This document shows positions 1 to 64,000 of a stretch of DNA of 64,000 nucleotides, one piece after another. Under the pieces are notes generated by a model that had not been told where the DNA came from, did not search any database, and was given only the letters and a program-made list of their open reading frames with translations. The stretch comes from an uncultured Candidatus Bathyarchaeia archaeon. Lineage in GTDB: Archaea > Thermoproteota > CALKCG01 > B24 > JAWCPE01. Numbering within the stretch: the first letter of the stretch is position 1; every line of letters begins with the position of its first letter. The stretch lies in contig CAYRUY010000003.1 in NCBI GenBank assembly GCA_964427455.1, positions 98 to 64,097 on the forward strand, in the 5' to 3' direction. Made by a program: the position numbers and the translations under genes.

Positions 1-852
1 CCTCAGGGCTCAGCCTGGGCGAGGTATGGGCGTTACCCCTTCGTCGCAGGGTACAGCAACGTGGGAAGAGTTCTCGAAGCCGGCGCCGAGGTGGAGACCG
101 TCAAGCCTGGGGAACGCGTTGCGAGCAGCGCCCCTCATAGTCAGTATGCGCTGGTGAAGGAGGATGACCTGGTCAAGGTTCCAGACGGGATTGGGGATGA
201 AGAGGCTTCGTTCCACACGTTGGCGTCAGGGGTGATGAACAGCGTCCGGTTGGCAGGCGTCACCCTAGGCGAGAGCATAGCTGTGGTAGGCGTCGGGCTG
301 CTAGGTCAACTAGCGGTTCAGTTCAGCCGCCTCTGCGGAGGGTTCCCCGTCGTGGCAATCGACCTCTCGCGTAGACGGTTGGCGCTCGCGAAGGAGTCAG
401 GCGCCACGGCGGTGCTTCAACCAAGTGTGGACAACGTGGAGAAAGAGCTGGAGCGTTTGACTTCCGGCCGTATGGCAGATGTGATCTTCGAGGTGACGGG
501 CAACCCGAAGGTTATCCCTTGGGCGCTCAGCCTTGCGAAGCGGCAGGGAAAGTACATCCAGCTCAGCTCTCCGACGGGAAAGAGCGAGGTCGATTTCCAC
601 GACGAGGTTAACGCCACAAGCCGGACGATAATAGGGACGCACTTCGGCAGCGCGCCTGCGTTCGAGACCCCTTACAATATGTGGACGAGGCGGCGGAACA
701 CCGAGCTCTTCTTCAACCTCGTCGCTGACGGGCACGTGAGCGTCAAGCACCTGATCAGTCATCGCTACAAGCTCGAGGAAGCCCCAGAAGCCTACAGGAT
801 GCTGCTGAGAGACAGGACTGAAGCGATGGGAGTCGTAGTCGACTTCCGATGA
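1..852 (+). CDS. Zinc-type medium-chain dehydrogenase/reductase (alcohol dehydrogenase-like), C-terminal part. The gene starts upstream of the window.
   Basis: The reading frame is open from nt 1. There is a Rossmann GxGxxG-like 'VVGVGLLGQLAVQF' and the MDR-like segment 'VETVKPGERV'. The ORF ends at 852. Confidence 0.6.
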   Translation, partial: PQGSAWARYGRYPFVAGYSNVGRVLEAGAEVETVKPGERVASSAPHSQYALVKEDDLVKVPDGIGDEEASFHTLASGVMNSVRLAGVTLGESIAVVGVGLLGQLAVQFSRLCGGFPVVAIDLSRRRLALAKESGATAVLQPSVDNVEKELERLTSGRMADVIFEVTGNPKVIPWALSLAKRQGKYIQLSSPTGKSEVDFHDEVNATSRTIIGTHFGSAPAFETPYNMWTRRRNTELFFNLVADGHVSVKHLISHRYKLEEAPEAYRMLLRDRTEAMGVVVDFR

Positions 853-928
853 ACGGCACGCAAGACGCGTAAACAATGAGTAGGCTTCGAGATTACCTCA
901 GCGACCTGTTCGAGTATAGGCTTCAGGT

Positions 929-2002
929 TCATGTCGGCAACTGCCGCAGCTTCCTCTGCTCTACGTAGTACGAGAAGTTCTCGAAGGAGATGTCCGCCGA
1001 GACGTTGTGGTCGACGCAGGGAATGTAGCCTCCCTCTCGGGCGGTCTTGAACCGGCGCGCAACCTCTGCTTGAATGGCCTCGCGGCTGTGCGCTAGGGCA
1101 CGTTTGTCAACGCCCCCTATCAGGAGTAGGCTTCTCCCATAGGTTTCCCGGAGCTTCTCTGCATCCATGCCCGCAGCGACCTCTAGGGGGATCAGGCAGT
1201 TGACGCCTGCATCGATGAGGAGCGGAAGCAGGAGCGTCGGGTCACCGTCTGTGTCGACAGCGATCACTTGGACGCCTATGCTTCTGAGGAAAGCTGCGAC
1301 CTTCCTGTAGCCTGGTTGGATGAACTCGGCGAACAGCCTAGGCGAGATATGGGGGCCGTTCTTATACGACATGTCCTCGGCGAAGTCGACGTAGTCCGGC
1401 TTCACAGCTCCTAGGGCTTCCTTGCTTGTCTCGATGAGGAAGTCAGCCCAGAAGTCGAAGAAGCCGTGTAGCGCCCTCGGTTCCCTGTAGAAGGCTGTCA
1501 ACAGGTAGGGTAGTCCCATCAGGTCTCTTGCCTGCCAGAAGAAGCCTGGGTAACGCATCCTGACAGGTCGGTCCGTCGTCCGATAGTAGTCGATGAGCTC
1601 TGGGCTCCAAGTCAAAGGGTAACGTCTCAGGTCTAGCGGGTTGAAGCGCTCTCTAACCTTCACGAGGCTCTCCGCGTTCTTGACGGGGAAGCTGAGGAAG
1701 GTGGGCATCGAGGTTGAGGTCTTCAAAGCCCTCGTGGTTATCCCCATCTCGTTGACCGCCACTCGGTACCTTGCGTCCTCCTCCAGCGTCTTAGGGACGA
1801 AGCGAGGGATAGGGCCGAAGTCTATCGGTAGGCTGTCGATCCGGTCGAAATCGAAGTAGTCTTCGACGGTCATGCCGGCCGGTAGGCCCTCGCCGTACCA
1901 GCGGTCTAGCGTATCCTTCCAATACCCAAGCCACTCATAGAGCGGGAAACGGTCGGGTCTCCGGAAGCTCATGATCGCTGTAAACCGTTCCCTGCCGTCC
2001 AA
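929..2002 (-). CDS. Uroporphyrinogen decarboxylase (URO-D/MtaA-like) family protein
   Basis: A 357-aa ORF whose overall similarity is to the URO-D fold methyltransferase/decarboxylase family. It is a paralog of the 3169..4317 and 52800..53891 products. Confidence 0.5.
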   Translation of the reverse strand: MDGRERFTAIMSFRRPDRFPLYEWLGYWKDTLDRWYGEGLPAGMTVEDYFDFDRIDSLPIDFGPIPRFVPKTLEEDARYRVAVNEMGITTRALKTSTSMPTFLSFPVKNAESLVKVRERFNPLDLRRYPLTWSPELIDYYRTTDRPVRMRYPGFFWQARDLMGLPYLLTAFYREPRALHGFFDFWADFLIETSKEALGAVKPDYVDFAEDMSYKNGPHISPRLFAEFIQPGYRKVAAFLRSIGVQVIAVDTDGDPTLLLPLLIDAGVNCLIPLEVAAGMDAEKLRETYGRSLLLIGGVDKRALAHSREAIQAEVARRFKTAREGGYIPCVDHNVSADISFENFSYYVEQRKLRQLPT

Positions 2003-2181
2003 GATCGAGGCCGTCCTTCAAGCTCTAGCGACCGGCTCGGAGGCTGGAGGGATAAAACTGTTGCCTTCGCCTGCGAAGTCGAGGCACCATTTACGGAGCT
2101 AGCTTGAGACGAGGCCTCTCTCAGCAGCTGGGACAACTCTTATATCTGCAACGTCAAGGTCAGGCTGCTCGGTGAAGCTTC

Positions 2182-2919
2182 TTGTGGATCAGGAGTTGGT
2201 TAGACAGCCCCTCAACAGCCACGCATGGAAACCTGATCGAGCGCGTCATCTTCACGCGGAAAGACCCATCCGCGCCCACAAGGCCCGAGGCTGAGCTGTT
2301 CAACATAGGGAGCATATCTCACGCCAGCTTAGAGCCTAACACGACAACTGTTCCCACGGCTCACAGCGACTATCAGGAGATCCTGTACGTGGAGTACGGT
2401 GAGGGCTATGTCACGGCGGGAGAGCAGAAGAGGGAGGTCAGGGAAGGCTCGATCGCGCTCATTCCGCAAGGACTCTCCCATTCGATCATCAATGATACCG
2501 ATGAGCCACTTGAGATGGTCTCCATGATAGACGATGTTCCCCCAGGGCTGGAAGAGAAGGCTGCCAAACAACTGGTGGTCAGAAACTATCATGAGATCCC
2601 AGTTGGGACGACAACGTCTCACTGGCACCACATTGTGAGAGGGCTGTTAGACTCGGGAGACGGGCTTGTGACCATTGGAAACGTATTGATGGTTGAGATC
2701 GACGGCATGCAGATCGCTGAACCACACGCGCATCCGGCGAACAGGGATGAGGTCTGGTACCAGCTTGAAGGCATAAGCCTCATGTTCCTAGACCAAGAGA
2801 TCCGGAGGCAATACCCGGGCGAGGCCGTCGCAGTCCCACCTGGGGTTCAACACTCCTCCATCAACGACAGCGACGAACTCATGCGATGGCTCTACGTCTC
2901 AGCAAGCGGCAGAGCGTAG
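2182..2919 (+). CDS. Bicupin (two cupin barrels) protein
   Basis: A 245-aa ORF with motifs 'HGNLIERVIFTR' and '..HSSINDSDE..'. It is clearly paralogous to the 48617..49351 product ('HGNIVERTIFTR', 'HSSINHTDE'). Confidence 0.55.
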   Translation: MWIRSWLDSPSTATHGNLIERVIFTRKDPSAPTRPEAELFNIGSISHASLEPNTTTVPTAHSDYQEILYVEYGEGYVTAGEQKREVREGSIALIPQGLSHSIINDTDEPLEMVSMIDDVPPGLEEKAAKQLVVRNYHEIPVGTTTSHWHHIVRGLLDSGDGLVTIGNVLMVEIDGMQIAEPHAHPANRDEVWYQLEGISLMFLDQEIRRQYPGEAVAVPPGVQHSSINDSDELMRWLYVSASGRA

Positions 2920-3168
2920 GAATACTCTCACGCAGAGGGACTGCGGATCAGCAGCCCCATATCCCCTTCTTCTCAGCTACTCTCCACCACTGAGCCATAT
3001 TCATCGCCCATCTTCATCCCTATCACCTAGAGGGAGTGCGGAACAACACTCGCGATGCAGCCTAAACGACCGATCCTCGTAAGCAGGCCAATACCCTACT
3101 CGCGCTACCCGGCAGACCCGGGAAACGATTTATCGGCGCGGCAACGCATCGGTGACGGCGGCATAAGG

Positions 3169-4317
3169 ATGGATTCCAGAGAGAGGGTTCTGAGGGCGCT
3201 CCACCTAGAGGAGCCTGACAAGGTTCCTGTCTCGGAGCTGACGATCAACCCGCCCGTGATGGAGCAGGTGATCGGCAAGCAGACGGTTCCCGCGTACTCG
3301 GACGCATCCTCGCTCAGTGACTCCGAGCTTAGAGTTCGACGCGTGAAGCAGGAAGTGGAGGCCCGGGTGGAATGCTACAGGAAGCTCGGCATGGACATGG
3401 TCGGCAGCCCCTACGGGGTCGCAGACAGCTTCGTCTCGAAGCCCCTAGGGCCGAACCAAGTGCTAGGCGAGTGGGCTGAACTCTACGAGGCGAAGCCTCC
3501 ATACTCAGGGCTCTGGTACGTTAGAGGTACCATAAACGGCCCCGCGGACTACGAGGCCTTCCAGAAGCCTGACCCTTGCGCGTCGGGCAGGCTGGAGATG
3601 ATCCGAGAGACAGTTCGCCAGACAAGGGGTGAGATGGCCGTTCTAGGCCAAGCCTACCACGGCTGGAAGCAAGCCTTCCAGATGCGCGGCATCAGCGGCA
3701 TCCTCACAGACCTATACTTGAGGCCTAGCTTCGCGGAGCGAATGCTCAAAGACAACAACCGGTTCTTCGTCGAAGTCATCAAGGGCATGATAGACTCCGG
3801 CGCTGACGTAGTCTCGCTTCAAGACGACTTCGCGGACGTGAAGGGACCCTGGATGCCTCCCAGCCTCTTCAGGCGCTTCCTAGCCCCCATCATCAGAAAC
3901 GCGGTCGAGACCATCCATAAGGGGGGTGTCCCAGCCGTGCTCCACTGCGACGGCAACCTCTACCCAGTCCTCGACGACCTAGTCACGACGGGCATCGACG
4001 GGCTTCACGCGATAGAGCCCGCCGCAGGCATGGACATAGGGCGCGTCAAGGAGCTTCACGGGGACCGGATCTGCCTCCTCGGCAATATCGACTGCTCGAT
4101 CACGCTTCCCTTAGGAACTGTCGTTGAGGTCGAGGCTGAGGTTCAAGGCTGTATCGCTAAGGCGGCTCAAGGGGGTGGCCACGTGCTTACCTCGAGCAAC
4201 TCGATCCACGACTCGGTCAAGGTTGAGAACCTCCTGGCGATGATATCGGCTGCACGACGATACGGCGTCTATACCCACGGCGTCCAAGCCCAAGAGCCCC
4301 TGAGGAGTTGCGGCTAG
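3169..4317 (+). CDS. Uroporphyrinogen decarboxylase (URO-D/MtaA-like) family protein
   Basis: 'MDSRERVLRALHLEEPDKVPV' is a typical URO-D family N-terminus. The ORF track starts at 3055, but the internal ATG at 3169 fits the family length better. Confidence 0.6.
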   Translation: MDSRERVLRALHLEEPDKVPVSELTINPPVMEQVIGKQTVPAYSDASSLSDSELRVRRVKQEVEARVECYRKLGMDMVGSPYGVADSFVSKPLGPNQVLGEWAELYEAKPPYSGLWYVRGTINGPADYEAFQKPDPCASGRLEMIRETVRQTRGEMAVLGQAYHGWKQAFQMRGISGILTDLYLRPSFAERMLKDNNRFFVEVIKGMIDSGADVVSLQDDFADVKGPWMPPSLFRRFLAPIIRNAVETIHKGGVPAVLHCDGNLYPVLDDLVTTGIDGLHAIEPAAGMDIGRVKELHGDRICLLGNIDCSITLPLGTVVEVEAEVQGCIAKAAQGGGHVLTSSNSIHDSVKVENLLAMISAARRYGVYTHGVQAQEPLRSCG

Positions 4318-4389
4318 GCCGATTCGGTCCGATTCGTCTATACGTGTCGCGAGGTTCCCCACGCTCTACCATCTGCTGGTGACTAGGCC

Positions 4390-5313
4390 ATGGCGTTGGT
4401 CATTGAACGGTATTCGCCGGAGAGCCCTCCAGGTGACATCGTGGAGCTGCGTAATCGCTGCTACGCGGATAGCCCAGGCTTCTCCCCTCTCACCTTGAAG
4501 CAGTTCGAGGAGCTAAGGGCGCAGGCAGGGTTTAGGCCTGAGCTCCTGCTGACCGCCTACCTTAGCGGCAAGCCTGTTGGACTCTGCCTTGCGATTCTCC
4601 GGCAAGGGGACACAACAGGCTGGCTGGAATGGATCGGCGTCCTGCCCAGCTACAGGAGGAGACGCGTGGCTAAGGCTCTCCTAGAGCGATGCGTTGACTC
4701 GCTCCGTGTGGCTGGGGCCGGTGAGTTGTCCGTTCACTCGGTCGGGCTGGGAGACCTGAATGCGAAGAGCTTCCTTGAGAGCCAAGGCTTCAAGGTGGCC
4801 TACCATCAACTGCTCATGGTGAGAAACGTCGCAACGCCACTTCCAGACTCGCCTCTGCCATCATCTTACAGGGTCAGAACGCTCAGGCCCGGGGAGGAGG
4901 AAGCCTGGCTGAGGGTTCGGAATGAATCGTTCCGCGAGGAGCCCATAGCGCGCCATGCATGGAGCCTCGAAGACTTCAGGAGAGAGTTCGCCGAGAGCCC
5001 TTACTCTGAGAGAGGCAGGATTTTCGTCGCTGAACATTCCAGTGAGGTCGTAGGTGTGGTTGCGGCTTGGGTCTTCCCGTATCACAACGTTGAAAGAGAG
5101 ATGGTCCACTGGCTTGGGGTCCTCCCTCAACACAGACGGAGGGGGCTGGGCCAAGCCTTGGTCGTCGAAGCCCTGAGGTTCTTCAAGGCAAGCGGCGCGA
5201 AGCAGGCCCGGCTGATAACGCAGTCTGCGTTGCCGAAGGCTGTGAGGCTCTACAGAAAGCTGGGCTTCGAGGTTGAGGAGGAACGAGCCGTCTACTCGAA
5301 ACCCATCGCCTAG
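4390..5313 (+). CDS. GNAT-family N-acetyltransferase (tandem GNAT domains)
   Basis: A 307-aa ORF with two acetyl-CoA-binding-like segments ('RRRRVAKALLERCVD' and 'QHRRRGLGQALVVEALRFFK'). Confidence 0.55.
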   Translation: MALVIERYSPESPPGDIVELRNRCYADSPGFSPLTLKQFEELRAQAGFRPELLLTAYLSGKPVGLCLAILRQGDTTGWLEWIGVLPSYRRRRVAKALLERCVDSLRVAGAGELSVHSVGLGDLNAKSFLESQGFKVAYHQLLMVRNVATPLPDSPLPSSYRVRTLRPGEEEAWLRVRNESFREEPIARHAWSLEDFRREFAESPYSERGRIFVAEHSSEVVGVVAAWVFPYHNVEREMVHWLGVLPQHRRRGLGQALVVEALRFFKASGAKQARLITQSALPKAVRLYRKLGFEVEEERAVYSKPIA

Positions 5314-5410
5314 GCCGTCCCTTCATGATGGTCGCGGCCCCTACAGCATTGCTCCTGCTTCAGGCCAGAGCTTAAAGGCTCACGAAGCCAAGCTACGCCC
5401 ATTGATCCCC

Positions 5411-6151
5411 ATGAACCTCGTTGAGATCCCCGCGGAGTTCAAGCAGTGGATCTGGCTCCTAGCACCGAGACCGTGCAACTTGGTGACGACCGTTTCAACA
5501 GACGGACGGGTGAACGTAGCCACCATGTATTCATCGCAGATCATATCTTACCAGTTCACTCCCAGAAGCCCGCTCGCCTCGAACCTTGTGAGCTTCTCGG
5601 TCCATAGGTCAAGGCATACCTACGAGTGCGTGAATGAGACAGGCGAATTCGTCGTGAACACGCCGGGACTAGAAATAATCGAAGCCGTCGAGAAGGCTGG
5701 GCTGACGCGTCCCAAGGCTAGGAATGAGGCTCTAAGCCTAGGGCTCACACCTGTCGAGTCGCAGAAGGTGGAGCCGCCGAGGCTTGCAGAGTGCCTCGCG
5801 CACCTCGAGTGCAAAGTGACAGAGGTTCAGAGGCAGGGCGACTACCATCTCGTCATAGGGCGAGTCATCGCTGCTTCTGCAAGGGAGAGCGTCGTTGAGA
5901 AGGCGGCAAGGAGAACGGATGCCTCGTGGGGCCCAGCGGGGACTCTGACAGAGAACGCGGGCTACGCGAAGGAGTACGACTCTTACCTTCTCAGAGGCGA
6001 GTGGGCGGTCCAAGCCTACCTCGTCAGCCTCAGGTTCTATGACAAAGCATGCTATGACTCAGCCCTCAGGAGGCTTCTCGGCTCACAGAGCGGGCTTGAT
6101 ACACGTGGCGCATCGCAGCCAAGGCGTGTGAGAGGAAGTAGTACAACATAG
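5411..6151 (+). CDS. Flavin reductase-like (FMN-binding split-barrel) domain protein
   Basis: 'PRPCNLVTTVSTDGRVNVATMYSSQI' matches the flavin reductase-like domain signature. The ATG at 5411 is preferred over the upstream start, which overlaps the GNAT gene. Confidence 0.5.
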   Translation: MNLVEIPAEFKQWIWLLAPRPCNLVTTVSTDGRVNVATMYSSQIISYQFTPRSPLASNLVSFSVHRSRHTYECVNETGEFVVNTPGLEIIEAVEKAGLTRPKARNEALSLGLTPVESQKVEPPRLAECLAHLECKVTEVQRQGDYHLVIGRVIAASARESVVEKAARRTDASWGPAGTLTENAGYAKEYDSYLLRGEWAVQAYLVSLRFYDKACYDSALRRLLGSQSGLDTRGASQPRRVRGSSTT

Positions 6152-6156
6152 ACGAC

Positions 6157-6603
6157 TTGAGAATCAGCATCAACGTCCTGCCTACCGACGGCGGTGGGAA
6201 TCTGGCCGGTATCTTCGACAGGACGAACGCTTACATCCTCTCGCAAGCGCAGGCCCTCCCGGTCGAGGCGATGGCGCCTCCAAAGGACAAGCCCAAGCGC
6301 ATCTTTTTCGCTCTTCCGGGCATGCTCGACAAGATCAAGGCCCGACAGGTCACATGCACGTATAGGCCGAACGCTAGAAACGGCCTATACGAGGTCCACA
6401 CGGGGAGCCGGTTTGACGCAAAGCCTACTGGCATCATCATCGAAGTGTACCAGACTGAGGCGGTGGAGACGGCGAAGCTCAAGGACTCCGATGCGCAGTT
6501 GGCGGGGGTTGCCTCGGCCAGAGAACTTCTAGAACACCTTGACAGATGGTATGACGGAGTGCCATCAACTATCACCAGGAACTGGTTCAGGCTAGTCGAG
6601 TAG
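6157..6603 (+). CDS. Hypothetical protein (possible ASCH/PUA-like fold, weak)
   Basis: A 148-aa ORF in the same orientation as its neighbours. I recognised no strong motif. Confidence 0.3.
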   Translation: MRISINVLPTDGGGNLAGIFDRTNAYILSQAQALPVEAMAPPKDKPKRIFFALPGMLDKIKARQVTCTYRPNARNGLYEVHTGSRFDAKPTGIIIEVYQTEAVETAKLKDSDAQLAGVASARELLEHLDRWYDGVPSTITRNWFRLVE

Positions 6604-6705
6604 GCACGCTCGGATCGACGCTTCACAGCCAACAGACTTCCATAGGATGAACTCGTTCGGTCAAGGCTTATTACCAGACCTGCAGGAGGCATCCCGTGGA
6701 GATAT

Positions 6706-7773
6706 TTGCCGAGCAGAGTTGTTCTCCACATCGACCTCGACGCGTTCTTCCCCTCCGTTGAGGCGAGGCAGAACCCTGACCTCAAGGGCAAGCCTGTCAT
6801 CGTAGGCGCAGACCCGAAGCAGGGCAGGGGCCGAGGCGTAGTCAGCAGCGCTTCGTACGAAGCGAGAAAGTATGGGATACGGTCGGCGATGCCCGTCTCA
6901 ACGGCTTGGCGGCTATGCCCGCAGGCAATCTATCTCCCGGTGAACTATCCCCTCTACGAGCAGGCATCGGCGAAGGTGATGGCGCTCCTGAAGAGCTACG
7001 CAGACAGGTTCGAGCAGGCAGGAATCGACGAAGCCTTCCTCGACGTAACCAATCGAGTCCAAGGCTTCGAGGATGCAGCTAGGCTCGCGAAGAGAATCCA
7101 GCAAGAGCTCTTGGAGAAGGAAGGCCTCACGTGTTCAGTAGGCGTAGCGCCGAACAAGCTGGTCGCGAAGATCGCATCGGACTTCCAGAAGCCCTCAGGA
7201 CTGACAGTCGTCACCCCTGAGGCGGTCAGAGGTTTTCTCTACCCGCTCCCGGTCAGAAAGCTATGGGGTGTCGGGCCGAAAACGGAGAAAGCTCTCCAAT
7301 CTTTGGGCATACGGACTATAGGCGACCAAGCCAGCTTCGACCCTACCGCTTTGGAGAAGGCGTTCGGTGCTTGGGGCCGTAGGCTCCGGGAGCTAGCTAG
7401 CGGCGTTGACGAGAGCCCTGTGGAGGAGCGAGGCGAGGTCAAATCGGTAAGCAGAGAGACCACGTTCCAAGAAGACACCGATGACCGTGAAGTAATCCTT
7501 GGAACCCTAGACGTGTTGGCTCGGCAGGTCCACCGCGACCTTCAAGCCTCTGGCCTCAGCTATAGAACTGTCTCCATCAAGCTTCGATACGAGGACTTTG
7601 AGACCCATACGCACGCTGAATCGTTGCCTTTCACAACAGACAAGCTGGAACCAATCCGGGAGAAGGCGAAGATTCTAGCCAGAAGGTTTCTGCGCGACAA
7701 GAGAAAGGTAAGGCTCGTAGGGGTAAGAGTGTCGGCTCTCGTCTCAGGTCATGGGCAGAAGACCTTGGCGTAG
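6706..7773 (+). CDS. dinB: Y-family DNA polymerase IV (Dpo4/DinB)
   Basis: 'VLHIDLDAFFPSVEARQNPDLKGKPVIVGA' and 'SASYEARKYGIRSAMP...IDEAFLDVT' are canonical DinB/Dpo4 motifs. The apparent start is TTG. Confidence 0.85.
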   Translation: MPSRVVLHIDLDAFFPSVEARQNPDLKGKPVIVGADPKQGRGRGVVSSASYEARKYGIRSAMPVSTAWRLCPQAIYLPVNYPLYEQASAKVMALLKSYADRFEQAGIDEAFLDVTNRVQGFEDAARLAKRIQQELLEKEGLTCSVGVAPNKLVAKIASDFQKPSGLTVVTPEAVRGFLYPLPVRKLWGVGPKTEKALQSLGIRTIGDQASFDPTALEKAFGAWGRRLRELASGVDESPVEERGEVKSVSRETTFQEDTDDREVILGTLDVLARQVHRDLQASGLSYRTVSIKLRYEDFETHTHAESLPFTTDKLEPIREKAKILARRFLRDKRKVRLVGVRVSALVSGHGQKTLA

Positions 7774-7874
7774 GCCAGCCTGTCCGCGTAGAGATGGAAG
7801 CTGGCGGAGGGCGTGGAGATCCCCTTCAAACCTTAAGAGGGGGCTGACGGAAACGTCCAGGAGCGGAGAGGCGT

Positions 7875-8075
7875 ATGGTCTATAAGAAGATTGAGCTGGT
7901 AGGCGTCTCCTCAAAGGACTTCTCAGACGCGGTTCAGAACGCGGTTCACGAGGCTGCGAAGACCTTGAGAGGACTAAAATGGGTTGAGGTCGTCAACCTC
8001 CGAGCCCACGTTGAGAAGGACACGATTAGAGAGTACGAGGCGACAGTCAAACTCGCTTTCGAGGTTGAAAGGTAA
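7875..8075 (+). CDS. Dodecin (flavin-binding) family protein
   Basis: The 66-aa product 'MVYKKIELVGVSSKDFSDAVQNAVHEA...' matches dodecin in both length and N-terminal pattern. Confidence 0.7.
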   Translation: MVYKKIELVGVSSKDFSDAVQNAVHEAAKTLRGLKWVEVVNLRAHVEKDTIREYEATVKLAFEVER

Positions 8076-8222
8076 CCCTCTGGACGCACCTAGACCCTTC
8101 TCCCCGGGCACGACGCCTGGTCGTCCAGCTGGCCTCTGCTCCACATAGGCGCCAGATGAACGAGGACAAGGGTCAGCGGAGGGCCTGCCCTAGCTATCGA
8201 ACCCTATCGACTACCTGCACTG

Positions 8223-9254
8223 CTACGCGTGCGTCTTGGCTCCGAGCTTCCTGTAGGCCTCGCCGAGCGTTTGCCAGACCAAGTCCGGCCGGTCTGAGGC
8301 CAGGATGCTGCCGAGCCCGCCCCTGAAGGGCCAGGCGTAGATTGAGCAAACGTTCATCTCTGCTGCCATCTCGACCGCTTTGGCAAGCTCCCATTCTCGG
8401 CCGTGGGGAACACGGAAGGCTTGAACCCATATCTGGCAACGTTTCCCATGTCGGTCTGAGAGGCTCTTGGCTCTCCAGGCTCGTTCTCTGAAGAACCTCA
8501 GGCCTTCCTCAGTGGCCATGTCGTACCAATAGGGGTCGGTTGAGAAGATGTCCATCTCCTTTATGCTGAAGACTTTCTCCCAGTCTGAAACCCCGTACCG
8601 TGGGTCTTCCCTCGGGAGAAGGCATAGGACGACCTCCTTGCCTAGGTCTGTCTGCTTGACCCGCTTGGACATCTCGCCTAGGAATCCGAGGATCATGCTC
8701 TGCCTGAACTCTAAGACCTCCGCCGTGAGGGCTCTAGGCATCTCGAAGCCATACTCTCTCTTGAACAACTCCTGACAGACAGGGCAACAGCAGCCCCACT
8801 CATCCAAGGTTGCCCCATGCGCGTAATGAGGCTCATCCCAGAAGAAGGCATCAACGTCTGTCTCTCGGCCAAGCCGCTCTATGGCTTCGAACGCATAGCT
8901 CCTGAAGGCCTCTGTGTTGAAACAGGCAACGTTGAAGACCTGCCCGTTCTTGGCTGACACCTGACGGTTTCCCGGGTTCTCCTGAAGAAAGATGCTCGGA
9001 GGCTCACCGCCGAAAGTCTTTCCCCAGCCCCATAGGTCCAAGTAGACCCTCAGTCCCATGGCCCTAGCCTCGTCGATGAGCCTCCTAACGTTCTGAAACC
9101 AGAAATCCACGTCAAACTCGGAGACGGCGAGCAGAACAGAGCTGCAGCCATGCTCCAGCATCTCTTGGAAGTCCAGAACAGCCCTATCCGGGTAGGCGAC
9201 CCCGTAATAGCTTACACCTGTCTCTTCGACCAATCGGTTCCCCACCTCTAGCAT
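8223..9254 (-). CDS. TIM-barrel glycoside hydrolase-like protein with a Cys cluster (GH42/GH5-like?)
   Basis: A 343-aa ORF containing 'LDLWGWGKTFGG' and a 'CCCPVCQ' cysteine cluster that recalls a zinc site. Family assignment is uncertain. Confidence 0.35.
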   Translation of the reverse strand: MLEVGNRLVEETGVSYYGVAYPDRAVLDFQEMLEHGCSSVLLAVSEFDVDFWFQNVRRLIDEARAMGLRVYLDLWGWGKTFGGEPPSIFLQENPGNRQVSAKNGQVFNVACFNTEAFRSYAFEAIERLGRETDVDAFFWDEPHYAHGATLDEWGCCCPVCQELFKREYGFEMPRALTAEVLEFRQSMILGFLGEMSKRVKQTDLGKEVVLCLLPREDPRYGVSDWEKVFSIKEMDIFSTDPYWYDMATEEGLRFFRERAWRAKSLSDRHGKRCQIWVQAFRVPHGREWELAKAVEMAAEMNVCSIYAWPFRGGLGSILASDRPDLVWQTLGEAYRKLGAKTHA

Positions 9255-9354
9255 GGATTCGCATTGCGTCCTGTGGTGAAAAACCTTCGGGAGCGCATCT
9301 TCAAAGCGCCGGAAAGGTTGAAGTCATGTTCAACTCTTAGCCCGCTGATGCAGG

Positions 9355-10805
9355 ATGTGGAGCCGTGCCTCTCTCTCAGTCCTCCTCTTGAGCGCCCTCG
9401 CAATCGCAGGCGCTCTCTCGTTACAGGGCTACGCCGCTCAAGCCCAGGGCTCATGGACCTACTATGGTCACATCCCCGGAGAGGTCTGGCTGGCCTCCAA
9501 TGATAACGACGCGAACAAGCCATACGTGATCAGGCCTGAGACCGTTGTGGACTACGGCCGAGTGACGGTGATAGGAGCCCATGACCAGACTCACGTCGAG
9601 GTGTACGTTCTTCCAGACAAGGCGCTGGTGAAGAGCATCAGCCTGAGCAAGTTGGAGAAGTCTTCTATCAGCCTTCCGAACGGGACCTTCTTCAAAGTCG
9701 TCTCAGACAAGCCTGCGACAGTGGTCTTGATGGGCGGCGTAGCCATGGAGCGGGGAGAAGCCTACACCACGACATTCTGGACAGGCACTAGTGGAGGCTA
9801 CGTGGACCGCGAGTTCGTCTTCATAGCTCTTCAAGGAAAGAGCCTACCCACAGGCTACGTGGGCGGCTTGGTGCACAGGGTCTACGCGCTCGAAAAGAGC
9901 GACGTAACGATTCAGGATAGCAGCGGCTCAACGGTTTCGGAGTTCAAACTTCAGTCCAACGGCGTGAACTCTCACTAGTGCCCCTAGAGGTCTACAGGCT
10001 TGTCTCAACCGGGCGCGTCATGCTCCAGACCTTCTTCCTCGGCGGCTGGTATGCAGCCTGGCTCTTCGGAGGCACATGCTACTATCCGGCGGTGAAGGGC
10101 AGCTTCCAAGGCAAGGTCTTCTACGGTGGAGCCTTCGACCCGGCGTATATATGGCATACGTTCATCGCAGGCGAACTCCTCGTCCCGAGCGGGCAGGAAG
10201 CTAACGTGAAAGTCTCAGATGTTCAGAACAGGCGAGAGGCCCTGAAAGGCACAGTCCCAGCTCAGGGAGAGCTGGCCGTCTATCCTAAGGCGGCACACAT
10301 CATCGTAGAGGCAGACCAGCCCGTCATCGTAATGGTAAGGAACACGGGCCTAGCCCAGGGCGGCCTTAAGGCAGGCCAGACAGCGTACCTCGACATCCCC
10401 TCCGGTGGCAACTTCTCAGGAGAAGCATACCTCTTCGCGTGCAAGGAGACCACCGTCACACTGGACGACGTGAACCTCAAGCTGGCCGCTGACGAGTACC
10501 TGCCCCTCCGCGGGGGCCTACACAAGCTGTCAGCCTCGGAGAACGTTGTCTTCCAGGTGGCTAACTGGCCCGCAGCGTCAGATATCCAGTGGACCTACGC
10601 GGGGAGAATCCCTAGCTTCATGCGGCTTTCGGACTACGGCGCCTGCATTCCCTCAGTACAGACGCTCGACCTCACCTACGAGGACTTGGAACTGAAGCCT
10701 CTGATAGGCCAGGAGCTACCGTTGACCTACATCGCAGCGGGGGCTGCGGTTGCGCTCGCAGTGATAGTTACGGCCTTCGCCTTCAGACGTAGGTCTAGGG
10801 CCTAA
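9355..10805 (+). pseudogene. Member 1 of a secreted, C-terminally anchored repeat-protein family, disrupted by a 1-nt frameshift near 9958-9978
   Basis: Two adjacent ORFs (9355..9978 and 9978..10805) lie in different frames. Together they align with the intact paralogs at 12101, 13697 and 49776 ('LQSN' then 'RRELSLVPLEVYRLVSTG' versus 'LLANEERGLALISTAVYRLVSTG'). There is a signal peptide at the N-terminus and a TM helix plus Arg-rich tail at the C-terminus. Confidence 0.5.
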
Positions 10806-10886
10806 ACGGGGCCATCGCGAGAGGGCATGAGCTAGCCATTAGCGGAGAGAGACGTCAAGGCAGCCAAACGGGCATCGATGCGCGTT

Positions 10887-11867
10887 CTAGACTGGGACTT
10901 TCACCGCCCTGCCCGTCTCCGCGGACTTCGCGACCGCCAAGGTCAAAGCGAGGGTTTTGACACCCTCCCGTATGGGCACCTCCGTCGGCTCGTCGGCAAG
11001 GATCGCCTGGACAAACTTTCTGTCCTCGTCCAAGTACGGGTCGTTCGTCGACTGGAACTCGGTCGATTCCTGTCCCCTCAGCACCCGCGCTCTTGAACCC
11101 TCGACCGTCAGCTGAAGGTTCTTCGCAACAAGCCTCGCTCCCACGTAGCCTCCGCTCGGCTGAGCCGCCGAAGTGTTCGTTATGACGCCCAGAGCCCTAT
11201 TCTTGAAGCGGAGTAGGGCTATGCCCACATCTTCCACGGTGAAGTTGGGCTCATCCTTATGGACAAGGGTGTCCAGTCGCCCATAGACCTCTCTAACCTC
11301 GCCTGCCAGGAATCTCGCTAGGTCATAGATGTGAGTTGCCTGCTCGACGACCTGGCCGCCGCTCAGGTCTTTCCGCCTCCACCAGAAGTCGGGGCCTCCG
11401 GGGATGCCGCCCCACCAGTTTCCCTCAAAGAGCGCGATCGGGCCGCCTTCCGCTTGAAGCACAGCCTTGGCCCGTCTGACGGAGAGATACTGCCGCATAT
11501 GGTAGCCGACCCAGCTCTTCACGCCTGCCAACTCGATCGATGCCTGCATGCTCTGCGCTAGCTCAAGCGTCAACGCGATCGGCTTCTCGATGAAGATGTG
11601 AACGCCCTTCTCAGCGGCGACGGTCACCTCTTCCATGTGAGCGAATGGTGGGAGACAGACCCAGACTGCGTCAAGCCTCTCCTTCTCAAGCATCTGGTGA
11701 TGATCCGTGTAGGCGGCTGCCTTGTAGACGCCTGCACGCTCCTTGGTCCGCGCCTCAACAATATCGCATATCGCCGCAATCCTCGCCTGCGGGATCTTCG
11801 ACAGGCGTTCCAGGTGTACGCCCGCGATCCCACCTGCGCCGATCAAGCCGACCCTTACCTCGCGCAA
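10887..11867 (-). CDS. Gfo/Idh/MocA-family NAD(P)-dependent oxidoreductase
   Basis: 'VRVGLIGAGGIAGVHLERL' is an N-terminal Rossmann motif, and the 326-aa length is typical of the family. Confidence 0.65.
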   Translation of the reverse strand: MREVRVGLIGAGGIAGVHLERLSKIPQARIAAICDIVEARTKERAGVYKAAAYTDHHQMLEKERLDAVWVCLPPFAHMEEVTVAAEKGVHIFIEKPIALTLELAQSMQASIELAGVKSWVGYHMRQYLSVRRAKAVLQAEGGPIALFEGNWWGGIPGGPDFWWRRKDLSGGQVVEQATHIYDLARFLAGEVREVYGRLDTLVHKDEPNFTVEDVGIALLRFKNRALGVITNTSAAQPSGGYVGARLVAKNLQLTVEGSRARVLRGQESTEFQSTNDPYLDEDRKFVQAILADEPTEVPIREGVKTLALTLAVAKSAETGRAVKVPV

Positions 11868-12100
11868 CTTACCGCCTCAGAGAGCAGCGTCCGCTAGCGC
11901 CTTGACTTAAGAGTTTGGCGCTCGTCGTCCTCGGGTCAAGGCTTGCCGATAGGAGATCTGTGGAAAGTCAGGCGTGGGCTTAGAGGACTATCTGAAAGCT
12001 AGATCGACTCTTGTGCTCTGCGGTCACAACGGAGAACGCTCTCGATCGCCAAGGCTTAAAACGCCTTTCCGCAATATCATGCGGCGTAATAGGCCCTTTC

Positions 12101-13522
12101 ATGCCTCGATGGAGCCAAGCGGAGTTGAGTCCAAGGATCCTTCATGTCCTAGGCCTGCTGGTTCTCTTGTCTGCGGCCGCTATGCTTTCGGGCACAGTCG
12201 ACTCGTCAGGGGCGGCGCCGCTGGCGGAAGGGTATGATTACTACGGCTACGTGCCTCGGAACATCACCCAGGTCTACACGTCGGGTTACTACAGCTTCAC
12301 GAACGTGACCGGTCAGGTCCGGGGCATCGTCGCGATCGTGGGCATTCACGACGGCACGAGGGTCGCGGTATACACTCTTCCCGATAAGGGCCTTGTGAAG
12401 AGCCTGACTGTGAACAGGCTAGAGAGAGCCTTCGTCTATCTCTCTAATGGGACCTTCTTCAAAGCCACTAGTGACAAGCCTCTCTCAATCGTCTTAATGG
12501 GCGGCCTCGGGATTGAGACCGGCGAGGCCATGATCAGCACATTCTTCACAAACACCGAGGGAGGCTATGTGGGAAAGGAGTTCATCTTCATGGCCATAGA
12601 GGCCAAGATGATGACCTACGCGTCTGGTGTCTGGGCCGTCCTCCCCGGATTGCCAATAAGGGTCTACGCGTTAGAAGACAGCGACATCACCGTTTCGGAT
12701 GTGAACGACACGAAGGCCGCTGAGTTTCATATCGCCGCGAACAAGTTCCGCGAGTTTGAACTCACCGCGTTCGGCGTCTACAGGCTGCTCTCGACAGGCG
12801 CGGTTATGGTTCAAACCTTCTCATTCGACCGGTCATGCTTCTACCCTGCGGTGGAAGGAGGCTACGTCGGTAAGCTCTTCTATGGAAGTGCCCCCTTGAA
12901 GGAGCTGTGGGGCGCAACTTGGACGCAGGCGGGCTTCAGCTACATTGCCACATCAGCTGAGGGCGCGAAGGTCACGGTCGCAGACCTAGGATTCTGGAAG
13001 AAGGAATCTGAGGTGGATGTCGCGCCTCGGCAGAATATCTCCTTCCCGGTGAAGGTTGGCCACATGTCGGCTCAGACCGATAAGCCTATTCTACTCATGT
13101 TCAAGAGCGACGACCGCACGGGCGGCGTCGCGGTCACTGGTCTAGCAGCAGGCCAAGAGGCGTATATCGTCTCGCCGAACGGGGAAACCTACGTGTTCGC
13201 GTACAAGGAGACAGTCGTGACCCTCGACGACGCCCAGGTTAGGCTCCAGCCTGACGGCATCCTGACAGTCCCCGAAGGCCTCCACAAACTGTCCACGTCC
13301 GAGAACATCATCGTCGAGACCGCGAACTACCTGAAGGCTTCATCTGTGGCAAATTTCGGCCAATGCTTACCCTCGGCTCAGTCCCTAAGCCTCAGGAATA
13401 CCGGCGTTAGAGCTAGACCCGTGATTAAAGAGGAGCTCCCTTGGGTGTACATCGCAGGCGGGGCGGCTGTCGTCGCAGTCGTGGCAGTTGCCCTCCTCAT
13501 GAGGACGAGGAGAAAACGCTGA
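12101..13522 (+). CDS. Member 2 of the secreted, C-terminally anchored repeat-protein family (putative surface glycoprotein)
   Basis: A signal peptide, shared motifs (YYGYVP, NGTFFK, GGYVGKEFIF, YRLLSTGAVMVQ, YPAVEGGYVGKLFYG, LHKLSTSENI, EELPWVYI) and a C-terminal TM helix followed by RTRRKR. Confidence 0.6.
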   Translation: MPRWSQAELSPRILHVLGLLVLLSAAAMLSGTVDSSGAAPLAEGYDYYGYVPRNITQVYTSGYYSFTNVTGQVRGIVAIVGIHDGTRVAVYTLPDKGLVKSLTVNRLERAFVYLSNGTFFKATSDKPLSIVLMGGLGIETGEAMISTFFTNTEGGYVGKEFIFMAIEAKMMTYASGVWAVLPGLPIRVYALEDSDITVSDVNDTKAAEFHIAANKFREFELTAFGVYRLLSTGAVMVQTFSFDRSCFYPAVEGGYVGKLFYGSAPLKELWGATWTQAGFSYIATSAEGAKVTVADLGFWKKESEVDVAPRQNISFPVKVGHMSAQTDKPILLMFKSDDRTGGVAVTGLAAGQEAYIVSPNGETYVFAYKETVVTLDDAQVRLQPDGILTVPEGLHKLSTSENIIVETANYLKASSVANFGQCLPSAQSLSLRNTGVRARPVIKEELPWVYIAGGAAVVAVVAVALLMRTRRKR

Positions 13523-13696
13523 CACGCATGGCAGAAGACCACTCGCGCATGCAGGTGCACGAGAAGGCTGTGTCTGGACGCTTCTCCGGACCTTAGCCAT
13601 GCCTCGCCAAACCTGCTCCGAACAGAAGTTCTCGGCGTCAGATAGCGGGAAGCCTTATCTTTGGGTTTCAGGCTGCGATCGATTGCCGGTGCTGCT

Positions 13697-14989
13697 ATGA
13701 TTCCTCGGGGTCTCAGTCGCTTCCTCGCCTTCGCGTCTCTCCTCGCACTTTCCTCTGGGTTCTTGGAGGTCACAGCTCTCACTGACGTCGGCGCCCACAG
13801 CGTCTTCTACTGCTACGTGCCCACATCCGCGGTCGGAGGCGAACTCCACGTGGTAGGTCTCACCGATAACACGAAGGTGTGGATCCTTGACATCACCGAG
13901 GAAGAACCGAAGGTCGTCCAATCTGGCGTCATAGATAGGCTTGAGGACCTGGTCCTCCGAGATGTACCGTTTGAAAGATACTTTAAGGTAGTATCCAACA
14001 GACGAGCTGTGGCGCAGCTTCGCTCCGTCGAGGGCTCGGCCGGATCGGCCTTCTTCCCAGGCGTAGGTGGTAGCTTCGTCGGAAAGGAGTTCATCCTCAG
14101 GACGTTCGGAACCTCGAACTACCATATCTTCGCCGTCGATGCCTCACACGTTGCGGTTCAAGATGCCCGAGGAACCGTTCTAGAGGAGTTCGACCTAGGT
14201 GTTCAAGGCCGTCGAACGGTCACGCTGGCAGCGAATAACGTCTTCAGGCTTCTCTCCACGGGGAACATCACTGTGTCCACATGGGCTGACGATGGTTTCA
14301 CCGCCGTTCCGTCCTTCACCGGCGAGTTTGTCGGCAGGACATTCTATGCGAGGACGTGGGTTGGCTTCAACGGTTGCTTCGTCGTTTTCGCTTACCAAGA
14401 CGCATCAGTAAGCGTGACCAATCTGGAAGGCGGGCGCTCCTACACCGCAGCCCTGAAGAGGGGTGAGTATTGGTACGAGGAAAACGTCGGGAATGCAGAC
14501 CTGATCTTTGACAGCACCGGTGATGTAGCTGTCTGGAGCGGTGACATAGAGGGTTTGATGGGCATCAAGTCGCTCGGGGACGACATCACCTTCACAGGCG
14601 GCAAGGACGCAAGGGAGTTCTGGTTCCAAGCCGTCCATAGGAAAGCCGGCCCGGCCGCCGTGATCTTCGCGTGGAAGGACACTACGGTCGAGTTGAACGG
14701 TACGGTTGAGACGATCAAGGCCGATGGACACTTGGACGTACCCGAGGGATTCTATCACCTAAGGTCCGACGAGTCAGTCGTCGTAGAGACCCTCGGCGAA
14801 GACAACTTCTTCAACAACTGGGGCACGTGCCTCATGGCAGCTTCAGAGATGGCAGCCGACACGTCTATGCTGCCCGAGCCTAATGTACAAGGCGACTCCA
14901 GCCTCCTCTTGGTAGGAGTCGGTGCCGCCGCATCCGCAGTCTCGGTCTCTGCGATCGTTCTCTGGTTCACTCGACATCGGCGGCGCTGA
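13697..14989 (+). CDS. Member 3 (divergent) of the secreted, C-terminally anchored repeat-protein family
   Basis: A signal peptide, 'FRLLSTGNITV', 'GSFVGKEFIL' and a C-terminal TM helix followed by RHRRR. A TTG start at 13661 is also possible. Confidence 0.55.
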   Translation: MIPRGLSRFLAFASLLALSSGFLEVTALTDVGAHSVFYCYVPTSAVGGELHVVGLTDNTKVWILDITEEEPKVVQSGVIDRLEDLVLRDVPFERYFKVVSNRRAVAQLRSVEGSAGSAFFPGVGGSFVGKEFILRTFGTSNYHIFAVDASHVAVQDARGTVLEEFDLGVQGRRTVTLAANNVFRLLSTGNITVSTWADDGFTAVPSFTGEFVGRTFYARTWVGFNGCFVVFAYQDASVSVTNLEGGRSYTAALKRGEYWYEENVGNADLIFDSTGDVAVWSGDIEGLMGIKSLGDDITFTGGKDAREFWFQAVHRKAGPAAVIFAWKDTTVELNGTVETIKADGHLDVPEGFYHLRSDESVVVETLGEDNFFNNWGTCLMAASEMAADTSMLPEPNVQGDSSLLLVGVGAAASAVSVSAIVLWFTRHRRR

Positions 14990-15261
14990 CTCTGTTCACG
15001 CGTCCGGTCTCTCACCCTCACCTGCAGGAAGTCGAGGTGAACGGGTGCCCTCGTCGCAGCGGAGAGGCCCGGGGAAAGGGCGGCAGAAGTCATGGGCTAC
15101 TCGTGTTAAGCCGTAGCTAGGTTGTTCACGTTCTCCTTGTCGATTGGCATCAGCGTAACCGCCAGCTGAGCCTGGGACCTACCGTTCTGGGCAACAAGGG
15201 CGACACGGTTTGCGGTCCAAGAAATGTTTATTGAGCCGGTTCTGAGACACTTCTTTGCGGG

Positions 15262-16374
15262 TTGCTCATGAGGGCTTTGGGCATCGACCCTGGAACTAGC
15301 AGCTTCGATGTCTGCTGCATCGGCGACTCGGCTGAAGAGGTTCTCTTGGGGGAACGCATCCCGACCGAGGTGGTCGCCAAGCAGCCGGAGGAGCTCTATC
15401 GAGTTGTCGTTGAGGCCAAGCCGGATATCGTGGTAGGGCCCTCGGCGATGGGGATGGCGTTCAAGCATATCTCCGAGGCCACCGAGCTGGACCTTGCCTT
15501 CGCCACTCTGGCGAAGAACACGGAGGTCGATGTCGCCATCAGGAAGTTCATACAGATGCTTAAGGCATCTGGGCTGAACGTCTACTTTGTGCCCGGCGTC
15601 ATACAGCTTCCGACGGTCCCTCAGTACCGAAAGTTGAACAAGGTCGACATGGGCACCGCGGACAAGACCTGCATCGCCGCTCTTGCGATATGGGACCACG
15701 CGCGAAAGCACGGCGTCGACTATGAAGCAGCAAGCCTAGTGGTTGTCGAGCTGGGCTTCGGCTTCAACGCCGCCATAGCGGTTGAACAAGGACGGATCGT
15801 CGACGGCGTGGGCGGAACGATCTTTCCTGGGCCTGGCTACCTGACGATGGGCGCTATGGACCTCGAACTGCCTCACCTCCTCAAGGGTTTCAGTGAACTC
15901 CACTTGGCGGAGGGAGGCACCAGCTATGCAGCGTCAGGCAGAGTCGTGAGCCCAGAGCTATTCGCAGAGAGGCTCACTGGCGACCCGCGCTTTCGAGAAG
16001 CTTGGAGAGCGTTCCAAGAGGGCGTCATCAAATCAATTGTTATGGAACTTGCCTCGTTTGAGAAGGCTCCTAAGGAGATTCTGCTCTCGGGCAGGCTCTC
16101 AAGGGTCCCTGCGCTCTTCGAGAGGCTGTCGCCGGTAATCGAGCGGGTCTCGAGGCTGCCAGCACGGAGGCTCGAAGGCTTCACGGGGAAGGTGAAAGAA
16201 GCGGCGCAGGGAGCCGCGCTTCTCGCAAACGGGATCGGAGGCGGCGCCTACCAAGGTCTCGTTGACGCCATCAAGATCAAGGAGGCCCGCGGCACCGTCC
16301 TAGACTACGTTCGACTGCCCGGCTTCAATCTCCAAGCGATCATGAGGAAACGAATGGCCGACATGAGGATGTAG
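15262..16374 (+). CDS. ASKHA-fold (actin/hydantoinase-like ATPase) protein, possibly of the H4MPT-linked C1-pathway-associated family
   Basis: 'MLMRALGIDPGTSSFDVCCIG' is an ASKHA phosphate-1-like motif. It sits next to a beta-RFAP synthase-like gene. Confidence 0.4.
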   Translation: MLMRALGIDPGTSSFDVCCIGDSAEEVLLGERIPTEVVAKQPEELYRVVVEAKPDIVVGPSAMGMAFKHISEATELDLAFATLAKNTEVDVAIRKFIQMLKASGLNVYFVPGVIQLPTVPQYRKLNKVDMGTADKTCIAALAIWDHARKHGVDYEAASLVVVELGFGFNAAIAVEQGRIVDGVGGTIFPGPGYLTMGAMDLELPHLLKGFSELHLAEGGTSYAASGRVVSPELFAERLTGDPRFREAWRAFQEGVIKSIVMELASFEKAPKEILLSGRLSRVPALFERLSPVIERVSRLPARRLEGFTGKVKEAAQGAALLANGIGGGAYQGLVDAIKIKEARGTVLDYVRLPGFNLQAIMRKRMADMRM

Positions 16375-16375
16375 G

Positions 16376-17350
16376 TTACCGGCTTGAGACCTCTGTCCGC
16401 GCGCCCCTGTTGTCCGCCCTGACCTTAAGGACCTCAGCTTTCTCCCCGGCTCTCTCCTTGACGGCGTCTTGCAGCTTCTCAGCCTTAGCTTCGGAGTCTA
16501 CGAAGCCGTACACGGTTGGGCCCCAAGAGCTCTGGCCTACTCCTTGAGCGCCGGCCCTGTGAAGAATCGGGATCAGCCACATCGAGGCGGGGTTGAAGAT
16601 GCTCCGCTGAACCGGTAAGTAGATACGGCCCACTAAGACTTGGAGTTCAGTCAGGGCTTTGCCGAAGCTCTCTGAGTCCGCCTCCAGCACCGCCGGGACG
16701 AGTCGCGACACGGTGATGAAGTACGTCTTGTGGATGAGCGCCTCAGGTGGCTTCGTCGAGTGGAGTTCTCTGAAGGATTGGTCCTCCGCTTCCCCGTGAG
16801 GAGGAGTGACGACCCCCCTCGGCCTCGCGAGGACGAAACGCCACTCGGCCGGAAACTTGGCTCGGAGAATCAACGGAGGTACGAGGGGCTCTTCTCCCTC
16901 AAGGAAGGACCTAGCTCCGGCCTTAAGCCTCAATCCGCCCGTTAGAGCGAAGCCCCCGCGTTGAAACGTGTGAACGCCTCCCGTCGAGGTCCTCTTCAGG
17001 GCCTTCAGCAAGGTGATGCTGTCGGGCTTCAGCCCGTGGGCTGCCGTGACAGCCCTGCCGACCGTCAACGCGAGCTGTGTTGTCGAGCCGAAGCCTGCAT
17101 GTCTCGGCGCCACTGAAAGCACCTTCACGGAGGCTCCGTCCAGGCCGAAGCCCGCTAGTGTTCTCCGCGCGTAGAGCGCAACCTCGCGTTCCTCAGTGCC
17201 CTCGACCGTCAGCTCCCTTGCGTCCTCAGCATCGACCACGGCCCTAGGCTGGTCTATAGCAGCTATGGGCGCATACCCGAACCTACCGAGACCGAACGGG
17301 TCTATGTCGCCGAGATGGAGCCTCGCCGGAGCCGAGACACGTACCTTCAT
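16376..17350 (-). CDS. GHMP-kinase-fold protein, beta-ribofuranosylaminobenzene 5'-phosphate synthase-like
   Basis: 'MKVRVSAPARLHLGDID' and 'HAGFGSTTQLALTVGRAV' (the GHMP PxGSGLGSS-like motif). It is 324 aa. Confidence 0.55.
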   Translation of the reverse strand: MKVRVSAPARLHLGDIDPFGLGRFGYAPIAAIDQPRAVVDAEDARELTVEGTEEREVALYARRTLAGFGLDGASVKVLSVAPRHAGFGSTTQLALTVGRAVTAAHGLKPDSITLLKALKRTSTGGVHTFQRGGFALTGGLRLKAGARSFLEGEEPLVPPLILRAKFPAEWRFVLARPRGVVTPPHGEAEDQSFRELHSTKPPEALIHKTYFITVSRLVPAVLEADSESFGKALTELQVLVGRIYLPVQRSIFNPASMWLIPILHRAGAQGVGQSSWGPTVYGFVDSEAKAEKLQDAVKERAGEKAEVLKVRADNRGARTEVSSR

Positions 17351-17441
17351 GCATCAGCCCTGCCGCAGCCTCCGGGTCGACACGCCCCAAGCTTAAGGGT
17401 TGCGGGTCTTCGAGCAACCGTGGACATCAGCGGCGCAAGCA

Positions 17442-18230
17442 CTAGAGCACTTGCATTAACGCCTCTGCCACCTTGTCACGCGTGCATACCAGTGTTCGCC
17501 CGTTGATCCTCTCGACGCCCGTCCTCTTCGCGACCCTGTCGGCTGTCTGTACATCCACGAACTCAACTTTCAACCGGACCGGTGTTTCGGGCACGTAAGG
17601 CTTCCACTGCATGCCCCTCAGCACTGCTCGCTTCGACGCCTCTCTGATGAGCGGCCTCGTCACAGACGGGTGTAGACAGCGTGCCGCGAACCTGCTCGTC
17701 GCCTCCTTCACCGCGACTCCTTCGATGTCGCCTAGGAGGCTCCTTGCCTCCTTCACAGCGGCGGCGTCCCCAGCAACCAAGCCCATAGGAACGCCGAGTT
17801 GGCCTGCGATCGCCGCCCAGAGCCCAACCTCGCCGACTAGCCGATCGTTAAGCCACATGTTCACTATGGAGGAAGACGACAATGTGTGGCTGAGAAGCCC
17901 GTCTTGCGTGCCCGCCATGGAATGCGCGCCTATGCCGAACATGAGGTTGAAGCTGCTATCCAAGCCCTCTAGCTCGGAGACCCTCCGGCCCCGAATAAGC
18001 TGAGCTTCAGGCACCAGGGTTTCTAAGTCGATGCTGAAACCGGGGCCATGTCCGTCAAGAGCGACAACGTTCTGCGCGCCAGCCTCGAGAGCTCCCTCAA
18101 CTGCGGCGTTCACATCCCCTGTCAGAAACCTGATCGCGGCTTGATACTGCCTAGCTCCAGGGTTGAAATCCTCCCAGGTGCCGGCTACGCCTGTGGCGCC
18201 CTCTAGGTCCGTCATGATAAACAGCTTCAT
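17442..18230 (-). CDS. dppA: Peptidase M55, D-aminopeptidase DppA family
   Basis: 'MKLFIMTDLEGATGVAGTWED' is a typical DppA N-terminus. A longer TTG start at 18254 is possible. Confidence 0.6.
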   Translation of the reverse strand: MKLFIMTDLEGATGVAGTWEDFNPGARQYQAAIRFLTGDVNAAVEGALEAGAQNVVALDGHGPGFSIDLETLVPEAQLIRGRRVSELEGLDSSFNLMFGIGAHSMAGTQDGLLSHTLSSSSIVNMWLNDRLVGEVGLWAAIAGQLGVPMGLVAGDAAAVKEARSLLGDIEGVAVKEATSRFAARCLHPSVTRPLIREASKRAVLRGMQWKPYVPETPVRLKVEFVDVQTADRVAKRTGVERINGRTLVCTRDKVAEALMQVL

Positions 18231-18273
18231 GCTCTCACCCCTCTCAAACCTCAAGGATTAATGCGGCCTCCGG

Positions 18274-19338
18274 ATGGTTAAACCCTATGGAGCTCCAACG
18301 GTCACTTCGAACCGGGAGATACGCTTAGCTGCCCATCATCGCAGCCCTTTTCTTGCCGCAGACGCGTCTACGCACGTTGCCAAGGTCGGAGAGGATTACG
18401 TGTTGAAGGCTGCGATGATCGCGACTTGGGACTGGGGCTTGGAGGCTGTATCGGAGGGCGTCGCGCGGCTCAAGGCTGGCGAGAGTGCTCTGGACGCCGT
18501 TGAGGCTGGAATAAGGCTTGTCGAGGACGATCCTAAGGTTCTGTCGGTTGGGTTAGGCGGCCTACCGAACCTGAACGGGGAAGTGGAGCTCGACGCTGCT
18601 GTGATGGATGGGGAAAGCCTCAAAGCTGGAGCCGTAGGAGCCTTGAAAGAAATCCGGCATCCCATCTCGGTGGCGAGGAAAGTCATGGAGCTAACGCCTC
18701 ACGTGCTCCTTGTAGGCGAAGGTGCGCTAAGCTTCGCCCAGACCTGTGGCTTCCGAAGGGAGCAAGCCTGGAAACCTGAGGCCCAAGAGCGTTGGCGCAA
18801 GTCACGCGCCGAGCTGGATTCGACGACCAAGCTCCATGGACAGAACGACGCCTACTTGGATAGGATCGGAGAGTTCTCAGCCAAGTTTCCCTTCCCGCGG
18901 CCTCCTGCCTCATGTGACACCGTGAGCGCCGTCGCGATCGACCGACGCGGGAAGCTTGCGGCAGGAAACTCGACGACGAGGCTCTTCATGAAGCTTCCGG
19001 GCAGGGTGGGAGATTCACCTATCATCGGCGCAGGCCTGTACGCGGACAACCGTGTTGGCGGCGCGGCTGCAACAGGCATCGGCGAGATCGCTGTTGTCTA
19101 CTGCTTGTCAAAGCGCGTCTGCGACCTGATGGCCGGCGGACTGAAGCCTCATGAAGCATGCCAGACCGCGATCGATGAGACCCGACTTCCGCGAGGCTAC
19201 CCTGGCGAGGTCTCAGTCATGGCACTTGGCAAGAACGGCAACCCGGGGGCTGCCACAAGCCGTCAGGAGGGCTTCGCTTACGCGTATCAGCGAGAGGATA
19301 TGGCACAGCCCCTGGCCCTGCGAGCCCCGCTGCTGTAG
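18274..19338 (+). CDS. Ntn-hydrolase isoaspartyl peptidase/L-asparaginase family protein
   Basis: 'CDTVSAVAIDRRGKLAAGNSTTRL' (the nucleophile Thr region) and 'GDSPIIGAGLYADNRVGGAAATGIGE'. Confidence 0.65.
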   Translation: MVKPYGAPTVTSNREIRLAAHHRSPFLAADASTHVAKVGEDYVLKAAMIATWDWGLEAVSEGVARLKAGESALDAVEAGIRLVEDDPKVLSVGLGGLPNLNGEVELDAAVMDGESLKAGAVGALKEIRHPISVARKVMELTPHVLLVGEGALSFAQTCGFRREQAWKPEAQERWRKSRAELDSTTKLHGQNDAYLDRIGEFSAKFPFPRPPASCDTVSAVAIDRRGKLAAGNSTTRLFMKLPGRVGDSPIIGAGLYADNRVGGAAATGIGEIAVVYCLSKRVCDLMAGGLKPHEACQTAIDETRLPRGYPGEVSVMALGKNGNPGAATSRQEGFAYAYQREDMAQPLALRAPLL

Positions 19339-19682
19339 GTCACGAAGCTCCAAGGGCAACCAAGCGACGGGTTCCCGCATAGCCTCGGCTCAGGGTTCTG
19401 AATGACTCAGGGCTTCTAGACTATGATTTCCAGCTTGAGCAATCTTGAAGCTTCTAGCCGAGCTAGGTCAGAGGGCCGGGGGGCGTCAGGCTGAGGCTCA
19501 AACCTCTTCTGTTCCGTGTCTTGAGCGTAGCCTTGATCGCAGCGGCCGTGATGGCCCAGACGATCAACGTGAACAGAGGCGGCTCTGCAGAGATAGCTAC
19601 GCTCTCCGCTCTCTTGGCAGTCACCGGGCTGGGGCTCTTATGGGCCGTCTCCGTCCGATCAAGACTTGTCCAAAGCTAGCCA

Positions 19683-20114
19683 TTATCTCTGCGGCCCGCC
19701 ATTGGCCTGAAGCCGCTCCGTGAGGACGGCGACGACTGCGTACATCATACTCAGTATGATGAGGCTGGGAGCCAACGAAGAAGCCCTTAGGCTAACGGAG
19801 GCTTCGTCAAGCAAGAGCACGACCACGGGCACAAGGACGATGCTCATCGCCACGCTCAGAAGTACTCTTTCTATGTCGTTCAAACTCCCCCGCGGAAAGA
19901 GAGCTCTTGTAAAGCAGTAACCGGGCAGCCAGAAGACGAGGAGAAAGCTCCACGCCAGCTTGAGCAACGTGTTCAGCGGCTCGCTCAGACCAGGCAGCAG
20001 CGCAATTGCGGCGACGGCTAAGCCAACAGCTCCGACCGCCCAAAACCAGAGGGCTCTAGCAGAAGTCAACTGAGAAGGGCCCTCAGAACCTGCGTTCATG
20101 GCGCCTTTCACCAT
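19683..20114 (-). CDS. Small integral membrane protein, unknown function
   Basis: A 143-aa product with three or four hydrophobic helices. Confidence 0.35.
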   Translation of the reverse strand: MVKGAMNAGSEGPSQLTSARALWFWAVGAVGLAVAAIALLPGLSEPLNTLLKLAWSFLLVFWLPGYCFTRALFPRGSLNDIERVLLSVAMSIVLVPVVVLLLDEASVSLRASSLAPSLIILSMMYAVVAVLTERLQANGGPQR

Positions 20115-20455
20115 GCTTTACCGTGCGTTTATCAGCACCAAAGGAGCGCGCCTCAGGCCCTGATCCAGCTGAAACGTAGCGCGGACAAGCTCTGATTGAG
20201 GGCTCTTTTCTCGTGTATCGAATGCCGATATATTTCGGTAATATGCTATATGTACACGACGTTGCTCTCCGCCCAAACGCGCTAGGCCGGGAGCATATTG
20301 TGCTCGTTCATGCCACGCCCGATTCGGAGATAACGTTACCTAAGTGCTGATTTCCCGCTGTCGAAGCTCAACAGACCGCTCTGCCCGGCCTGGCCAGAAG
20401 GTTATGACTGCTGTCGGGGACTGCCAAGCAAGGCATTCTAGCCATATGCGTCTTC

Positions 20456-21586
20456 ATGCTAGTCTCCCTACCAGCTCTCTCAGTTGCGCCCCTATCCACG
20501 ATACAGGCTTCCCATGTGGTCAGCTCTGAACGCCCACCTAACAGTACTTGCACTCCTATCGAGTCAAACGTGAACGCTCGGAACCCCTTCATCTTCGACG
20601 TATGGATCACTTGGAGAGACGGAGCGCGAGAGCACGTACAGATCTCCCGAGACGGCTTCTTCGCCCTAGATGGGGTTAGAAGGAGGCTGATAGGCTTCGA
20701 CCTTGGCACGACCGGAATGGCGAGGGCCTTCTGGGACGACAATGACCTGAAGGTCATCGAAAAGGAACTCGGCTACCTAGAGTCCTTAGGCGTAAGGCTC
20801 ATCGCCTTAGACCTTTTCTATGTAGGGAAGGACAGGGAGCGAGCGCTCTATACGCCCGTCCTAGACATGCTGTTCGAGCATAAGATGTTCGTCTTCGCCG
20901 CGTTGATAGGGAAGGGTTTGCCGGGCTTCAGTCTGGCCGGGCCTAGGAACTCCACGATGAACTTCGCCATCAGACTGAGGGGCCACGGGGCAGACACCAT
21001 GGGAGACTGGGCCCATCGGTGGCTTGACATCGTGACAAGCTACCGGAATGTAGTTGCCCTGTCTATTGAGAATGAGCTCGATGTGCCTCCGCAGGGCTTA
21101 TCCTACTCAGCTGAGAACGTCGCCGAGTACCTACGATGGCTGTTCGGACTAGTCCGGTGCGAGACAAGACTGCCCTTGACCTCGAAGCTGACGGCTGAGA
21201 CGAACGTCAGGCTAGATGTCAAGAAAACTGTTCTATCGCTGGTGGACTTCGCGGCTATGGACGTGTATGCATACGACTTGACGGCCCTGCATGAGAAGCT
21301 CGACCGGGCCATCGCCTTCCTCACTGTGAGTGGGCATCGTCAAACCGGATGGTGGGCTTCGGAACTCAACGGGAAAACGGAGCCAGACCCGGCGATTGTA
21401 TGGAAGATGGATGCTTCGAAGCTAACGGCGGCATACATTGATTCAGCGTTCGAGCATGGTGCCAGCGTCGTTGTTCTCTTTCCCATGAATTGCGCGCGGC
21501 AACCTGATGCTGCTTTCTTTCACGCCGATGGGATGCCTAGTCCGGCCCTTGTCTCTCTGTCATCGTACATGCGGAGACTTCGCTGA
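20456..21586 (+). CDS. Glycoside hydrolase-like (GH5-type TIM barrel?) protein with a possible signal peptide
   Basis: 'LSIENELDVPP' resembles the NE(P) catalytic-acid motif. A hydrophobic N-terminus is present. Confidence 0.35.
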   Translation: MLVSLPALSVAPLSTIQASHVVSSERPPNSTCTPIESNVNARNPFIFDVWITWRDGAREHVQISRDGFFALDGVRRRLIGFDLGTTGMARAFWDDNDLKVIEKELGYLESLGVRLIALDLFYVGKDRERALYTPVLDMLFEHKMFVFAALIGKGLPGFSLAGPRNSTMNFAIRLRGHGADTMGDWAHRWLDIVTSYRNVVALSIENELDVPPQGLSYSAENVAEYLRWLFGLVRCETRLPLTSKLTAETNVRLDVKKTVLSLVDFAAMDVYAYDLTALHEKLDRAIAFLTVSGHRQTGWWASELNGKTEPDPAIVWKMDASKLTAAYIDSAFEHGASVVVLFPMNCARQPDAAFFHADGMPSPALVSLSSYMRRLR

Positions 21587-21654
21587 GCTGCCACCTCTAG
21601 GCATGGGACTTCTCTAACCGTAGCTTGCGAGGCCCCTTCGTGTCACTCCTTGCA

Positions 21655-23457
21655 TCACGGCACCGGGTTGGGCCGCTCGTAGAGCCTCAATTCACCATTG
21701 TCGTACACCTTGGCTGTGTCACGGAGGTCGAGTTCCTTGAGGCTTCCCGGTATCACGCCGTATCGGCTGAGAAGGAGAGTCGCAGACCTCTCAGTGTGGA
21801 CAAAGCAAGTCCAAGGCACCGTGGCCAAACGGGAGCTGTTCCCTACCATGCCAGGGTCTAGTTCAGCTCTCAAGAAGACATTCGACCCATCTTGAAAGGC
21901 GTACCTCAATCGGATCAGCGTCAGGTCGCTGTCGCTGAACACTCTATGGTAGCGGAGGCTCTGTGCTCGTAGGAATTCAATAGCAGCCATCTCAGCCAGC
22001 GATGTCTGCCGTTGACTCTCCGTGTAGTTGACTGCCAGAAAGTTCAAGGGCACAAGTGCCACCGCGAGAGTAGCCAAGACAGCAACGACTTGCCTCATCC
22101 TCACTGCCGTGGGCTTTGAGACCAGGCTTCTTGTACACAAGATCGCAACCACGGGCGCCGCGACTCCCCATGCCCGGTCTCCGTAGAGGCCTCCTGTAGC
22201 AACCCAAGCGAGCACCGTGCTCACGGCTGCGCCAAGCAGAATGCTTGAGAAGAAGACCTCTTCGGCCTCCAATCGATGCGACCGCTTGGTTGCTTTGAAC
22301 AAGCTCCGGGCGAGCCCAGCGAGAGATGGGGCTACGGTAATGCCGAGCAAGCCGAACGTCACGCCACGAATGACTTGAGAATAGGCTGGCTGGTAGGCGG
22401 GGCGGAACAATCCCTCGCTAAGCCTGAATTCTCCCAGTGTTACTGCGTCCCACAGCCTACGAACACTGGCGGATAGCAGCGAGGCGCTCGTGCCTAAGGC
22501 GACAGTTCGGACGGTCCACCAAGCGGCGATAGATGTCAAGAAGAGGATGACTGCAGGCCCTGTGATGGCGCTGGTCAATGGCCTACGGGTTGCACGGTTG
22601 AGGACAAGGAAGACGACGAACACAGGGAAGAGCAGGAGCGAAGTGACTGGGTGCAGCATTACAACGCTGAAGAGCAGGAGAGTGAACAGAACCCTCGTGC
22701 TCCTCTGCCGGTCAAGGCCGCGGTACATGAATGGTAAGATAAGCAAGGAGAGAAAGTAGGCGACTGTCTGGGGCGAATAGTGCTGATGGTTGAGAATCAA
22801 AGAGTTTGGCGTCAAGCTGAAGACGAGAAGACAGAGAAAAGCGTCTCTTGGGTGGAAGAAGAGGAGGAAGAGCCTCATTGATGCGGCTCCGATGAGAAGG
22901 ATGAAGATAACTGCCAGAGACTTGCTTACGTCAAGGACGGGCAGGCCTGCAAGAGTGCTGAAGGCCCCATGCAAGATGAAGGAGCTAGGCCACAGTAGGT
23001 ACCGGTTCAAGCCGGGCTCTACTCCAGCAGAGACCAACACGTACGTTGTCTCGGAGTGAGCGAAGGTATCCCAGTACCTAACCCCAGGTTCAGCCGCAAC
23101 AAGATAACCCCAAAGGAGGCCGAAGACGATCGCTCCCCAGACCACAGTCTCGAGCGCGCCTTCATTCCGCCTCGACACGAACGGGAACACAAGGCCATAG
23201 CCCAGCGCCGCCCAGAAGAGGGGAGAGACCGCTTCATAGAGATCGAGGCCCAGCGTGTTCTCGAAGAAAACGGGTGTAGCACAGGAAGCCACCGCGAGCA
23301 CGGCGAGTATGACTAGCGGGACCGCCCTGCTTACCTGAGTGGGAACTCGACCGTTGATTCCGCTTGCCATCAGCAGATCGAGCCGCCTTTCTCCACAAGA
23401 GCTGCCCGGAGGCAACTCTGTGGCTCGTGGACGGTGGATGCTCGAGAGACCGAACAA
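21655..23457 (-). CDS. Polytopic membrane protein, putative GT-C-fold glycosyltransferase
   Basis: A 600-aa protein with at least 12 predicted TM helices and a C-terminal soluble domain, located inside a glycosylation gene island. I saw no WWDYG motif. Confidence 0.35.
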   Translation of the reverse strand: MFGLSSIHRPRATELPPGSSCGERRLDLLMASGINGRVPTQVSRAVPLVILAVLAVASCATPVFFENTLGLDLYEAVSPLFWAALGYGLVFPFVSRRNEGALETVVWGAIVFGLLWGYLVAAEPGVRYWDTFAHSETTYVLVSAGVEPGLNRYLLWPSSFILHGAFSTLAGLPVLDVSKSLAVIFILLIGAASMRLFLLFFHPRDAFLCLLVFSLTPNSLILNHQHYSPQTVAYFLSLLILPFMYRGLDRQRSTRVLFTLLLFSVVMLHPVTSLLLFPVFVVFLVLNRATRRPLTSAITGPAVILFLTSIAAWWTVRTVALGTSASLLSASVRRLWDAVTLGEFRLSEGLFRPAYQPAYSQVIRGVTFGLLGITVAPSLAGLARSLFKATKRSHRLEAEEVFFSSILLGAAVSTVLAWVATGGLYGDRAWGVAAPVVAILCTRSLVSKPTAVRMRQVVAVLATLAVALVPLNFLAVNYTESQRQTSLAEMAAIEFLRAQSLRYHRVFSDSDLTLIRLRYAFQDGSNVFLRAELDPGMVGNSSRLATVPWTCFVHTERSATLLLSRYGVIPGSLKELDLRDTAKVYDNGELRLYERPNPVP

Positions 23458-23583
23458 ATCGTTAAGCGCGCCTAGGTGGCAACCTGACGACGGCCAAGGG
23501 AAGCAGAGAAGCGCGTCACCGCCTCGGCGTGGAATCGATACAAGAAGGTTGTGGGGTCCGCTTTGGCGCCAGGGGCCCGAGAG

Positions 23584-24846
23584 TCAATTCATGGCTAGTA
23601 TGCTTCTTCCTTCGCATTGGGCCGGAAGGCTGAGCCCAAGGAGGTCGATTAGGGTTGGAAAGACATCTACTAGGTCTACGATCTCTCGCTCGTCGCCCCG
23701 GAGGTGTTCTCCACTCGAGTAAGCTATCAGAACACCTAGCATCTCGTCATCGTTCAGGTAGCCGTGCATCCCAAGGGTTTGCGCTTGCTCCGCCTGGAAG
23801 AAGTTAGGGCAGACCAAGAAGCCTCTATCCAACCAGAAGAGGACGTCACCATACGCGTTGTCAGGGAAATCGATGTGGAGCTGCCTCATCTCCTGACGAG
23901 ACAGCACATGCCCGTTTCGCGTGTCGTCAAGCATCTCCAAGACCTCACGTCTAGCTCTAGCGGTATTGAACCAGAACCTTGCTAAAGTGGCATCTAAGAA
24001 ACAGAGGTAATCGTCGCCGATACGGGAGTTCAGCTTCCTAAGGTTTCCCCATACGTCAACCACGCCCGTTACCCTCCGCATTCCGTGGTCGCTAACGACT
24101 AGAACCTTGTACCCGCCGTAGCGTTCGCGCAGAGCGTCACATAGATGCTTCAGCTCCTCATCGATCAGGCGTAACGTCTCTCCCAGTGCTGCCATGTCAG
24201 GACCATACCTGTGCCCCAATACGTCTAGGTCGCCGAGATGCACCAAGTAGGCCTCATACCGAACCTTCGCTGTCAGTGATCTTCGAGCTTGCTTGAAGAA
24301 GCTCGCGTACCGCTTCGAGCCTATGCTTCGGAACGTGTTCAGGGCGTCAAGATAGTTCACTCCGTTCCCATCGCAGACCGAGAGCAGGTTCACGAGATGG
24401 CCGAGCTCCTGCTTGAGAGGCCGCTTGTTGACGCACAGGTCAAAGCAAGGAAGTTGATCAAGAGGGATGTAAGCTGGGTCAGGCCGAACCGTTCTCGTGA
24501 CCACTTTGGTCACCATTCTGATCGCTACCTTCGCCAGTGGGTTGTATGACGCCGCTCCTTTGAGGAAGCTAAAGGGCTGAACCCAGCGGAAGGGCGAGTT
24601 CTTGGGATCGTACCGGTACCAAGTGAAATGTCCGCTGGTCTCAGGGTAGGCTCCCGTCAGCATAGGCGTTCTCTGGGTGAACCCCGCGGTTGTTCTCACC
24701 CTCTTCTGGACGCCCTCTAGGCCCATTTCATGGAGCCAAGGAGTGTATTCCTTGGACACGTAGTCGTAGCGACAGCCATCGAGATAGATGAAGAGGGTTG
24801 GCGTTCTCATTGCTCTGCTACTTCCGAGAGATGCTCCATGCTTCAT
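23584..24846 (-). CDS. Alkaline-phosphatase-superfamily enzyme (type I phosphodiesterase/nucleotide pyrophosphatase-like)
   Basis: 'VLVVSDHGM' is the metal-site motif and 'TLFIYLDGCRYDY' is an N-terminal metal-ligand region. It is 420 aa. Confidence 0.6.
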   Translation of the reverse strand: MKHGASLGSSRAMRTPTLFIYLDGCRYDYVSKEYTPWLHEMGLEGVQKRVRTTAGFTQRTPMLTGAYPETSGHFTWYRYDPKNSPFRWVQPFSFLKGAASYNPLAKVAIRMVTKVVTRTVRPDPAYIPLDQLPCFDLCVNKRPLKQELGHLVNLLSVCDGNGVNYLDALNTFRSIGSKRYASFFKQARRSLTAKVRYEAYLVHLGDLDVLGHRYGPDMAALGETLRLIDEELKHLCDALRERYGGYKVLVVSDHGMRRVTGVVDVWGNLRKLNSRIGDDYLCFLDATLARFWFNTARARREVLEMLDDTRNGHVLSRQEMRQLHIDFPDNAYGDVLFWLDRGFLVCPNFFQAEQAQTLGMHGYLNDDEMLGVLIAYSSGEHLRGDEREIVDLVDVFPTLIDLLGLSLPAQCEGRSILAMN

Positions 24847-25987
24847 TCACCGCATCCCTGACCTGAACCCACTGTGCGATCGGGCTTCGCAGCCTCGACG
24901 TTCTTGTCGCATGAGGCAGTAGGCTGGCCACCAACCTTGAGGCTTCGCCCAACGCTTCCTCGTTGATCCCGTCCGGCTGAATCGCGAGCGCCAGGTCGAA
25001 CAGAGCTGCGTGAACGATAGCTGAGGGAGATGCATCAGGTCGGAGGAAAGCCCGAGAGAGCCCAAACTTAGCCATTGCCAAACCATTGTACGCGAGGTGA
25101 TCGAGCAATCCATAGCCGCTGCTCTTCAGGAAGGCTTGAGAGAAGCCCGCCAAGCCCTCCGCCCCGCGTCCGCTGCACCTTTCCCAACAGTACCTGATCG
25201 TGTTCAGAAGATGGGTTCTTGCGAGAAGCCAAACGTGGAGAAGGTTGTCATAGTCGGCGAACACCGGCTGAAGCTTGAAACGCGTCGCCTTCTCGAAGTC
25301 GTGCAAGAGCTCTAGAGTGAACTCGGGAAGGCTCTGGGGACTTGTCGATGCTAGTTCTCTCAGATTGAGGAGCCTCCGCCGATAGCTGTAGTGGTACATA
25401 CCTCTTAGAGTGAGCAGGGCATCCCCGCACGCCAAGATTCCCTTGACAGACTCAAAGACCAGCTTCCGCTTCAACGAAACAGGGGGTTCGTCCACTAGGA
25501 AAAGAGGGTCAAACTCCCTCATCATGCCCTGCATACGGTTGAACACCAACCGGAGGCCATCGCAAGGGTCGATCTCATTCTCGGCTTGGATAGGTATGCG
25601 TCGTAGGACTCTGCCATCGCCGAAGAGCAACCTGCTTCCAAACTTCAACTCATACCAGAAGATCCGTCTTCCGGCAAATGGCAGCAAGACGTTCCAGAAC
25701 ATCCCGAAATCAACGTGGTCTATCCCGAAGCTCGATGCCAACTTCGCGGCCGGCAGCCACGTTTTCGCCAGACGGGGATACCGAGTTACCGCTAGGAGAT
25801 CGTAGTCTCCAAGAGGCAGGACTTTGCCTGCTTCCCGGACGACACTTCCTTCACCTCTCGAGAAGCCACCCATAAAGACTAGGGCAACAGTATCTTTGAC
25901 TCCCCTGAGTACTTCATCTCTCACCTGCTCGATGTGAGACGTGATCGTTCTGACGATCTGCGGATCGTCCTGCACGGTATAGGTCAT
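24818..25987 (-). CDS. Pol-beta-superfamily nucleotidyltransferase-fold protein (LicD/fukutin-like or other NTase)
   Basis: 'MGGFSRGEGS-x12-DYDLLAV' fits the hG[GS]x9-13DhD signature, with a later 'HVDFG'. A long helical C-terminal region follows. Its last 29 nt overlap the downstream AP-superfamily gene. Confidence 0.4.
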   Translation of the reverse strand: MTYTVQDDPQIVRTITSHIEQVRDEVLRGVKDTVALVFMGGFSRGEGSVVREAGKVLPLGDYDLLAVTRYPRLAKTWLPAAKLASSFGIDHVDFGMFWNVLLPFAGRRIFWYELKFGSRLLFGDGRVLRRIPIQAENEIDPCDGLRLVFNRMQGMMREFDPLFLVDEPPVSLKRKLVFESVKGILACGDALLTLRGMYHYSYRRRLLNLRELASTSPQSLPEFTLELLHDFEKATRFKLQPVFADYDNLLHVWLLARTHLLNTIRYCWERCSGRGAEGLAGFSQAFLKSSGYGLLDHLAYNGLAMAKFGLSRAFLRPDASPSAIVHAALFDLALAIQPDGINEEALGEASRLVASLLPHATRTSRLRSPIAQWVQVRDAVNEAWSISRK

Positions 25988-26072
25988 GAACGTACGCTTG
26001 ACCTCTCAGCATCGAGGGGGAACGACGCAATGCCGGAGACTGACGCGAGTCCCTTGCGTGGTACCTCGCCGT

Positions 26073-27224
26073 TCAGGTGCGTTCGGCGACTAGACGAAAG
26101 AGCGTTGCCTCGTACTTCGACGCGATGTTCGACCATGTATGTTCCCTAGCGTGAGCCCACGCGAGGCGTCCAGCTGCCTCGAAGGCATCTGGGTTCTTGA
26201 CGCAGTCATCGAAGACCTGGAGGTACTCTTCTTCGGTCTGAGCGGGCCGGATGAATGAGCTGGCTTCCCTGATGATCTCGCCGAGGGGCGTAGCTGCTAC
26301 AGGTCTTCCTCTTGCAAGATACTCCCAGAGCTTGTTAGGGTAGAGGAAGTGCGTGATTGCTTTCGAAGGGTCCAGTGGGATGGTGCAAACATCCATTGCG
26401 TCGATGTGGCCCGGCACCTCGGCGGCAGGCAGGTCGGTCACCTGTACCAGACGCTTGCCCAATCTGAGGTCTCGCATCCACTTGCGCAGCTTAGCGCCCA
26501 GAGCTGTGCTGTTCGGTCCCACCAACAGGAGCCTTACGTCCGCCTTCTTGGTCATCCGTTTCATCGCTCGCAGCAAGGGCTCGAAGTTGTGATAGTCTCT
26601 CACTGCGCCGACGAAGCCGACGACGAAAGACTCGGTCAAACCATATCTTTCACGGATCTCGTCTCTTCCAGATGCCTGCGACAGGAAGCTGTCATCGACG
26701 CCATTCGTGATGAGCCGCACCTTGGCACCTAGACGCGTCGCATACTCTGCCAGTGTCGTCGATGACGCAACGCACAGGTCTGCCCGGCTCAAAGTGCGCC
26801 TGAGGAGCATTTCAAGCAAAAGTCTTCCGAAGAAACGTAGGGAACTAGAACCGGGCAGATACTCTACCCCTGACAGCGGGAAATGATCTGAAAGGTCGAA
26901 GAGGCAGAGCTCCGCCGCTCTCAACCTTGCTGCGGCATATGCAGGAAGGAGGTTTGAAAGAACCATCACGTCGAAGCCCTGACCGCGAAGAATAGTGCGC
27001 AGCGATTCTCTGTGAGCTATCGAATTGGCTAGATAATATGCCGGGGGCCAACGCCCCGCACGGATACAGCCCCGCGCCTCATGGAGGACCAGACGTGTGG
27101 CTGTCTCTCTTCCCCGCCCGAGAGAGAAGCGTAGAACATGCACCTCGTTTCTACCCGCGATCCTCTCGAAGACGTGGTGCAACCGTGTTGGCGCCGAGGG
27201 CCGAAGCCAATCCGTTGTAGGCAC
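26073..27224 (-). CDS. Glycosyltransferase family 4 (GT-B, retaining)
   Basis: A GT4-like C-terminal domain with an E-x7-E-like region and 'LLLVGPNSTALG'. Confidence 0.6.
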   Translation of the reverse strand: MPTTDWLRPSAPTRLHHVFERIAGRNEVHVLRFSLGRGRETATRLVLHEARGCIRAGRWPPAYYLANSIAHRESLRTILRGQGFDVMVLSNLLPAYAAARLRAAELCLFDLSDHFPLSGVEYLPGSSSLRFFGRLLLEMLLRRTLSRADLCVASSTTLAEYATRLGAKVRLITNGVDDSFLSQASGRDEIRERYGLTESFVVGFVGAVRDYHNFEPLLRAMKRMTKKADVRLLLVGPNSTALGAKLRKWMRDLRLGKRLVQVTDLPAAEVPGHIDAMDVCTIPLDPSKAITHFLYPNKLWEYLARGRPVAATPLGEIIREASSFIRPAQTEEEYLQVFDDCVKNPDAFEAAGRLAWAHAREHTWSNIASKYEATLFRLVAERT

Positions 27225-27323
27225 TAGGAGGATCCTCAGGATAACCCAACCCCACAGCCTAGAAGACTCAACCGCCCTCTACGGGACCGTTTGGTACCCG
27301 GTCCCAACAGGATGGCGGACTGA

Positions 27324-28508
27324 TCACCCTCTGTAAAGATCCTCTAGGCGGGGCAGAACGACATCTGACGTGAAGTGGTCCATCAACCTTCGCCAGCCCC
27401 TTTCTCCCATCTGGGATGCCTCGGCCGGCTCCACTAGGAGCCGCTCTATGGCCGAAGCCAAGACCAGTGGGTCATTCGGTTCCACTAGAGCGCCTGTCTC
27501 ACCATCGACCATTATTTCAGGGAGGCCGCCGACCCTTGACGCGACCACAGGTTTCTTGAAGAGCATCGCTTCAAGGGCTACCGTAGGGCAAGGGTCATGA
27601 TAGATGGACGGAACAACTAGGAGGGTACACTCGCTTAGCTTCTTCTCCACGGTGCTTCGAGAAGCACGGGTCAAGATATCCACGCCTGCGCGCGGCCATC
27701 CCGGCGGGTAGTCGGGATAGCCCACCAGGGTCAAGTCCAGCTGTCGGCGATGCCTCAACTGTCTGAAGGCCTCGAGAAGCACGTGCATGCCCTTGTGCGG
27801 CCTAAGGGCGCCCAGGAAGAGTACCTGTGCAATAGACTTAGCTGGCCCTTCTTCAATCCTGTAGCTTCTCGCATCGATGAAGTTCGGAATCACCACCGGC
27901 GACGCTCGTAGCCGTTTCCTAATCACCGATGCTTGGAACTCGCTGACGGCGACCAGTGAATCTAGTTGGCGCAGAAGATCGAGGGAGGCTATGCTTGAGA
28001 AGAGGAGAGCCCCAGCCTTCAATACGCCAAGCTCCTGCCGTAGGCATGTGAAGCAGCGACGGGAAAGTCTCTGCGCCTCGCACGGTTCATTTGTCTCCCT
28101 CAGTAAGGAGGACTTCGGGCAGCAGAAGAAGTAGTCGTGAATCGAGGCGATAAGCGGTATCTCCTCGAACCTGTGCTTCAGCCTTGCCAGGCTTAACGCA
28201 ACCCTACCGTGGGCATGGACGGCGTCAGGCGTGAAGAGGCGGATCTCCTCTGACACCTTCTCAACTAGACGGGCGTCTGCAAACGGCGGAGCGAACGCGT
28301 TCCTGCAGAGCCCTGGCAGATACGATAGCACGCTCTTCATGCTCTTGACATCGACGCCCTGGTACCGCGCGCACCCGTTGTGGTCTGCAACGACGAGGAC
28401 CCGTACCTCGTGTCCTCGGCTTGCCAGACCAGTCGACAAGGCGCCTACGTGGGCAGCGATGCCTCCTAGTGCTGGTGGGAAGGAATCGGTTAGCAGTAGC
28501 ACCTTCAT
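27324..28508 (-). CDS. Glycosyltransferase family 4
   Basis: 'MKVLLLTDSFPPALGGIAAHV' is the classic GT4 N-terminus. Confidence 0.7.
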   Translation of the reverse strand: MKVLLLTDSFPPALGGIAAHVGALSTGLASRGHEVRVLVVADHNGCARYQGVDVKSMKSVLSYLPGLCRNAFAPPFADARLVEKVSEEIRLFTPDAVHAHGRVALSLARLKHRFEEIPLIASIHDYFFCCPKSSLLRETNEPCEAQRLSRRCFTCLRQELGVLKAGALLFSSIASLDLLRQLDSLVAVSEFQASVIRKRLRASPVVIPNFIDARSYRIEEGPAKSIAQVLFLGALRPHKGMHVLLEAFRQLRHRRQLDLTLVGYPDYPPGWPRAGVDILTRASRSTVEKKLSECTLLVVPSIYHDPCPTVALEAMLFKKPVVASRVGGLPEIMVDGETGALVEPNDPLVLASAIERLLVEPAEASQMGERGWRRLMDHFTSDVVLPRLEDLYRG

Positions 28509-28557
28509 CTCTAGACCCTAACCCCGGCTGAGCGGAGGCTCAGGCACATAGAAGGGT

Positions 28558-29658
28558 TCAGCAGCTACCTGAAACCAGTCGATAGACCTCGAGCGTCTTT
28601 GAAGCAATGCTCTCCCAGGATAGTCCTACCACTTTCTCTCTAGCGTTCCGGCCGTACGCGCGGAGTCTTGCCCTGTCACGCAGCATGTAACAGATCTTCT
28701 GCGCAAGTTCCTTGTGGTCGCGGGGATCATTCAACGTCAAGCCACTCTCATAGTCGACCACCAGACCTCTAAGTCCCGGTGTCCTTGAGCATATGACGGG
28801 CATTCCACTCGCGAGCGCTTCAAGGACCACGATAGGCAGGGATTCGTAGAGGGACGGAAGAACAAAGAGATCGCATTCTTTGAACAGGTCAATGAAACGC
28901 TCGCCATAGACCCTTCCGAGGAACGAGACTTGGTTGCTTAGCCTTAGTTGCTGCGTCATCGACTCTAGCTCTGCGCGGTAGGGACCGTCACCAGCGACCA
29001 GCAGCTCTACCTTGCTGTCCCCGATGTGGTGAAGGGCGAAGAGGATGCTCTGCACGCCCTTGTACTTCTCTAGTCTCCCGACGAAGAGGAGCTTGTTGCC
29101 GCTGCTTGTCCGCGCGATCTTGAAGAAGATCTCGTCAACGCCATTGGGCACATGGACGGCTTTATCTCCGATCCGGACCCCAAGCCTGTCAAGTATCTGT
29201 ACCTCATGGGGTGAGACAACTATGACCTTGGCCATTTGGCGCACAATGAACCTGCCAATCCAACTGTACCCGCTATGGGCGAGCAGCCCCACCTTGAAGT
29301 AGCCTAAGTGAGTCGTCAGGACGCATGGAATCCTGTTCCGTCTCCTAGCTAGGGCAACAGCGAGAGAGGAGAAGGATTGATACTGTAAGGTATGGATGAT
29401 GTCGAAGCCCGAGGCGTCCAAGAGACGGTTCAACAGAGGCCACGAGAAGTAGTATAGCTCTCCAGGAGCGAATGCGGGGGAACGGACGATCGGGACTCCG
29501 TCGACAACCTGGCGTTCAGGAAGGCTGTGCCTTGCATCCGTTGTGAGGACCGTGACCTCAACGCCAAGCTTGGGCATGCACCTCGCTATGGACTCGGCGT
29601 AGCGCTCGACCCCGCCGACCTCTGGGGAGAACCTAGGTGTGACGAGTAGAAGCCTCAA
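28558..29658 (-). CDS. Glycosyltransferase family 4
   Basis: 'MRLLLVTPRFSPEVGGVERYAESIA' is a GT4 N-terminus. Confidence 0.7.
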   Translation of the reverse strand: MRLLLVTPRFSPEVGGVERYAESIARCMPKLGVEVTVLTTDARHSLPERQVVDGVPIVRSPAFAPGELYYFSWPLLNRLLDASGFDIIHTLQYQSFSSLAVALARRRNRIPCVLTTHLGYFKVGLLAHSGYSWIGRFIVRQMAKVIVVSPHEVQILDRLGVRIGDKAVHVPNGVDEIFFKIARTSSGNKLLFVGRLEKYKGVQSILFALHHIGDSKVELLVAGDGPYRAELESMTQQLRLSNQVSFLGRVYGERFIDLFKECDLFVLPSLYESLPIVVLEALASGMPVICSRTPGLRGLVVDYESGLTLNDPRDHKELAQKICYMLRDRARLRAYGRNAREKVVGLSWESIASKTLEVYRLVSGSC

Positions 29659-29796
29659 ATCAGTTGTCTAGCCTCGCCCATACAGTCGGCCTAGTAACCG
29701 AGAACCTCTCCAGCCAGCACGACGGGAGTCCGCCTTCAGAAGCTCTGCCGGGGTTCCATGTGGTAGTCGCCAGCTGGCCGCAGCAAGACCTAGGGG

Positions 29797-30567
29797 CTAC
29801 CTTCTCGCTCCCAACCTGAGGTACAGCAGAGGACTGACTATGTCCCACCAATCTCGAAGGGGAGCTATCTTCGAGTATCCCCCTTTATGCCTGTAGGGAT
29901 ATCTCTTTGAAACCGGTACCTCCCGTGTTCTATATCCTAGCGTTAACACCTTGTACAAGGTGTAGAACTCTAGGGCATACCCGTCTAGCCATCTCTGCGA
30001 GATATCGATCCTTCCATCGCGGAATACCGAGGCCCTGTAGGCGCGAAAGCCGTTTGTCACGTCAGTGAGATAGCCCCCTACCGCCATTCTCCAGACGAAG
30101 GGGTAGAGTCGGGTGAAGATGGCTCGTAGGATCGGGGTCTTGGCCGCTTTTCCTCCGGGCAGAAACCTTGAGCCTTGGACGTAGTCGTAGCCTTCCTCCA
30201 AGATAGGACGTAGGATTCGAGGAACTTCCCGCGGATCATCCTTCCCATTGCCCGCCATCACCACGATGACCTCGCAGCCAGCGTTCAAAGCGTGATGGAT
30301 GCCCTGTCTCAGGGCGTGTCCAATCCCTCTCCTCTGGGCATTCTCCAAGATGCAAAGGGGAACCTCGGCTTTCTGGCCCTCAGACCGGATCTCCCTGAGA
30401 AGCGCCTCTGTTGGACGGTCAACGATCACATACACTTGGTCGACGCGCACTCCCGCAAAACGGGATAGCACTCTCCCGATCTTGCCCGTTTCTCGGTAAA
30501 CGGGCACCAGAGCTGCCACTCGAGGCCTCATTCGTTGTTCCCTGTCACGATGCGGCGTGTCTGCCAT
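29797..30567 (-). CDS. Glycosyltransferase family 2 (dolichyl-phosphate sugar synthase-like)
   Basis: 'VAALVPVYRETGKIGRVL' is a GT2 N-terminal pattern. It is 256 aa. Confidence 0.6.
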   Translation of the reverse strand: MADTPHRDREQRMRPRVAALVPVYRETGKIGRVLSRFAGVRVDQVYVIVDRPTEALLREIRSEGQKAEVPLCILENAQRRGIGHALRQGIHHALNAGCEVIVVMAGNGKDDPREVPRILRPILEEGYDYVQGSRFLPGGKAAKTPILRAIFTRLYPFVWRMAVGGYLTDVTNGFRAYRASVFRDGRIDISQRWLDGYALEFYTLYKVLTLGYRTREVPVSKRYPYRHKGGYSKIAPLRDWWDIVSPLLYLRLGARR

Positions 30568-30577
30568 GTTCTGCCTG

Positions 30578-32086
30578 TTAGGTCTCAGACTCGAGCCTAG
30601 GAAGGGAATTGATCCCCGTGAGGTCCCGGATCGCGGGATTAGTTATTGTCCTGTGGTTCAGGAGGCGTGCGGGGTTGCCTGCTGCGACCGCGTTGTCAGG
30701 TATATCTCGTGTGACAACTGACCCGGCGCCGACCACTGCGTTCCTTCCGATCGTGACTCCGGGAAGTATGACGCTGCTCGCTCCTATCGACGCCCCTCTC
30801 CTAACGCGAGTAGGCAGGAGAAGCCATTCGCCGTTAACGGCGGGGTACTTGTCATTCGTGAAGACGACGTTAGGTCCGATGAAGACATCATCCTCTATTG
30901 TGACGCCTGTCGGGATGAAACTGAACGCCCTTATCTTGCAGTTGTCGCCGACAACGACTCCTTCCTCCATGTATACGTATGCGTCGACCTTGCACCGCTT
31001 GCCTACGCGACACTTGAAGAGGTTGACCTGATCGTGGACTCTGGTTCCAGCGCCGATCTCTGCCCCGGTGATGACTGAGTAAAGGGGCGTGCCCCGGTTG
31101 CGGGCGGGGGTCGGGCTTAAAGTAACCACTCTTTGCTCCTCTGCAGCTCTCCTTGCGGCTCCGAGTAACCTGACAACCTGAGCCCCGATCTGCCCCGAGT
31201 TCTCCAAGACTGGCTTGTCGACGTCTCTGTTCTTTCGGATCGAGTGTGTGAAGTGTCTAAGCTCGCTCGCAATGGTATTGTTCCTCTCGATCCTGATCTG
31301 GTATGCGCGCTCGCGCTCGTGAACCATCAGCGTCTGCGCGAGGCAGTCGACCTTGACTGTTCCCTGAGAGCCTACGATGTTGACCTCTCTGACTTTGGGT
31401 GGAGCAAGCCAGCTTAACTCGATCTGCGCCACTATCTCGTCGTCGAGTTCTGCGATGATGCTCGCCCAGTCGTCAAGCCTGCCTGCTCGATAGGCCTTCG
31501 TGAAACACCTGATCGCTCTAGGCCACCTCCCAAGGAGGTGGTTCAGTATGTCGAAGGGGTGAGGCCCCAGATCAGTGATGATATCGCGACCATTGATCCC
31601 GTCATCTCTGGTCGTCCACTGCAGTCTTACGTAGAAGACGTCGCCGATGAATCCCTCTTCGACCAGCCTTCTGGCCTTCCTCAGAGCATTGTTGAAACGG
31701 AAGATGTGGCCAACGCACAGGACTACTCGCTGCCTTTCTGCCCGCTCAACCAAGTCACAGGCTTCGGTCCACCTTAGTGCGAGAGGCTTCTCGACCAAGA
31801 CGTGTTTGCCTTGCTCCAAGGCGTCCCTGCAGATCGAGTAATGCGTCTCATTAGGGGTACACACATGCACTGCGTCGACCTCGGGGGAGGTGAGCACGCG
31901 CGTGTAGTCCGTTTCGAGATTCCTGACAGCAACGGAGTTGCCGCACCTGCTGAGGTTTGCCTCTGACACATCACAAACGCTGTGCAGTATGACATCCGAG
32001 TCTTCACCTGCCAGCTGTGAGTATTCCTGTGCGATCTTGGTGCCCCAATACCCCACGCCGATGACCGCAACTCTAAGCCTGCCCAT
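30578..32086 (-). CDS. Fusion of an N-terminal Gfo/Idh/MocA oxidoreductase (WbpB-like) with a C-terminal left-handed beta-helix hexapeptide acetyltransferase (WbpD-like)
   Basis: 'LRVAVIGVGYWGTKIAQEY' is the Rossmann motif. The C-terminal half carries hexapeptide repeats ('GAGTRVHDQVNL...VGDNCKIRAFSFIPTGVTIEDDVFIGPNVVF'). Confidence 0.6.
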   Translation of the reverse strand: MGRLRVAVIGVGYWGTKIAQEYSQLAGEDSDVILHSVCDVSEANLSRCGNSVAVRNLETDYTRVLTSPEVDAVHVCTPNETHYSICRDALEQGKHVLVEKPLALRWTEACDLVERAERQRVVLCVGHIFRFNNALRKARRLVEEGFIGDVFYVRLQWTTRDDGINGRDIITDLGPHPFDILNHLLGRWPRAIRCFTKAYRAGRLDDWASIIAELDDEIVAQIELSWLAPPKVREVNIVGSQGTVKVDCLAQTLMVHERERAYQIRIERNNTIASELRHFTHSIRKNRDVDKPVLENSGQIGAQVVRLLGAARRAAEEQRVVTLSPTPARNRGTPLYSVITGAEIGAGTRVHDQVNLFKCRVGKRCKVDAYVYMEEGVVVGDNCKIRAFSFIPTGVTIEDDVFIGPNVVFTNDKYPAVNGEWLLLPTRVRRGASIGASSVILPGVTIGRNAVVGAGSVVTRDIPDNAVAAGNPARLLNHRTITNPAIRDLTGINSLPRLESET

Positions 32087-32302
32087 CGTGTTTCCTACTC
32101 CTTCAGGAAACTCTTTGAACACTCCAAGGGAGCCCTTCACACCGTGCCGCAAGGTCCCGTGAGACCTAGTGGTTTGACAGCGGTCGTGTTGCGCCCAGAC
32201 TTATTCGCCCTGCAGGCCGTGGTCTTGGACGAAGCATGCCGATGAAGCCGGCGCCTGCCCTAGCCCAGCTGATAGGCCAGCCTAGCCTTGTGGAGTATGG
32301 TC

Positions 32303-32950
32303 TCAAGTTCCACCATTGGCGGTGATGCGGTCTGTTCGTAGGCTTCCCTTGGCATTGTATCTCACATCTAGCCAGAACCCCACAAAACGGTTGTCATACA
32401 GCAGCGTGTCGTTTGCTGAGTCGCGCGTCCAGAGTTCGAAGAACAACTCGTAACAGAAGCCTGTTGTCTCCTCGTTCCTGGTCGCGAGACTCTTGACAGT
32501 GACGATCGCGCCGTTGATCTCGATCTTGCGTAGTAGGCATTGACCCGTTGAGATATCCGCCTCAACGACTCTAACCGTGACAGGGGCCTCCCATCCCTCG
32601 TTCTCGTCAAGGGAGACATCGAACCTGCATAGCATAGGTAGGGGACTCGGCTGAGCTCTGCTTGGGTCTGGCAACGGCTCGGTCTCGTTTCTGAGCTTCA
32701 CTATGAGAGAGTATTGAACCGAGTCTCCCATATGGTTTCGTATCCCAACCATGACCTCGATGGGCTCGTCGTCCAGAACGTGAGAGGAGAGCCCTTCTAT
32801 CCTGTGGTTTGCCCCGAGAAGCCAGAGTTCGGTGAAACGCTCCCGGGTGTCATGGCTCGGGAAGAGCCCGTAGATCAGGTTCGAAGACAACACAAATGTT
32901 GTGGCCAACGCAAGAGCTAGAACGGGGAGTCTGTAGGATTCCGAGCGCAT
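32303..32950 (-). CDS. Secreted or membrane-anchored hypothetical protein
   Basis: An N-terminal hydrophobic segment ('LPVLALALATTFVLSS') with no motif I recognised. Confidence 0.35.
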   Translation of the reverse strand: MRSESYRLPVLALALATTFVLSSNLIYGLFPSHDTRERFTELWLLGANHRIEGLSSHVLDDEPIEVMVGIRNHMGDSVQYSLIVKLRNETEPLPDPSRAQPSPLPMLCRFDVSLDENEGWEAPVTVRVVEADISTGQCLLRKIEINGAIVTVKSLATRNEETTGFCYELFFELWTRDSANDTLLYDNRFVGFWLDVRYNAKGSLRTDRITANGGT

Positions 32951-33053
32951 GGTAGTCCTCAGCTGTCTCAAGTCGGCGCGCCAGGAACGGGGTTACGGGT
33001 CACTGCACCTCGCCCCAAGAAGGACGACCAAGGGGTAGGTGTACTCACGCGGT

Positions 33054-33446
33054 CTACTCCCGCGGTTGTTTCCGTGATCGGCTCTTGGAGTTCCCTGACA
33101 CTGCCGAAGTGAGGCTCAGCCCCTCTGTCTTTTCCAAGCACATCTTCCTCAACGTTGACTGGGCTCTCTGGAAGTTCTGCTCGGCATTGTTCAGGGCTCT
33201 CCGGTAGACCACGTACGTCATGTACTTCCTGAGGTACGCCTTGCCTTTCCCGGTGATGCCGTAGGACCTCTGACCTGTCTGAGCGATCAAGCGGGCCCTG
33301 AGAGCCTCAGCCAAGTAACGCTCCAGAAGCCTGTAGCTCAGATTCGCCCCAAACATGATATGCGTCTTCCCGGAGGCGGTCTCTGAGGCCGATAGCATGG
33401 CGGCAAGTATGTCCAAGCTGTTTCGATTCTTTACCTGACGCATCAC
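33054..33446 (-). CDS. Small winged-helix DNA-binding protein (archaeal wHTH family)
   Basis: 'GKTHIMFGANLSYRLLERYL'. It is paralogous to the 34213..34500 product ('GKTHIMYKANLSHRVTGDYL'). Confidence 0.5.
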   Translation of the reverse strand: MMRQVKNRNSLDILAAMLSASETASGKTHIMFGANLSYRLLERYLAEALRARLIAQTGQRSYGITGKGKAYLRKYMTYVVYRRALNNAEQNFQRAQSTLRKMCLEKTEGLSLTSAVSGNSKSRSRKQPRE

Positions 33447-33548
33447 CGTACCCTCCTGATCGCCTGAGAAGACGAAGAGAAGCTTGTGAACGAGGGCAGC
33501 CTGACGGAAAGACCTTTTACCTTGATGGCCAGGCTGAGTTCGGCTCGT

Positions 33549-33980
33549 CTATCTGTGCAGCCAGCCTCTCCCCGCTTTCTTCCGCTGGAGCGTGTTGCGG
33601 CGAGACGCCACAATCGGAGGCCCAGCGCGCTGGGTTTCCGTTGAGGCCCTCTGTCGCAGTGTTTGTCTTATGAAGACGCCCCAACCGGGTCTCTGCGAGC
33701 CGAGATACCGTTTGCCCCTAGTTTCCAGCCCCCAGTATGTTAGGACCTGCCCGAGGGTCGGGAGCCGGTAGTCCCTTGTAGCAGCGATGACCAAGCCCTT
33801 CTCGACCAGCAGCATGACGTAGTCCTTGTCAGCGATACCTTCAGCTCTCTCTTTGTCCTCAAACCTCCTGTCCCACATCTCCTCCCACTGCCTTCTCACC
33901 TCGGAAAGAAGCCCTTGCTCGATAGCGGCCACTGTGCCACCCCTCTTTGATGGGAGCGAGCTCGAAACCAAGGGCGACAC
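33549..33980 (-). CDS. Hypothetical protein
   Basis: A 143-aa ORF lying between the two wHTH paralogs. No motif was recognised. Confidence 0.3.
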   Translation of the reverse strand: MSPLVSSSLPSKRGGTVAAIEQGLLSEVRRQWEEMWDRRFEDKERAEGIADKDYVMLLVEKGLVIAATRDYRLPTLGQVLTYWGLETRGKRYLGSQRPGWGVFIRQTLRQRASTETQRAGPPIVASRRNTLQRKKAGRGWLHR

Positions 33981-34212
33981 CTACCTGACCCGCAACAGTG
34001 ACGCCACTCGGCACAATGAGAGACGTGAGGCGCATTTATCAAGACAGAGGAAGAGGTTTTCTGGATAGATTATGCGGGAGATCCCCTTCGAAGCCAGTTG
34101 TCAAAGCATATGCTTCAACCCTATGCTAAAACTACGTAAAACCTAAGTGGACTCCGTCACAGACGCTGACCACCGGGGCAGCACAGTCTCGCAGTTCCAG
34201 TAAGGCTAAGCC

Positions 34213-34500
34213 TTGAAATCACGTCGTAGGTGGAGAAATCGGTCTAGGACCGATATCATCGCAGATATCTTGTTAACGGCTCAAAGCGGCGAGGGGAAGA
34301 CTCATATCATGTATAAGGCCAACCTAAGCCATAGGGTCACCGGCGACTACCTCGCACATCTCACGAGGACAGGTCTGATAGAGGTGAGGGCCGAAAGCGA
34401 GCGAGGAGCCACGTATATGACGACGCGGAAGGGGGCGCGCTTCCTCTCAAGCTTCAGGGCGATGAAGAACCTCCTTGACGAAAAGCTTATTGTTGCGTGA
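34213..34500 (+). CDS. Small winged-helix DNA-binding protein (paralog of the 33054..33446 product)
   Basis: The shared motif 'GEGKTHIMYKANLSHR'. It is 95 aa. Confidence 0.5.
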   Translation: MKSRRRWRNRSRTDIIADILLTAQSGEGKTHIMYKANLSHRVTGDYLAHLTRTGLIEVRAESERGATYMTTRKGARFLSSFRAMKNLLDEKLIVA

Positions 34501-34592
34501 ACCCTTTTTCGCGCATGCATCTAACCCTTCTTCTGACACCTTCATTGTGACCCGTTGTGTGGCCTAGGACCACGGGGAAGAGTTAAGCCGAG

Positions 34593-36257
34593 GTGTGCCT
34601 CACACTAGCCTCGGTCTACGTGGGAGGCTGCGAGCTCTTGTCTGCTAGGAGCAGGGCGCGCGCTTACTGGCGTGAGTACTACAAGGGACGCAAGGGCGGG
34701 TACATCCTCGTTCAGAACAGCTTAAGCCCAGAGGATGTAAGGAAGCCCTTCATAGGCGTGGCCAACACTTGGAGCGAGATCGTCCCCGGCCACCTGTATC
34801 TCCGTGAAGTGTCGCGGTTCGTCAAGGACGGCGTCAAAGCTGCAGGAGGCGCGTCGCTAGAGTTCAACACGATCGCGACATGCGATGGTTACGGGTACGG
34901 CTACGAGAAGCCTGACACGTGGAAGTACTGCCTCCCCATCAGGGATGTCACGGCTGACTCTATAGAGTTGGTGGCTAGACACGTTGACTTCGACGGCATG
35001 GTTCTGCTGAGCGCCTGTGACAAGAGCAACCCAGGGATGCAGATGGCGGCGGCTCGATTGAACATACCGGCGATCCTTGTGCCTGCGGGGCTAAACTTCC
35101 GCCGCTGCCCTGGAACAGGGCTTGGAACCGCAACTACGGGCCAATGTATGGCTGAGGCCCTAGGCATGGCGTTGCCGAGGACTGCGACCACGTATACGCT
35201 TACACCGGCTCATGAGGAGCTTGCCCGTGGGGCCGGGGCTATAGCCGTGGAACTCGTGAAAGCCGGGATCAAGCCGTCGGATATCATGACCCGCGCCTCC
35301 TTCGAGAACGCGATCCGAGTCCTCCTCGCGATAGGTGGCTCGGCGAACTACTGCATGCACCTCCCAGCTATTGCTCATGAGCTCGGCATAGAGATAGGCG
35401 TCGACGACTTCGACAGGCTCAGCGACGAGACGCCATACCTGAGCCACCTCTCCCCGAACGGGCCTAGGAGCCTCGATGAGCTCGACTCAAAGGGTGGGAT
35501 CCTCGGCGTCATGAAAGAGCTGAGCCCTCTCCTTAACCTAGACGTGGTGACCTGCACCGGCAAGACGCTTCGAGAGAACCTAAAGGACTTCGACAAGTGG
35601 ATGAGCATCCAACCCCCATACATGGAGCCCTCATTCGACACGCTTAGGCCGCTCAGCCAGCCTTTGCTCAAGACCGGCGGAATTACGGTGCTCAGAGGCA
35701 GCTTGGCGCCAGGAGGCTCGATCATCCGCACAGCCGGAGTCAGAAAGGAGAAGTACACGTACACAGGTCCGGCCCGGGTGTTCGAGAACAAGATCGAGGC
35801 TACAGAGGCCCTCTTGACGGAGGACTATGACCCGAACGATGTCATCGTCGTCAGGAATGAAGGGCCGAAAGGCGGCCCAGGTATGCCGGAGTTGTGCTCC
35901 GAAGGCGAGATGCTCGGCACAGAGGAATCGGCCACCTACCTGGTCACTGATGGACGGTACTCAGGAGGAGGCAACGCTGGGACGATCGTGGGCTTCGTCA
36001 CGCCGGAGGCCTTCGACGGCGGCCCCATAGCCGTCGTGAAGAACGGCGACCTAATGCGCATAGGTATCCCCAACAAACGCCTAGACCTGCTCGTGCCTGA
36101 GGACGAGGTCAAGGCGAGGCTTGCGAAATGGAGACCGCCTGAACCCAAGTTCAAGACCGGATTCCTCGCCCGCTACATCCAAGAGGTGACGCCTGCGCTG
36201 AAAGGCGCCTACCTCCAACCTCCGCAGCATCTTACGGGCCGATGCACAACGGGTTAA
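34593..36257 (+). CDS. ilvD: IlvD/EDD-family dehydratase (dihydroxy-acid or sugar-acid dehydratase)
   Basis: 'KPFIGVANTWSEIVPGH' and 'GMVLLSACDKSNPG' (the CDK motif), in a 554-aa product. Confidence 0.75.
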   Translation: MCLTLASVYVGGCELLSARSRARAYWREYYKGRKGGYILVQNSLSPEDVRKPFIGVANTWSEIVPGHLYLREVSRFVKDGVKAAGGASLEFNTIATCDGYGYGYEKPDTWKYCLPIRDVTADSIELVARHVDFDGMVLLSACDKSNPGMQMAAARLNIPAILVPAGLNFRRCPGTGLGTATTGQCMAEALGMALPRTATTYTLTPAHEELARGAGAIAVELVKAGIKPSDIMTRASFENAIRVLLAIGGSANYCMHLPAIAHELGIEIGVDDFDRLSDETPYLSHLSPNGPRSLDELDSKGGILGVMKELSPLLNLDVVTCTGKTLRENLKDFDKWMSIQPPYMEPSFDTLRPLSQPLLKTGGITVLRGSLAPGGSIIRTAGVRKEKYTYTGPARVFENKIEATEALLTEDYDPNDVIVVRNEGPKGGPGMPELCSEGEMLGTEESATYLVTDGRYSGGGNAGTIVGFVTPEAFDGGPIAVVKNGDLMRIGIPNKRLDLLVPEDEVKARLAKWRPPEPKFKTGFLARYIQEVTPALKGAYLQPPQHLTGRCTTG

Positions 36258-36696
36258 CGAGAGTTTCCCTCAGATACCCCGCTCTCACCCGCGTGCAAGG
36301 TCGCACTGGGGCGCGCCGGACGAGCCCTGCGACTGTTTGCCTCTTCTGACGATGTGGACAGAGGCGTCAGCCGCCCACTCGCTTGGTCAGGGGAGATATC
36401 CGCGTCCATAGCCTCAACCGTTCCTCGAAGGACAGCTGCATTAGACCGCTTGTGAAGGCCCGGGACGGGCGTAAGACAACACCGTCCTTAATGAGCAAAT
36501 CATACACGTGAAAAAGCGCACATGCGACCCTACCTTGCGTTCCGGCCTAGAGCAGTGTAGATAGGCAGGCGCGAATCGCAAAGCCTTCTCCTGACAGGCT
36601 CGAGCCACGTGCGTCGCGTCTTTCCCATGGTCCCCTGGAAGGAGTCATTGGCAAAAGGAGAAAAGGCCGGCTGCTCAGATTCCCGTGGGTGTTGCG

Positions 36697-38241
36697 ATGA
36701 GCCAAAGAGCTGCCAGGCCTGAGCTGAAGCTGGGCGACTTCTTCGAGCCCACGTACACGGTCGGCCCCGATGGACTGCCCGTCTTCAACCTTTTCTCGGA
36801 CGGAAAATGGACGCCCTCCGCAACGGGCCGAACCTTCGATGCGCATACGCCGATCGACGGCAGCGTCATAGCTAGGGTTCAGTCAGCCGGAGTTGAGGAC
36901 GTTGAGCGCACGGTTGATGCCGCCTACGAGGCCCGTGCCAAGATAAGGGACATGCCCGCGATTCAACGCATCGAGACATTCCAAGAGGCCGGGGAGCTTC
37001 TGCTTGAACACATGCACGACTTCGCAACGGTCCTCACCCTCGAGGCGGGAAAGCCTAGGCCTAGCGCTGAAGGCGAGGTCAGAGCGGCCGCTGACAGGAT
37101 GGAGCTGACAATGCAGGAGGCGAGAAAGATCTTCGGCGAGTACCTTCCAGGCGACTGGGCTAAAGACACCTTAGGCAAGGTAGGCTTGGTAATCCGAGAA
37201 CCCATCGGCGTTGTCGCCGCGATCTCGCCGTTCAACTACCCGCTCTTCATCTCAGCCGCGAAGGTGGTGCCAGCCCTCCTCTCAGGCAACGCGGTCGTCG
37301 CGAAACCGCCGAGCGACGCGCCCCTATCGCTCCTGCTCCTCGGCAGAGCCCTAGAGGCTGCAGGCATTCCGTCAGGCACGTTCAACGTGGTAACAGGCAG
37401 GGGAGGTGAGGTCGGCGACGCTCTCGTCTCAAACCCGAAGGTGGGAGGTGTCAGCTTCACCGGGAGCACGGAGGTCGGCAAACACATCGCGTCAATAGCA
37501 GGGGTACGGAAGCAACACCTGGAACTCGGCGGCAAAGGCGTAGCTATCGTGCTGGACGACGCTGACCTGAGGCTCGCCGCAGTGAAGTGTGTCCACGGCA
37601 GCCTGAGCAACGCTGGGCAGAGATGCGACGCCGGTAGCGCCATCATTATGCTCGAAGACATCGCCGAGACCTTCGTACAACTCGTCCTGCAGGAGGTCGA
37701 CACTTGGAAGCTCGGAGACCCGAGGGAGCCCTCAACCACGATAGGCCCTGTCATAAACGAGCGGGCTGCGCAGAGGATCCACGCCCTGGTAGAGGAGGCT
37801 GTTCAGAAGGGCGCGAGACTCCTGCGCGGCGGCGCCTACGAGGGCTGCTACTACCAGCCAACGGTGTTGGACCACGTTCCGTTGGAGGCTAAGATCGCGT
37901 GGGAAGAGACGTTCGGCCCCGTCGTCACGCTCATCAGAGTAAAGGACGAGGACGAGGCGATCGCGATCGCTAACAAGCCACTCTACGGCCTTGACTCCTG
38001 CGTCTTCTCGACAAGCTTCTACGGGATCTGGAAGATCGCGAAACGGTTGCAGGTCGGCGGTGTGACGGTGAACGATTTCCCGAGGCACGGCGTCGGGTTC
38101 TTCCCCTTCGGTGGGTGGAAGGAGTCAGGCGTGGGCCGTGAGGGAGTCGGCTACAGCATCGAGGAGATGACGAACATCAAGACCATCGTCTTCAACCTTG
38201 AACCTGCCAAGTTGGGGAAGGTCTGGCGAGACTACCTCTAA
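36697..38241 (+). CDS. NAD(P)-dependent aldehyde dehydrogenase
   Basis: 'FNYPLFISAAKVVPALLSGNAVVAKP', 'ELGGKG' and the 'GQRCDAGS' catalytic-Cys region. Confidence 0.75.
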   Translation: MSQRAARPELKLGDFFEPTYTVGPDGLPVFNLFSDGKWTPSATGRTFDAHTPIDGSVIARVQSAGVEDVERTVDAAYEARAKIRDMPAIQRIETFQEAGELLLEHMHDFATVLTLEAGKPRPSAEGEVRAAADRMELTMQEARKIFGEYLPGDWAKDTLGKVGLVIREPIGVVAAISPFNYPLFISAAKVVPALLSGNAVVAKPPSDAPLSLLLLGRALEAAGIPSGTFNVVTGRGGEVGDALVSNPKVGGVSFTGSTEVGKHIASIAGVRKQHLELGGKGVAIVLDDADLRLAAVKCVHGSLSNAGQRCDAGSAIIMLEDIAETFVQLVLQEVDTWKLGDPREPSTTIGPVINERAAQRIHALVEEAVQKGARLLRGGAYEGCYYQPTVLDHVPLEAKIAWEETFGPVVTLIRVKDEDEAIAIANKPLYGLDSCVFSTSFYGIWKIAKRLQVGGVTVNDFPRHGVGFFPFGGWKESGVGREGVGYSIEEMTNIKTIVFNLEPAKLGKVWRDYL

Positions 38242-38291
38242 GTTGTGAAACCAGAGGCTCACGCTATGCAGAGCATTTCACAGGTAGAGGC

Positions 38292-39743
38292 TTGATGGAA
38301 GCAATCCATTTCGGAACGGACGGGTGGCGTGGCATTATGGGGCGAGACTTCACCTTCGAGAGGGTGAAGTTCGTAGCCCAGGCGATAGCCGACTACCTGA
38401 ACGAGCATGGTCTCGCCGAGAAGGGCGTAGTCATTGGATATGACACACGCAGGTGGTCTCGCCGCTTCGCAGAGGATGTCTCAAGCGTCATGATAGCGAA
38501 CAGGATACGGGCATACATGACAGAGAGGGACAGCCCAACCCCGGCGGTCGCCTTCGAGGTCCTACGTAGGGAAGCGGGTGGTGCAGTCATGATAACGGCT
38601 TCGCATAACCCGCCTGAATGGAATGGCATCAAGTACATACCGTACTATGCTGGGCCTGCACTCCCCGATGTGACCGATGAGCTCGCAGAACGCATAGGCG
38701 CGCTTCTCACAACCAAGGCCGCCAAGCAGGCCTCGCCTAAGGAGCTCACGGAGTCGGCGCTTCTGCAGTTCACCGACCCCTTGGAGCCCTACGTCGAGTT
38801 CGCAGAGAAGGAGGTAAACCTGCAGGCGATAAGGGAAGCCCGCCTGAGCATCGTCTGCGACCCAATGCACGGCACCTCAAGAGGCTACTTAGACAGGCTA
38901 CTCAGAGACGCGGGTTGCAAGGTTGAGTTGATCCATGGGGAGCCTGACCCCGCCTTCGGCGGACACCGGCCCGAGCCGGCCCCTGAATTTCTCGCCGAGC
39001 TGAGGGCGCGGGTTCAGGCGCTTGGCGCAGACCTAGGGTTTGCAACTGACGGCGACGCGGACAGGCTGGCGGTCTACGACAGCGACGGCTCCTACTTTGC
39101 GGCTAATGAGCTCTTGCCGATCCTCTTCGAACACCTGATCAAGACGGGCCGCAGAGGAGGCGTTGTAAGAAGCGTTGCCACCACGCATCTAGCCGACCGG
39201 ATCGCTGAGAGCCACGGTCTGCCGGTCTACGAGGTTCCCGTAGGCTTCAAGTATGTGGGGCAATGCCTTCGCGAGAAGGATGTCGTGATAGGCGCCGAGG
39301 AGAGCGGCGGCTTCAGCTTCAAGGGCCACATCTCCGAGAAGGATGGAATACTCACCTGCCTCATGGTGGCCGAGGCCAGAGCAGAGGCGGGTAGACCGCT
39401 TCACGAACTCCTAGAAGAGCTGTTCGCAGAGTATGGAAAATGTGTTAGCGGCAGGGTTTCATCCCCGTCTCCGCCCGTCGACCTGGAGGCTTCCCTGACG
39501 CGGCTTGCCTCAAGCCCGCCAGAGACGGTTGCAGGACTGAGGGTTGTCGGCGTCAACAGATTGGACGGCACGAAGCTTCTCCTGGAGGACGGCTCATGGC
39601 TCCTGATAAGGCCGTCGGGAACTGAGCCGATAGTAAGGGTCTACGGGGAGGCAAGAGGCCAACAGCAGCTGACAGCCATCCTAGAGGCGGGGAAAGCTCT
39701 CATTACACAAGAGCTTTCGGGGAAGTTGCCGAGCCCTCCCTAG
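38292..39743 (+). CDS. Phosphoglucomutase/phosphomannomutase (alpha-D-phosphohexomutase)
   Basis: 'MITASHNPPEWNGIKY' (active-site Ser loop) and 'FATDGDADR' (the metal-binding loop). Confidence 0.8.
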   Translation: MMEAIHFGTDGWRGIMGRDFTFERVKFVAQAIADYLNEHGLAEKGVVIGYDTRRWSRRFAEDVSSVMIANRIRAYMTERDSPTPAVAFEVLRREAGGAVMITASHNPPEWNGIKYIPYYAGPALPDVTDELAERIGALLTTKAAKQASPKELTESALLQFTDPLEPYVEFAEKEVNLQAIREARLSIVCDPMHGTSRGYLDRLLRDAGCKVELIHGEPDPAFGGHRPEPAPEFLAELRARVQALGADLGFATDGDADRLAVYDSDGSYFAANELLPILFEHLIKTGRRGGVVRSVATTHLADRIAESHGLPVYEVPVGFKYVGQCLREKDVVIGAEESGGFSFKGHISEKDGILTCLMVAEARAEAGRPLHELLEELFAEYGKCVSGRVSSPSPPVDLEASLTRLASSPPETVAGLRVVGVNRLDGTKLLLEDGSWLLIRPSGTEPIVRVYGEARGQQQLTAILEAGKALITQELSGKLPSPP

Positions 39744-39828
39744 GTCCATGTTCCACCCGGAAACAGCCAAACCCACAACGAACCCGGTTAAAGGAAGACG
39801 TAAATAGTCTTCAAACCTGGTCTGAATC

Positions 39829-40245
39829 ATGGCCAAACTGACTAAGAATGAAAAAGACTTCATAGAACGTGTAAGCCCTCTCCTCAAGAGATTCTTAGAA
39901 ATGTGCAAAGAGGAAGGGATTGAACCGGGAGCGGGCTCTTACGTTCTGTCTGAGAAGAATAACATTTACCATGGAGTACCTTTTGAGGTAGCCAGATGGA
40001 CCCACGGTGAGGAAAATGCAATAGGTACAATGCTGACAGAAGAGGGTGAGAACTCAAGGTTCAGAATCATCCTAGTGGTGGGTTCTCCAAGGGAAATGAT
40101 CATGCCTTGTGGAATGTGCAGAGAAGCAATAAAACCATATGGAATTGGGAATACTACTATCTTGTGTGCGGACTTAGGGTTATCGAAGGTAAGGAAATTC
40201 ACAATCGATGAACTTTATCCGTATCCTTATGAATATAAACGTTAA
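39829..40245 (+). CDS. Cytidine/deoxycytidylate deaminase-fold protein (cytidine or blasticidin-S deaminase-like)
   Basis: The zinc motifs 'HGEENAIG' (HxE) and 'PCGMCRE' (PCxxC). The gene is markedly AT-rich (~42% GC) compared with its flanks (~60%). Confidence 0.6.
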   Translation: MAKLTKNEKDFIERVSPLLKRFLEMCKEEGIEPGAGSYVLSEKNNIYHGVPFEVARWTHGEENAIGTMLTEEGENSRFRIILVVGSPREMIMPCGMCREAIKPYGIGNTTILCADLGLSKVRKFTIDELYPYPYEYKR

Positions 40246-40427
40246 GAAGCCTCGAAAGTTCTCGTCTCAGCGATGGTGGTGGTAAGAAGACGGCTGGTCT
40301 GGATGAGGAGCCTATAGCACGGGAGAAATGGGGTCGGTGGAGATGCAGGTAGCCCGTCGAGATTAAGGGGACTCGAAGCCAAAGGTTTAAGGTCTCTACG
40401 GGGCTCAATTGGCTCCCTTGATCAAGA

Positions 40428-41534
40428 ATGGCTTCATCCCTGCGTGCGGGCGTCATCGGCGCCACGGGCTACACGGGTGTCGCGCTGCTCGAGGTCCTGG
40501 CAAGGCACCCGAACGTGGAGTTGGCCTTCGCTACGACCCGCCAGGGACGACTAGCAGGGACAAATGTTCACGTGGAACATCCGAACCTGCTCGGCGTAAC
40601 GGAGCTCAAGTTCACCTTGTACGATCCTGCGAATGAGGCTTTGACGAAGTCGAACGAGAGGCTCCTTGAAGAAGCCCGGGAGACCGATGTAGTCTTCCTA
40701 TGCCTGCCCTCAGGAGCCTCATTGGGTGTAGTGAAGCAGCTTCACGGCCACCGGGCGAGGATAATCGACACGAGCGCTGACTTCAGGTTGAAGAGCCCTG
40801 AGGCCTACAAGCAATACTACGGACAGGACCATCCTTTACCAGAGCTGCTACGGGAGTTCGTGTACGGGCTTCCAGAGCTTCACCGCGACGAGCTGAAAGG
40901 GGCGAAGTACGCTGCGTGCCCCGGCTGCAACGCCACCGCGATGATCCTCGCAGCCTATCCGCTTACCAAGCTTGAAGGGTTCGAGGGCTTCAAGCTCTTC
41001 TTCGACATTATGGTGGGTTCCTCCGAGGCGGGGGCTGAGCCGACGCGCTCATCGCATCACGCTGAACGGTCAGGAGTTACGCGGCCCTACTCGGTCAAAG
41101 AGCATAGACATCTAGCTGAGGTGAGGCAGGAGTTGCGGTTGCCCGCGTCGAATGTGACGGCTACGATGTTCTCCGTCGACATGGTCCGCGGCGTCGAGTG
41201 CATCGGCCACGTTCTTCCACCGCGTTCAGTTGACGAGAGAGAGCTCTGGGAGGCTTACAGGACTGCGTACGGCAACGAGCCGTTCATCCGCATCAGGGCG
41301 AGGAAGCAGCCGGGGCCGGGAAGCCTGCCCGACGCCAAGTATGTGCGTGGGTCCAACTACTGTGATGTAGGCTTCTTCCTGGACGAAGAGCGGGGAAGCA
41401 TAGGCATCCTGTCAGCCCTAGACAATATGCTCAAAGGTGATGTCGGCAACGCGGTCCAAACGATGAACCTGATGTTCGGCCTCGACGAGGTTACGCGGCT
41501 GAAGGACCTAGTGCCCAGCTATCTGCTCGCCTAG
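40428..41534 (+). CDS. argC: N-acetyl-gamma-glutamyl-phosphate reductase / LysW-aminoadipyl-phosphate reductase
   Basis: 'VIGATGYTGVALLEVL' and the 'ACPGCNATAMIL' catalytic-Cys motif (NPGCYAT-like). Confidence 0.65.
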   Translation: MASSLRAGVIGATGYTGVALLEVLARHPNVELAFATTRQGRLAGTNVHVEHPNLLGVTELKFTLYDPANEALTKSNERLLEEARETDVVFLCLPSGASLGVVKQLHGHRARIIDTSADFRLKSPEAYKQYYGQDHPLPELLREFVYGLPELHRDELKGAKYAACPGCNATAMILAAYPLTKLEGFEGFKLFFDIMVGSSEAGAEPTRSSHHAERSGVTRPYSVKEHRHLAEVRQELRLPASNVTATMFSVDMVRGVECIGHVLPPRSVDERELWEAYRTAYGNEPFIRIRARKQPGPGSLPDAKYVRGSNYCDVGFFLDEERGSIGILSALDNMLKGDVGNAVQTMNLMFGLDEVTRLKDLVPSYLLA

Positions 41535-41652
41535 CCCCGCCATACTACCGCATGAGCGCGCAACGCGCCAGCTGGAGACCTCTCATCACGTCTGGCCATC
41601 TGCGCGAGGTACACAGAGTACCTTTCAACCAAGTGACTGGGGTAGTTGGCCT

Positions 41653-42189
41653 CTACTTGAGAATGCTACCACATTCTTGACAGTAGGTAGCCTCCGGGAG
41701 GTTCGGTGTCCCGCAGTGTCTGCATCGAACCTGCGGTTGCGGCAAGCCGCGCGGATACGTCCCGCTGGGCAGTCGCACCTCCTCCCAGCGGACCGGCAAT
41801 CCCACTGGTGGCCCCTTGCGACAGTACGCCTTCACCTCTGGTCTCGTCAGGTAGTAGAGGATCAGTGCGTCTATGAACATCTGAGGGATCGAGAGCGGCA
41901 CGTAGGCGACGCTGACCAGGATGCTGATGAGCGCGTAGGCAAAGGTGCTTGTCCAAGCCCATCCCTTGCCTGTCCAGACGCCCCAAGTCAGGCAGAGGCC
42001 TATCACTCCGATGACGCTAGCGACGCTGGCCGTGATGGTCACAGCCCCGGCTGGCATCCCGGGTGGAAGGCCGGCCGCAGGTAGAAAACCGGCTAGGAGC
42101 ACGACGCCCTCAGCGAGCGAAGAGAAGCCGATGAAGGCCTGCATCAAGACGACTAGGACGATGCCTGACGGGCGGCCCAGACGGCTCAA
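41653..42189 (-). CDS. Membrane protein with a C-terminal zinc ribbon
   Basis: Four TM helices followed by 'CRHCGTPNLPEATYCQECG'. Confidence 0.4.
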   Translation of the reverse strand: MSRLGRPSGIVLVVLMQAFIGFSSLAEGVVLLAGFLPAAGLPPGMPAGAVTITASVASVIGVIGLCLTWGVWTGKGWAWTSTFAYALISILVSVAYVPLSIPQMFIDALILYYLTRPEVKAYCRKGPPVGLPVRWEEVRLPSGTYPRGLPQPQVRCRHCGTPNLPEATYCQECGSILK

Positions 42190-42314
42190 CGATGCCCTCC
42201 TCCCTGGATCGCTGCCCCGACTTACTTAAGATTGCTCCAAACAGGCCCGTGCAGAGCTCGCGACCCCATGAGCAGCGTGAGATTGGCTTGCATACAGCGC
42301 TTTTCGCGTAAGGC

Positions 42315-42360
42315 TTATATGACGGCCGTTATGTCTACTCACGCATAACGATGCGTTATG
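42315..42360 (+). promoter_or_regulatory. TATA-like element plus a triple CGTTATG/CATAACG inverted-repeat array overlapping the tupA start; candidate ModE-type operator
   Basis: GGCTTATATG at 42312-42321. CGTTATG at 42327-42333, CATAACG at 42344-42350 and CGTTATG at 42354-42360. Together these form the 8-nt palindrome GCATAACG-ATG-CGTTATGC. Confidence 0.45.
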
Positions 42361-43365
42361 CCTCGAATCGTCCTAGCTGCAGAGGCCCGTGTGAAAGCCA
42401 AGCCTGTTCTACTCGCGGCGATCGTCGTAGCTTCTATCAGCGTGGGCGGGGCTTACTATCTCCAAGCGACTGTTAAGGAGAGTATCATAGTCTCAACGAC
42501 GACAAGCCTCTACGAGACAGGGGTCTTGGACGTACTGAAGGAAAGGTTTGAGGCCCAGAACCGCGGCGTTAACGTCTCCTTCATCTCGCAGGGCACAGGT
42601 TTGGCGATCCAGACCGCTATGAGGGGAGATGCAGACCTGATACTTGTCCATGACCCCGCCAGAGAGCTCAAGTTTCTCCAAGACGGCTACGGCGTGAACA
42701 GGAAGGTGATCGCCTACAACTTCTTCATCATTGTAGGCCCGAGCGAAGACCCCGGGGGGATCAAAGGCCTGCCCCCTCTCGACGCCCTTCGGAAGATCGA
42801 TTCGTCAGCTCAGCGGGGAGGCGTCGTCTGGGTATCGAGAGGAGACGATTCAGGAACCCATACGAAAGAGAAGCAGCTGTGGAAAGCGGCGAGGCTCAAC
42901 CTCACCGACATCAGGACGGGAAGCTGGTACTTAGAGGCGGGCAGCGGCATGACTGCCACGTTGAAGCTTGCGAACGAGAAGCGCGGCTACACTCTCACGG
43001 ACATGGGCACGTACCTGATGAACCTCAAGAACGGGAACATCGACCTAGTCATGTTAGTCAGCGCAGGCAAGGAGCTGCTCAACGTGTACAGCGTCATAGC
43101 CTGCAATCCGCAAAACGTGAATCTGACGAAGGTCCGGTTCGACGGCGCTATGAGATTCATCACGTTCCTCGCCTCCGACGAAGGACAGACGGTCCTCGCG
43201 GAGTTCGGAAAAGAGCAATACGGTCAAACGCTCTTCTATCCATACGTTAAGGTATTGAAGGATGGAAGCGACCCGGAGAAGGTGGGATGGATACAGGAGC
43301 TTGCCTACTTTGATGGAACCGAGTGCCCGCCTGAGTATAGGTATAAGGCAGGCGATCTCTACTGA
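42358..43365 (+). CDS. tupA: Tungstate/molybdate ABC transporter substrate-binding protein (TupA/WtpA-like)
   Basis: An N-terminal TM/signal segment followed by 'IIVSTTTSLYETGVLDVLKERFEAQ', the TTTS motif typical of TupA. Confidence 0.65.
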   Translation: MPRIVLAAEARVKAKPVLLAAIVVASISVGGAYYLQATVKESIIVSTTTSLYETGVLDVLKERFEAQNRGVNVSFISQGTGLAIQTAMRGDADLILVHDPARELKFLQDGYGVNRKVIAYNFFIIVGPSEDPGGIKGLPPLDALRKIDSSAQRGGVVWVSRGDDSGTHTKEKQLWKAARLNLTDIRTGSWYLEAGSGMTATLKLANEKRGYTLTDMGTYLMNLKNGNIDLVMLVSAGKELLNVYSVIACNPQNVNLTKVRFDGAMRFITFLASDEGQTVLAEFGKEQYGQTLFYPYVKVLKDGSDPEKVGWIQELAYFDGTECPPEYRYKAGDLY

Positions 43366-43479
43366 CAGGAAGGCGGGTCGAAGGCAACGTTCTCACCAGT
43401 CCTTGAATCCCTCTGGGAGGCCCTGGTTGAAGCCTTCAACCTGATAGTCTCAGGGGACCCAGAGGTAGCCTCTGTCACG

Positions 43480-44088
43480 TTGAGGTCCCTGCAGGTTTCA
43501 GGCTTTGCGACGCTCTTAGCCTGCCTCTGGAGCCTACCTGCCGCGACGATTCTCGGCTTGACGAACTTCCGAGGCAAGAGGCTGGCTAGGGGCTTCTTCA
43601 GCGCGTTCATAGGTGTGCCGACCGTCGCCCTCGGCCTCGTGCTGTATATGCTCTTCTCGCGAAGCGGACCCCTAGGAGTCTTCGGCCTCCTCTACACGCC
43701 TCTCGCCATCAGCCTAGGCCAGGCAGTGCTCATAACCCCTATCATAGTGACCTTCGCAGCCTCGGCCCTGGAAAGCGTTGACCCGGAGCTTCGAGACTTG
43801 GCGAGAACGTTAGGCGCCTCTGAGATGCAGACTTCCCTGGCGATCATACGCGAGGCCTCTTTCAGCGTTCTCCTCTCCGTGGTCGCTGCCTTCAACCGAG
43901 CTATCGCGGAGCTGGGAATCGCCCTGATGCTGGGCGGAAACATACGCTACGTAACGCGGGTACTCACAACCTCCATTGCTCTCGAAACAGCGAGGGGCGA
44001 GATCGCCTTCAGCCTCGCACTAGCCATAGTACTCCTAGGCATCGTGTACAGCGTAAGCCTGGCTCTCAACCTACTGAGGAAGGCTTGA
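43480..44088 (+). CDS. tupB: Tungstate/molybdate ABC transporter permease (TupB-like). The true N-terminus probably lies upstream, near 43366.
   Basis: The ORF track starts at TTG 43480, but the same frame is open back to 43366 and encodes '..LESLWEALVEAFNLIVSGDPEVASVTL..', which looks like a permease N-terminus. Confidence 0.6.
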   Translation: MRSLQVSGFATLLACLWSLPAATILGLTNFRGKRLARGFFSAFIGVPTVALGLVLYMLFSRSGPLGVFGLLYTPLAISLGQAVLITPIIVTFAASALESVDPELRDLARTLGASEMQTSLAIIREASFSVLLSVVAAFNRAIAELGIALMLGGNIRYVTRVLTTSIALETARGEIAFSLALAIVLLGIVYSVSLALNLLRKA

Positions 44089-45140
44089 TGATGGCCTCGT
44101 TCCTTGAGACCCGAGAGCTCCAGATGCGCTACGGGCCTACCACCGCCCTGGCCGGCGCGAACCTGCAGATTGAGAAAGGGGAGACCTTGGCTCTGGTCGG
44201 CCCCAGTGGGTCAGGGAAGACGACCCTCCTTAGGATACTGGCGGGTCTGCAGTCGCCTACATCAGGCGAGGCCCTGGTCGAAGGGCGAAGGGAGGACGCA
44301 GCAGGGCTCAGACGGATCGCGTCTATGGTCTTCCAGAGAACCGTGATGTTCAACACGACCGTGTATGGGAACGTGTCGTTCGGGCTCCATACGAAGGGGC
44401 TCGCGAAGAGAGAGATAGAGGAGGAAGTCATGAGAGCACTGAGAAAGGTAGGGCTTCAAGGCTTTGAGAAGAGGAAGGCTCGGAAGCTCTCAGGCGGAGA
44501 GCAGCAGAGGGTCTCTCTAGCCCGAGCGCTCGCGGTTAGACCCGCCCTCCTGCTTCTCGACGAGCCTACCGCCAACCTAGACCCTGCGAATGCATCTGCC
44601 ATTGAACACGTTGTTTCCAACCTAGGGGAGGAGGCAAACACTGTCGTCTTGGCAACCCACAGAATGGACCAGGCTGAGAGACTTGCCGACAGGGTTGCGG
44701 TTCTCAACGAGGGACGCCTTGTCCAGGTTGGAGACGCGAAAGAACTCTTTCGAAGGCCGTCAGGTTTCCTCGCCAGCTTCGGCCAGCTCCGGAACGTTTT
44801 CCACGGCTCTGTCGCGTTATCCAAGGAAGGGTTAGCGGTCATTACGCTAGGAGGCGGAGTTCGGATCGAGGCGGCTTCCAACAGGACGGGAAAGGTTTCG
44901 GTCTTCGTGAGGCCTGAGGATATAATCGTCTCGAAGACCCCGATCGTGTCGAGCGCGAGGAACGTTCTCAGGGGGAGGATCGTCAAGGTCGAGGATCAAG
45001 ATGGCCTCGTCGCGTTAGCTGTTGATGTGGGCCAGGAACTAGCGGCGGTGGTCACAAAGCAGTCGTTCGTCGAGATGGGTTTGAACCTAGGGCTAGAGGT
45101 CTTCCTAGCCTTCAAGGCCTCTTCAGTAGAGGTCGTCTAG
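44085..45140 (+). CDS. ABC transporter ATP-binding protein with a C-terminal TOBE/MOP domain (ModC/TupC/WtpC-like)
   Basis: Walker A 'GPSGSGKTT', the signature 'LSGGEQQRVSLARAL', Walker B 'LLLLDEP', and a C-terminal ~120 aa beta-rich tail. Confidence 0.75.
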   Translation: MMMASFLETRELQMRYGPTTALAGANLQIEKGETLALVGPSGSGKTTLLRILAGLQSPTSGEALVEGRREDAAGLRRIASMVFQRTVMFNTTVYGNVSFGLHTKGLAKREIEEEVMRALRKVGLQGFEKRKARKLSGGEQQRVSLARALAVRPALLLLDEPTANLDPANASAIEHVVSNLGEEANTVVLATHRMDQAERLADRVAVLNEGRLVQVGDAKELFRRPSGFLASFGQLRNVFHGSVALSKEGLAVITLGGGVRIEAASNRTGKVSVFVRPEDIIVSKTPIVSSARNVLRGRIVKVEDQDGLVALAVDVGQELAAVVTKQSFVEMGLNLGLEVFLAFKASSVEVV

Positions 45141-45271
45141 CTGCAGCGCCTCGCAGAGATACCACATCTCGGAGCCGTGTTTCCGAAGTTTGGTGAGCCT
45201 GCCTGATCATCTCGCGTACACGTCGGGCGGCTCGGACCTGGTCAGTCTTATAAGAGTATGGCTCGTCAGCG

Positions 45272-45622
45272 ATGAGTGAAAAGAGCATGAGAGGATCGAG
45301 GAGAGAACTCCGCCCTGCGTTTAAGCTTTGGCTTGAGGTCGATGGGAGACCGGTGATAGGGAAGGGCGGCGCTGAGATTCTCGAAGCGATCGAGCGGGTA
45401 GGCTCGATCAGCGGCGCTGCTAGGAGCCTCGGCATGTCGTACAGGTACGTCTGGGACTACGTGTCAGAGGCGAGGAGTATCCTTCAAGAGCCGCTTGTAG
45501 ACACATGGAGAGGGGGAGGCAAGGGTGGTGGGGGAGCTCGCCTCACCGAGGCGGGAAAAACCCTCGTCAAAGAGTACAGGGCCGCGGAGAGATGCGTTGA
45601 CAGAGCCCTTCAAGGCCTTTAA
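45272..45622 (+). CDS. ModE N-terminal-domain-like winged-helix regulator (molybdate/tungstate-responsive)
   Basis: 'KLWLEVDGRPVIGKGGAEILEAIERVGSISGAARSLGMSYRYVWDYV...GGGKGGGGARLTEAG' is the canonical ModE N-domain pattern. Confidence 0.65.
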   Translation: MSEKSMRGSRRELRPAFKLWLEVDGRPVIGKGGAEILEAIERVGSISGAARSLGMSYRYVWDYVSEARSILQEPLVDTWRGGGKGGGGARLTEAGKTLVKEYRAAERCVDRALQGL

Positions 45623-46249
45623 TGGGCGGGGCTAGCTACTGAGCGGCACTCCGCCTAACTCGATCGAGCTAGGCCACGTAGCCCCATGGTATAGGAAGAA
45701 GGTCCCCCAGCCTCCAGGTCGAAAGCCGACTGCAACGGTTACTACGATTGGGCGAGAGCCCGGTCGAGATCTGAGGCTATGCTGAGAATGCTCTCCTTCA
45801 GTGCTCGGTACGGTAGAACCAGCTTCGTCACTGTGCTTCTATGGAGCACCAAGCTGCTCGCCATCACAAGGAAGCTGAGTGGCAGGGCCGCAAACCAGCA
45901 CGTATTGGCCACACCCTCCGCATCGCACACGCAACTCGTGGCGACGGCAGCTATGAAGTTTGACCAGAGAGAAGACCAGACCTCTCGCTTCCCCATGCGA
46001 GGTTCTGGCAGATGACGGATAGCCAGCTGCGCTGACTGCCCTTAGGGTTGAGACGCTCAGACCAGTGGTAAAGGTGGCTCTGATTCCCTCGCCCTGAAGT
46101 GAGTAGCGCTGGTCAGGGGCTTCGGGGAGCTCGTTATCATCAAGTGTGATAAGCATCGCGCACTCTTGAGTTGGAGAGTCAAGAGTGTCTTCTTCAGAAC
46201 GAGGCGGAGATGAGAAAGAAAAGGGGTCTCGAGCGTGGTCTTCGTTTGC

Positions 46250-48244
46250 CTACGCGGGCAGGAAGAACCTTGCCATGCCCATGAGGCCGCTGATGAACAT
46301 TAGGAACCAGTAGCCGACGAGGAAGCCCAGGCAGAGCGGTACGACGTAGTTGTCGCTCAGCTTCGTGCCACCGATCCTCAGCACGAGGACCTTAACGACC
46401 CACATGGCGGCCGCTGGCAGGAGCCAGACGCTGCCACCTAGTAGGTTCACCGATAGGGTCACGCCTGCAGGCTCTAGAGGCCACCAGATGAACCTCATGT
46501 TCAGGAACCCGCACACGGCCGTGATCAGGGCTCCGACTATGAGGTACTCTATGATGGGGTCTGGGCTAGGCGAGCCGTAAAGAGTCCCGACCGTGGGGAA
46601 GGCCCAGATCCACCAGGCGTCGTACATGCCCATCGGCGTCCTAGCGGTGCCGAACGTGTAGTCGAACCAGAGGCCCACCGGGAAGCCTATGACCGCGGAG
46701 ATTATCGCCGCTATGAGGATGACTTTTGTGAGGTCCATCGGGTGAGTCTTAGTCTCGAACCCAACCTTGTAGCACAGAGGCATCGCGAAGGCCATGCCGA
46801 ACTGGGTGTTCGCCTCACTCATGAGCTGGCTGGTGAACCTATTCGTCATCATCATCGTGGAAACGTATTCGTAGTTCACAGTCTGCAGTGTGACGTTCGG
46901 CCCATAATACCAGCGGAAGACCATAGGGAACTCCGGCCAGTTGTCGATCGCCATCCATGCTGTGCCGACCGGGCCACAATAGCCTAAGATCCTGATGCTT
47001 GAAAGGTAGGTGTAAAGCATGACAATCATTATGAGTATTGCAGACGTAATGGACGAACCTGCAGCGCCCAGCATCGCGATAAGGATTATCGTGGAGACCG
47101 CTATGACTATCCATGCGACGGGGTTCGGTAGAGCTCTCTTCGAGTCTTCAGGCGTCCTCTTCAACCTGATCGTGGAAACGAACCACCTTATGTTCAGCGC
47201 AAACCAGATCACGATGAGGCCGATGAACATCCCGACCTGTATCGTGGCCCATTTGAACGGCGGTCCAGACATCGCGCCGACTCCCCTTACCCCCGCGGGG
47301 AAGTAGCCCAGCCAGTAGGCCACCTGGCTTGGCAGCTTGATACCGAAGACGTCGAAGAACCAGATCGAGAACAACGTCTTCACTGGAAACAGGTAGAACA
47401 ACGCAAAGTGCATCGGGTTCAAAGACATCGCCCACCAGACCGGGATGAGGTTGTTGATAGGCGAGATCGTGTCCAGGATCAAGACCCCGAAGTACCAGTT
47501 AATGAAAGGCGGCGAAGCGAAGCCGTAAGGATCAGGAATCCACGGGAAGAGGTAGTGTAGGCCTATTGGGAATATCACCAGTAGGCCGAGGACCCAACCG
47601 AGCAAGAACAGCTTCAGCTTCGTCCGCAGCACTGTCTTGTCGGCGTCTGGTGGAGGGCTTATGTAGTTTATCTGCTCTGTCCCGGTCGCTGCGAAGGCGA
47701 ATGGCAGCCTCTCGACCTCTATCCACCTTTCGTGCAAGAGGGCCATCCATCCTACCCAGAAGAATGTCCAGACGATGGCGTAGGTGATCCAGAAGCCCAG
47801 CCACGGCGTCCACTCAGCCCATGGTACTGGTGCGCCACCCGTCGTGATCTGTCGGACCAGCTCCACGTCCTTAGGCCCGAAGACCCAGGAGACGTAGTCC
47901 GTGTACGGTGGGAAAGTCACTAGGTGCGTCATGGCAGAGTTGTGAAGCTCACCATATGGGACCATGCTCCAAGAGAAGGCTAGGGACATGCTCGCGGCGG
48001 TGTACAACACTGCCAGCTTCTGCGGGGACATGTATCTCCTGAGTGACGGCGAGCCCGACACTAGGAGAAGGATGAGGAAGAGGACGACGATGGGTCCCGT
48101 GGCGGTGCCGAAAAGGGTCGACCAAGTCCAAGTTGGCGCGAAGGGAGCTGCCAACACGCCTACCGTTGACATAAGAGCTGAGAAGATTATGATGAAAACC
48201 CACATCCGTGACGTCATTACGCTCTTCGTTTCAACATCGCTCAT
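46250..48244 (-). CDS. Large polytopic membrane protein of unknown function (~14 TM helices)
   Basis: A 665-689 aa product that is highly hydrophobic and aromatic-rich. I prefer the ATG at 48244 (MSDVET) as the start. Confidence 0.5.
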   Translation of the reverse strand: MSDVETKSVMTSRMWVFIIIFSALMSTVGVLAAPFAPTWTWSTLFGTATGPIVVLFLILLLVSGSPSLRRYMSPQKLAVLYTAASMSLAFSWSMVPYGELHNSAMTHLVTFPPYTDYVSWVFGPKDVELVRQITTGGAPVPWAEWTPWLGFWITYAIVWTFFWVGWMALLHERWIEVERLPFAFAATGTEQINYISPPPDADKTVLRTKLKLFLLGWVLGLLVIFPIGLHYLFPWIPDPYGFASPPFINWYFGVLILDTISPINNLIPVWWAMSLNPMHFALFYLFPVKTLFSIWFFDVFGIKLPSQVAYWLGYFPAGVRGVGAMSGPPFKWATIQVGMFIGLIVIWFALNIRWFVSTIRLKRTPEDSKRALPNPVAWIVIAVSTIILIAMLGAAGSSITSAILIMIVMLYTYLSSIRILGYCGPVGTAWMAIDNWPEFPMVFRWYYGPNVTLQTVNYEYVSTMMMTNRFTSQLMSEANTQFGMAFAMPLCYKVGFETKTHPMDLTKVILIAAIISAVIGFPVGLWFDYTFGTARTPMGMYDAWWIWAFPTVGTLYGSPSPDPIIEYLIVGALITAVCGFLNMRFIWWPLEPAGVTLSVNLLGGSVWLLPAAAMWVVKVLVLRIGGTKLSDNYVVPLCLGFLVGYWFLMFISGLMGMARFFLPA

Positions 48245-48616
48245 CGTTGAGACACCTCTTTGTTGCTCTCTCGCATTGTGACAGCTAGAGAGCCGAAAGG
48301 CTAGTAAGCCCTCCCACATGCTTTATAAGACTTTCGGTCGAAGTTCGGCCGACTTTCAGAGGAACATTAGACTCTACGGTATAAGCGTGCATGCGTGTGT
48401 ACGTGTGCGTATGCGCGTGTCCCGGTCAAGAGGGAGATTGAGGTGAAGAGAGTCACCCATCGACAGCCGATGAGGTGTAGCCACTTGAAGCCCTCAAGCG
48501 CCCCCTTAAGTATGGGGATGCCTTCTATGGCCTTCCAGCCGCTCGGGAAGTAGCCTACACTCTCCTCCTCATGTGGGGAGGGTTCTCCAAGCGGTTAGCG
48601 ACAATAGCGAGGCGCC

Positions 48617-49351
48617 CTAGCTTCTTACACCCGTGAAGAAGTAAAGCCACTCCATCGGTTCATCAGTGTGGTTGATGGACGAATGATTCACGCCGGCAGG
48701 GATGAACGCGGCGTCCCCTTCACGTTGCCACCGGATGCTTTGCCCTAGGAAGAGCAGGCTTGTGCCCCTCAGCTGATACCAGACCTCGTCCGCGTCCGCA
48801 AACCCCGGATGCGGCTCTGCGATGCTCATTGGAGGAATGGTTATGTGCCCTATGCCTCCACGGATGCTCACCAGCCCGTCCTGGGTTCCAAGCAGCGTTC
48901 GCCCGAGGTGCGCCCAGTGCCAGGGACCGCCCATAGTAACCTCATGGTAGTTTCTCACGACCAAGCCCTTGGGCTCTCCCACAGCTTCTCGGGGCACCTC
49001 GTCCACGATCCTCAGAAGCTCGAGCGGTCTCTCGACGCCACATATCACCGAATGCCTTAACCCAGCAGGGATAAGCACTGCTGAGCCCTCCCTGATGGTC
49101 GTATCCTGGCCGTCGCATGTGATGATGCCAGTTCCTCTGCAGACGTAGAGCACCTCTTGTTCATCTCGATGTGTCGTCGGTTCGGGCGTGGTGCCGACAT
49201 CGATCCAGCCTCTTGAGAAGCTCTTGAGGACGCTGAGGACTGCGCCTGGTCCAGCTGGCCCTCGCAGCTCAATCCTCGTGAAGATAGTCCTCTCGACAAT
49301 GTTCCCATGGCTAAGGGCGACGGGACAGTCTCGCCAATTCCTCACAGTCAT
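48617..49351 (-). CDS. Bicupin protein (paralog of the 2182..2919 product)
   Basis: The shared motifs 'HGNIVERTIFTR', 'VRNYHE' and 'HSSINHTDE'. Confidence 0.55.
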   Translation of the reverse strand: MTVRNWRDCPVALSHGNIVERTIFTRIELRGPAGPGAVLSVLKSFSRGWIDVGTTPEPTTHRDEQEVLYVCRGTGIITCDGQDTTIREGSAVLIPAGLRHSVICGVERPLELLRIVDEVPREAVGEPKGLVVRNYHEVTMGGPWHWAHLGRTLLGTQDGLVSIRGGIGHITIPPMSIAEPHPGFADADEVWYQLRGTSLLFLGQSIRWQREGDAAFIPAGVNHSSINHTDEPMEWLYFFTGVRS

Positions 49352-49775
49352 GTCTTGCAGACCTCGACGGAGGAGCTATCCCGCCCCACGGGGATGTATA
49401 TATCCCTACCGGCTGGCGCTCACGCGTCGAGATCGCGAGACCACTGTCTGTCAGCTGACCAACGAAGAGAGGTACCGTCGAGGTTTTGTGGTAGCGAGCA
49501 TCGCAGGCTTGTTAGGCCGTCTAGAGACGCTTCCGGCGCCGCTCGTTAGGGCTCCAGTCCTGCCATCAACTGAGCGAATGCTTCAGTCATTCCTTCACTG
49601 GAAGTCCTCGTTGCCGAGACTCCCTTGTAGGCGCTCTGCATGTCTGCCTGGAGAGACCACGAACCCGGCTTCGCCCGCGCTCTTCTGTAGCTCTCCTCTC
49701 CACGATCAACGACTCGCAGCTGGTTTCAAAAGCCTTAAGTTAGTTCCGCACTTCGTCTAGGAATCCGGTGTCGAG

Positions 49776-51275
49776 ATGCTACCGGGCCGTGACCATTCGC
49801 GTTGCTTTCTGTCGTTGTTTGTGCTCAGCTCGCTAGGCTTGACTGCTCTGCAGCCGTTCGCCTTCTGTGGGCTTAAGGGTATGCTTGTCCATGGCGCTGA
49901 CGACGCGCAGATCTATTACGGCTTCGTCCCACCCGGAATCTTCTGGTACAAACTAGGACAGAAGGGCTGGTTCAACCCAGAGGAAGCGACCTTGGTCAAC
50001 GAGACGATCACCCGCGAGGCCTTCCTCGCCGTGGCTGGGAACCATGACAGCACGAGCGTGAAGCTGTATGAGCTTCCCAGCGGTAGGCTCCTGGCGGATA
50101 CGAGGTTGGACAAGCTGGGGAAGGCTGTCTTCGCGTTGCCTAACGGTTCCTTCTTCAAGCTCGTGTCCTCCGCGCCAGTAACGGCGGTTCTGATGGGAGG
50201 CGTCGGGGTTGAGCGAGGCCTGTTCGGCCAGCCGCGCCATGTGGAGGGGACGAGCACCTTCTATGCGGATGTGGACGGCCGCTACGCGGGGAAGGAGTTC
50301 ATCTTCATCCCCGTGCACGCGAAGTCGCTTGGTTTCTACTCCGACCTACCGGTCCGCGTCTTAGCCCTAGAGGACAGCGAGGTGACTGTTTCGGACGCGA
50401 ACGGCTCGACGGTCGCCAGCTTCAGGCTTCTAGCTAACGAGGAGAGGGGCCTCGCGCTCATATCCACCGCGGTCTACAGGCTTGTCTCCACCGGCCGAGT
50501 GATGGTACAAGGCTTCGCTGCGCCGCGGTCGCTCTACTACCCCGCCGTAGAGGGAGGCTTCGTCGGCAAGATCTTCTACGGGATAATCTCCTCCGCCGGC
50601 ACCACGGTATACCAGTTCCTCCAAGCCTCCCTCATAGTAACAGCCGTCGAAGACTCGAAGATAACTCTGTATGACGCGAAGTACGGCAAGAAAACTCTCG
50701 ACACGAACGTGCAGGCAGGTCAGATCTTAGAGATCGACGCTGGTAGCCCCGACCTCAAGACGAACCAAATGGTCTTGAGAAGCGACCGGCCTGTGATGGT
50801 GATGCTCCAGACCCGCACGGGAGGCAAGTCAGGCGAAACTTGGCCGTACTCAGCAGGCGGGATAGGACTTGCAGGGCTTAAGGCAGGTCAGACCGCCTAC
50901 GTGAACGTGCCGAAGGGCTGGACCTACGCCTTCGCCGCACAAGAGACCGTCCTAAGCGTCGACGACGTCACCGTGAGGCTCCCAGCGGACGGATACTTCC
51001 CCATCCCAACAGGGACGCATAAGCTCTCGGCGGACGCGAACATCATCCTTGAGTCCATAGACCTCGAGGAGAAGGAGGGCCTTCCCACCTTCGCCACCTC
51101 CCTCCCCTCTGCTCAGTCCTTGGCGCTCACAAACGAGAACCTGAGGCTGAAACCCGTGGTGAGCGAGGAACTCCCATGGACGTACATCGGAGTCGGCGTC
51201 CTCGTAGCCGCCGTGGTCGCCGTGTGGCAGTTATCGAGGCGGAAGACGGCGCACACGCTCGTTGAACAGCTGTAG
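49776..51275 (+). CDS. Member 4 of the secreted, C-terminally anchored repeat-protein family (putative surface glycoprotein)
   Basis: A signal peptide, 'YYGFVP', 'LPNGSFFK', 'YRLVSTGRVMVQ', 'YYPAVEGGFVGKIFYG', 'THKLSADANII' and 'EELPWTYI' followed by a TM helix and an RRK tail. Confidence 0.6.
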   Translation: MLPGRDHSRCFLSLFVLSSLGLTALQPFAFCGLKGMLVHGADDAQIYYGFVPPGIFWYKLGQKGWFNPEEATLVNETITREAFLAVAGNHDSTSVKLYELPSGRLLADTRLDKLGKAVFALPNGSFFKLVSSAPVTAVLMGGVGVERGLFGQPRHVEGTSTFYADVDGRYAGKEFIFIPVHAKSLGFYSDLPVRVLALEDSEVTVSDANGSTVASFRLLANEERGLALISTAVYRLVSTGRVMVQGFAAPRSLYYPAVEGGFVGKIFYGIISSAGTTVYQFLQASLIVTAVEDSKITLYDAKYGKKTLDTNVQAGQILEIDAGSPDLKTNQMVLRSDRPVMVMLQTRTGGKSGETWPYSAGGIGLAGLKAGQTAYVNVPKGWTYAFAAQETVLSVDDVTVRLPADGYFPIPTGTHKLSADANIILESIDLEEKEGLPTFATSLPSAQSLALTNENLRLKPVVSEELPWTYIGVGVLVAAVVAVWQLSRRKTAHTLVEQL

Positions 51276-51424
51276 ACATGCCCAAGGTCGCTAGCTTCCG
51301 AAAGCCCCCAAGGTTGGGTTAACTCTTCGAAGAGGGTTCTGTAGGAGGCTCTCACTGGCAGAGACAGGCCTTCGAGGATATATATGCTTGTTAGGGCGTC
51401 TAGATGCGCCTTCAGCGCGGCGCC

Positions 51425-52663
51425 TTAGGGCTCTAGTCCCCCGCTGGATTGAGCGATGGCTTCAGCTGTTTCCTCCCTGGGAGCCCTCGCCGCAAGTATC
51501 GTCCTCAGTCTCCCCGCCTCCGCCCCGAGAGCCTCAAGCGTATCCAGCAGTGGAGCAAGTGGCGGAGGGCATCCAGGGATGAAGGTGCCCTCAAGCCTGT
51601 TGTAGAAGGTCGGGGCGGCGCAGCTTCCACACAGCAGGACCTTCGTCGCCGCTTTAAGCGGTCTGGCTTCTGGCCCCATTTGGATACGAAGGCCCTCTTT
51701 CATGCCCTCATCATTTGTGCCATACACCAATAGCGCGATTCTTCCGTAGCAGCCAGTGCAGGATCCGCAGTCGACAAGATGGATGTGCTTGTTCCGGAGA
51801 TTGTCGAACTCCACCGCCGTAGTCGTGCTCCTCCTGTAGGCTTCGCTCAGAGGTAGGCCTATCGTCTCTATGCGGTCCTCCATCGCGGTGCCGAGGCCCT
51901 TCTCCTCGGCCCATGAGAGGTACCGAACGGTTCTGGGCTGAACGCCGATGGCCTTCGCCGAGGTCACGTCTACAGCGACGGGGTCGAGCCCCGCCAAGGT
52001 TAGGTCGAGGCGATGCGTCTCCGGGAATTCTTTCCTGGGGCCCCAGTGAAGAGTCGAGTAGGTCCCGTCAACGATGGTCAGGTCAGGCTTCCTGATGTTG
52101 TTCAGGTCTACGATCGCCTCTTCAACCCTGTCTAGCATGTGGTACCACACCTTATCCTTGCGCGGGATAGCACCATAGATGTTCTTGAGAGAAACAGTGA
52201 CGCCGAACGGATGAGTCTTCAACGTGGGGAGGCTGACGTAGACGTCGCAGTCGAGCACGGCCTTTGCGAGTCGGGCCTTCTTGAAGAACAGGGGGTTGGG
52301 CACATCGACCTCTGGAAACGGTTCGTCGTTGAAGTTGACCACCTTCGCTCCGAGCGGCTCGATCAACTCGCGGATTCGGTCGTAGAGCCGAGCTCGGCGC
52401 CCAGTGTAGACCTCGCCTTCGCCGACCAACACATCACTTGCACCGGCAGCGAAGCAGAGTTCGACAACCGTTCTGATCGCCCTTGGGTCCGCGGTCTCCC
52501 CGGTCTCAGCAGAGGCGCCATCAACAAGGTTGGGCTTCACGAGAACCTTGTCGCCCTTACGTACCACGTTCCCCATTCCGCCGATGAGCTTCACTGCCTG
52601 AACGATTCTCTCCTTCAGGTCTTCTGCCCTGACGATGGAAACTGTCGCAGCGCTCAAGGCCAT
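51425..52663 (-). CDS. DUF362-domain protein with a C-terminal Cys-rich (Fe-S-like) region
   Basis: The product has DUF362-like architecture. The C-terminus contains 'CGSCTGC' and 'CGSCAAP...GCPP'. Confidence 0.45.
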   Translation of the reverse strand: MALSAATVSIVRAEDLKERIVQAVKLIGGMGNVVRKGDKVLVKPNLVDGASAETGETADPRAIRTVVELCFAAGASDVLVGEGEVYTGRRARLYDRIRELIEPLGAKVVNFNDEPFPEVDVPNPLFFKKARLAKAVLDCDVYVSLPTLKTHPFGVTVSLKNIYGAIPRKDKVWYHMLDRVEEAIVDLNNIRKPDLTIVDGTYSTLHWGPRKEFPETHRLDLTLAGLDPVAVDVTSAKAIGVQPRTVRYLSWAEEKGLGTAMEDRIETIGLPLSEAYRRSTTTAVEFDNLRNKHIHLVDCGSCTGCYGRIALLVYGTNDEGMKEGLRIQMGPEARPLKAATKVLLCGSCAAPTFYNRLEGTFIPGCPPPLAPLLDTLEALGAEAGRLRTILAARAPREETAEAIAQSSGGLEP

Positions 52664-52799
52664 CGGCTGTGTCTCCCACATCCCCTCTTAATTAGAGTTG
52701 CGCGGAGTGTATTGTCTTCGGCGTGAAAGAACAACGACACAGCGATCTGAAGGCTTTTAAGCGTAAACAGGACGTCGATAACATCTCTGAGGGTTCTAC

Positions 52800-53891
52800 G
52801 TGACACCCCGTGAACGAATGCTGGCAGCTCTTCGTGGCGAACCGGCTGACAAGATCGTCTGGCAGCCTCGATTGCACCACTGGTATGAGGTGAACAGGAA
52901 GCGGGGAACACTGCCCCCAAGGTATCAAGGGTGGGATATCCTCGATATCTACGACGACTTGATGGCCACCCCGCGCTCATACCACTATTTCGGCGACGCG
53001 GTCAAATCGATCGAGAGCGACGATGTAGAGGTCTGGACAAGGAGGACTACGGATACACTCGCAGTTCGATACGTGACGCCCGTAGGTGAGCTACATGAGT
53101 GGAGTCGCATCACCGAGTGGGGGACCTCCAGCATGCACAGGGAGTACCCCGTGAAAGATGTCAAGGACTTCAAGGTGCTCACCTACATCCTGCAGAATCA
53201 ACGTTTCGAGTTTGACCCGAGCCTGTACGAGTACGCGCGGAAGAGGATCGGGGACAGAGCCCCGTCGATCGCGGGTATCCCACATGTTCCGGTCATGAGG
53301 CTCTTCATCTGGTATATGGGCTACGAGCGGGGCATCATCGCTCTATGGAAGCACCCAAAGGAGGTCCAAGAGCTGCTTCAAGTCATGGAGGAGAACGATG
53401 ACAAAAGGCTGGTAGCCCTGAAGGCGTCGCCCATCGAGGTCATCAACTTCGGCGACAATATCCATCACGACCTTTCGACGCCTCCCATCTTCAGGAAGTA
53501 CATCCTCCCCTACTATCAAAGAAGGACGCAGGAGCTCCATGACGCTGGGAAGCTCTGCACGTCTCACTGGGATGGCCGCGTCAAGAAACTGCTGCCCTTC
53601 ATGAAGGAGACAGGCTTGGACGCGATCGAGTGCCTGACCACCCAGCCGCAGGGAGATGTGACCTTTGAAGAACTGCGCGAAGCCATGAAGACAGTCACCC
53701 TGATGGACGGGATGCCCGCCACATACTTCCTGCCCGCCACAAGCGCCACGGAGGTCGCGGCATGTGCCAGGAAAGCCCTAGAACTCTTCAGCCCTCGCCT
53801 TGTGCTCGGCGTCGGCGACATGGTACCGCCAGACGGCGACGTAGAGAAGGTTCGACTCGTGTCGAAGATCGTTGATGACTTCAAGCCCTAG
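52800..53891 (+). CDS. Uroporphyrinogen decarboxylase (URO-D/MtaA-like) family protein
   Basis: 'MTPRERMLAALRGEPADKIVWQP' is a URO-D family N-terminus. It is 363 aa. Confidence 0.6.
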   Translation: MTPRERMLAALRGEPADKIVWQPRLHHWYEVNRKRGTLPPRYQGWDILDIYDDLMATPRSYHYFGDAVKSIESDDVEVWTRRTTDTLAVRYVTPVGELHEWSRITEWGTSSMHREYPVKDVKDFKVLTYILQNQRFEFDPSLYEYARKRIGDRAPSIAGIPHVPVMRLFIWYMGYERGIIALWKHPKEVQELLQVMEENDDKRLVALKASPIEVINFGDNIHHDLSTPPIFRKYILPYYQRRTQELHDAGKLCTSHWDGRVKKLLPFMKETGLDAIECLTTQPQGDVTFEELREAMKTVTLMDGMPATYFLPATSATEVAACARKALELFSPRLVLGVGDMVPPDGDVEKVRLVSKIVDDFKP

Positions 53892-54084
53892 CACTTATGC
53901 CTACGGGATTCCCTCGCTCACGCTCTTGAGAGAGCCCAGAGGAAACATCGGGCCTCCTGATCAGGAGCAGGCTCGGGTCTAGACGTCCACCTGCAGGTCG
54001 AGTAGTCTGTAGGTTCGGTAAATCGCTCTAGCCCTCATGCGTGACGGTTCTCAAAGCCTTGGCACCTAACCTGTGCCAGGCGGG

Positions 54085-54657
54085 CTACAGCCTTCTAACC
54101 CCGCATTGCGGGCAGTAGACTGCCTCAGTTGGTAGCTGGGCGCCGCAGTGCGGACATCGGCTTACGGCTGCGAAGGGAGGTGGAGGCACGGCGCGTTCAC
54201 GCCGTTCCCTTAAGGAGCCCCCAGCTATGCCTCCGAGTGCAGCGAAGAACAGAGCTGGCAAGAGCGTGGCAGCAACCAACTCTGCCAGTTCGAGAGTGGT
54301 GGGGTTCTTCGGTATGAGAGGCAGGTCGTAGATGCCAGACGTGATGATCGCCATGAGGCCCGTGACCGCTAAGGCGCCTCCCATCAGAGCGCCTGCGAGG
54401 GCTGCGGACGCTCCTCTTCTAGCCCCGGGGCCCGCCACGTAACCACCCGCGAGGCCTGCGAGGAACAACGCGGCAACACTTGCAATCGGGTTGATCCAGC
54501 CAAAGGCTAGGCTGAATATCAGGACGAGCAGGAAGGTGACGACTACACCTACGGCGAGGCTTCTGCCCCGTCGCTCTCTGAACAACCGTATAGGCGAAGG
54601 CATCTTCAGCCTCGACTCCGTTCGAGCGGTCGAGATATAAGAGTTGCTTGAGTGCAA
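54085..54657 (-). CDS. Membrane protein with a C-terminal zinc ribbon (architecture like the 41653..42189 product)
   Basis: TM helices followed by 'CPHCGAQLPTEAVYCPQCG'. Confidence 0.4.
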   Translation of the reverse strand: MHSSNSYISTARTESRLKMPSPIRLFRERRGRSLAVGVVVTFLLVLIFSLAFGWINPIASVAALFLAGLAGGYVAGPGARRGASAALAGALMGGALAVTGLMAIITSGIYDLPLIPKNPTTLELAELVAATLLPALFFAALGGIAGGSLRERRERAVPPPPFAAVSRCPHCGAQLPTEAVYCPQCGVRRL

Positions 54658-54748
54658 CCTAGCGAGTGACCCTTCCCCTACGCAAAGCTGAACTGCATGC
54701 TGTCGCCGATGAAGGACTCCTGTAGGACGTTATCGAAGGATACCGCTC

Positions 54749-54967
54749 CTACCCCAGCAGGTTCAGATTCTTAACCGTCTCTGTTATAAGTTGTGTTTGT
54801 CTCTCATCGAATCCCTTCTCTTTTAGCAACGAGCTCAACTTGTCCAAGTCATCGTTCTCATTAATTCCTTCGTCGACAAATCTGACAACCCGTCTTGCGT
54901 CGTGGTATCCGATAGAGCCCACAAGCTCCTTATAGAGTGCCCTCTTGCTCAAGGTTCCCAGCTTCAT
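54749..54967 (-). CDS. Small (72 aa) hypothetical protein, translationally coupled to the last gene of the hydrogenase operon
   Basis: A 4-nt ATGA overlap with the NuoB-like gene. It is acidic and helical, and I recognised no motif. Confidence 0.35.
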   Translation of the reverse strand: MKLGTLSKRALYKELVGSIGYHDARRVVRFVDEGINENDDLDKLSSLLKEKGFDERQTQLITETVKNLNLLG

Positions 54968-55428
54968 CCAGATCCCTCAACGTAGACTTCCTTGGCAATC
55001 TTTTGCTCCATCTTCCCTAAGCAGAGAAGGATGCCGTGTATTATTGCTTCGGGCTTCGGGGGACATCCTGGGACGCAAACGTCAACTGGAAGGACTCTAT
55101 CAACTCCACCCATTGTGGCAAAACTGTCATGCCATATTCCTCCTCCACAGGCGCACGAGCCAATCGCTATGACTATCTTCGGATTTGGGGCGGCTCCATA
55201 CACTGTGAGGAGAGGCTTGAGGGACTGCCTTGTCACAGGGCCTGTTACCAGAAAGACGTCAGCCTGCCTAGGGGAAGCAACGCGCCTGATCCCAAACCTT
55301 TCAACGTCGAAGTACGGTGTGAACACGTCGATGATCTCTATGTCACATCCATTACATCCACCAGTATTAACATGAAAAACCCAAACACTTTTCCCGATTT
55401 TCCTTACCTTCTCGTCAAGTTCATCCAT
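54964..55428 (-). CDS. hycG: Group-4 [NiFe]-hydrogenase small subunit (NuoB/HycG/EchC-like)
   Basis: 'GGCNGCDIE', 'GSCACGGG' and 'CVPGCPP' are the NuoB-type proximal [4Fe-4S] ligand motifs. It is 154 aa. Confidence 0.8.
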   Translation of the reverse strand: MDELDEKVRKIGKSVWVFHVNTGGCNGCDIEIIDVFTPYFDVERFGIRRVASPRQADVFLVTGPVTRQSLKPLLTVYGAAPNPKIVIAIGSCACGGGIWHDSFATMGGVDRVLPVDVCVPGCPPKPEAIIHGILLCLGKMEQKIAKEVYVEGSG

Positions 55429-55960
55429 ACTTCAGGCCTCCCTTATGCGTTTCAGCTAGTCTCTCACTCCACCTCTTCCTTCTGCATTCCAGACAAAGCA
55501 AGATCATCTTTCTGAGCTCCTCCTCATAATCAGTTAGTGCCTCATCGTATGCTGATAGAACGTCCTTCAAGCACTTTTCAGTAGCATGATATGCTCCACA
55601 GCTTTCACACTTGGCAAGCTTGTATTCAGCCACCGTGTCGAGGCGCACGGTGCCTAGTGAAGCGAGCTCGAAAACGTCAGTCAACGTTATAGCGCCTACT
55701 GGACAAGCCTCTTCACATCTGCCGCAAAATATGCATCTACCGTAGAACAACCTTATCGTCCTAACGTTATTGTTGTCCTCCATCGTTAATGCGTTCGGTG
55801 GACAAGTACTGACGCAGCCCCCACAACCTACGCAGGCTTCGAAGTCGATTTCAGGCTTCCCCCTTATGCCTTCAGGAACAGGCGTTTTCTCCTTTGGGTA
55901 TCTGAAGGTTACACGCCCTCGAGTTATCGCGACCTTAAGCAACCTTAAGAGACCGCTCAC
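55421..55960 (-). CDS. hycF: 2x[4Fe-4S] ferredoxin subunit (NuoI/HycF-like)
   Basis: 'CVGCGGCVSTCP' and 'CIFCGRCEEACP'. Confidence 0.75.
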   Translation of the reverse strand: MSGLLRLLKVAITRGRVTFRYPKEKTPVPEGIRGKPEIDFEACVGCGGCVSTCPPNALTMEDNNNVRTIRLFYGRCIFCGRCEEACPVGAITLTDVFELASLGTVRLDTVAEYKLAKCESCGAYHATEKCLKDVLSAYDEALTDYEEELRKMILLCLECRRKRWSERLAETHKGGLKYG

Positions 55961-57630
55961 TTTCCAGCCGCCTTGTTCAGAAGAGCTTCGCTCAAGACAG
56001 TCGCTTCCTTTCCGCTATTGGTATCGACTACCGTGAACCTTTCCATGCAGGAAATGCAGGGGTCAACGCTTCCTATAATTATCGGGGCATCGGCCAGCGT
56101 GTGTCCCCTTAACATGGTGTGGGCTACTTGGAGGTTCGCGTAGGTAGGCGCTCTAACACGCCACCTGTACACAGTGTTCTCTTTTCCGGTCATTAGGAAG
56201 TGAACGTTAGTTCCTCTTGGGGCCTCAGTAAGCCCTATGGAGATTTTCTCTGGAGGTATGTAGTCTATGTACGCATGGACAGGGCCGTTTGGCATGGAGT
56301 TCAAGGCTTGTTCTATGATGCTCAACGCCTCTAGCACCTCCTCTGCTCTCACAACCGTTCTAGCAAAGACGTCGCCTTCAGACATGACGGGGACCCTGAA
56401 ATTGAAATGTTCGTAAGCCTCGTAAGGATAGTCTTTTCTAGCGTCCATGGATATTCCGCAGCCCCGGGCTACGGGACCAACCACCGAATACTTCCTAGCA
56501 TCTTCCTTCGAAAGGTAACCTACACCTTTGAGTCTTCTGATGAAAGTTCCCAGGTTCAAAGCGGCTTCAAGCAATTCCTTGTATCCCTTAGTGACTTCCG
56601 AGATCAATCTAAGCGACTCCTTTCTCTTACGTTCGCTTACATCTCTTCTGACCCCGCCAAGAGCGATCATACCGTAAGTTTTTCTGTTGCCCGTTAGCAG
56701 TTCGGCTAGGAGCATGATCTTCTCTCTAACCCTCCAGAACTGCATAAACCCAGAGTCGAACCCAACCAAGTGAGACGCCACTCCGAGCCATAGAAGATGG
56801 CTATGTATCCTCTCGATCTCTAACAGAATGGTTCTGATCCACTTTGCTCTATCAGGGATGTTTGCTTCAGCCGCCTTTTCCAAGGCCTGAACGAAGCATT
56901 CGGAGTGAGTGAATCCGCATATGCCGCAGATCCTCTCCGCGATGAATGGTATCTTCCCATAGTTCAGCTTTGCTTCAGCGATCTTTTCCACTCCCCTGTA
57001 GTTGAAACCGCCTCTAAAGTCTGCATCTACTATCCTCTCGCCATCCACAAAGATTCTGAAGTGCATCGGCTCCTCCATCGCGAAGTGATAAGGCCCGTAG
57101 GGAATAATGCTGACCCTCTTCTCTGGAACCTTAAACGGATAGCCCTCCTTCTCCGTAGAAGGTGGACGCTGATCATATCGGTAATCTCTCCTCAGGGGGT
57201 AGCTTTGTTCTGGCCAATCGTCTGGAAGGAGAAGTTTCAGAGGGCGAGGGTGGCCGACAGGAGTTAACCCCAGAAAGTCTTTCACTTCCCTTTCATACCA
57301 GTCCGCGCACGGCACGTACGGCGTCGCGGATGGGAAGTCTTCATCACCTCTCGGTATCTTCGTCCTGAATACTGCAAGGATGCCTTTCTCACGCCATCCC
57401 AGGACATAGTCAAGCACAAAGCAGTTGGAAAGATCCCTGGTGTCTGTTCCAGCCATCGTCATAAAGTGCCCGCCAAGCTTGTTATATGCATGGTCTAAGA
57501 TGTCTGGTAAGTCTTTTTTCCTGACCTCGAACATATGGATGTTTCCTCGTACTCTCATGTATTCTATCGTTTTATCACCAAACTTCGCCCTCAGCTCTTC
57601 AATTGCGCGTGAGCCGCTCATCTTATCCAC
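55957..57630 (-). CDS. hycE: Group-4 [NiFe]-hydrogenase large subunit fused to an N-terminal NuoC-like domain (HycE-type NuoCD fusion)
   Basis: The N-terminal Ni-Fe motif 'RICGICGFTHS' (RxCGxCxxxH) and the C-terminal motif 'DPCISCMER' followed by a 26-aa processing tail. The 557-aa length matches HycE-like fusions. Confidence 0.85.
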   Translation of the reverse strand: MDKMSGSRAIEELRAKFGDKTIEYMRVRGNIHMFEVRKKDLPDILDHAYNKLGGHFMTMAGTDTRDLSNCFVLDYVLGWREKGILAVFRTKIPRGDEDFPSATPYVPCADWYEREVKDFLGLTPVGHPRPLKLLLPDDWPEQSYPLRRDYRYDQRPPSTEKEGYPFKVPEKRVSIIPYGPYHFAMEEPMHFRIFVDGERIVDADFRGGFNYRGVEKIAEAKLNYGKIPFIAERICGICGFTHSECFVQALEKAAEANIPDRAKWIRTILLEIERIHSHLLWLGVASHLVGFDSGFMQFWRVREKIMLLAELLTGNRKTYGMIALGGVRRDVSERKRKESLRLISEVTKGYKELLEAALNLGTFIRRLKGVGYLSKEDARKYSVVGPVARGCGISMDARKDYPYEAYEHFNFRVPVMSEGDVFARTVVRAEEVLEALSIIEQALNSMPNGPVHAYIDYIPPEKISIGLTEAPRGTNVHFLMTGKENTVYRWRVRAPTYANLQVAHTMLRGHTLADAPIIIGSVDPCISCMERFTVVDTNSGKEATVLSEALLNKAAGK

Positions 57631-58550
57631 CCCGCACTAGTCGCGAAAAGTGAGACAATCAACGTGGCTGACGAAATGACCAAAACATACCCGGCGAACT
57701 TTGCCGCCTCTAATAACCTAAACCTCGTACTTAGAGACTCAGCTAGCGATATAACAACAGTGCATAGCAGTACGCTCAGAGCGTACAGAAGGACGGAGGC
57801 AAGTGAGAACTCTCCCGGTGTAACCCTCAGCGGGATAAGCGCGCCGATGAAGAACTTTGCCATAGAGAAAAGAGCGAGGGCTCGCACAAGCTGGCCGAAT
57901 CTGATGAAAGCAAGAAGCTTTCCACTGAATTCCGTCAGAGGGCCTCCGGTTAATTCGGATTCCGCCTCGGGTATGTCGAACGGCACCCTCCCACTCTCGG
58001 CTATAAGGCAAAGGAAGTATGCTATCATGGCTGCAGCGAGCCAAACACTGAGATAGCGACCTTCCATGTTTTTTGTGATGTCGCCAAAGAACAGGGACCT
58101 CCCCAAAATGGCTAAGTTGGCTAGCGACACTATTATTGACGGTTCAATCAGGGTGGCAAGGATCACTTCTCTAGAGCCGCCCACGATCCCATAGGGATTT
58201 CCGCTTACGCTTCCGGCGATTGCCAGTAGAAAAGCTGACAGAACAGCCAAGTGAATGAACACTACGATCCCCCCTTCTGTCAGCGGGTCGATCGTTATCG
58301 TCGGTACTACCGCAAACATAGACAAAGACACAGTAAACGAGACTGCTGGAACCACTAATGCTAGGAAACTGCCTGTCTCGGGCACCACCGTTTCCTTTCG
58401 GAAGAGCTTCGACAGATCGTACCACGTTTGCAATACTGGTGGTCCCATCCTATTCTGCAACCTCGCCGTAAGCTTTCTCCTCACACCATCAAGTGTCGGC
58501 GCGACCGATATCGCCAGAAGCAGATTAAGAACCAAGATCGGCCAGTTCAC
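57618..58550 (-). CDS. hycD: Membrane subunit NuoH/HycD/EchB-like
   Basis: 'MNWPILVLNLLLAISVAPTLDGVRRKLTARLQNRMGPPVLQTWYDLSKLF' parallels the E. coli HycD N-terminus. Confidence 0.8.
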   Translation of the reverse strand: MNWPILVLNLLLAISVAPTLDGVRRKLTARLQNRMGPPVLQTWYDLSKLFRKETVVPETGSFLALVVPAVSFTVSLSMFAVVPTITIDPLTEGGIVVFIHLAVLSAFLLAIAGSVSGNPYGIVGGSREVILATLIEPSIIVSLANLAILGRSLFFGDITKNMEGRYLSVWLAAAMIAYFLCLIAESGRVPFDIPEAESELTGGPLTEFSGKLLAFIRFGQLVRALALFSMAKFFIGALIPLRVTPGEFSLASVLLYALSVLLCTVVISLAESLSTRFRLLEAAKFAGYVLVISSATLIVSLFATSAGWIR

Positions 58551-58557
58551 CGCAGCT

Positions 58558-59991
58558 TCACCTTACAAAGTACGCTGCGAATATGAGGATGACTAGGAGT
58601 ATTATGGGGTGAAGCTTCCCGACAACCCTAGAGAACGCTTGATCAGGCACTCTGATACCGTACAGGGGCTTGAAGATTTCCTTCCATAACGTGAATACCT
58701 CCCCCCTCTGTTTAGAAAGCTCCTCGGTGCTTGTATAGCCCGTAGACCAGAGCTCCGTCTTCACTACTTTGATGCATTTTGCCACGATGATTGATAGTAC
58801 GCCACCCACCGACATGATTACAAGCAACACATTCTCAACTCCTAGAGCTGGGGCACGCCCCACGATGTTCATCAGCGACAACAGGTTTGAGGAAAAGGCC
58901 GCAAGGACTGCCACCGAGAAGTTCGAAGCTAAAAGCACAGTCACCACCAACTCTTGAACTCTACTGGACGGTATATCGATCTTTGGTAAACCTTCATAAA
59001 CGAGTGTGTAGAAACGGAAGAATACAGCGAGCGATCCAGCGCTCACAAACAAGGCTACGCAACCCGCCAGAAGAAAACCTACGTCCACGTGCAATGCGGC
59101 GTACATCAGGGCCTCAGCCCCAACACTTAGCAACGCGAAAAGGATGATGTACGTCGTGAAAGTGTATGCACCCTCTAGTTTCAGCTTGCTCGACAGCCCG
59201 CCAAACTCTAGTATTCTATCCTTTCTCACGGCTCCACAAAGATAGCCATGGATCTGATAGAGTATAGAAAGACTTAGAGCGGACGGAAGCAAGAGATAGT
59301 TGAACAGCGGGGCTAGTTCGTTGGTGGAGGCGGAAAGCAATAGTAGGCCGAGGACAATCTGATGTAGAACAGAGTGGGCTTCAGGCATACTCTCGCAAAT
59401 AGCGCCGTTGAACACGCCGACGAGCATCATCGTGGCGCCAAACAACAAGAGGGCAGGAGCAAACCATGTGTAGGCCACCCGATACGTGTTCAAGTACATC
59501 AATGCCACAAAAGACGATAGGAGAGCCAAGGAGGGGAACCTCGAATACGACGCAGTAAGCCATACACCGGGGGGTGACAAACCTACAAGGAATAATGCTA
59601 GGATGAAACCTGGGAGAGGATGCTGTAGTTGAGTGAGCAAAGCTGTCATTGGAATAACCGCAAGAAGGTATGTCCCGAACCGACCATGCTCTTTCCCAAG
59701 AGATAAGGCGACAAAGATGAGTAAGGCTAGTAAGGCGAGTATGAGCGTCTGCGGGAGCGGCATAACCGATATCAACGTCCCCAACGAGAGGAGGGCAGAG
59801 TTATCCCCGGGATTTGCGAGCAGAATCAGCGAAAGCACTACTGCAAAGACTTGGTAAGGTTGAAAGCTCACTACTCCTGCCGTGTTCAGAAGGAGCAAAA
59901 ACAGACCTGTTACCGCGAGCAGTATCCTGGAAATCGTTCTATCACGTATGTAAGCCAAGGCTGGAAGAACAAGTAAAGCCTGCCAGAACAT
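58558..59991 (-). CDS. hycC: Antiporter-like membrane subunit (NuoL/M/N, HycC/EchA-like)
   Basis: A 477-aa protein with about 14 TM helices, sitting where hycC sits in the hyc gene order. Confidence 0.7.
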   Translation of the reverse strand: MFWQALLVLPALAYIRDRTISRILLAVTGLFLLLLNTAGVVSFQPYQVFAVVLSLILLANPGDNSALLSLGTLISVMPLPQTLILALLALLIFVALSLGKEHGRFGTYLLAVIPMTALLTQLQHPLPGFILALFLVGLSPPGVWLTASYSRFPSLALLSSFVALMYLNTYRVAYTWFAPALLLFGATMMLVGVFNGAICESMPEAHSVLHQIVLGLLLLSASTNELAPLFNYLLLPSALSLSILYQIHGYLCGAVRKDRILEFGGLSSKLKLEGAYTFTTYIILFALLSVGAEALMYAALHVDVGFLLAGCVALFVSAGSLAVFFRFYTLVYEGLPKIDIPSSRVQELVVTVLLASNFSVAVLAAFSSNLLSLMNIVGRAPALGVENVLLVIMSVGGVLSIIVAKCIKVVKTELWSTGYTSTEELSKQRGEVFTLWKEIFKPLYGIRVPDQAFSRVVGKLHPIILLVILIFAAYFVR

Positions 59992-59992
59992 G

Positions 59993-60538
59993 CTATCGCC
60001 CTTGAGTGTTAGACTCCTTGTCCTCCTCTGAAGAGAGAACTTTCATCTGACGAAGCAGCTCTATGGCCTTCCTCTTGGGCTTCCTTGTTACTTCCTCGTA
60101 TTCTCCGTAGAATACGACCCCGCTGGGGCACGTCTCTACGCACGCGGGGACAAGTCCTTGCCTTCTCCTTTCGGCGCACAGATCGCACTTCCTTATGATG
60201 CCCTTAACAGGATCTATATCGATCGCTCCAAACGGACAGGCTATAGCGCACAACTTGCATCCTATACATCGGTACTCCCTGACGAGCACCGCGCCATCTC
60301 CATCCTTGTACAATGCTCCTGTAGGGCAGACGCGCACACATACAGGATTTGTGCAATGCACGCAAGTCAGGGGGACGAGTATGCCGTCTGACGTGGAGTA
60401 TATGTTCACCCTAGCGTGAGAGTTCACGAACTCGCAAACTTTCTCACATACCTCGCAACCGATGCATCCTCCCACATCTACAAGCATCAATTTAGACACC
60501 AGGTTCACCTCACAACATCTTCTGAAGGTACCTGTCAA
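59993..60538 (-). CDS. hycB: Poly-[4Fe-4S] ferredoxin electron-transfer subunit (HycB-like)
   Basis: Four Cys clusters: 'CIGCEVCEKVCE', 'CVHCTNPVCVRVCP', 'CIGCKLCAIACP' and 'CDLCAERR..CVETCP'. Confidence 0.75.
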   Translation of the reverse strand: MTGTFRRCCEVNLVSKLMLVDVGGCIGCEVCEKVCEFVNSHARVNIYSTSDGILVPLTCVHCTNPVCVRVCPTGALYKDGDGAVLVREYRCIGCKLCAIACPFGAIDIDPVKGIIRKCDLCAERRRQGLVPACVETCPSGVVFYGEYEEVTRKPKRKAIELLRQMKVLSSEEDKESNTQGR

Positions 60539-61658
60539 CCCAGTATGCTGCCCTTAGGCCGGATTGAAAGGCCCTCCCCACTTTGCTGGTGCCCGCTGCG
60601 ACGTCGCCTGCAGCAAAGACCTTTTCTCTTGATGTCATAAACCTCTCATCGATCCCTATTCGTCCCCCTCTTGACAGTTTTATCCCCAAAACTTCGTTTC
60701 TGAACGGCGGGGTCGGCTTCTGACCTATTGCCACTATAATGTTATCAGCATCGACCGTCCTTTCCGTTCCAGGGATCTGCTCCAACCTTAAGATCACACC
60801 ATTTTTCACTTCAGCGTCGACGTCAATCAGCTCAATCGCCTCAACTTTTTCCTCGCCGATCACCCTCTTTATCACGGTCCTCTCTGTATGCTTACTTCCT
60901 AGTTCAATCAGCCGATTTATCTCGTAACCTCCTGCAGGGGCCTCAAGGAGTTTCTCTATTGAGATAAGGTGAACCTGACATCCATCCCGTATAGCGTCTA
61001 AAGCAGCGTCCGCGGCCACCAATCCAGCGCCGACAACGGCCACCTTGGAGCTGAGCTTGACCTTCTCGCATTCTGGCATAAGACCTAGCTCGCACGACCT
61101 GTTTCTAAACAGATATTCGAGAGCTGAATGTATTCCATCAACATTGGTGCCTTCTGCTGGAAGAGCGTTTGAGATCCATGTCCCTGTCGCTATTACTGTG
61201 GCATCAGATTCGTCTATCGCTCTCTGTAGCTCTAATGTCTCCTTAGCCAGCTTGTCTCCAAGAATTTCCTCTCCGCCAGCGGAAATCCTGCACGAGGTCT
61301 TCATTCTTACATCAAATATCTCCTCTAACTCCTTACACCCTAAGAACACCCTGTTTTTGGGTATTCTAGCCCCCGGGATGCCAAAGACCATCATCCCCCC
61401 TGGGAGCGGAAGCCTCTCGTATACGGTGATACCATAGCCTTTGCAGGCAAGATAGCCGGCAGCAGCTAATCCAGCAGGGCCAGCACCTATTATGGCAACC
61501 TTCGCATCCAACCTCTGAGCGGGCTTTTCCTTCTTGCACATGAATGTGAAACGCATGTATTCCCCGAAGCTCATCTCCACCCCCCTTTTCGTTCCAGAAG
61601 GGCTATGAACGAAGATGGCTTCAGCCTGAACTGATGGTAGAAGGTCGCAAACGCGCAA
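60510..61658 (-). CDS. GltD-like FAD/NAD(P)H-dependent oxidoreductase (glutamate synthase small-subunit family). It lacks the usual N-terminal Fe-S domain.
   Basis: 'KVAIIGAGPAGLAAAGYLACKGYGITVYERLPLPGGMMVFGIPGARIPK' and the C-terminal 'AAGDVAAGTSKVGRAFQSG'. Only about 45 aa precede the FAD motif. Confidence 0.65.
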   Translation of the reverse strand: MRVCDLLPSVQAEAIFVHSPSGTKRGVEMSFGEYMRFTFMCKKEKPAQRLDAKVAIIGAGPAGLAAAGYLACKGYGITVYERLPLPGGMMVFGIPGARIPKNRVFLGCKELEEIFDVRMKTSCRISAGGEEILGDKLAKETLELQRAIDESDATVIATGTWISNALPAEGTNVDGIHSALEYLFRNRSCELGLMPECEKVKLSSKVAVVGAGLVAADAALDAIRDGCQVHLISIEKLLEAPAGGYEINRLIELGSKHTERTVIKRVIGEEKVEAIELIDVDAEVKNGVILRLEQIPGTERTVDADNIIVAIGQKPTPPFRNEVLGIKLSRGGRIGIDERFMTSREKVFAAGDVAAGTSKVGRAFQSGLRAAYWVDRYLQKML

Positions 61659-62127
61659 CCACGGAAGACAGGCACCTCGAACCTTTGCACGGCTGCCACG
61701 ATCGCCTCCCTGGACAGGTAACCGGCAGAATCCTGCAAAGCCTGAGGCGCTCCGATAAGACTACTAGGGTTCTGTTCGAAGCCTCGCTTGGACATCAAGA
61801 GTTTTTTGTTTTGAACTTGCGCTTTTCCGTTCAGACATCTCTCATCAACATACTTCAGGTACAATACTTGACGCTTGAGTAGCCGCACCAGCTCATTCGA
61901 CGTGAGCAGCAATGGCAATGGTTGCAGCCCTCGCGAAGCTGTCAGTGACCCTCCTTGGTCACTCTTTAGGCTATCGGTACGGCGCATCAAGAGGGCGGAA
62001 AGATAGCTTGGCAGGCTGGCGTGGTTCGTCCGCGGTTAGCCATCACAGCCGATTGGCGATCCCCCTAGCTGGACGCTTGTCGCGCTTACTATATGAACCG
62101 CGAATTGACCAGAGAAGGGTTGTTGCG

Positions 62128-63606
62128 CTAGTCGCGTCCTTCAAGAAGCGCGTTTCTGGAGGCGATCTCCTTGTAGAGCCTCACCGCCTCGGTTGGTGTC
62201 CTCTCTTTGGTTTCAGGATTCACCCGGAAGAGGCCGAACCTCATCTTGAAGCCCTTAGCCCACTCGTAGTTGTCGACTAGAGACCAGTGGAAGTATCCCC
62301 TAAGCGGTACCCGGTCCTCGTCCACTGCGCTATGCAGCTCTTCCACATGTGCGATGAGGTATCGGCTTCTCTTCTCATCCTTCACGTCAGCTATGCCGTT
62401 CTCGGTTACCATGATGGGCCGCCTGTAGCCGTTGTAGGCCCAGTTGACCACGTAACGTATCCCAGGTGGGTATATCTCCCAGCCCATATCGGTGCAGTCG
62501 CCTTCACACGGCACCCCGCGGCCTTGGAGCATCCGATGAGTCGCGTCGGGGACCGCTTTGATCCTGTTCCGCATGTAGTAGTTGACGCCCAAGTAGTCGC
62601 ATCCCTTCACCAAGCCGGGGTGCTGCTCGTCGCTGCTCACGATCATGTCCAAGTCCATATCGTAGTCGCCTTTGATTGCCGCGTTCAGAAACCATTCATT
62701 CCACACGTATTCCAGGAACCTAGCTGCGGCCACATCGTCCTTCGACGCCGCGTCGTACGCCTCGTAGTACTGCGGGTTGTGGACGAGGCCCACGGTCGCA
62801 GGGCCGAGCTTGGAAACCGAGACGGTGTCCCATCGCTTGAGCATCTCATAGGCTACGCCGTGAGCGATAGCCAGGTTCTTCGAAGCCTTCATGAAGAGCT
62901 CGAAGTCTCCAAGGCCAGGAGGGAAGCCGCTGGATGCGTTCCAGTAACCGTTCCCGCTGACGACCATAGGCTCGTTGATCGTAGCATAGAGGTCGACGAG
63001 GTCGCCGAAAGCGTCCCCTACGAAGGCGGCGTACTTGGCGAACTCCACGATAGTCGAGGGCTCCAGCCAGCCACGTCTCTCAGCGTACTGCACCTTGTCT
63101 CTACAGGCAATGGGGTCATGCAACCAAAGAGGCAGAGGCCAATGATAGAGTGTCAAGAGAACCGTCATGCCCAGCCTCCTAGCCTCGGCTAGGATCTCCC
63201 GGTACCTCTCAACTGCGGTTCTCTCCGCGGTTTCATGAAGCATCTCCATACTATCTTTCGAGATATCTACGCGTGAGATGTTTCCCTCCTTATCGCGGAC
63301 GACTCGAGCTGGCACACTCATCGTTGGTTCTGGGAAGAGCCGGCTCCACTCAAGCCCAAGCCTCACAGCGTTGTTACCAAGCGCATCTCGAGCAAGCTTC
63401 AAGTCCATACGATAGAGTTCCCAGAAGCCCGGGCCGTTCTCGGGCAGGTCCCCGCTCACTAAGCCTCTTTCAACGTTGGTCGGGTCGTGAACCCACATGA
63501 ACCAGTCTGATCTGTTATCTACTGGGCCTCTGCCCATCTCTACTTGGAAAGCCGCTGTAGCTGTCCCCCAGAGAAAACCATCAGGGAAGCCCCTCCGTGC
63601 CTTCAA
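62128..63606 (-). CDS. Glycoside hydrolase family 1 (beta-glucosidase/beta-galactosidase)
   Basis: 'FPDGFLWGTATAAFQVEMG', 'TINEPMVV' (the acid/base NEP motif) and 'VTENGIAD' (the nucleophile ENG motif). Confidence 0.85.
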   Translation of the reverse strand: MKARRGFPDGFLWGTATAAFQVEMGRGPVDNRSDWFMWVHDPTNVERGLVSGDLPENGPGFWELYRMDLKLARDALGNNAVRLGLEWSRLFPEPTMSVPARVVRDKEGNISRVDISKDSMEMLHETAERTAVERYREILAEARRLGMTVLLTLYHWPLPLWLHDPIACRDKVQYAERRGWLEPSTIVEFAKYAAFVGDAFGDLVDLYATINEPMVVSGNGYWNASSGFPPGLGDFELFMKASKNLAIAHGVAYEMLKRWDTVSVSKLGPATVGLVHNPQYYEAYDAASKDDVAAARFLEYVWNEWFLNAAIKGDYDMDLDMIVSSDEQHPGLVKGCDYLGVNYYMRNRIKAVPDATHRMLQGRGVPCEGDCTDMGWEIYPPGIRYVVNWAYNGYRRPIMVTENGIADVKDEKRSRYLIAHVEELHSAVDEDRVPLRGYFHWSLVDNYEWAKGFKMRFGLFRVNPETKERTPTEAVRLYKEIASRNALLEGRD

Positions 63607-64000
63607 CCATCAACCCCCAAGCCGAGATTGTGAACCTTAGACATATAAGAGCATCCATCCCCCGGATCCAAGCTTGCCGCAAATATCAAGAGGCCTGCAA
63701 ACTGGCAAAGAAGGGCAGCGTCACAGCCCGAGGGGAGACTTGGCCGTAGATCAAGCTGAGCTTCCCGATCCGGCAGACAAGAGAAGCCGTGTTGTCGGTG
63801 AAGGTTGACTACATGCCTGCCTGGCGGTATCATCATCGGGTGCGCGGAGGCATCCTACTTCAGCTGCCCGCGTGGCTCTTCGCTCTGACTGTTGGGTACA
63901 CCTCGGTCACCACATCGCCTTGATTGTCGCGGAACGCAACGAACCTTCTCTTGCAGCTCGGGCATGCGAAGGTCGCGGACCGCCGTGGAGGCCTCTTGAA

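Follow-up and report, generated by a model that had tools for sequence, protein, structure and literature searches.

The window, by which we mean the whole 64-kb stretch of DNA that was analysed, contains four loci of a single protein family and no more, as seen by searching all six-frame ORFs with a family HMM, which returned E values of 1e-88 to 1e-233 for the four loci and no additional paralogs. The genes and their main features are as follows.

9355..10805, plus strand: paralog 1, frameshifted, recognised by family HMM and motifs
about 9355-9447, plus strand: signal peptide of paralog 1
10710-10733 and 10785-10802, plus strand: tail of paralog 1, with QELPLTYI, then the TM helix, then RRRSRA
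12011..13522, plus strand: paralog 2, recognised by family HMM and motifs
12239-12256 and within 12440-12463, plus strand: motif YYGYVP and NGT sequon of paralog 2
13430-13453 and 13508-13519, plus strand: tail of paralog 2, with EELPWVYI and RRKR
13661..14989, plus strand: paralog 3, from a diverged sublineage, with about 25% identity to the other copies
49776..51275, plus strand: paralog 4, for which the structure was modelled
50247..50825, plus strand: repeats 2 and 3 within the paralog 4 ectodomain (residues 158-350), its best-supported duplication (hhalign)
51165-51188 and 51237-51245, plus strand: tail of paralog 4, with EELPWTYI and RRK

An earlier sequence-only reading of this DNA had described four paralogs of one architecture. 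The family HMM recovers all four loci, but copy 1 falls into two ORFs, 9355-9978 and 9978-10805, because of a 1-nt frameshift near 9958-9962. The same frameshift is present in an independent ENA contig (L033) that aligns without gaps and differs by 2 SNPs only, and orthologues of copy 1 such as P0009 (50% identity) are intact. The start of paralog 2 is ambiguous, with candidates at TTG 12011, ATG 12101 and TTG 12125. An unrelated Gfo/Idh/MocA gene lies on the minus strand at 10887-11867, inside the interval 9355-14989, and no common promoter or TATA motif was seen upstream of the four copies. Copies 1, 2 and 4 share 36-40% identity, and copy 3 is about 25% identical to these. The conserved motifs listed by the earlier reading occur where it had placed them in copies 1, 2 and 4 but are degenerate in copy 3, whose nearest relatives are P0077 and P0124. 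Paralog 3 keeps the common architecture, including the TM helix and an RHRRR tail, and carries VPFERYFK at the site of the conserved NG[ST] sequon and GDSSLLLV in place of an ELPW-type motif. For each window copy, proteins from other genomes are more similar (45-80% identity) than the paralogs in the window (25-40%), and the sublineages are therefore old and maintained.

None of the window proteins matches a Pfam or NCBIfam model above threshold, and the databases describe them only as 'hypothetical protein', in line with the earlier suggestion of an undescribed family. This holds insofar as the family is small and without a curated name, yet it is not an orphan fold family: the family consensus A3 clearly matches PF17517 (IgGFc_binding) with 54.2 bits (E 1.7e-14), covering positions 13-293 of the 297 in the model, and the A2 consensus reaches 37.7 bits, where the gathering cut-off is 25.6 bits. 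Individual matches were obtained for 15 of 96 members (best E 9.3e-10; P0016 scores 26.2 bits), whereas none of the window proteins (copies 2-4 and the two halves of copy 1) matches PF17517 even at E <= 1, so that the assignment as a divergent homologue of PF17517, although a clear match at the sequence level, is based on the family consensus together with relatives. The 32 genomic loci all belong to MAGs of Bathyarchaeia or unclassified Thermoproteota. At least eight copies occur in one of these MAGs, tandem arrays are common elsewhere, and related giant proteins embed the same core amid PKD, FG-GAP and Ig-like surface/adhesion domains.

In all four copies a signal peptide at the N-terminus precedes an all-beta ectodomain of roughly 400 aa, which leads to a single TM helix and an Arg/Lys tail at the C-terminus. 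An N-terminal hydrophobic segment is found in 4/4 copies, and 4/4 end in about 20 hydrophobic residues with RRR or RRK behind them. The AF2 model of paralog 4 (pLDDT 82.7, pTM 0.80) assigns residues 7-29 to the signal-peptide helix, 45-443 to about 35 beta strands and 468-498 to the TM helix, which begins exactly at the W of ELPWTYI; these two helices are its only long ones, and there is no coiled-coil stalk. Together with the positive-inside tail, this agrees well with the earlier proposal of exported, membrane-anchored surface proteins. The internal repeats, in contrast, had been put at about 70 aa, whereas hhalign resolves four units of about 90-100 aa each, with repeats 2 and 3 matching at 97.7% probability (E 9e-12) and the remaining pairs more weakly. 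In the AF2 prediction for repeats 2-3 (pLDDT 86, pTM 0.83), these appear as tandem jelly-roll-like beta sandwiches.

Foldseek retrieved no solved structure that is globally similar to the model (TMq at most 0.31), and the fold therefore transfers no function directly. Bicupins and further proteins with a double-stranded beta-helix rank highest, which could point to an extracellular cupin-type enzyme. However, TM-scores range from 0.1 to 0.31 at an rmsd above 12 Å, repeats 2-3 match bicupins with a TMq of only 0.30, no cupin Pfam family is matched, and the invariant columns hold no conserved His or Glu metal ligands, so that we reject the cupin enzyme as having next to no likelihood. Across 96 members, the near-invariant columns are mostly Gly, Pro and aromatics with single Thr, Ser and Lys positions, and a conserved His/Asp/Cys set is absent. 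A WD40/beta-propeller fold, suggested by PDB profile matches to Tako8, Ika8 and WD40 proteins, was likewise discarded: per-domain i-Evalues are at least 1.1, the low whole-sequence E values for Tako8 and Ika8 arise because the eight designed blades are identical and their scores are summed, the AF2 model has no propeller fold, and Foldseek returns none. Matches in the viral structure library BFVD were limited to low-TM similarities to beta-sandwich tail and adhesin proteins and are uninformative.

Taken together, these proteins are probably, though by no means certainly, a lineage-restricted, multi-copy family of type I membrane-anchored surface proteins of Bathyarchaeia with a binding or envelope role. 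They would be exported through Sec via a cleavable N-terminal signal peptide, and sequence patterns suggest that this peptide is cleaved: an AxA-type site directly precedes the first conserved motif in many relatives (e.g. ...AQA followed by QEEYxYYG), which would let the mature chain start at the conserved YxYYGxVP strand. The ectodomain is predicted to consist of four beta sandwiches in tandem, each a repeat of about 90-100 residues with jelly-roll-like topology; the first ~270 residues would represent a divergent IgGFc_binding (PF17517)-type domain, and a conserved juxtamembrane linker of about 25 residues would lead into the single C-terminal TM helix. According to the positive-inside rule the Arg/Lys cluster should remain cytoplasmic, so that the ectodomain is likely kept near the membrane. 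The [FL]PxxY[IV] motif would then serve as proline N-cap and aromatic interface belt of the TM helix rather than as a cleavage signal. Because no catalytic-looking residues are conserved, the ectodomain is most likely a non-enzymatic binding or structural module, which may capture a ligand, polymer or partner or form a component of the cell envelope, and the old paralogs may supply different specificities.

The tail had been read differently before, as resembling the sorting signals of archaeosortases or exosortases; it would accordingly be a new tripartite signal, cleaved at [FL]PxxY[IV] by an archaeosortase-like enzyme that attaches the protein to a lipid or the envelope. Its layout of motif, about 20 hydrophobic residues and basic cluster is indeed formally that of PGF-CTERM and PEP-CTERM, with the motif directly at the helix start like in PGF. 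Within the close subfamily this juxtamembrane motif is conserved beyond what a plain anchor strictly needs, and it is kept among about 30%-identical members of one large subclade. NCBIfam CTERM models also give weak matches, all of them below cut-off (GG_III-CTERM 14.6-14.7 bits against 22, PVV-CTERM 9.7-15 bits against 27). However, while TM helix and basic tail are universal in the full-length tails examined, the motif is present in only 51 of 154 distinct family tails in its strict and 76 of 154 in its loose form and is thus missing in half or more of the family. In the window, EELPW[TV]YI as originally quoted applies to copies 2 and 4, but copy 1 has QELPLTYI and copy 3 no such motif. Unrelated proteins with the same tail, which the sequence-only reading had proposed as a check, did not turn up in some 550 kb of sequence taken from the window and 16 related MAGs (17 sources), where 0/9 non-family ORFs with C-terminal TM and basic tail carry the motif, and a tail-profile search of 5.8 billion proteins gave fragments of the same family only. 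Pfam scans of the window ORFs and an NCBIfam scan of 10 multi-TM ORFs from the window and related loci detected no exosortase or archaeosortase, the window covering 64 kb of this genome. Only some Euryarchaeota are described as having archaeosortases, and Sulfolobales, which belong to the Thermoproteota, are without one (PMC6098224); our literature search on archaeosortases in Bathyarchaeota found nothing. The LPXTG class of sortases fits no better, as PF00746 (Gram_pos_anchor) scores 13.9 bits against the consensus at a cut-off of 20 and the motif LP[WL]TY has no Gly and is contiguous with the helix. The motif is found at the outer end of the TM helix, its Pro always 20-24 residues before the first basic residue and in the N-cap position of the model, and such a Pro N-cap with a Trp/Tyr belt has the look of an ordinary TM anchor. 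A sortase-type sorting signal is thus not supported, and we give it a slim chance.

Two further readings concern the ectodomain. The family could constitute the S-layer or outer sheath of Bathyarchaeia, with one abundant paralog tiling the surface and the others as minor variants, as in Methanosarcina DUF1608. Such proteins share the design of signal peptide, duplicated beta-sandwich ectodomain, short tether and TM anchor (Methanosarcinales tile proteins and SlaB; PMC6098224 and general knowledge), and Bathyarchaeum tardum possesses an S-layer and a sheath of unidentified proteins (PMC10477458). The nearby glycosylation island noted earlier is real, with glycan-synthesis genes in the window 10 kb away, and the NGT/NGS sequons described as conserved are found in 18/20 close relatives. 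The site is lost in copy 3, though, enrichment is weak (2-5 sequons in each protein, where shuffled sequences would give 1.5-2.1), the Thr/Ser at +2 stays conserved also when the Asn varies, and glycosyltransferases were not seen as recurrent neighbours at other family loci. Four to at least eight deeply diverged paralogs per genome, each self-anchored, are atypical of lattice proteins, no S-layer family or structure was matched in Pfam, NCBIfam or the PDB, and a preprint predicting Bathyarchaeia S-layer proteins describes Thermoproteota lattices of Ig-like domains (10.1101/2024.05.28.596244). We therefore regard an S-layer or sheath as unlikely. The ectodomains could alternatively be surface substrate-capture modules, e.g. 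for methoxylated aromatic or plant-derived polymers, coupled to neighbouring cytoplasmic MtaA/CmuA-like (URO-D family) methyltransferases and sugar-acid catabolism; methoxylated aromatics support the growth of cultured Bathyarchaeia (PMC10477458, PMC10989822). A URO-D-like gene directly adjoins a family gene at 8/33 loci against 2.6 expected (p about 0.002) and lies within three genes of one at 13 loci, three such genes are present in the window, and P0001, which is 99.6% identical to copy 4, shows the same cupin-family-DUF362-URO-D context. Genes for Gfo/Idh/MocA, PfkB, MR/MLE, DUF362, cupin and GH1 proteins also recur nearby; however, Gfo/Idh/MocA and DUF6785 genes are no nearer to family genes than within-locus shuffling predicts, only the URO-D-like ones are. 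Independent adjacency events are moreover fewer than loci, since some adjacent loci are syntenic copies (L009/L011, L021/L022), the URO-D-like genes are very abundant in these genomes and often oriented divergently from the family gene, no transporter is consistently linked, and no binding site is identifiable. Substrate capture of this kind consequently appears unlikely. Very improbable, finally, is the combination in which the family is the main envelope (S-layer/sheath) glycoprotein set of Bathyarchaeia and its tail a new sorting signal processed by a non-exosortase enzyme, for which the recurrent DUF6785/DUF6784 membrane protein would be a candidate among others. A literature search on DUF6785 or on PF17517 in prokaryotes found nothing.

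Bathyarchaeia are among the most abundant archaea of anoxic sediments, and to our knowledge none of their cell-surface proteins has been characterised. As the family is lineage-specific, multi-copy and confidently modelled, it is a tangible candidate for a role in the envelope, in adhesion or in substrate capture as well as for virus receptors, and it could be useful as a marker for proteomics of the few Bathyarchaeia enrichment cultures. It extends the poorly understood IgGFc_binding superfamily into the Archaea in a stand-alone membrane-anchored form and implies no new mechanism so far.

Among known systems, bicupins and other tandem jelly-roll proteins (canavalin, vicilin, pirin, tandem cNMP-binding domains) show local 3Di similarity with Foldseek probabilities of up to 1.0, but they superpose poorly over their full length and share neither metal-ligand motifs nor any sequence relationship with the family. 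Archaeosortase and exosortase substrates (PGF-, PEF-, PIP-, VPXXXP-, PEP-CTERM and others) likewise end in a tripartite C-terminus with a motif at the helix start and an Arg-rich cluster, whereas the motif described here is confined to part of one protein family, no CTERM model scores above cut-off, and a cognate enzyme was not detected in the sequence sampled. The family's design is shared by Sulfolobales SlaB and the Methanosarcinales DUF1608 tile proteins, which have the same Sec signal, tandem beta-sandwich ectodomain and membrane-retained C-terminal TM anchor and, in Methanosarcina, several paralogs per genome (PMC6098224 and general knowledge); they differ in lacking any sequence or fold match to the family, and our model is without a coiled-coil stalk. 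The sequence relationship instead leads to PF17517, the N-terminal domain of FCGBP (IgGFc-binding protein) and of many secreted bacterial multidomain proteins, which is extracellular, all-beta, internally repetitive and without known catalytic activity like the family described here. In contrast to these, the present clade is archaeal, its window members fall individually below threshold and it adds a fourth repeat, and the domain occurs not as a module of a large secreted protein but as a stand-alone protein of about 450-500 aa with its own signal peptide and TM anchor.

Listing the ORFs of the window and searching all its six-frame ORFs with a family HMM gave exactly four related loci, confirming the cluster and the distant fourth copy noted in the sequence-only reading. 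They are arranged, with the immediate neighbours of copy 1, as follows:

8223-9254, minus strand, 343-aa protein without Pfam or NCBIfam match, adjoining copy 1
9355-10805, plus strand, paralog copy 1
10887-11867, minus strand, Gfo/Idh/MocA oxidoreductase gene between copies 1 and 2
12011-13522, plus strand, paralog copy 2
13661-14989, plus strand, paralog copy 3
49776-51275, plus strand, paralog copy 4

Pairwise identity among copies 1, 2 and 4 is 36-40 %, whereas copy 3 shares only ~25 % with them. The motif set ascribed to all four proteins is found in copies 1, 2 and 4, but is degenerate in copy 3, which has neither the NG[ST] sequon nor ELPW. As the best relatives of each paralog reside in other genomes (45-80 % identity) and not within the window, the four copies represent old, separately maintained sublineages. 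In copy 1, a one-base frameshift near 9958-9962 divides the gene into two ORFs, the second frame of which, when read upstream, carries on the family alignment (…FKLQSN, then RRELSLVPLEVYRLVSTG…). An ENA metagenome contig from a separate assembly is gap-free over 9237-10515 with two SNPs and shows the identical break, so the frameshift is not an assembly accident of this contig. Other genomes carry intact orthologues of copy 1. Since both halves are well conserved apart from the frameshift (window 9950-9985), copy 1 is probably a recent pseudogene, the alternative being that it requires recoding.

In every copy a hydrophobic segment comes after an initial basic residue, and in relatives an AxA-type site lies immediately ahead of the first conserved motif (…AQA/AHA-QEE-YxYYGxVP), a pattern that fits a Sec signal peptide removed by cleavage. 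For copy 4, an AlphaFold2 model obtained from a 20-sequence alignment (pLDDT 82.7, pTM 0.80) places a helix at residues 7-29, about 35 beta strands from residue 45 to 443, a short conserved linker and finally a single helix at 468-498, which starts at the Trp of ELPWTYI. When four segments were compared by profile-profile alignment, repeat 2 (158-250) matched repeat 3 (251-350) with a probability of 97.7 % and an E value of 9e-12, while support for repeats 1 and 4 was weaker. These alignments support an internal duplication of the ectodomain with a period of ~90-100 residues instead of the ~70 aa initially suggested.

All full-length tails examined have the TM helix and the basic cluster. The motif is less general: of 154 distinct tails, 51 carry its strict form [FLIM]PxxY[IVLAY] and 76 a loose form. 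Its Pro always precedes the first basic residue by 20-24 positions and sits where the helix has its outer end. The proposal that this tail is an archaeosortase or exosortase sorting signal is not supported: the motif is present in part of the tails only, NCBIfam sorting-signal models remained below their cut-offs on the window proteins, the LPXTG model reached 13.9 bits on the family consensus (cut-off 20), and neither the window ORFs nor the multi-TM ORFs close to family genes gave a hit to an exosortase or archaeosortase family. None of the nine non-family proteins with a C-terminal TM helix and basic tail encoded in the window and the 32 loci found in other MAGs (~550 kb, 17 sources) carries the motif. 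When a profile built from 31 tails was run against 5.8 billion proteins, only four short proteins came back, the two significant ones being C-terminal fragments of family members; this negative is soft, because the search scores just 8000 word-sharing candidates. Archaeosortases are described in a review as confined to a subset of Euryarchaeota, and in Sulfolobales, which have none, SlaB stays anchored through its TM helix (PMC6098224). The simplest reading is a permanent type I anchor, in which Pro would cap the helix together with Trp/Tyr residues that form an interface belt.

The 32 loci come from scanning one genome per GTDB species, and all of them lie in MAGs labelled Bathyarchaeia/Bathyarchaeota or unclassified Thermoprotei, Thermoproteales or archaeon. 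The family is multi-copy per genome, with eight copies in one MAG and tandem arrays of four and three copies in loci L002 and L003, respectively. One neighbour alone, a URO-D family gene (distant MtaA/CmuA-like), is more frequent than within-locus shuffling predicts: it directly adjoins family genes at 8 of 33 loci versus 2.6 expected (p ~0.002; L006, L009, L010, L011, L021, L022, L025 and L030). Genes for Gfo/Idh/MocA, PfkB, MR/MLE, DUF362, cupin and GH1 proteins (sugar/sugar-acid genes), as well as for a DUF6785/DUF6784 ten-TM protein, are also repeatedly found in the vicinity, but their positions are not significantly enriched. The context features in the window and in four related loci are:

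929-2002, minus strand, URO-D-like gene
3055-4317, plus strand, URO-D-like gene
46250-48319, minus strand, 689-aa DUF6785 + DUF6784 protein with ~10 TM helices, near copy 4
52800-53891, plus strand, URO-D-like gene
L002 1042-5715, plus strand, M28/MacB-like/FtsX giant adjoining family genes
L003 3051-7763, minus strand, the same
L026 5637-9002, plus strand, the same
L028 1-1658, minus strand, the same

This gene context allows the hypothesis that the family may act in substrate capture. The DUF6785/DUF6784 homologue of L028 (1918-4005) ends 9 bp upstream of a family gene, and further homologues occur in L003, L024 and L032; we found no literature on these domains. The giant unites M28 peptidase, MacB-like periplasmic domain and FtsX permease in one protein of 1100-1570 aa, beside which L002 and L003 encode a 10-TM orphan of 625-635 aa. 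At 54000-62000 of the window, GC falls from ~0.58 to 0.50-0.53 over a membrane-bound hydrogenase/complex-I-like module comprising a NuoC/D-like + NiFe large-subunit fusion, a NuoH-like subunit, 4Fe-4S ferredoxin domains and a pyridine-nucleotide-disulphide oxidoreductase. ARAGORN detected no tRNA genes in the entire 64 kb.

At LPN(123)G[ST], 18 of the 20 close relatives have the sequon, as do 43 of the 96 diverse ones, the Thr/Ser at +2 being kept even where the Asn is replaced, and each protein carries 2-5 sequons versus 1.5-2.1 expected. The nearby glycosylation island is indeed present, its glycosyltransferases, Gfo-hexapeptide fusion and DUF1616 protein lying at ~23.5-33 kb:

21655-33000, glycan-biosynthesis island with three GT4, one GT2, a Gfo/Idh/MocA-hexapeptide acyltransferase fusion, a type I phosphodiesterase and a DUF1616 protein

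This region also holds orphans without family match, e.g. a 600-aa 10-TM protein at 21655-23457. Glycosyltransferases were not found as recurrent family neighbours in other genomes. Bathyarchaeum tardum bears both an S-layer and an outer sheath (PMC10477458), and the design of the window proteins resembles TM-anchored S-layer components. A lattice role is nevertheless a minority possibility, as both the large number of deeply diverged paralogs in each genome and the lack of a match to S-layer families count against it.

The window proteins have zero matches in Pfam and NCBIfam, and a word-indexed search of 5.8 billion proteins gave only 17 clusters, none of them named. Among 1.84 billion representatives, searched exhaustively with a profile, 420 proteins matched at E ≤ 1e-3, including 181 at E ≤ 1e-30; most are 420-520 aa long and share the layout of the window copies. 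A few are giant multidomain proteins bearing the core (profile positions ~68-410) amid PKD, FG-GAP, Ig-like and carboxypeptidase-regulatory-like domains, which typically accompany modules for surface display and adhesion. Gly, Pro and aromatic residues make up most of the near-invariant columns among 96 members, with one position each for Thr, Ser and Lys besides. This pattern suggests a module that is structural or binding, not enzymatic; we infer a role in binding, envelope or other functions.

The family is real, lineage-specific and multi-copy, and consists of predicted membrane-anchored surface proteins. Although unnamed, it is not wholly undescribed: 15 of 96 diverse members individually match PF17517 (IgGFc_binding; best E 9.3e-10), and the consensus of the 96-member alignment reaches 54.2 bits (E 1.7e-14, model positions 13-293 of 297), that of the closer 20-member set 37.7 bits. 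By these profile matches it is newly recognisable as a divergent archaeal branch of the IgGFc_binding superfamily, from which it differs in being stand-alone and in having one additional C-terminal repeat.

Follow-up and report, generated by a model that had tools for sequence, protein, structure and literature searches.

Gene organization of the locus

In the window analyzed here, the whole 64,000-nt stretch of a contig from an uncultured Candidatus Bathyarchaeia archaeon, two neighboring genes on the minus strand encode a nucleotidyltransferase-like protein (hereafter NT-like; 389 aa in the ORF list, 24818-25987) and an NPP-like partner of the alkaline phosphatase (AP) superfamily that belongs to PF01663 (hereafter AP-like; 408 aa from the conserved start, 23584-24810). 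The original prediction placed an overlapping pair of genes here, and two minus-strand open reading frames are present in the ORF list at these coordinates, but the 29-nt overlap that it reported between them applies only to the longest version of the AP-like ORF, which starts at ATG 24846 and encodes 420 aa. The archaeal relatives of the AP-like protein always start 3 to 5 residues ahead of a conserved TxFxYLD motif, and the gene calls in the database, both for an identical protein (P0007) and for a 72% relative (P0008), have 408 aa; therefore, ATG 24810 was taken as the start of the AP-like gene. According to the junction sequence, this ATG lies 7 nt past the TAG of the NT-like gene (24818-24820), so that the two genes are separated by a short gap.

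The pair is embedded in a run of genes with Pfam-recognizable roles in glycan synthesis. Directly upstream are three GT4 genes (26073-27224, 27324-28508 and 28558-29658, minus strand), followed by a GT2 gene (29797-30567, minus strand) and a gene for a fusion of a GFO/IDH/MocA oxidoreductase with a hexapeptide acyltransferase (30578-32152, minus strand); the latter two are also present in a relative locus, L012. Directly downstream of the pair is a gene for a 600-aa membrane protein with about 10 to 12 transmembrane segments by hydropathy (21655-23457, minus strand). A Pfam scan of this protein, possibly a polymerase or a GT-C-like enzyme, yielded no match. A homolog is encoded downstream of the pair in L012 (3e-123), and unannotated genes for proteins of 602-607 aa occupy the same or a nearby position in loci L071/L072 and L069. 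Genes for DUF1616 proteins identified with Pfam lie at both edges of the glycan locus, one encoding a membrane protein (19683-20114, minus strand) and the other at 32303-32971. The tRNA and Rfam scans of the window produced no matches, and no cytidylyltransferase or CDP-alcohol synthase was detected in the Pfam scan of the genes of the locus.

The NT-like protein represents a large, unnamed family with nucleotidyltransferase motifs

The NT-like protein showed no match to Pfam (E<=0.01), NCBIfam or PADLOC (E<=1). Whereas a word-seeded homology search retrieved just 6 relatives, an exhaustive profile search revealed a large, unnamed family of 3,243 representative clusters. Residue conservation was counted over 85 diverse members of this family, of which 21 weakly match PF01909 (best E 7e-5) and 7 match PF18765. 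Sequence searches against PDB chains with the NT-like protein and with the 85-member profile gave non-significant matches only, and NCBIfam scans of the bacterial relatives of both the NT-like and the AP-like proteins gave none.

The pol-beta signature is present in the NT-like protein, namely, an hG[GS] turn, a DxD motif on the strand that follows and, on a strand further along, a third carboxylate. The turn is part of the nucleotide-binding motif G[GS]xxRG[ED]G, here GGFSRGEGS (residues 40-48; 25844-25870, minus strand), in which G40 and G47 are found in 85/85 sequences, R44 in 82/85, and G/S41 and E46 in 81/85 each. The two metal-binding carboxylates of D61-Y62-D63 (25799-25807, minus strand) are retained in 83/85 (D61) and 84/85 (D63), and the strand with the third carboxylate, H91-V-D93-F-G (25703-25717, minus strand), keeps D/E93 in 80/85 and V92 in 74/85 sequences; the G[GS]xxRGE, DxD and third-carboxylate motifs are each kept in at least 94% of the 85 members. 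The GS-x12-DYD and HVDFG elements that had been noticed in this gene are recovered as G47-S48-x12-D61-Y62-D63 and H91-V-D93-F-G, and the conservation of the three acidic positions shows that they did not arise by chance. The loss of DxD in orthologs, which would speak against nucleotidyltransferase catalysis, is not observed. The assignment of the GS, in contrast, has to be amended: G40-G41 corresponds to the canonical G[GS] of this fold, whereas G47-S48 comes after a family-specific hairpin insertion. The conservation extends into the helical domain (residues D/E143, N150-R151 and K182-x3-ACGDA, the last at 182-190; 25418-25561, minus strand), with E/D143 kept in 80/85, N150 in 78/85, R151 in 84/85, K182 in 79/85 and D/E189 in 83/85 sequences. 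By analogy with aminoglycoside nucleotidyltransferases, we infer that these are candidate acceptor-binding and general-base residues.

In the structural model of the NT-like protein (pLDDT 89.7, pTM 0.90), an MNT/ANT-type pol-beta NTase domain (approximately residues 1-125) is followed by a helical domain, with residues ~140-388 all-helical in the models, as originally described for the region after the NTase motifs. The best PDB matches of the model identified with Foldseek are HalB (E 1e-3), MntA, ANT(3'')(9) and ANT(4')-IIb. The matches to MntA have a probability of 1.00 and TM scores of 0.53-0.61 normalized to the target, and those to the MntA, HalB and MNT structures combined likewise have a probability of 1.00, with TM scores of 0.53-0.64 normalized to the target. 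The match to ANT(3'')(9) (7uy4) spans both domains (about 300 columns; TM 0.35 normalized to the query and 0.49 to the target; E 0.09), and that to ANT(4') (4ebk) has a Foldseek E of 0.15. A HEPN domain (2hsb) matched part of the first model. Neither the LicD, fukutin and FKRP structures nor those of cGAS, DncV and CD-NTases were among the top 50 Foldseek matches. Judging from these models, the fold of the NT-like protein is MNT/ANT-like; because the structural matches are weak (best Foldseek E ~1e-3), the analogy to ANT rests on the domain architecture and the motifs.

MntA, the antitoxin of the MntA-HepT system, and HalB of the Hailong system (7bxo, 6m6w, 9dbi) are minimal NTases that share the motif set with the NT-like protein and are the best Foldseek matches for its catalytic core. 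However, these proteins AMPylate a protein toxin or make oligodeoxyadenylate signals and are encoded in toxin-antitoxin or defense loci, whereas the NT-like family occurs in the context of glycan synthesis, where no HEPN toxin, defense gene or PADLOC match was found. The aminoglycoside nucleotidyltransferases ANT(3'')(9)/AadA and ANT(4') (7uy4, 4ebk) appear to have in common with the NT-like protein an N-terminal minimal pol-beta NTase domain with GSxxRG[DE] and DxD motifs and a helical (KNTase_C/HEPN-like) second domain, which in ANT supplies acceptor-binding and general-base residues; the acceptor of these enzymes is a sugar hydroxyl, and ANT(3'')(9) yields the best two-domain superposition on the NT-like model. 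The similarity does not reach significance at the sequence level (E 0.58), where G40-G41 (GGFSRGEG) align to GSYARGD of ANT(4')-IIb. The NT-like protein further differs from ANT by an inserted hairpin of 14 residues that lies between RGE and DYD, by a much longer helical C-terminus (389 aa compared with ~255 aa) and by its location in polysaccharide loci, where it is linked to GT2 and an AP-fold partner, rather than in resistance contexts.

The AP-like partner retains the metal site and has glycine at the nucleophile position

The AP-like protein matches PF01663 (Phosphodiest) with E 5e-24 and 85.9 bits (cut-off 23), and its profile matches solved NPP structures with E 2e-27. Neither this protein nor the NT-like protein contains a signal peptide or a credible transmembrane segment, and the VLVVSDHGM motif is located at residue 248 of the 420-aa ORF, in agreement with the soluble AP-superfamily enzyme proposed originally. 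A hydrophobic stretch at residues 377-395 of the AP-like protein was considered as a transmembrane segment and rejected, as it lies within a conserved C-terminal segment that aligns to solved NPPs. Six metal ligands, D11 (24778-24780), D196 and H200 (24211-24225), D241-H242 (24085-24090) and H349 (23764-23766; all minus strand), align to the DxxxH, DH and H metal-ligand motifs of the solved NPP chains, are invariant in 27 aligned sequences and are kept in all locus partners.

The phosphodiesterase assignment stands as far as the PF01663 match and the metal site are concerned, but the protein is not a standard member of the superfamily: in the profile alignment, the position of the catalytic Thr nucleophile is taken by glycine (G43-F44; 24679-24684, minus strand). 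G43 aligns to T90 of the Xanthomonas NPP (LTFPNH), with an identical 9-residue spacing to the next TG, and Gly occupies this position, in a G[FY] motif, throughout the 27 aligned relatives and in every locus partner. In NPP3, T206 acts as the nucleophile and the base is stacked by F207; the NPP and AP families are described as having a strictly conserved Thr nucleophile, and T206A of NPP3 was made as an inactive variant (PMC6052110). Among the aligned AP-like relatives, there is no other invariant Ser or Thr near G43. A nucleophile displaced by two residues from the Gly was considered for the whole family and rejected: Ser, Thr or Cys is common at this position, but Glu, Ile, Val or Gln is found in several members, including fusions. 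In some members, to judge by the alignment, the Ser, Thr or Cys in this position could be a displaced nucleophile.

Together with the six metal ligands, the AP-like protein shares with the Xanthomonas NPP (2gsn) and ENPP1-7 (PF01663) the aromatic residue after the nucleophile position. Apart from the glycine, it differs from these enzymes in having W64 in place of the phosphate-binding Asn (Xanthomonas N111, by manual count from the aligned motif) and a family-specific invariant F-x-D-x4-R-x-W motif (F271, D273, R278 and W280), and in being cytoplasmic rather than a secreted or ecto-enzyme. EptA/MCR-1, LtaS, GacH and BcsG are AP-fold enzymes that add phosphodiester-linked groups to cell-surface glycans or lipids. 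Unlike the AP-like protein, these are membrane-anchored, sulfatase-type (PF00884) enzymes that take their substituents from lipid donors, have an extracytoplasmic site of action and rely on a covalent intermediate with Thr or Ser.

The two genes are linked across bacteria and archaea within glycan loci

Genes for NT-like and AP-like proteins adjoin both in the archaeal relatives of the AP-like protein (40-54% identity), where the gene order GT4, NT-like, AP-like is conserved, and in distant bacterial relatives (29% identity). For a wider view, we examined 50 GTDB loci found with a 6-sequence alignment, a sample that is biased to members carrying KxxLACGDA and NDYDL. An AP-like partner is located within 150 nt of the NT-like gene in 15 of these 50 loci and within 8 kb in 20. 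Furthermore, among the best 150 of the 3,243 representatives, 8 are fusions of the NT-like and AP-like proteins in one polypeptide, and one fusion (P0152) also bears a methyltransferase domain. In roughly half of the loci sampled, mostly of one gammaproteobacterial locus type, no AP-like partner accompanies the NT-like gene; the AP-like step is therefore not obligatory.

The association with glycosyltransferases is broader. GT2 is encoded directly upstream of the NT-like gene, or is fused to it, in 35 of the 50 loci, and GT4 genes are present in 39. These loci also hold genes for WecG/Bac_transf, Wzy_C, Wzz, Wzx and exosortase. The loci are of the Wzx/Wzy/Wzz type and not of the ABC-transporter type, and many related loci include a separate gene for a sugar-1-phosphate nucleotidyltransferase of the PF00483 type. 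All of the more than 65 related loci examined are polysaccharide or glycosylation loci; occurrence of the pair outside such loci, which had been suggested as a check, was seen in none of them. The annotated neighbors in these loci include no defense-type genes; they encode glycosyltransferases and proteins of polysaccharide export or polymerization.

Predicted function of the pair and alternative explanations

The most likely role of the pair is the tailoring of a glycan and not immune signaling. More specifically, and with what we consider an even chance of being correct, it would perform a cytoplasmic two-enzyme tailoring step in which NMP transfer by the NT-like protein is followed by processing by the AP-like protein without a covalent intermediate. 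The gene pair, the folds, the conservation of the catalytic residues, the loss of the nucleophile, the association with glycan loci and the fusions are shown by the data; from these, we infer as follows what accepts the nucleotide, which nucleotide is used, in which order the two enzymes act and what they finally yield. In the setting of an archaeal surface-glycan or exopolysaccharide locus, the NT-like protein would be an active MNT/ANT-type nucleotidyltransferase that uses an NTP and two metal ions and moves NMP onto a hydroxyl or phosphate of a nascent lipid-linked glycan just extended by a neighboring glycosyltransferase, a reaction of the same kind as that of the aminoglycoside O-nucleotidyltransferases on sugar hydroxyls. 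The resulting nucleotide-bearing phosphodiester or pyrophosphate would then be bound at the two-metal center of the AP-like protein, which retains the base-stacking aromatic residue of the NPPs. Because Gly replaces the Thr nucleophile, no covalent enzyme-phosphate could form when the AP-like protein resolves this intermediate; attack would come from water or from a hydroxyl of the substrate or acceptor, leaving the glycan with a phosphate or a phosphodiester-linked substituent, or else freed of the nucleotide.

A bolder generalization, which we regard as possible but rather unlikely, is that the pair, often together with GT2, constitutes a widespread, unrecognized route for attaching phosphate-linked groups to polysaccharides, through ANT-like O-nucleotidylation followed by a nucleophile-less AP-fold step. 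In such a route, which would be a new glycan-modification pathway, the two-metal site would enable attack by water or a sugar hydroxyl with the nucleoside or NMP as the leaving group, and the possible products would include phosphate, cyclic phosphate or a phosphodiester bridge. If the tailoring function proposed above holds, an unannotated family of tailoring enzymes is encoded in thousands of polysaccharide loci of Myxococcota, purple sulfur bacteria, Verrucomicrobiota, Planctomycetota, Bathyarchaeia, Thermoplasmatota and other groups. Such a family would explain phosphate-containing or otherwise modified exopolysaccharides with biosynthetic enzymes not yet known. The Thr/Ser nucleophile is treated as a defining residue of the AP superfamily, whereas here Gly is found in all relatives examined with the metal site intact; if active as proposed, the AP-like protein would be, to our knowledge, the first natural catalyst of the superfamily to work without an enzyme nucleophile.

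Several other explanations have to be weighed. It appears quite unlikely that the pair serves as a reversible switch for regulation or capping, in which the NT-like protein would nucleotidylate either the non-reducing chain end or a protein belonging to the assembly machinery, and the AP-like protein would remove or convert the mark, so that chain length or flux is controlled, similarly to GGDEF-EAL-type writer/eraser fusions or WbdD-type terminal capping. The closest folds do include MntA, a protein AMPylase, a synthetase-like domain fused to a hydrolase-like one in a single polypeptide is typical of writer/eraser pairs, and the methyltransferase domain of P0152 recalls WbdD, which caps the chain end with a phosphate-methyl group. 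However, the location of the genes amid glycosyltransferase runs and the fusions to GT2 catalytic domains are typical of tailoring enzymes; terminal capping is known from ABC-transporter-type loci, in contrast to the Wzx/Wzy/Wzz-type loci found here; and no target protein is evident. Transfer of phospho-X to a hydroxyl of the glycan, with an NDP-X such as CDP-glycerol, CDP-ribitol or CDP-choline as the donor and NMP as the by-product, followed by trimming or editing of the phosphodiester by the AP-like protein, is the LicD/fukutin-style decoration proposed originally. Its glycan context is borne out: the NT-like protein has an NTase fold with a conserved DxD, is soluble and adjoins glycosyltransferases, and LicD, fukutin and FKRP (PF04991) likewise have an NTase-type fold with DxD and are known to act on glycans beside glycosyltransferases. 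The family assignment fails: there is no PF04991 match at E<=1 for the NT-like protein or the 85 relatives, the structures of these enzymes are missing from the top Foldseek matches, the NT-like protein retains the full GSxxRG[DE] motif of the NTP-using MNT/ANT enzymes, and no gene for a cytidylyltransferase or a CDP-alcohol synthase was detected among the scanned genes of the locus in the window, which together render this explanation improbable. Synthesis by the two enzymes of an unusual nucleotide-activated small-molecule donor for the neighboring glycosyltransferase would agree with the soluble, cytoplasmic nature of both proteins and with the sugar-nucleotide-modifying enzymes (MocA oxidoreductase/acyltransferase fusion) of the locus. 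We nevertheless consider it very doubtful, given that the known sugar-1-phosphate nucleotidyltransferases have another fold (PF00483 type) and are separately present in many related loci, that the GT2 and AP-like domain fusions better fit action on the product of the glycosyltransferase, and that AP-fold mutases require the nucleophile that is absent here.

The second possibility raised originally, a cGAS/DncV-like CBASS module or another form of immune signaling with the NT-like protein as the source of a nucleotide second messenger and the AP-like protein as the enzyme that degrades this messenger, is close to refuted. HalB, the signal-making NTase of the Hailong defense system, is the top structural match, albeit a weak one, and NPP-type enzymes can cleave cyclic dinucleotides, as does ENPP1. 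Nevertheless, no CD-NTase or SMODS Pfam match (NT-like protein and 85 relatives, E<=1) and no PADLOC match was obtained, cGAS and DncV do not appear among the top Foldseek matches, the annotated neighbors in the more than 65 glycan loci include no defense-type gene, GT2 fusions exist, and the AP-like protein lacks the hydrolytic nucleophile; the false lead of a CBASS-like defense module can thus be removed. Literature searches returned no paper on the NT-like or the AP-like family, and the lipocone paper mentions neither. We know of no characterized member of either family and of no glycan with the predicted substituent in any carrier of the pair. The NT-like protein, currently a 'hypothetical protein', merits a Pfam or NCBIfam family model.

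The gene pair and its boundaries

Two ORFs are found on the minus strand in the interval where they had been predicted, one (24818-25987) encoding a 389-aa nucleotidyltransferase-like (NT-like) protein and the other (23584-24846) an alkaline phosphatase superfamily (AP-like) protein of 420 aa in its longest version. The motifs on which the original prediction drew are present, namely GS-x12-DYD (residues 47-63) and HVDFG (residues 91-95) in the NT-like protein and VLVVSDHGM at residue 248 of the 420-aa ORF. The predicted 29-nt overlap of the two genes holds with the longest-ORF start, but not with the ATG at 24810, which yields a 408-aa AP-like product; the NT-like stop codon (TAG, 24820-24818) is separated from this ATG by a gap of 7 nt (cagagca). 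Because 408 aa is the gene-call length for the identical database protein P0007 and its 72% relative P0008, and the aligned N-termini of all archaeal AP-like relatives agree with this start, the genes are treated here as closely juxtaposed, without overlap. No signal peptide or credible transmembrane segment was detected in either protein.

A widespread nucleotidyltransferase family

Searches of Pfam, NCBIfam and PADLOC produced no match for the NT-like protein, and a PDB sequence search produced no significant one. Word-seeded search retrieved only six relatives. When 1.84 billion cluster representatives were searched exhaustively with a profile, 3,243 matched at E<=1e-3, of which 2,363 also reached E<=1e-10; the family is therefore large and, in the libraries searched, has no model. 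Over 85 diverse members, G40 and G47 are invariant, and G/S41 (81/85), R44 (82/85), E46 (81/85), D61 (83/85), D63 (84/85) and D/E93 (80/85) are nearly so, as are, in the helical part, E/D143 (80/85), N150 (78/85), R151 (84/85), K182 (79/85), D/E189 (83/85) and Y198 (78/85). The catalytic residues are under selection. The GGxxRGE motif aligns with GSYARGD of the aminoglycoside nucleotidyltransferase (ANT) ANT(4')-IIb (E 0.58, not significant), and the canonical G[GS] is therefore assigned to G40-G41. A family-specific hairpin lies between these glycines and DYD, and is probably the reason PF01909 fails on the window protein.

When the 85 relatives were scanned singly, 21 weakly matched PF01909 and seven matched PF18765, whereas none matched LicD, CD-NTase or SMODS. 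A structure predicted from six sequences had a pLDDT of 76, and one from 39 sequences a pLDDT of 89.7 and a pTM of 0.90. A Foldseek comparison of the latter with the PDB recovered HalB of the Hailong defence system (E 1e-3), MntA and other minimal nucleotidyltransferase (MNT) antitoxins (probability 1.00), ANT(3'')(9) across both domains (target-normalised TM 0.49), ANT(4')-IIb, the nucleotidyltransferase-like protein 3c18 and HI0073; the first model gave similar matches. No LicD, fukutin, FKRP, cGAS or DncV structure was among the top 50. With matches of this kind, and these alternatives absent, the modelled fold points to a nucleotidyltransferase of the MNT/ANT type whose helical domain is extended.

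A phosphodiesterase homolog with glycine at the nucleophile position

The AP-like protein matches PF01663 (85.9 bits) and solved ENPPs. Its relatives were aligned, 27 in all, among them partners from bacteria and the phosphodiesterase portions of fusion proteins. Throughout, the six NPP metal ligands (D11, D196, H200, D241, H242 and H349) are invariant, and so are F271, D273, R278 and W280, which are the family's own. The profile from this alignment matches Xanthomonas NPP (E 2e-27), and G43, a near-invariant glycine in AGFTQR, falls with high posterior probability under T90 in LTFPNH of that enzyme; the next TG follows after the same spacing of 9 residues in both. All extracted locus partners have G[FY] at the nucleophile position and retain the D, DxxxH, DH and H motifs in full, and neither these nor the relatives contain a universally conserved Ser/Thr near G43. 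At Gly+2, S, T or C is frequent, but several members, fusions among them, have E, I, V or Q. The phosphate-binding Asn of Xanthomonas NPP (N111 by manual count from the aligned motif) corresponds to W64 in the window protein.

In NPP3 (PMC6052110), Zn2 activates T206, the nucleophile, and the T206A substitution was made to give an inactive variant; the next residue, F207, stacks the nucleobase. The AP-like family retains an aromatic residue at the latter position but lacks the nucleophile. Any phosphoryl or nucleotidyl transfer by the AP-like protein would, with Thr absent, have to go directly to water or a substrate hydroxyl. Engineered alkaline phosphatases without a nucleophile (Ser102 to Gly or Ala) keep some activity via water attack.

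Linkage of the two families and their genomic context

Among genomes, the NT-like gene has its closest relative (65% identity) in a Candidatus Bathyarchaeia MAG, and eIF-5/eIF-2B and DUF424 are examples of archaeal markers on related contigs; the window is accordingly most likely of archaeal origin. In distant bacterial relatives (29% identity), the gene order is GT2, NT-like, PF01663, GT4, with a 4-nt overlap between NT-like and PF01663, and these loci also contain Wzy_C, Wzz, Poly_export and exosortase genes. All six AP-like relatives looked up (P0007, P0013, P0014, P0015, P0016 and P0021; 33-100% identity) have a directly adjacent NT-like gene (family HMM, E 1e-71 to 1e-103), in reversed order in one case. 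Among the best 150 of the 3,243 representatives, eight are single-polypeptide fusions of an N-terminal PF01663 domain with a C-terminal NT-like domain, and four others are GT2 fusions. GT2 is also fused to the NT-like domain in P0005, one of the distant bacterial relatives. One of the eight PF01663–NT-like fusions, P0152 (1054 aa), additionally carries a methyltransferase domain, which hints at possible methylation of a phosphate product; another large fusion, P0170 (1149 aa), carries an unassigned domain of ~370 aa besides PF01663 and the NT-like domain.

We surveyed 50 loci from GTDB species representatives of more than 10 bacterial and archaeal phyla or classes. A GT2 domain is fused to the NT-like domain or lies within 150 nt upstream of it in 35 loci. 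An AP-like partner lies no more than 150 nt away in 15 loci and no more than 8 kb away in 20, with about five loci truncated too near the gene for a call; this 40% is not a family-wide figure because the scan relied on two peptide patterns that bias the sample. Loci lacking the partner are mainly of one gammaproteobacterial type (WecG, Bac_transf, GlmU-like, GT2, NT-like, GH13-like, exosortase). Clustering of neighbours recovered GT4 (39/50), WecG/Bac_transf (25/50), Wzy_C (15/50) and Wzz (15/50), along with Wzx and sigma-54 regulators, and the annotated neighbours of the surveyed loci include no defence-type genes. Some related glycan loci with the pair, L014 (5896-6528) and L066 (10644-12029 and 12058-13128), encode thymidylate-kinase/dNK-like P-loop proteins and a weak APH-type kinase match, which may add steps to this pathway that handle phosphoryl groups or nucleotides.

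Proposed role of the pair

The original prediction offered two readings. CBASS-like signalling by a cGAS/DncV-type enzyme fails in every analysis performed, from HMMs and PADLOC to fold and context, and the glycan context firmly reduces the signalling idea to an ordinary one. Glycan decoration by a LicD/fukutin-type enzyme is borne out in its context but not in its enzyme type. Best supported is a model of glycan tailoring in the cytoplasm, in which the ANT-like enzyme would use an NTP to nucleotidylate, at a hydroxyl or phosphate, a glycan intermediate supplied by the adjacent or fused glycosyltransferase, with acceptor and nucleotide both putative. The AP-like two-metal enzyme, having no nucleophile of its own, would then process the nucleotide-bearing phosphodiester or pyrophosphate, this order and the product being likewise conjectural; its conserved aromatic residue fits with the enzyme recognising a nucleotide moiety.

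Three other schemes were seriously considered: LicD-like transfer using NDP-alcohol donors, which would share the glycan context but lacks LicD-type matches; a writer/eraser or chain-capping switch; and small-molecule precursor synthesis by the pair. Each fold is well established and already known from enzymes that tailor glycans. What is new is a very widespread nucleotidyltransferase family that has no model and is associated with GT2 genes at polysaccharide loci; the Rosetta-stone connection between it and an NPP-like family; and glycine in place of the superfamily nucleophile in every AP-like relative examined.

The host locus and other genes of the window

The pair belongs to a minus-strand run consisting of a GFO/IDH/MocA oxidoreductase–hexapeptide acyltransferase fusion, GT2, three GT4, NT-like, AP-like and a 600-aa transmembrane protein. 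The fusion gene (30578-32152, minus strand; 524 aa), in which the oxidoreductase is joined to a left-handed beta-helix acyltransferase, recurs in the related locus L012 and recalls the combination of WbpB and WbpD in the synthesis of 2,3-diacetamido sugars. Genes for DUF1616 membrane proteins (19683-20114 and 32303-32971, minus strand) flank the run on both sides, with housekeeping genes beyond them; DUF1616 genes are also present inside the archaeal loci L012 and L014.

The 600-aa protein directly downstream of the pair (21655-23457, minus strand) combines ~10-12 transmembrane segments with a soluble C-terminal part; it matches nothing in Pfam and may be a polymerase without an existing model or a GT-C-type enzyme. 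A clear homolog occupies the same position in L012 (3e-123), and loci L071/L072 and L069 contain unannotated genes of 602-607 aa at or near it. Facing the operon is a 376-aa ORF (20456-21586, plus strand), also without a Pfam match, whose IENELD stretch recalls GH5 catalytic motifs. The archaeal loci L014 and L069 have a PF00150 cellulase (GH5) gene at the corresponding position, and the product of the ORF may be a divergent glycoside hydrolase with a role in trimming the polymer.

Elsewhere, a gene (46250-48319, minus strand) whose 689-aa product contains the domains DUF6785 and DUF6784 adjoins an ABC-transporter and solute-binding gene cluster (42358-45140). The region 54000-62000, with a G+C content of 0.50-0.53 against 0.57-0.61 in the rest of the window, encodes a membrane-bound NiFe-hydrogenase or complex-I-like module. 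In it, the 30-kDa and 49-kDa subunits are fused in one protein, which matches NiFeSe_Hases, and the other components are a NuoH-like subunit, a pyridine nucleotide-disulphide oxidoreductase and a 4Fe-4S ferredoxin.

Follow-up and report, generated by a model that had tools for sequence, protein, structure and literature searches.

A formate hydrogenlyase-type [NiFe] hydrogenase operon with a GltD-like flavoprotein in the formate dehydrogenase slot and a predicted link to NADH

The 64-kb stretch of DNA that we analysed (the window) carries a tightly packed operon for a [NiFe] hydrogenase of the formate hydrogenlyase (FHL) type. With moderate confidence, we read its genes as encoding a membrane-anchored group-4 enzyme of FHL architecture, in which a short GltD/NfnL-type flavoprotein would replace formate dehydrogenase (FDH) as the substrate module and which would act as a reversible NADH:proton oxidoreductase. 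The arrangement itself has been known since 2010, when it was described for Desulfurococcaceae, and it is thus less novel than an earlier sequence-only reading of this DNA had implied. The window operon appears to be a streamlined, separately branching variant of the SudA-linked kind found there. A literature search turned up no biochemical study of a GltD/SudA-linked group-4 hydrogenase.

Operon layout

Eight close-packed genes lie on the minus strand at 54749-61574 of the window. The sequence-only reading had named its genes correctly, on the right strand and at the right coordinates, but had counted seven of them; the start of the interval, at 54749, belongs to an eighth ORF of 72 aa that had been left undescribed.

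The gene starts needed some revision. For the GltD-like gene the start had been put at TTG 61658, and we find ATG 61574, which sits behind the Shine-Dalgarno (SD) sequence GGGGGGTGGAG, to be likelier; this gives a protein of 354 aa (60510..61574). The HycB-like gene (59993..60499) has the SD sequence GAGGTGA upstream, and gene callers choose the start at GTG 60499 for a 168-aa protein. SD sequences precede all of the internal genes, and with the SD-supported starts neighbouring genes are at most 10 nt apart and overlap by no more than 8 nt. The overlaps had been reported as 1-29 nt, of which the 29-nt and 13-nt ones are artefacts of choosing the longest ORF. We do not regard the operon as a chance arrangement because the same gene order is found on independent contigs whose large subunits are 57–84% identical. 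A search of Rfam over 54000-62300 found no RNA family.

The hydrogenase core

The large subunit (55957..57621, minus strand, 554 aa from ATG 57621) is a HycE-type fusion of NuoC and NuoD with the Pfam domains Complex1_30kDa, Complex1_49kDa and NiFeSe_Hases. Among solved structures, it is closest to E. coli HycE (7z0s_E, 8.5e-142), to which it is 44% identical (42% to HyfG). Both Ni-binding motifs that had been pointed out earlier are in place, L1 (RICGICGFTH) at residue 233 and L2 (DPCISCMER) at 523, and a 26-residue C-terminal extension follows the motif Arg, as in HycE.

The HycF/NuoI-type subunit (55421..55960, minus strand), which has two [4Fe-4S] clusters and extra C-terminal Cys, matches NF009053, 'FHL complex iron-sulfur subunit', at 4.6e-45 and is 34–39% identical to E. 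coli HycF and HyfH (34% to HycF). The HycG/NuoB-type small subunit (54964..55428, minus strand, 154 aa) carries the proximal [4Fe-4S] cluster in what is the core domain only; it matches Oxidored_q6 at 1.1e-31 and is 51% identical to residues 31–167 of E. coli HycG. Together with a NuoH-type membrane subunit and an antiporter-like subunit, described below, these make the group-4 subunit set complete. The NuoC-NuoD fusion, the subunit families and the HycB-C-D-E-F-G order all bear out the view that this is an FHL-order operon for a HycE-type group-4 [NiFe] hydrogenase. There are no hyp or hycI genes in the 64-kb window.

The eighth gene (54749..54967, minus strand) overlaps HycG by 4 nt (ATGA). 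We placed it by multiple alignment, in which HycG followed by the 72-aa ORF is colinear with the 230–255-aa HycG of E. coli, T. pendens and T. barophilus, including a 'GY..aR' motif. The ORF is conserved after HycG in two relatives, L003 (48%) and L006 (42%), and in a third, L094, its equivalent is fused in frame to HycG. Judging from this colinearity, the ORF is the C-terminal domain of HycG, split off as a separate polypeptide. A small ORF also follows the short HycG in a Desulfurococcales contig (L009), and BLAST found no similarity between that 83-aa ORF and the 72-aa ORF.

An intact large subunit bears on whether the complex might reduce sulfur species and not protons, either at the flavoprotein or at the catalytic subunit, in the manner of MBX/MBS or of a 'sulfide dehydrogenase'. 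SudA was originally reported as a sulfide dehydrogenase, and a Desulfurococcus homologue is annotated as NADPH-dependent polysulfide reductase. The [NiFe] cysteines and the C-terminal extension are lost in MBS and complex I subunits, whereas in the window protein all four cysteines and the protease-type extension are intact, and MbsL scores far below HycE as a match. Spring et al. left the choice between proton and sulfur reduction open for the Desulfurococcaceae (PMC3035292). For the window enzyme, we consider sulfur reduction very unlikely.

The flavoprotein, the HycB-like subunit and the cofactor

The first gene had been assigned to the GltD/SudA family, with loss of its own Fe-S domain, and our searches agree. 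The protein matches Pyr_redox_2 in Pfam (7e-33) and PRK12770, 'putative glutamate synthase subunit beta', in NCBIfam (371 bits, where the curated cutoff is 343). Its best match in the PDB is P. furiosus NfnI-L (5jca_L, 2.6e-45), and the alignment covers residues 147–472 only; the N-terminal domain with two [4Fe-4S] clusters is absent. The HycB/HydN-type ferredoxin-like subunit encoded next to it on the minus strand has 16 Cys in four [4Fe-4S] motifs, matches Fer4_11 (3.5e-24) and is 30% identical to E. coli HycB.

By the usual rules for Rossmann folds, an acidic residue at the end of beta2 favours NAD(H), as with the Glu of NADH enzymes versus the HRR of TrxR. At that position of the second Rossmann fold, the window flavoprotein has S-I-E (within 'ISIEK') where its relatives and NfnI-L have 'YRRT', so the NADPH-type Y-R-R is absent. 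The exchange is consistent across the family: S-I/V-E occurs in 29 of 29 members of the clade and Y-R-R in 91 of 91 other PRK12770 members, as well as in NfnI-L. Since the switch is found in all 29 clade members, we predict NADH as the cofactor. The link to NAD(P)H proposed earlier can probably be narrowed in this way, with NADH more likely than NADPH.

Conservation of the operon and the formate dehydrogenase slot

We find the same operon in seven or more diverged Bathyarchaeota-like lineages. Across differing genomic neighbourhoods, the order of the eight genes holds at GltD-like identities of 84, 75, 69, 65, 63 and 60%, and wherever a contig extends far enough upstream, the GltD-like gene comes first (L003-L008, L097/98, L100-102, L104, L107 and L109). 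A basal relative, L180, has only GltD-HycB-HycE-HycF-HycG and is missing the membrane genes; since its operon consists of these five alone, we take them to be the conserved redox unit.

We built a neighbor-joining (NJ) distance tree of large subunits with 100 bootstraps. The Bathyarchaeota-like clade was separate in 100 of the 100 replicates and lay outside both the mixed 4a/4b assemblage and the enterobacterial Hyc/Hyf clade. In this crude distance tree, it was never (0/100) the sister of the clade made up of L009, L014 and P0235. A profile search of contigs with the GltD-like alignment gave, among the matches listed, mostly generic bacterial GltD/FdhF-linked homologues, with L014 and L015 being informative.

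There is no FdhF homologue in the 64-kb window, and we found no FDH within 10 kb of the operons of about 15 relatives; near the operons of the Bathyarchaeota-like relatives there are no FDH, Mrp or hyp genes. The statement that fdhF is missing thus holds for the window and for the surroundings of the relatives' operons. Taken alone, a missing linked fdhF is weak evidence because in E. coli fdhF is likewise unlinked, at 1.45 Mb from hyc. T. pendens has FdhF-HycB in the exact slot held here by GltD-HycB, and this makes the reading as a module swap sound.

It is also possible to read the complex as still a formate hydrogenlyase. An FdhF from another locus would then dock on HycB, and the GltD-like protein would serve as a further or an alternative point of entry that, for example, connects formate or H2 with the pyridine-nucleotide pool. 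The distance of E. coli fdhF from hyc fits such a reading, as does a Mo/W ABC transporter in the window. So does the T. barophilus CH5 cluster, which has an Fdh-like gene, HycB, hydrogenase and Mrp, followed by a GltD-like gene and a second HycB-like gene. Since that one cluster has the pair besides Fdh, a GltD-like/HycB-like pair is not always a replacement. However, the lack of FDH near the relatives' operons argues against a docking FdhF, as do the constant position of the GltD-like gene at the head, in the slot equivalent to FdhF and with just one HycB, and the reduction of L180 to GltD, HycB and HycEFG alone. We consider a formate hydrogenlyase quite unlikely. The T. barophilus contig L010 had been a candidate for replacement of FDH by GltD, and we rejected it when its upstream extension (L099) showed the Fdh-like gene and the first HycB; an argument for polyphyly that rested on T. 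barophilus was dropped on the same evidence.

The membrane arm

HycD (57618..58550, minus strand, 310 aa) is a NuoH-type membrane anchor that matches NADHdh at 4.6e-51 and is 32% identical to E. coli HycD. All of E130, E138, E189, E199, E201 and E203 of E. coli HycD are kept, so the E-channel is intact. The importance of these glutamates has been described (PMC9474812).

The other membrane subunit (58558..59991, minus strand, 477 aa) was much harder to place. It matched no Pfam, NCBIfam or BLAST target, BLAST showed no similarity to a canonical HycC-like subunit or to E. coli HycC/HyfBDF, and a word-indexed homologue search found five relatives only. With five sequences, the AF2 model had a pLDDT of 41, and a 13-sequence alignment led to a usable model. 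Profile-profile and fold searches identified the protein as a very diverged HycC/NuoL-type subunit that retains an equivalent of HycC E391. The description of this protein as NuoL-like therefore stands by profile-profile and fold searches, although sequence searches give no match. The subunit is specific to the Bathyarchaeota-like lineage.

No homologues of the Mrp module were found in the window or in the relatives of the clade, and Mrp genes are present in L009, L014 and L099. The complex had been suggested to be ion-translocating. With no Mrp, an extremely diverged antiporter-like subunit and a relative (L180) that has no membrane genes, we regard ion translocation by the window complex as unproven and doubtful.

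An upstream NuoE-like ORF

Just upstream, an ORF at 61571..61990 on the minus strand resembles the N-terminal helical part of NuoE/HoxE and has no cluster-binding domain (PF01257, 26.7 bits, profile positions 8–63 of 145). It overlaps the GltD-like start by ATGA. In the closest relatives, L097 and L098, similarity is confined to the last 24 codons and stops break the frame, and in L003 and L006 the ORF is absent upstream of the operon. We regard it as a probable relic in decay, within which the ribosome-binding site of the GltD-like gene now lies. The relic may also hint at an earlier NuoE-type partner.

Discussion

How the subunits would assemble, and the path and direction of the electrons, we infer from the gene content as follows. 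NADH would reduce the FAD of the flavoprotein, which is the proposed entry or exit site for NADH. From there the electrons would move one at a time, first along the four [4Fe-4S] clusters of the HycB-like subunit (the wire proposed to join the flavin to HycF) and then via the clusters of HycF and the proximal one in HycG, until they reach the [NiFe] site and reduce protons to H2. Because the flavoprotein itself lacks an Fe-S cluster, a contact between FAD and HycB is assumed. HycD and the degenerate HycC-like subunit would anchor the complex and likely supply a substrate-proton path via the E-channel; ion pumping would be weak, if any. The reaction is probably reversible, with H2-dependent reduction of NAD+ at high H2.

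The reduction of protons by NAD(P)H is endergonic at standard conditions (-320 vs -414 mV), so H2 evolution would need a low H2 partial pressure or an input of membrane potential. This problem would be removed by confurcation. HycB could take electrons from reduced ferredoxin, with the GltD-like flavin coupling the oxidation of NADH and ferredoxin to H2, or else the flavoprotein could be a hydrogenase-attached NADH:ferredoxin oxidoreductase. Among solved structures, the flavoprotein is closest to the large subunits of NfnI and NfnII, whose FAD is bifurcating, and HydDB counts uncharacterised group-4 enzymes as ferredoxin-coupled. However, both a second subunit of the NfnS/SudB type and a second electron path from the flavin are absent, the operon has no ferredoxin gene, and a single linear Fe-S chain in an FHL-like architecture does not suit confurcation. 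We find a ferredoxin-dependent or confurcating enzyme rather unlikely and prefer the NADH:proton oxidoreductase.

Comparison with known systems places the window operon more exactly. E. coli FHL-1 (HycBCDEFG + FdhF; 7z0s/7z0t) resembles it in gene order, NuoC-NuoD fusion, the subunit identities given above, the E-channel glutamates, the E391 equivalent and a minimal two-subunit membrane arm. Unlike FHL-1, the window operon encodes the flavoprotein instead of FdhF, its HycC is shortened and highly diverged, HycG is split in two, and hycA, hycH and hycI are absent from the window. The 4a/4b complexes of Thermococcales and T. pendens (fdh-mfh-mnh and Hyf-type, formate- or CO-respiring) have large subunits 47–53% identical to ours and a HycB-type connector after the substrate module, but they also have Fdh (or CODH), several antiporter-like subunits and Mrp, and the window has none of these. 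From NfnAB, SudAB and GltD, to whose FAD and NAD(P)H domains the flavoprotein is homologous, it differs in its missing two-cluster N-terminal domain, the lack of an NfnS/SudB partner and SIE in place of YRR. We also considered the 'Hfo' hydrogenase of termite-gut Bathyarchaeia as the same enzyme and rejected it, as Hfo is an Fpo-like, 11-subunit 4g enzyme (PMC7886697).

The nearest match is in the Desulfurococcaceae, where short SudA-like genes replace fdhA in FHL-like operons, for which a reading like ours was proposed (Spring et al. 2010, PMC3035292). Examples are T. aggregans (Tagg_0050-0059), D. kamchatkensis and S. marinus (Smar_1055-1071) (Spring et al. 2010, Anderson et al. 2009), and we found the arrangement also in Desulfurococcales archaeon ex4484_42 (L009) and in L014. 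As in the window, a short GltD/SudA-like gene without the Fe-S domain and a HycB-like gene take the place of fdhA upstream of genes of the HycC-HycD-HycE-HycF-HycG type. Unlike them, the window has no Mrp and a barely recognisable subunit instead of a canonical Proton_antipo_M protein, and its host is Bathyarchaeota-like and not a hyperthermophilic crenarchaeote. The flavoproteins are 42–45% identical, with SIE and not YRR in the Bathyarchaeota-like clade, and the large subunits fall in the separate clades described above.

A bolder reading, which is speculative and which we hold to be possible but doubtful, is that the Bathyarchaeota-like clade records how a membrane arm of the complex I type was taken apart step by step around a [NiFe] core fed by NADH. 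The arm would have begun with Mrp and a canonical antiporter (the Desulfurococcales type), been reduced to a degenerate HycC with HycD (the window) and finally lost every membrane subunit (L180), which would leave a soluble NADH hydrogenase of five subunits derived from group 4. On this reading, the window enzyme would amount to a minimal 'complex I with protons as acceptor', and its GltD-type NADH module would have arisen independently of NuoEFG.

The switch from Y-R-R to S-I/V-E offers a simple, testable prediction of cofactor specificity. The series from Mrp-linked through minimal-arm to apparently soluble complexes is a comparative system for what the membrane arm contributes, and a group-4 hydrogenase fed by NADH would be a natural analogue of complex I that took its NADH module from another protein family. 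Bathyarchaeia rank with the most abundant archaea of anoxic sediments. If the enzyme is NADH-linked, they could use it to release or take up reducing power directly in the form of H2, and the balance of NADH and H2 through such a hydrogenase would bear on syntrophy and on their proposed acetogenesis.

Gene content and boundaries

Between 61990 and 54749, the ORF listing for 50-64 kb has minus-strand ORFs in an unbroken series. The first gene of the operon, at 60510-61574, encodes a GltD-like flavoprotein with a pyridine-nucleotide-disulfide-oxidoreductase fold, and it passes the curated cutoff of the NCBIfam model PRK12770, 'putative glutamate synthase subunit beta' (371 bits, cutoff 343). It is followed on the same strand by a HycB-like polyferredoxin (59993-60499, Fer4_11), a 477-aa membrane protein (58558-59991), NuoH/HycD (57618-58550, from the profile scan), a large subunit that is a NuoC+NuoD fusion (55957-57621, NiFeSe_Hases N-terminal signature), a HycF-like protein (55421-55960, 'formate hydrogenlyase complex iron-sulfur subunit' model), the NuoB/HycG small subunit (54964-55428, from the profile scan) and a 72-aa ORF (54749-54967, from the ORF listing and the alignments of relatives). 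The sequence-only reading counted seven genes; we found eight ORFs and one upstream relic.

Among solved structures, E. coli HycE is nearest to the large subunit (8.5e-142), and P. furiosus MbhL (1.4e-76) and MbsL (2.3e-46) match it far more weakly. Compared directly by BLAST with what the E. coli hyc and hyf loci encode, the large subunit is 44% identical to HycE, the small subunit 51% to HycG, the HycF-like protein 34-39% to HycF/HyfH, the HycD-like protein 32% to HycD and the HycB-like protein 30% to HycB. Both Ni-binding motifs, RICGICGFTH and DPCISCMER, are present, and a 26-residue tail extends beyond the Arg of the second, as in E. coli HycE, which is processed by HycI. Cysteine patterns fit as well: HycB has motifs for four clusters and HycG for one, while HycF has those for two and an additional Cys group. 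Profile scans, BLAST and the Ni-binding motifs thus confirm, with some corrections, the claim of an FHL-order, HycE-type hydrogenase with a GltD-like gene first.

The flavoprotein almost certainly starts at ATG 61574, after GGGGGGTGGAG. This start gives a 354-aa product which, like the large subunit, occurs verbatim in public assemblies. With SD-supported starts, the junctions are a 4-nt overlap (relic ORF/GltD), a 10-nt gap (GltD/HycB), a 1-nt gap (HycB/477-aa protein), a 7-nt gap (477-aa protein/HycD), 4-nt overlaps (HycD/HycE and HycE/HycF), an 8-nt overlap (HycF/HycG) and a 4-nt overlap at the HycG stop (HycG/72-aa ORF). The packing is therefore operon-like, as had been proposed from overlapping genes, but the 29-nt overlap quoted earlier arises only from the choice of the longest ORF.

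The 72-aa ORF is kept 3' of HycG in two relatives (48% identity in L003, 42% in L006), and in a third, L094, HycG and its equivalent are joined in frame. Together, the window's HycG and 72-aa ORF are colinear with the longer HycG (230-255 residues) found in E. coli, T. pendens and T. barophilus, including the 'GY..aR' motif of the C-terminal extension. The ORF is therefore the C-terminal domain of HycG as a gene of its own.

Surroundings and composition

The next full gene upstream, on the same strand, is a GH1 beta-glucosidase (62128-63606), and downstream lies a DUF5518/zinc-ribbon membrane protein. The 550-bp upstream spacer holds an ORF (61571-61990, minus) that matches PF01257 (NuoE/HoxE [2Fe-2S] thioredoxin-like) only over positions 8-63 of 145, a stretch that covers the N-terminal helices but not the cluster domain. 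The stop codon of this ORF and the start codon of the flavoprotein gene overlap in the sequence ATGA. In L097 and L098, the nearest relatives, the frame is broken and only the last 24 codons are recognisable, and in L003 and L006 the ORF is missing, so it is probably a decaying relic of an ancestral NuoE-type gene. Its 3' end would survive because the ribosome-binding site of the flavoprotein lies in it.

With tblastn we detected no homologues of fdhF, hycI, hycH or hypA-E in the window; the absence of fdhF noted earlier thus holds there, and the hyp and hycI maturation genes were not found there either. Rfam gave no match in the operon region. Pfam scans gave unrelated functions for the larger ORFs of 21-54 kb. 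One set (42358-45140, plus) encodes an ABC transporter of the molybdate/tungstate type, made up of a ModA/WtpA-like binding protein, a permease and a TOBE-domain ATPase; Mo/W enzymes are therefore to be expected somewhere in the genome. Close to the operon, on its downstream side, are a DUF362 protein with a Cys-rich C-terminal extension (51425-52681, minus) and, divergent from it, a URO-D/MtaA-like protein (52800-53891, plus).

All eight operon genes have a GC content of 0.47-0.52 and GC3 of 0.50-0.60, against 0.57-0.61 and 0.65-0.77 for neighbouring genes. The operon thus stands out as a compositional island, and lateral acquisition may be the reason.

The flavoprotein and its cofactor

The flavoprotein aligns with residues 147-472 of P. 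furiosus NfnI-L and with the equivalent regions of T. maritima NfnB and GltD. Only the FAD and NAD(P)H domains are covered, with about 23 residues before GxGxxG, so the earlier statement that it has lost its own Fe-S domain was right; this absence is the defining trait of the PRK12770 subfamily.

Among 120 aligned homologues, the end of beta2 in the second Rossmann fold reads S-I/V-E in every one of the 29 proteins of the window's clade (at least 58% identity) and Y-R-R in the other 91 and in NfnI-L. In flavoproteins that bind two dinucleotides, the 2'-phosphate of NADPH is contacted by Arg pairs, as in the HRR of thioredoxin reductase, and an acidic residue favours NAD(H), as does the Glu of the NADH-using AhpF. 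By this rule, the replacement of Y-R-R predicts that the flavoproteins of the clade use NADH.

Relatives and an apparently soluble form

By looking up genomic contexts and scanning metagenomes we recovered the same operon with flavoproteins 84, 75, 69, 65, 63 and 60% identical to the window's, and with flanking genes that vary by contig. The named close relatives of the flavoprotein and large subunit are labelled 'Candidatus Bathyarchaeota archaeon'. A GltD-like gene comes first in every relative contig that reaches far enough upstream, and within 10 kb of these operons we found no FDH, Mrp, canonical antiporter or hyp genes. An unlinked FdhF could still dock on HycB, given that fdhF is also unlinked in E. 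coli; since the NiFe site is intact and the GltD-like gene strictly comes first, we consider this unlikely. The same two observations make a role in sulfur reduction very improbable.

The large-subunit phylogeny, run as a distance tree, gave the window's clade as monophyletic (100/100 bootstraps) and outside a mixed group that includes E. coli HycE/HyfG, the T. pendens enzyme and the FHL and 4b enzymes of Thermococcales. The most basal member of the window's clade, L180 (L180:200-4295, ENA ERZ1742239 NODE_23929, GC 0.37), has just five genes: GltD-like (60% identity, with the SIE motif), HycB, HycE with intact NiFe cysteines, HycF and HycG. HycC and HycD genes are missing, and the next gene is on the opposite strand. 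The same large subunit is on four more contigs of about 4-5 kb. This is apparently a soluble hydrogenase of group-4, membrane-bound descent, and the five-gene version shows the flavoprotein-to-[NiFe] chain to be the conserved functional unit.

The membrane arm

The 477-aa protein had been called NuoL-like. It has no match in Pfam or NCBIfam scans and no BLAST similarity to E. coli HycC or HyfB/D/F, nor to the canonical HycC-like protein of L009, from Desulfurococcales archaeon ex4484_42. A word-indexed search found five relatives, and when 1.84 billion representatives were searched exhaustively with an HMMER profile, just ten came up, none of them a canonical antiporter subunit. The protein evolves faster than its operon neighbours: it shares 41% identity with its counterpart in L003, where the large subunit and flavoprotein share 60-65%. 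Profile-profile comparison with a HycC/HyfBDF/Mrp-type alignment (96.6% probability, E 6.4e-10, 229 columns) still places it in the antiporter-like family, so the label stands on that basis.

In the hhalign register, the family-invariant E293 aligns with HycC Glu391, a TM12 residue at the HycD interface whose mutation lowers H2 production (PMC9474812). The HycD homologue keeps E130, E138, E189, E199, E201 and E203 of the E-channel (E. coli HycD numbering). The membrane arm is thus a genuine HycC-HycD pair, though a much reduced one. The TM11 His/Lys motif known from canonical antiporter subunits is not alignable. Loss of the Mrp module, decay of the antiporter subunit and the membrane-free L180 all speak against vigorous ion pumping as the purpose of the complex in this clade. 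Of the proposed NAD(P)H-linked, ion-translocating enzyme, the architecture and the pyridine-nucleotide link hold, with NADH rather than NADPH predicted, and ion translocation is doubtful.

Comparison with known systems

In T. pendens the order is FocA, FdhF, HycB and then a Hyf-type hydrogenase, with FdhF in the slot that the flavoprotein takes here. The replacement of FDH by a flavoprotein is already published: Spring et al. 2010 described 'dehydrogenase-linked' FHL-like operons in T. aggregans (Tagg_0050-0059), D. kamchatkensis and S. marinus (PMC3035292), and Anderson et al. 2009 a SudA homologue, Smar_1055, 120 aa shorter, beside Smar_1057-1071 (PMC2678158). We also found this Desulfurococcaceae type in L009 and L014. 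There, Mrp genes precede GltD-like, HycB, a canonical Proton_antipo_M subunit, HycD, HycE, HycF, a short HycG and a small ORF, which in L009 is 83 aa and has no BLAST similarity to the 72-aa ORF. Their large subunits form their own clade (100/100), sister to the window's in 0/100 bootstraps.

T. barophilus CH5 (L099:3593-20144, CP013050.1) has a complete cluster of Fdh-like protein, HycB, group-4b hydrogenase and Mrp, directly followed by a 119-aa ORF, a GltD-like protein, a second HycB-like protein and an Fe-alcohol dehydrogenase. Since the Fdh-like protein (no Molybdop_Fe4S4 match on record) is present, the GltD-like/HycB-like pair is an addition and not a replacement. Many bacterial GltD-like genes among the matches listed (L015, L022, L031, L045, L071) adjoin FdhF homologues with 41-45% identity to E. 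coli FdhF, so the two are frequent partners elsewhere. The Bathyarchaeia hydrogenase of Loh et al. 2021 (PMC7886697) is Fpo-like and a different enzyme. In the literature we found no biochemical characterisation of a GltD/SudA-linked group-4 complex, and HydDB has no class for NAD(P)H-linked group-4 enzymes.

Proposed function

The best-supported reading is a linear chain in which electrons would pass from NADH to FAD, the four clusters of HycB, HycF, HycG and [NiFe], with HycD and a vestigial HycC as the likely anchor. Ferredoxin-dependent or confurcating operation via an Nfn-type flavin fits poorly with this single-path architecture; we give it a low probability, if slightly above that of an unlinked FdhF. 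With standard potentials of -320 mV for NADH and -414 mV for H2, H2 evolution from NADH is uphill. The linear chain could run in this direction at very low H2 partial pressures, as in methanogenic or sulfate-reducing sediments, or might be driven by membrane potential; alternatively, the enzyme may work as an H2:NAD+ oxidoreductase.

The operon is a streamlined, phylogenetically separate form of an arrangement recognised since 2009-2010. Confirmation of NADH as the specific cofactor, or of the soluble form derived from group 4, would add to the weight of the finding.
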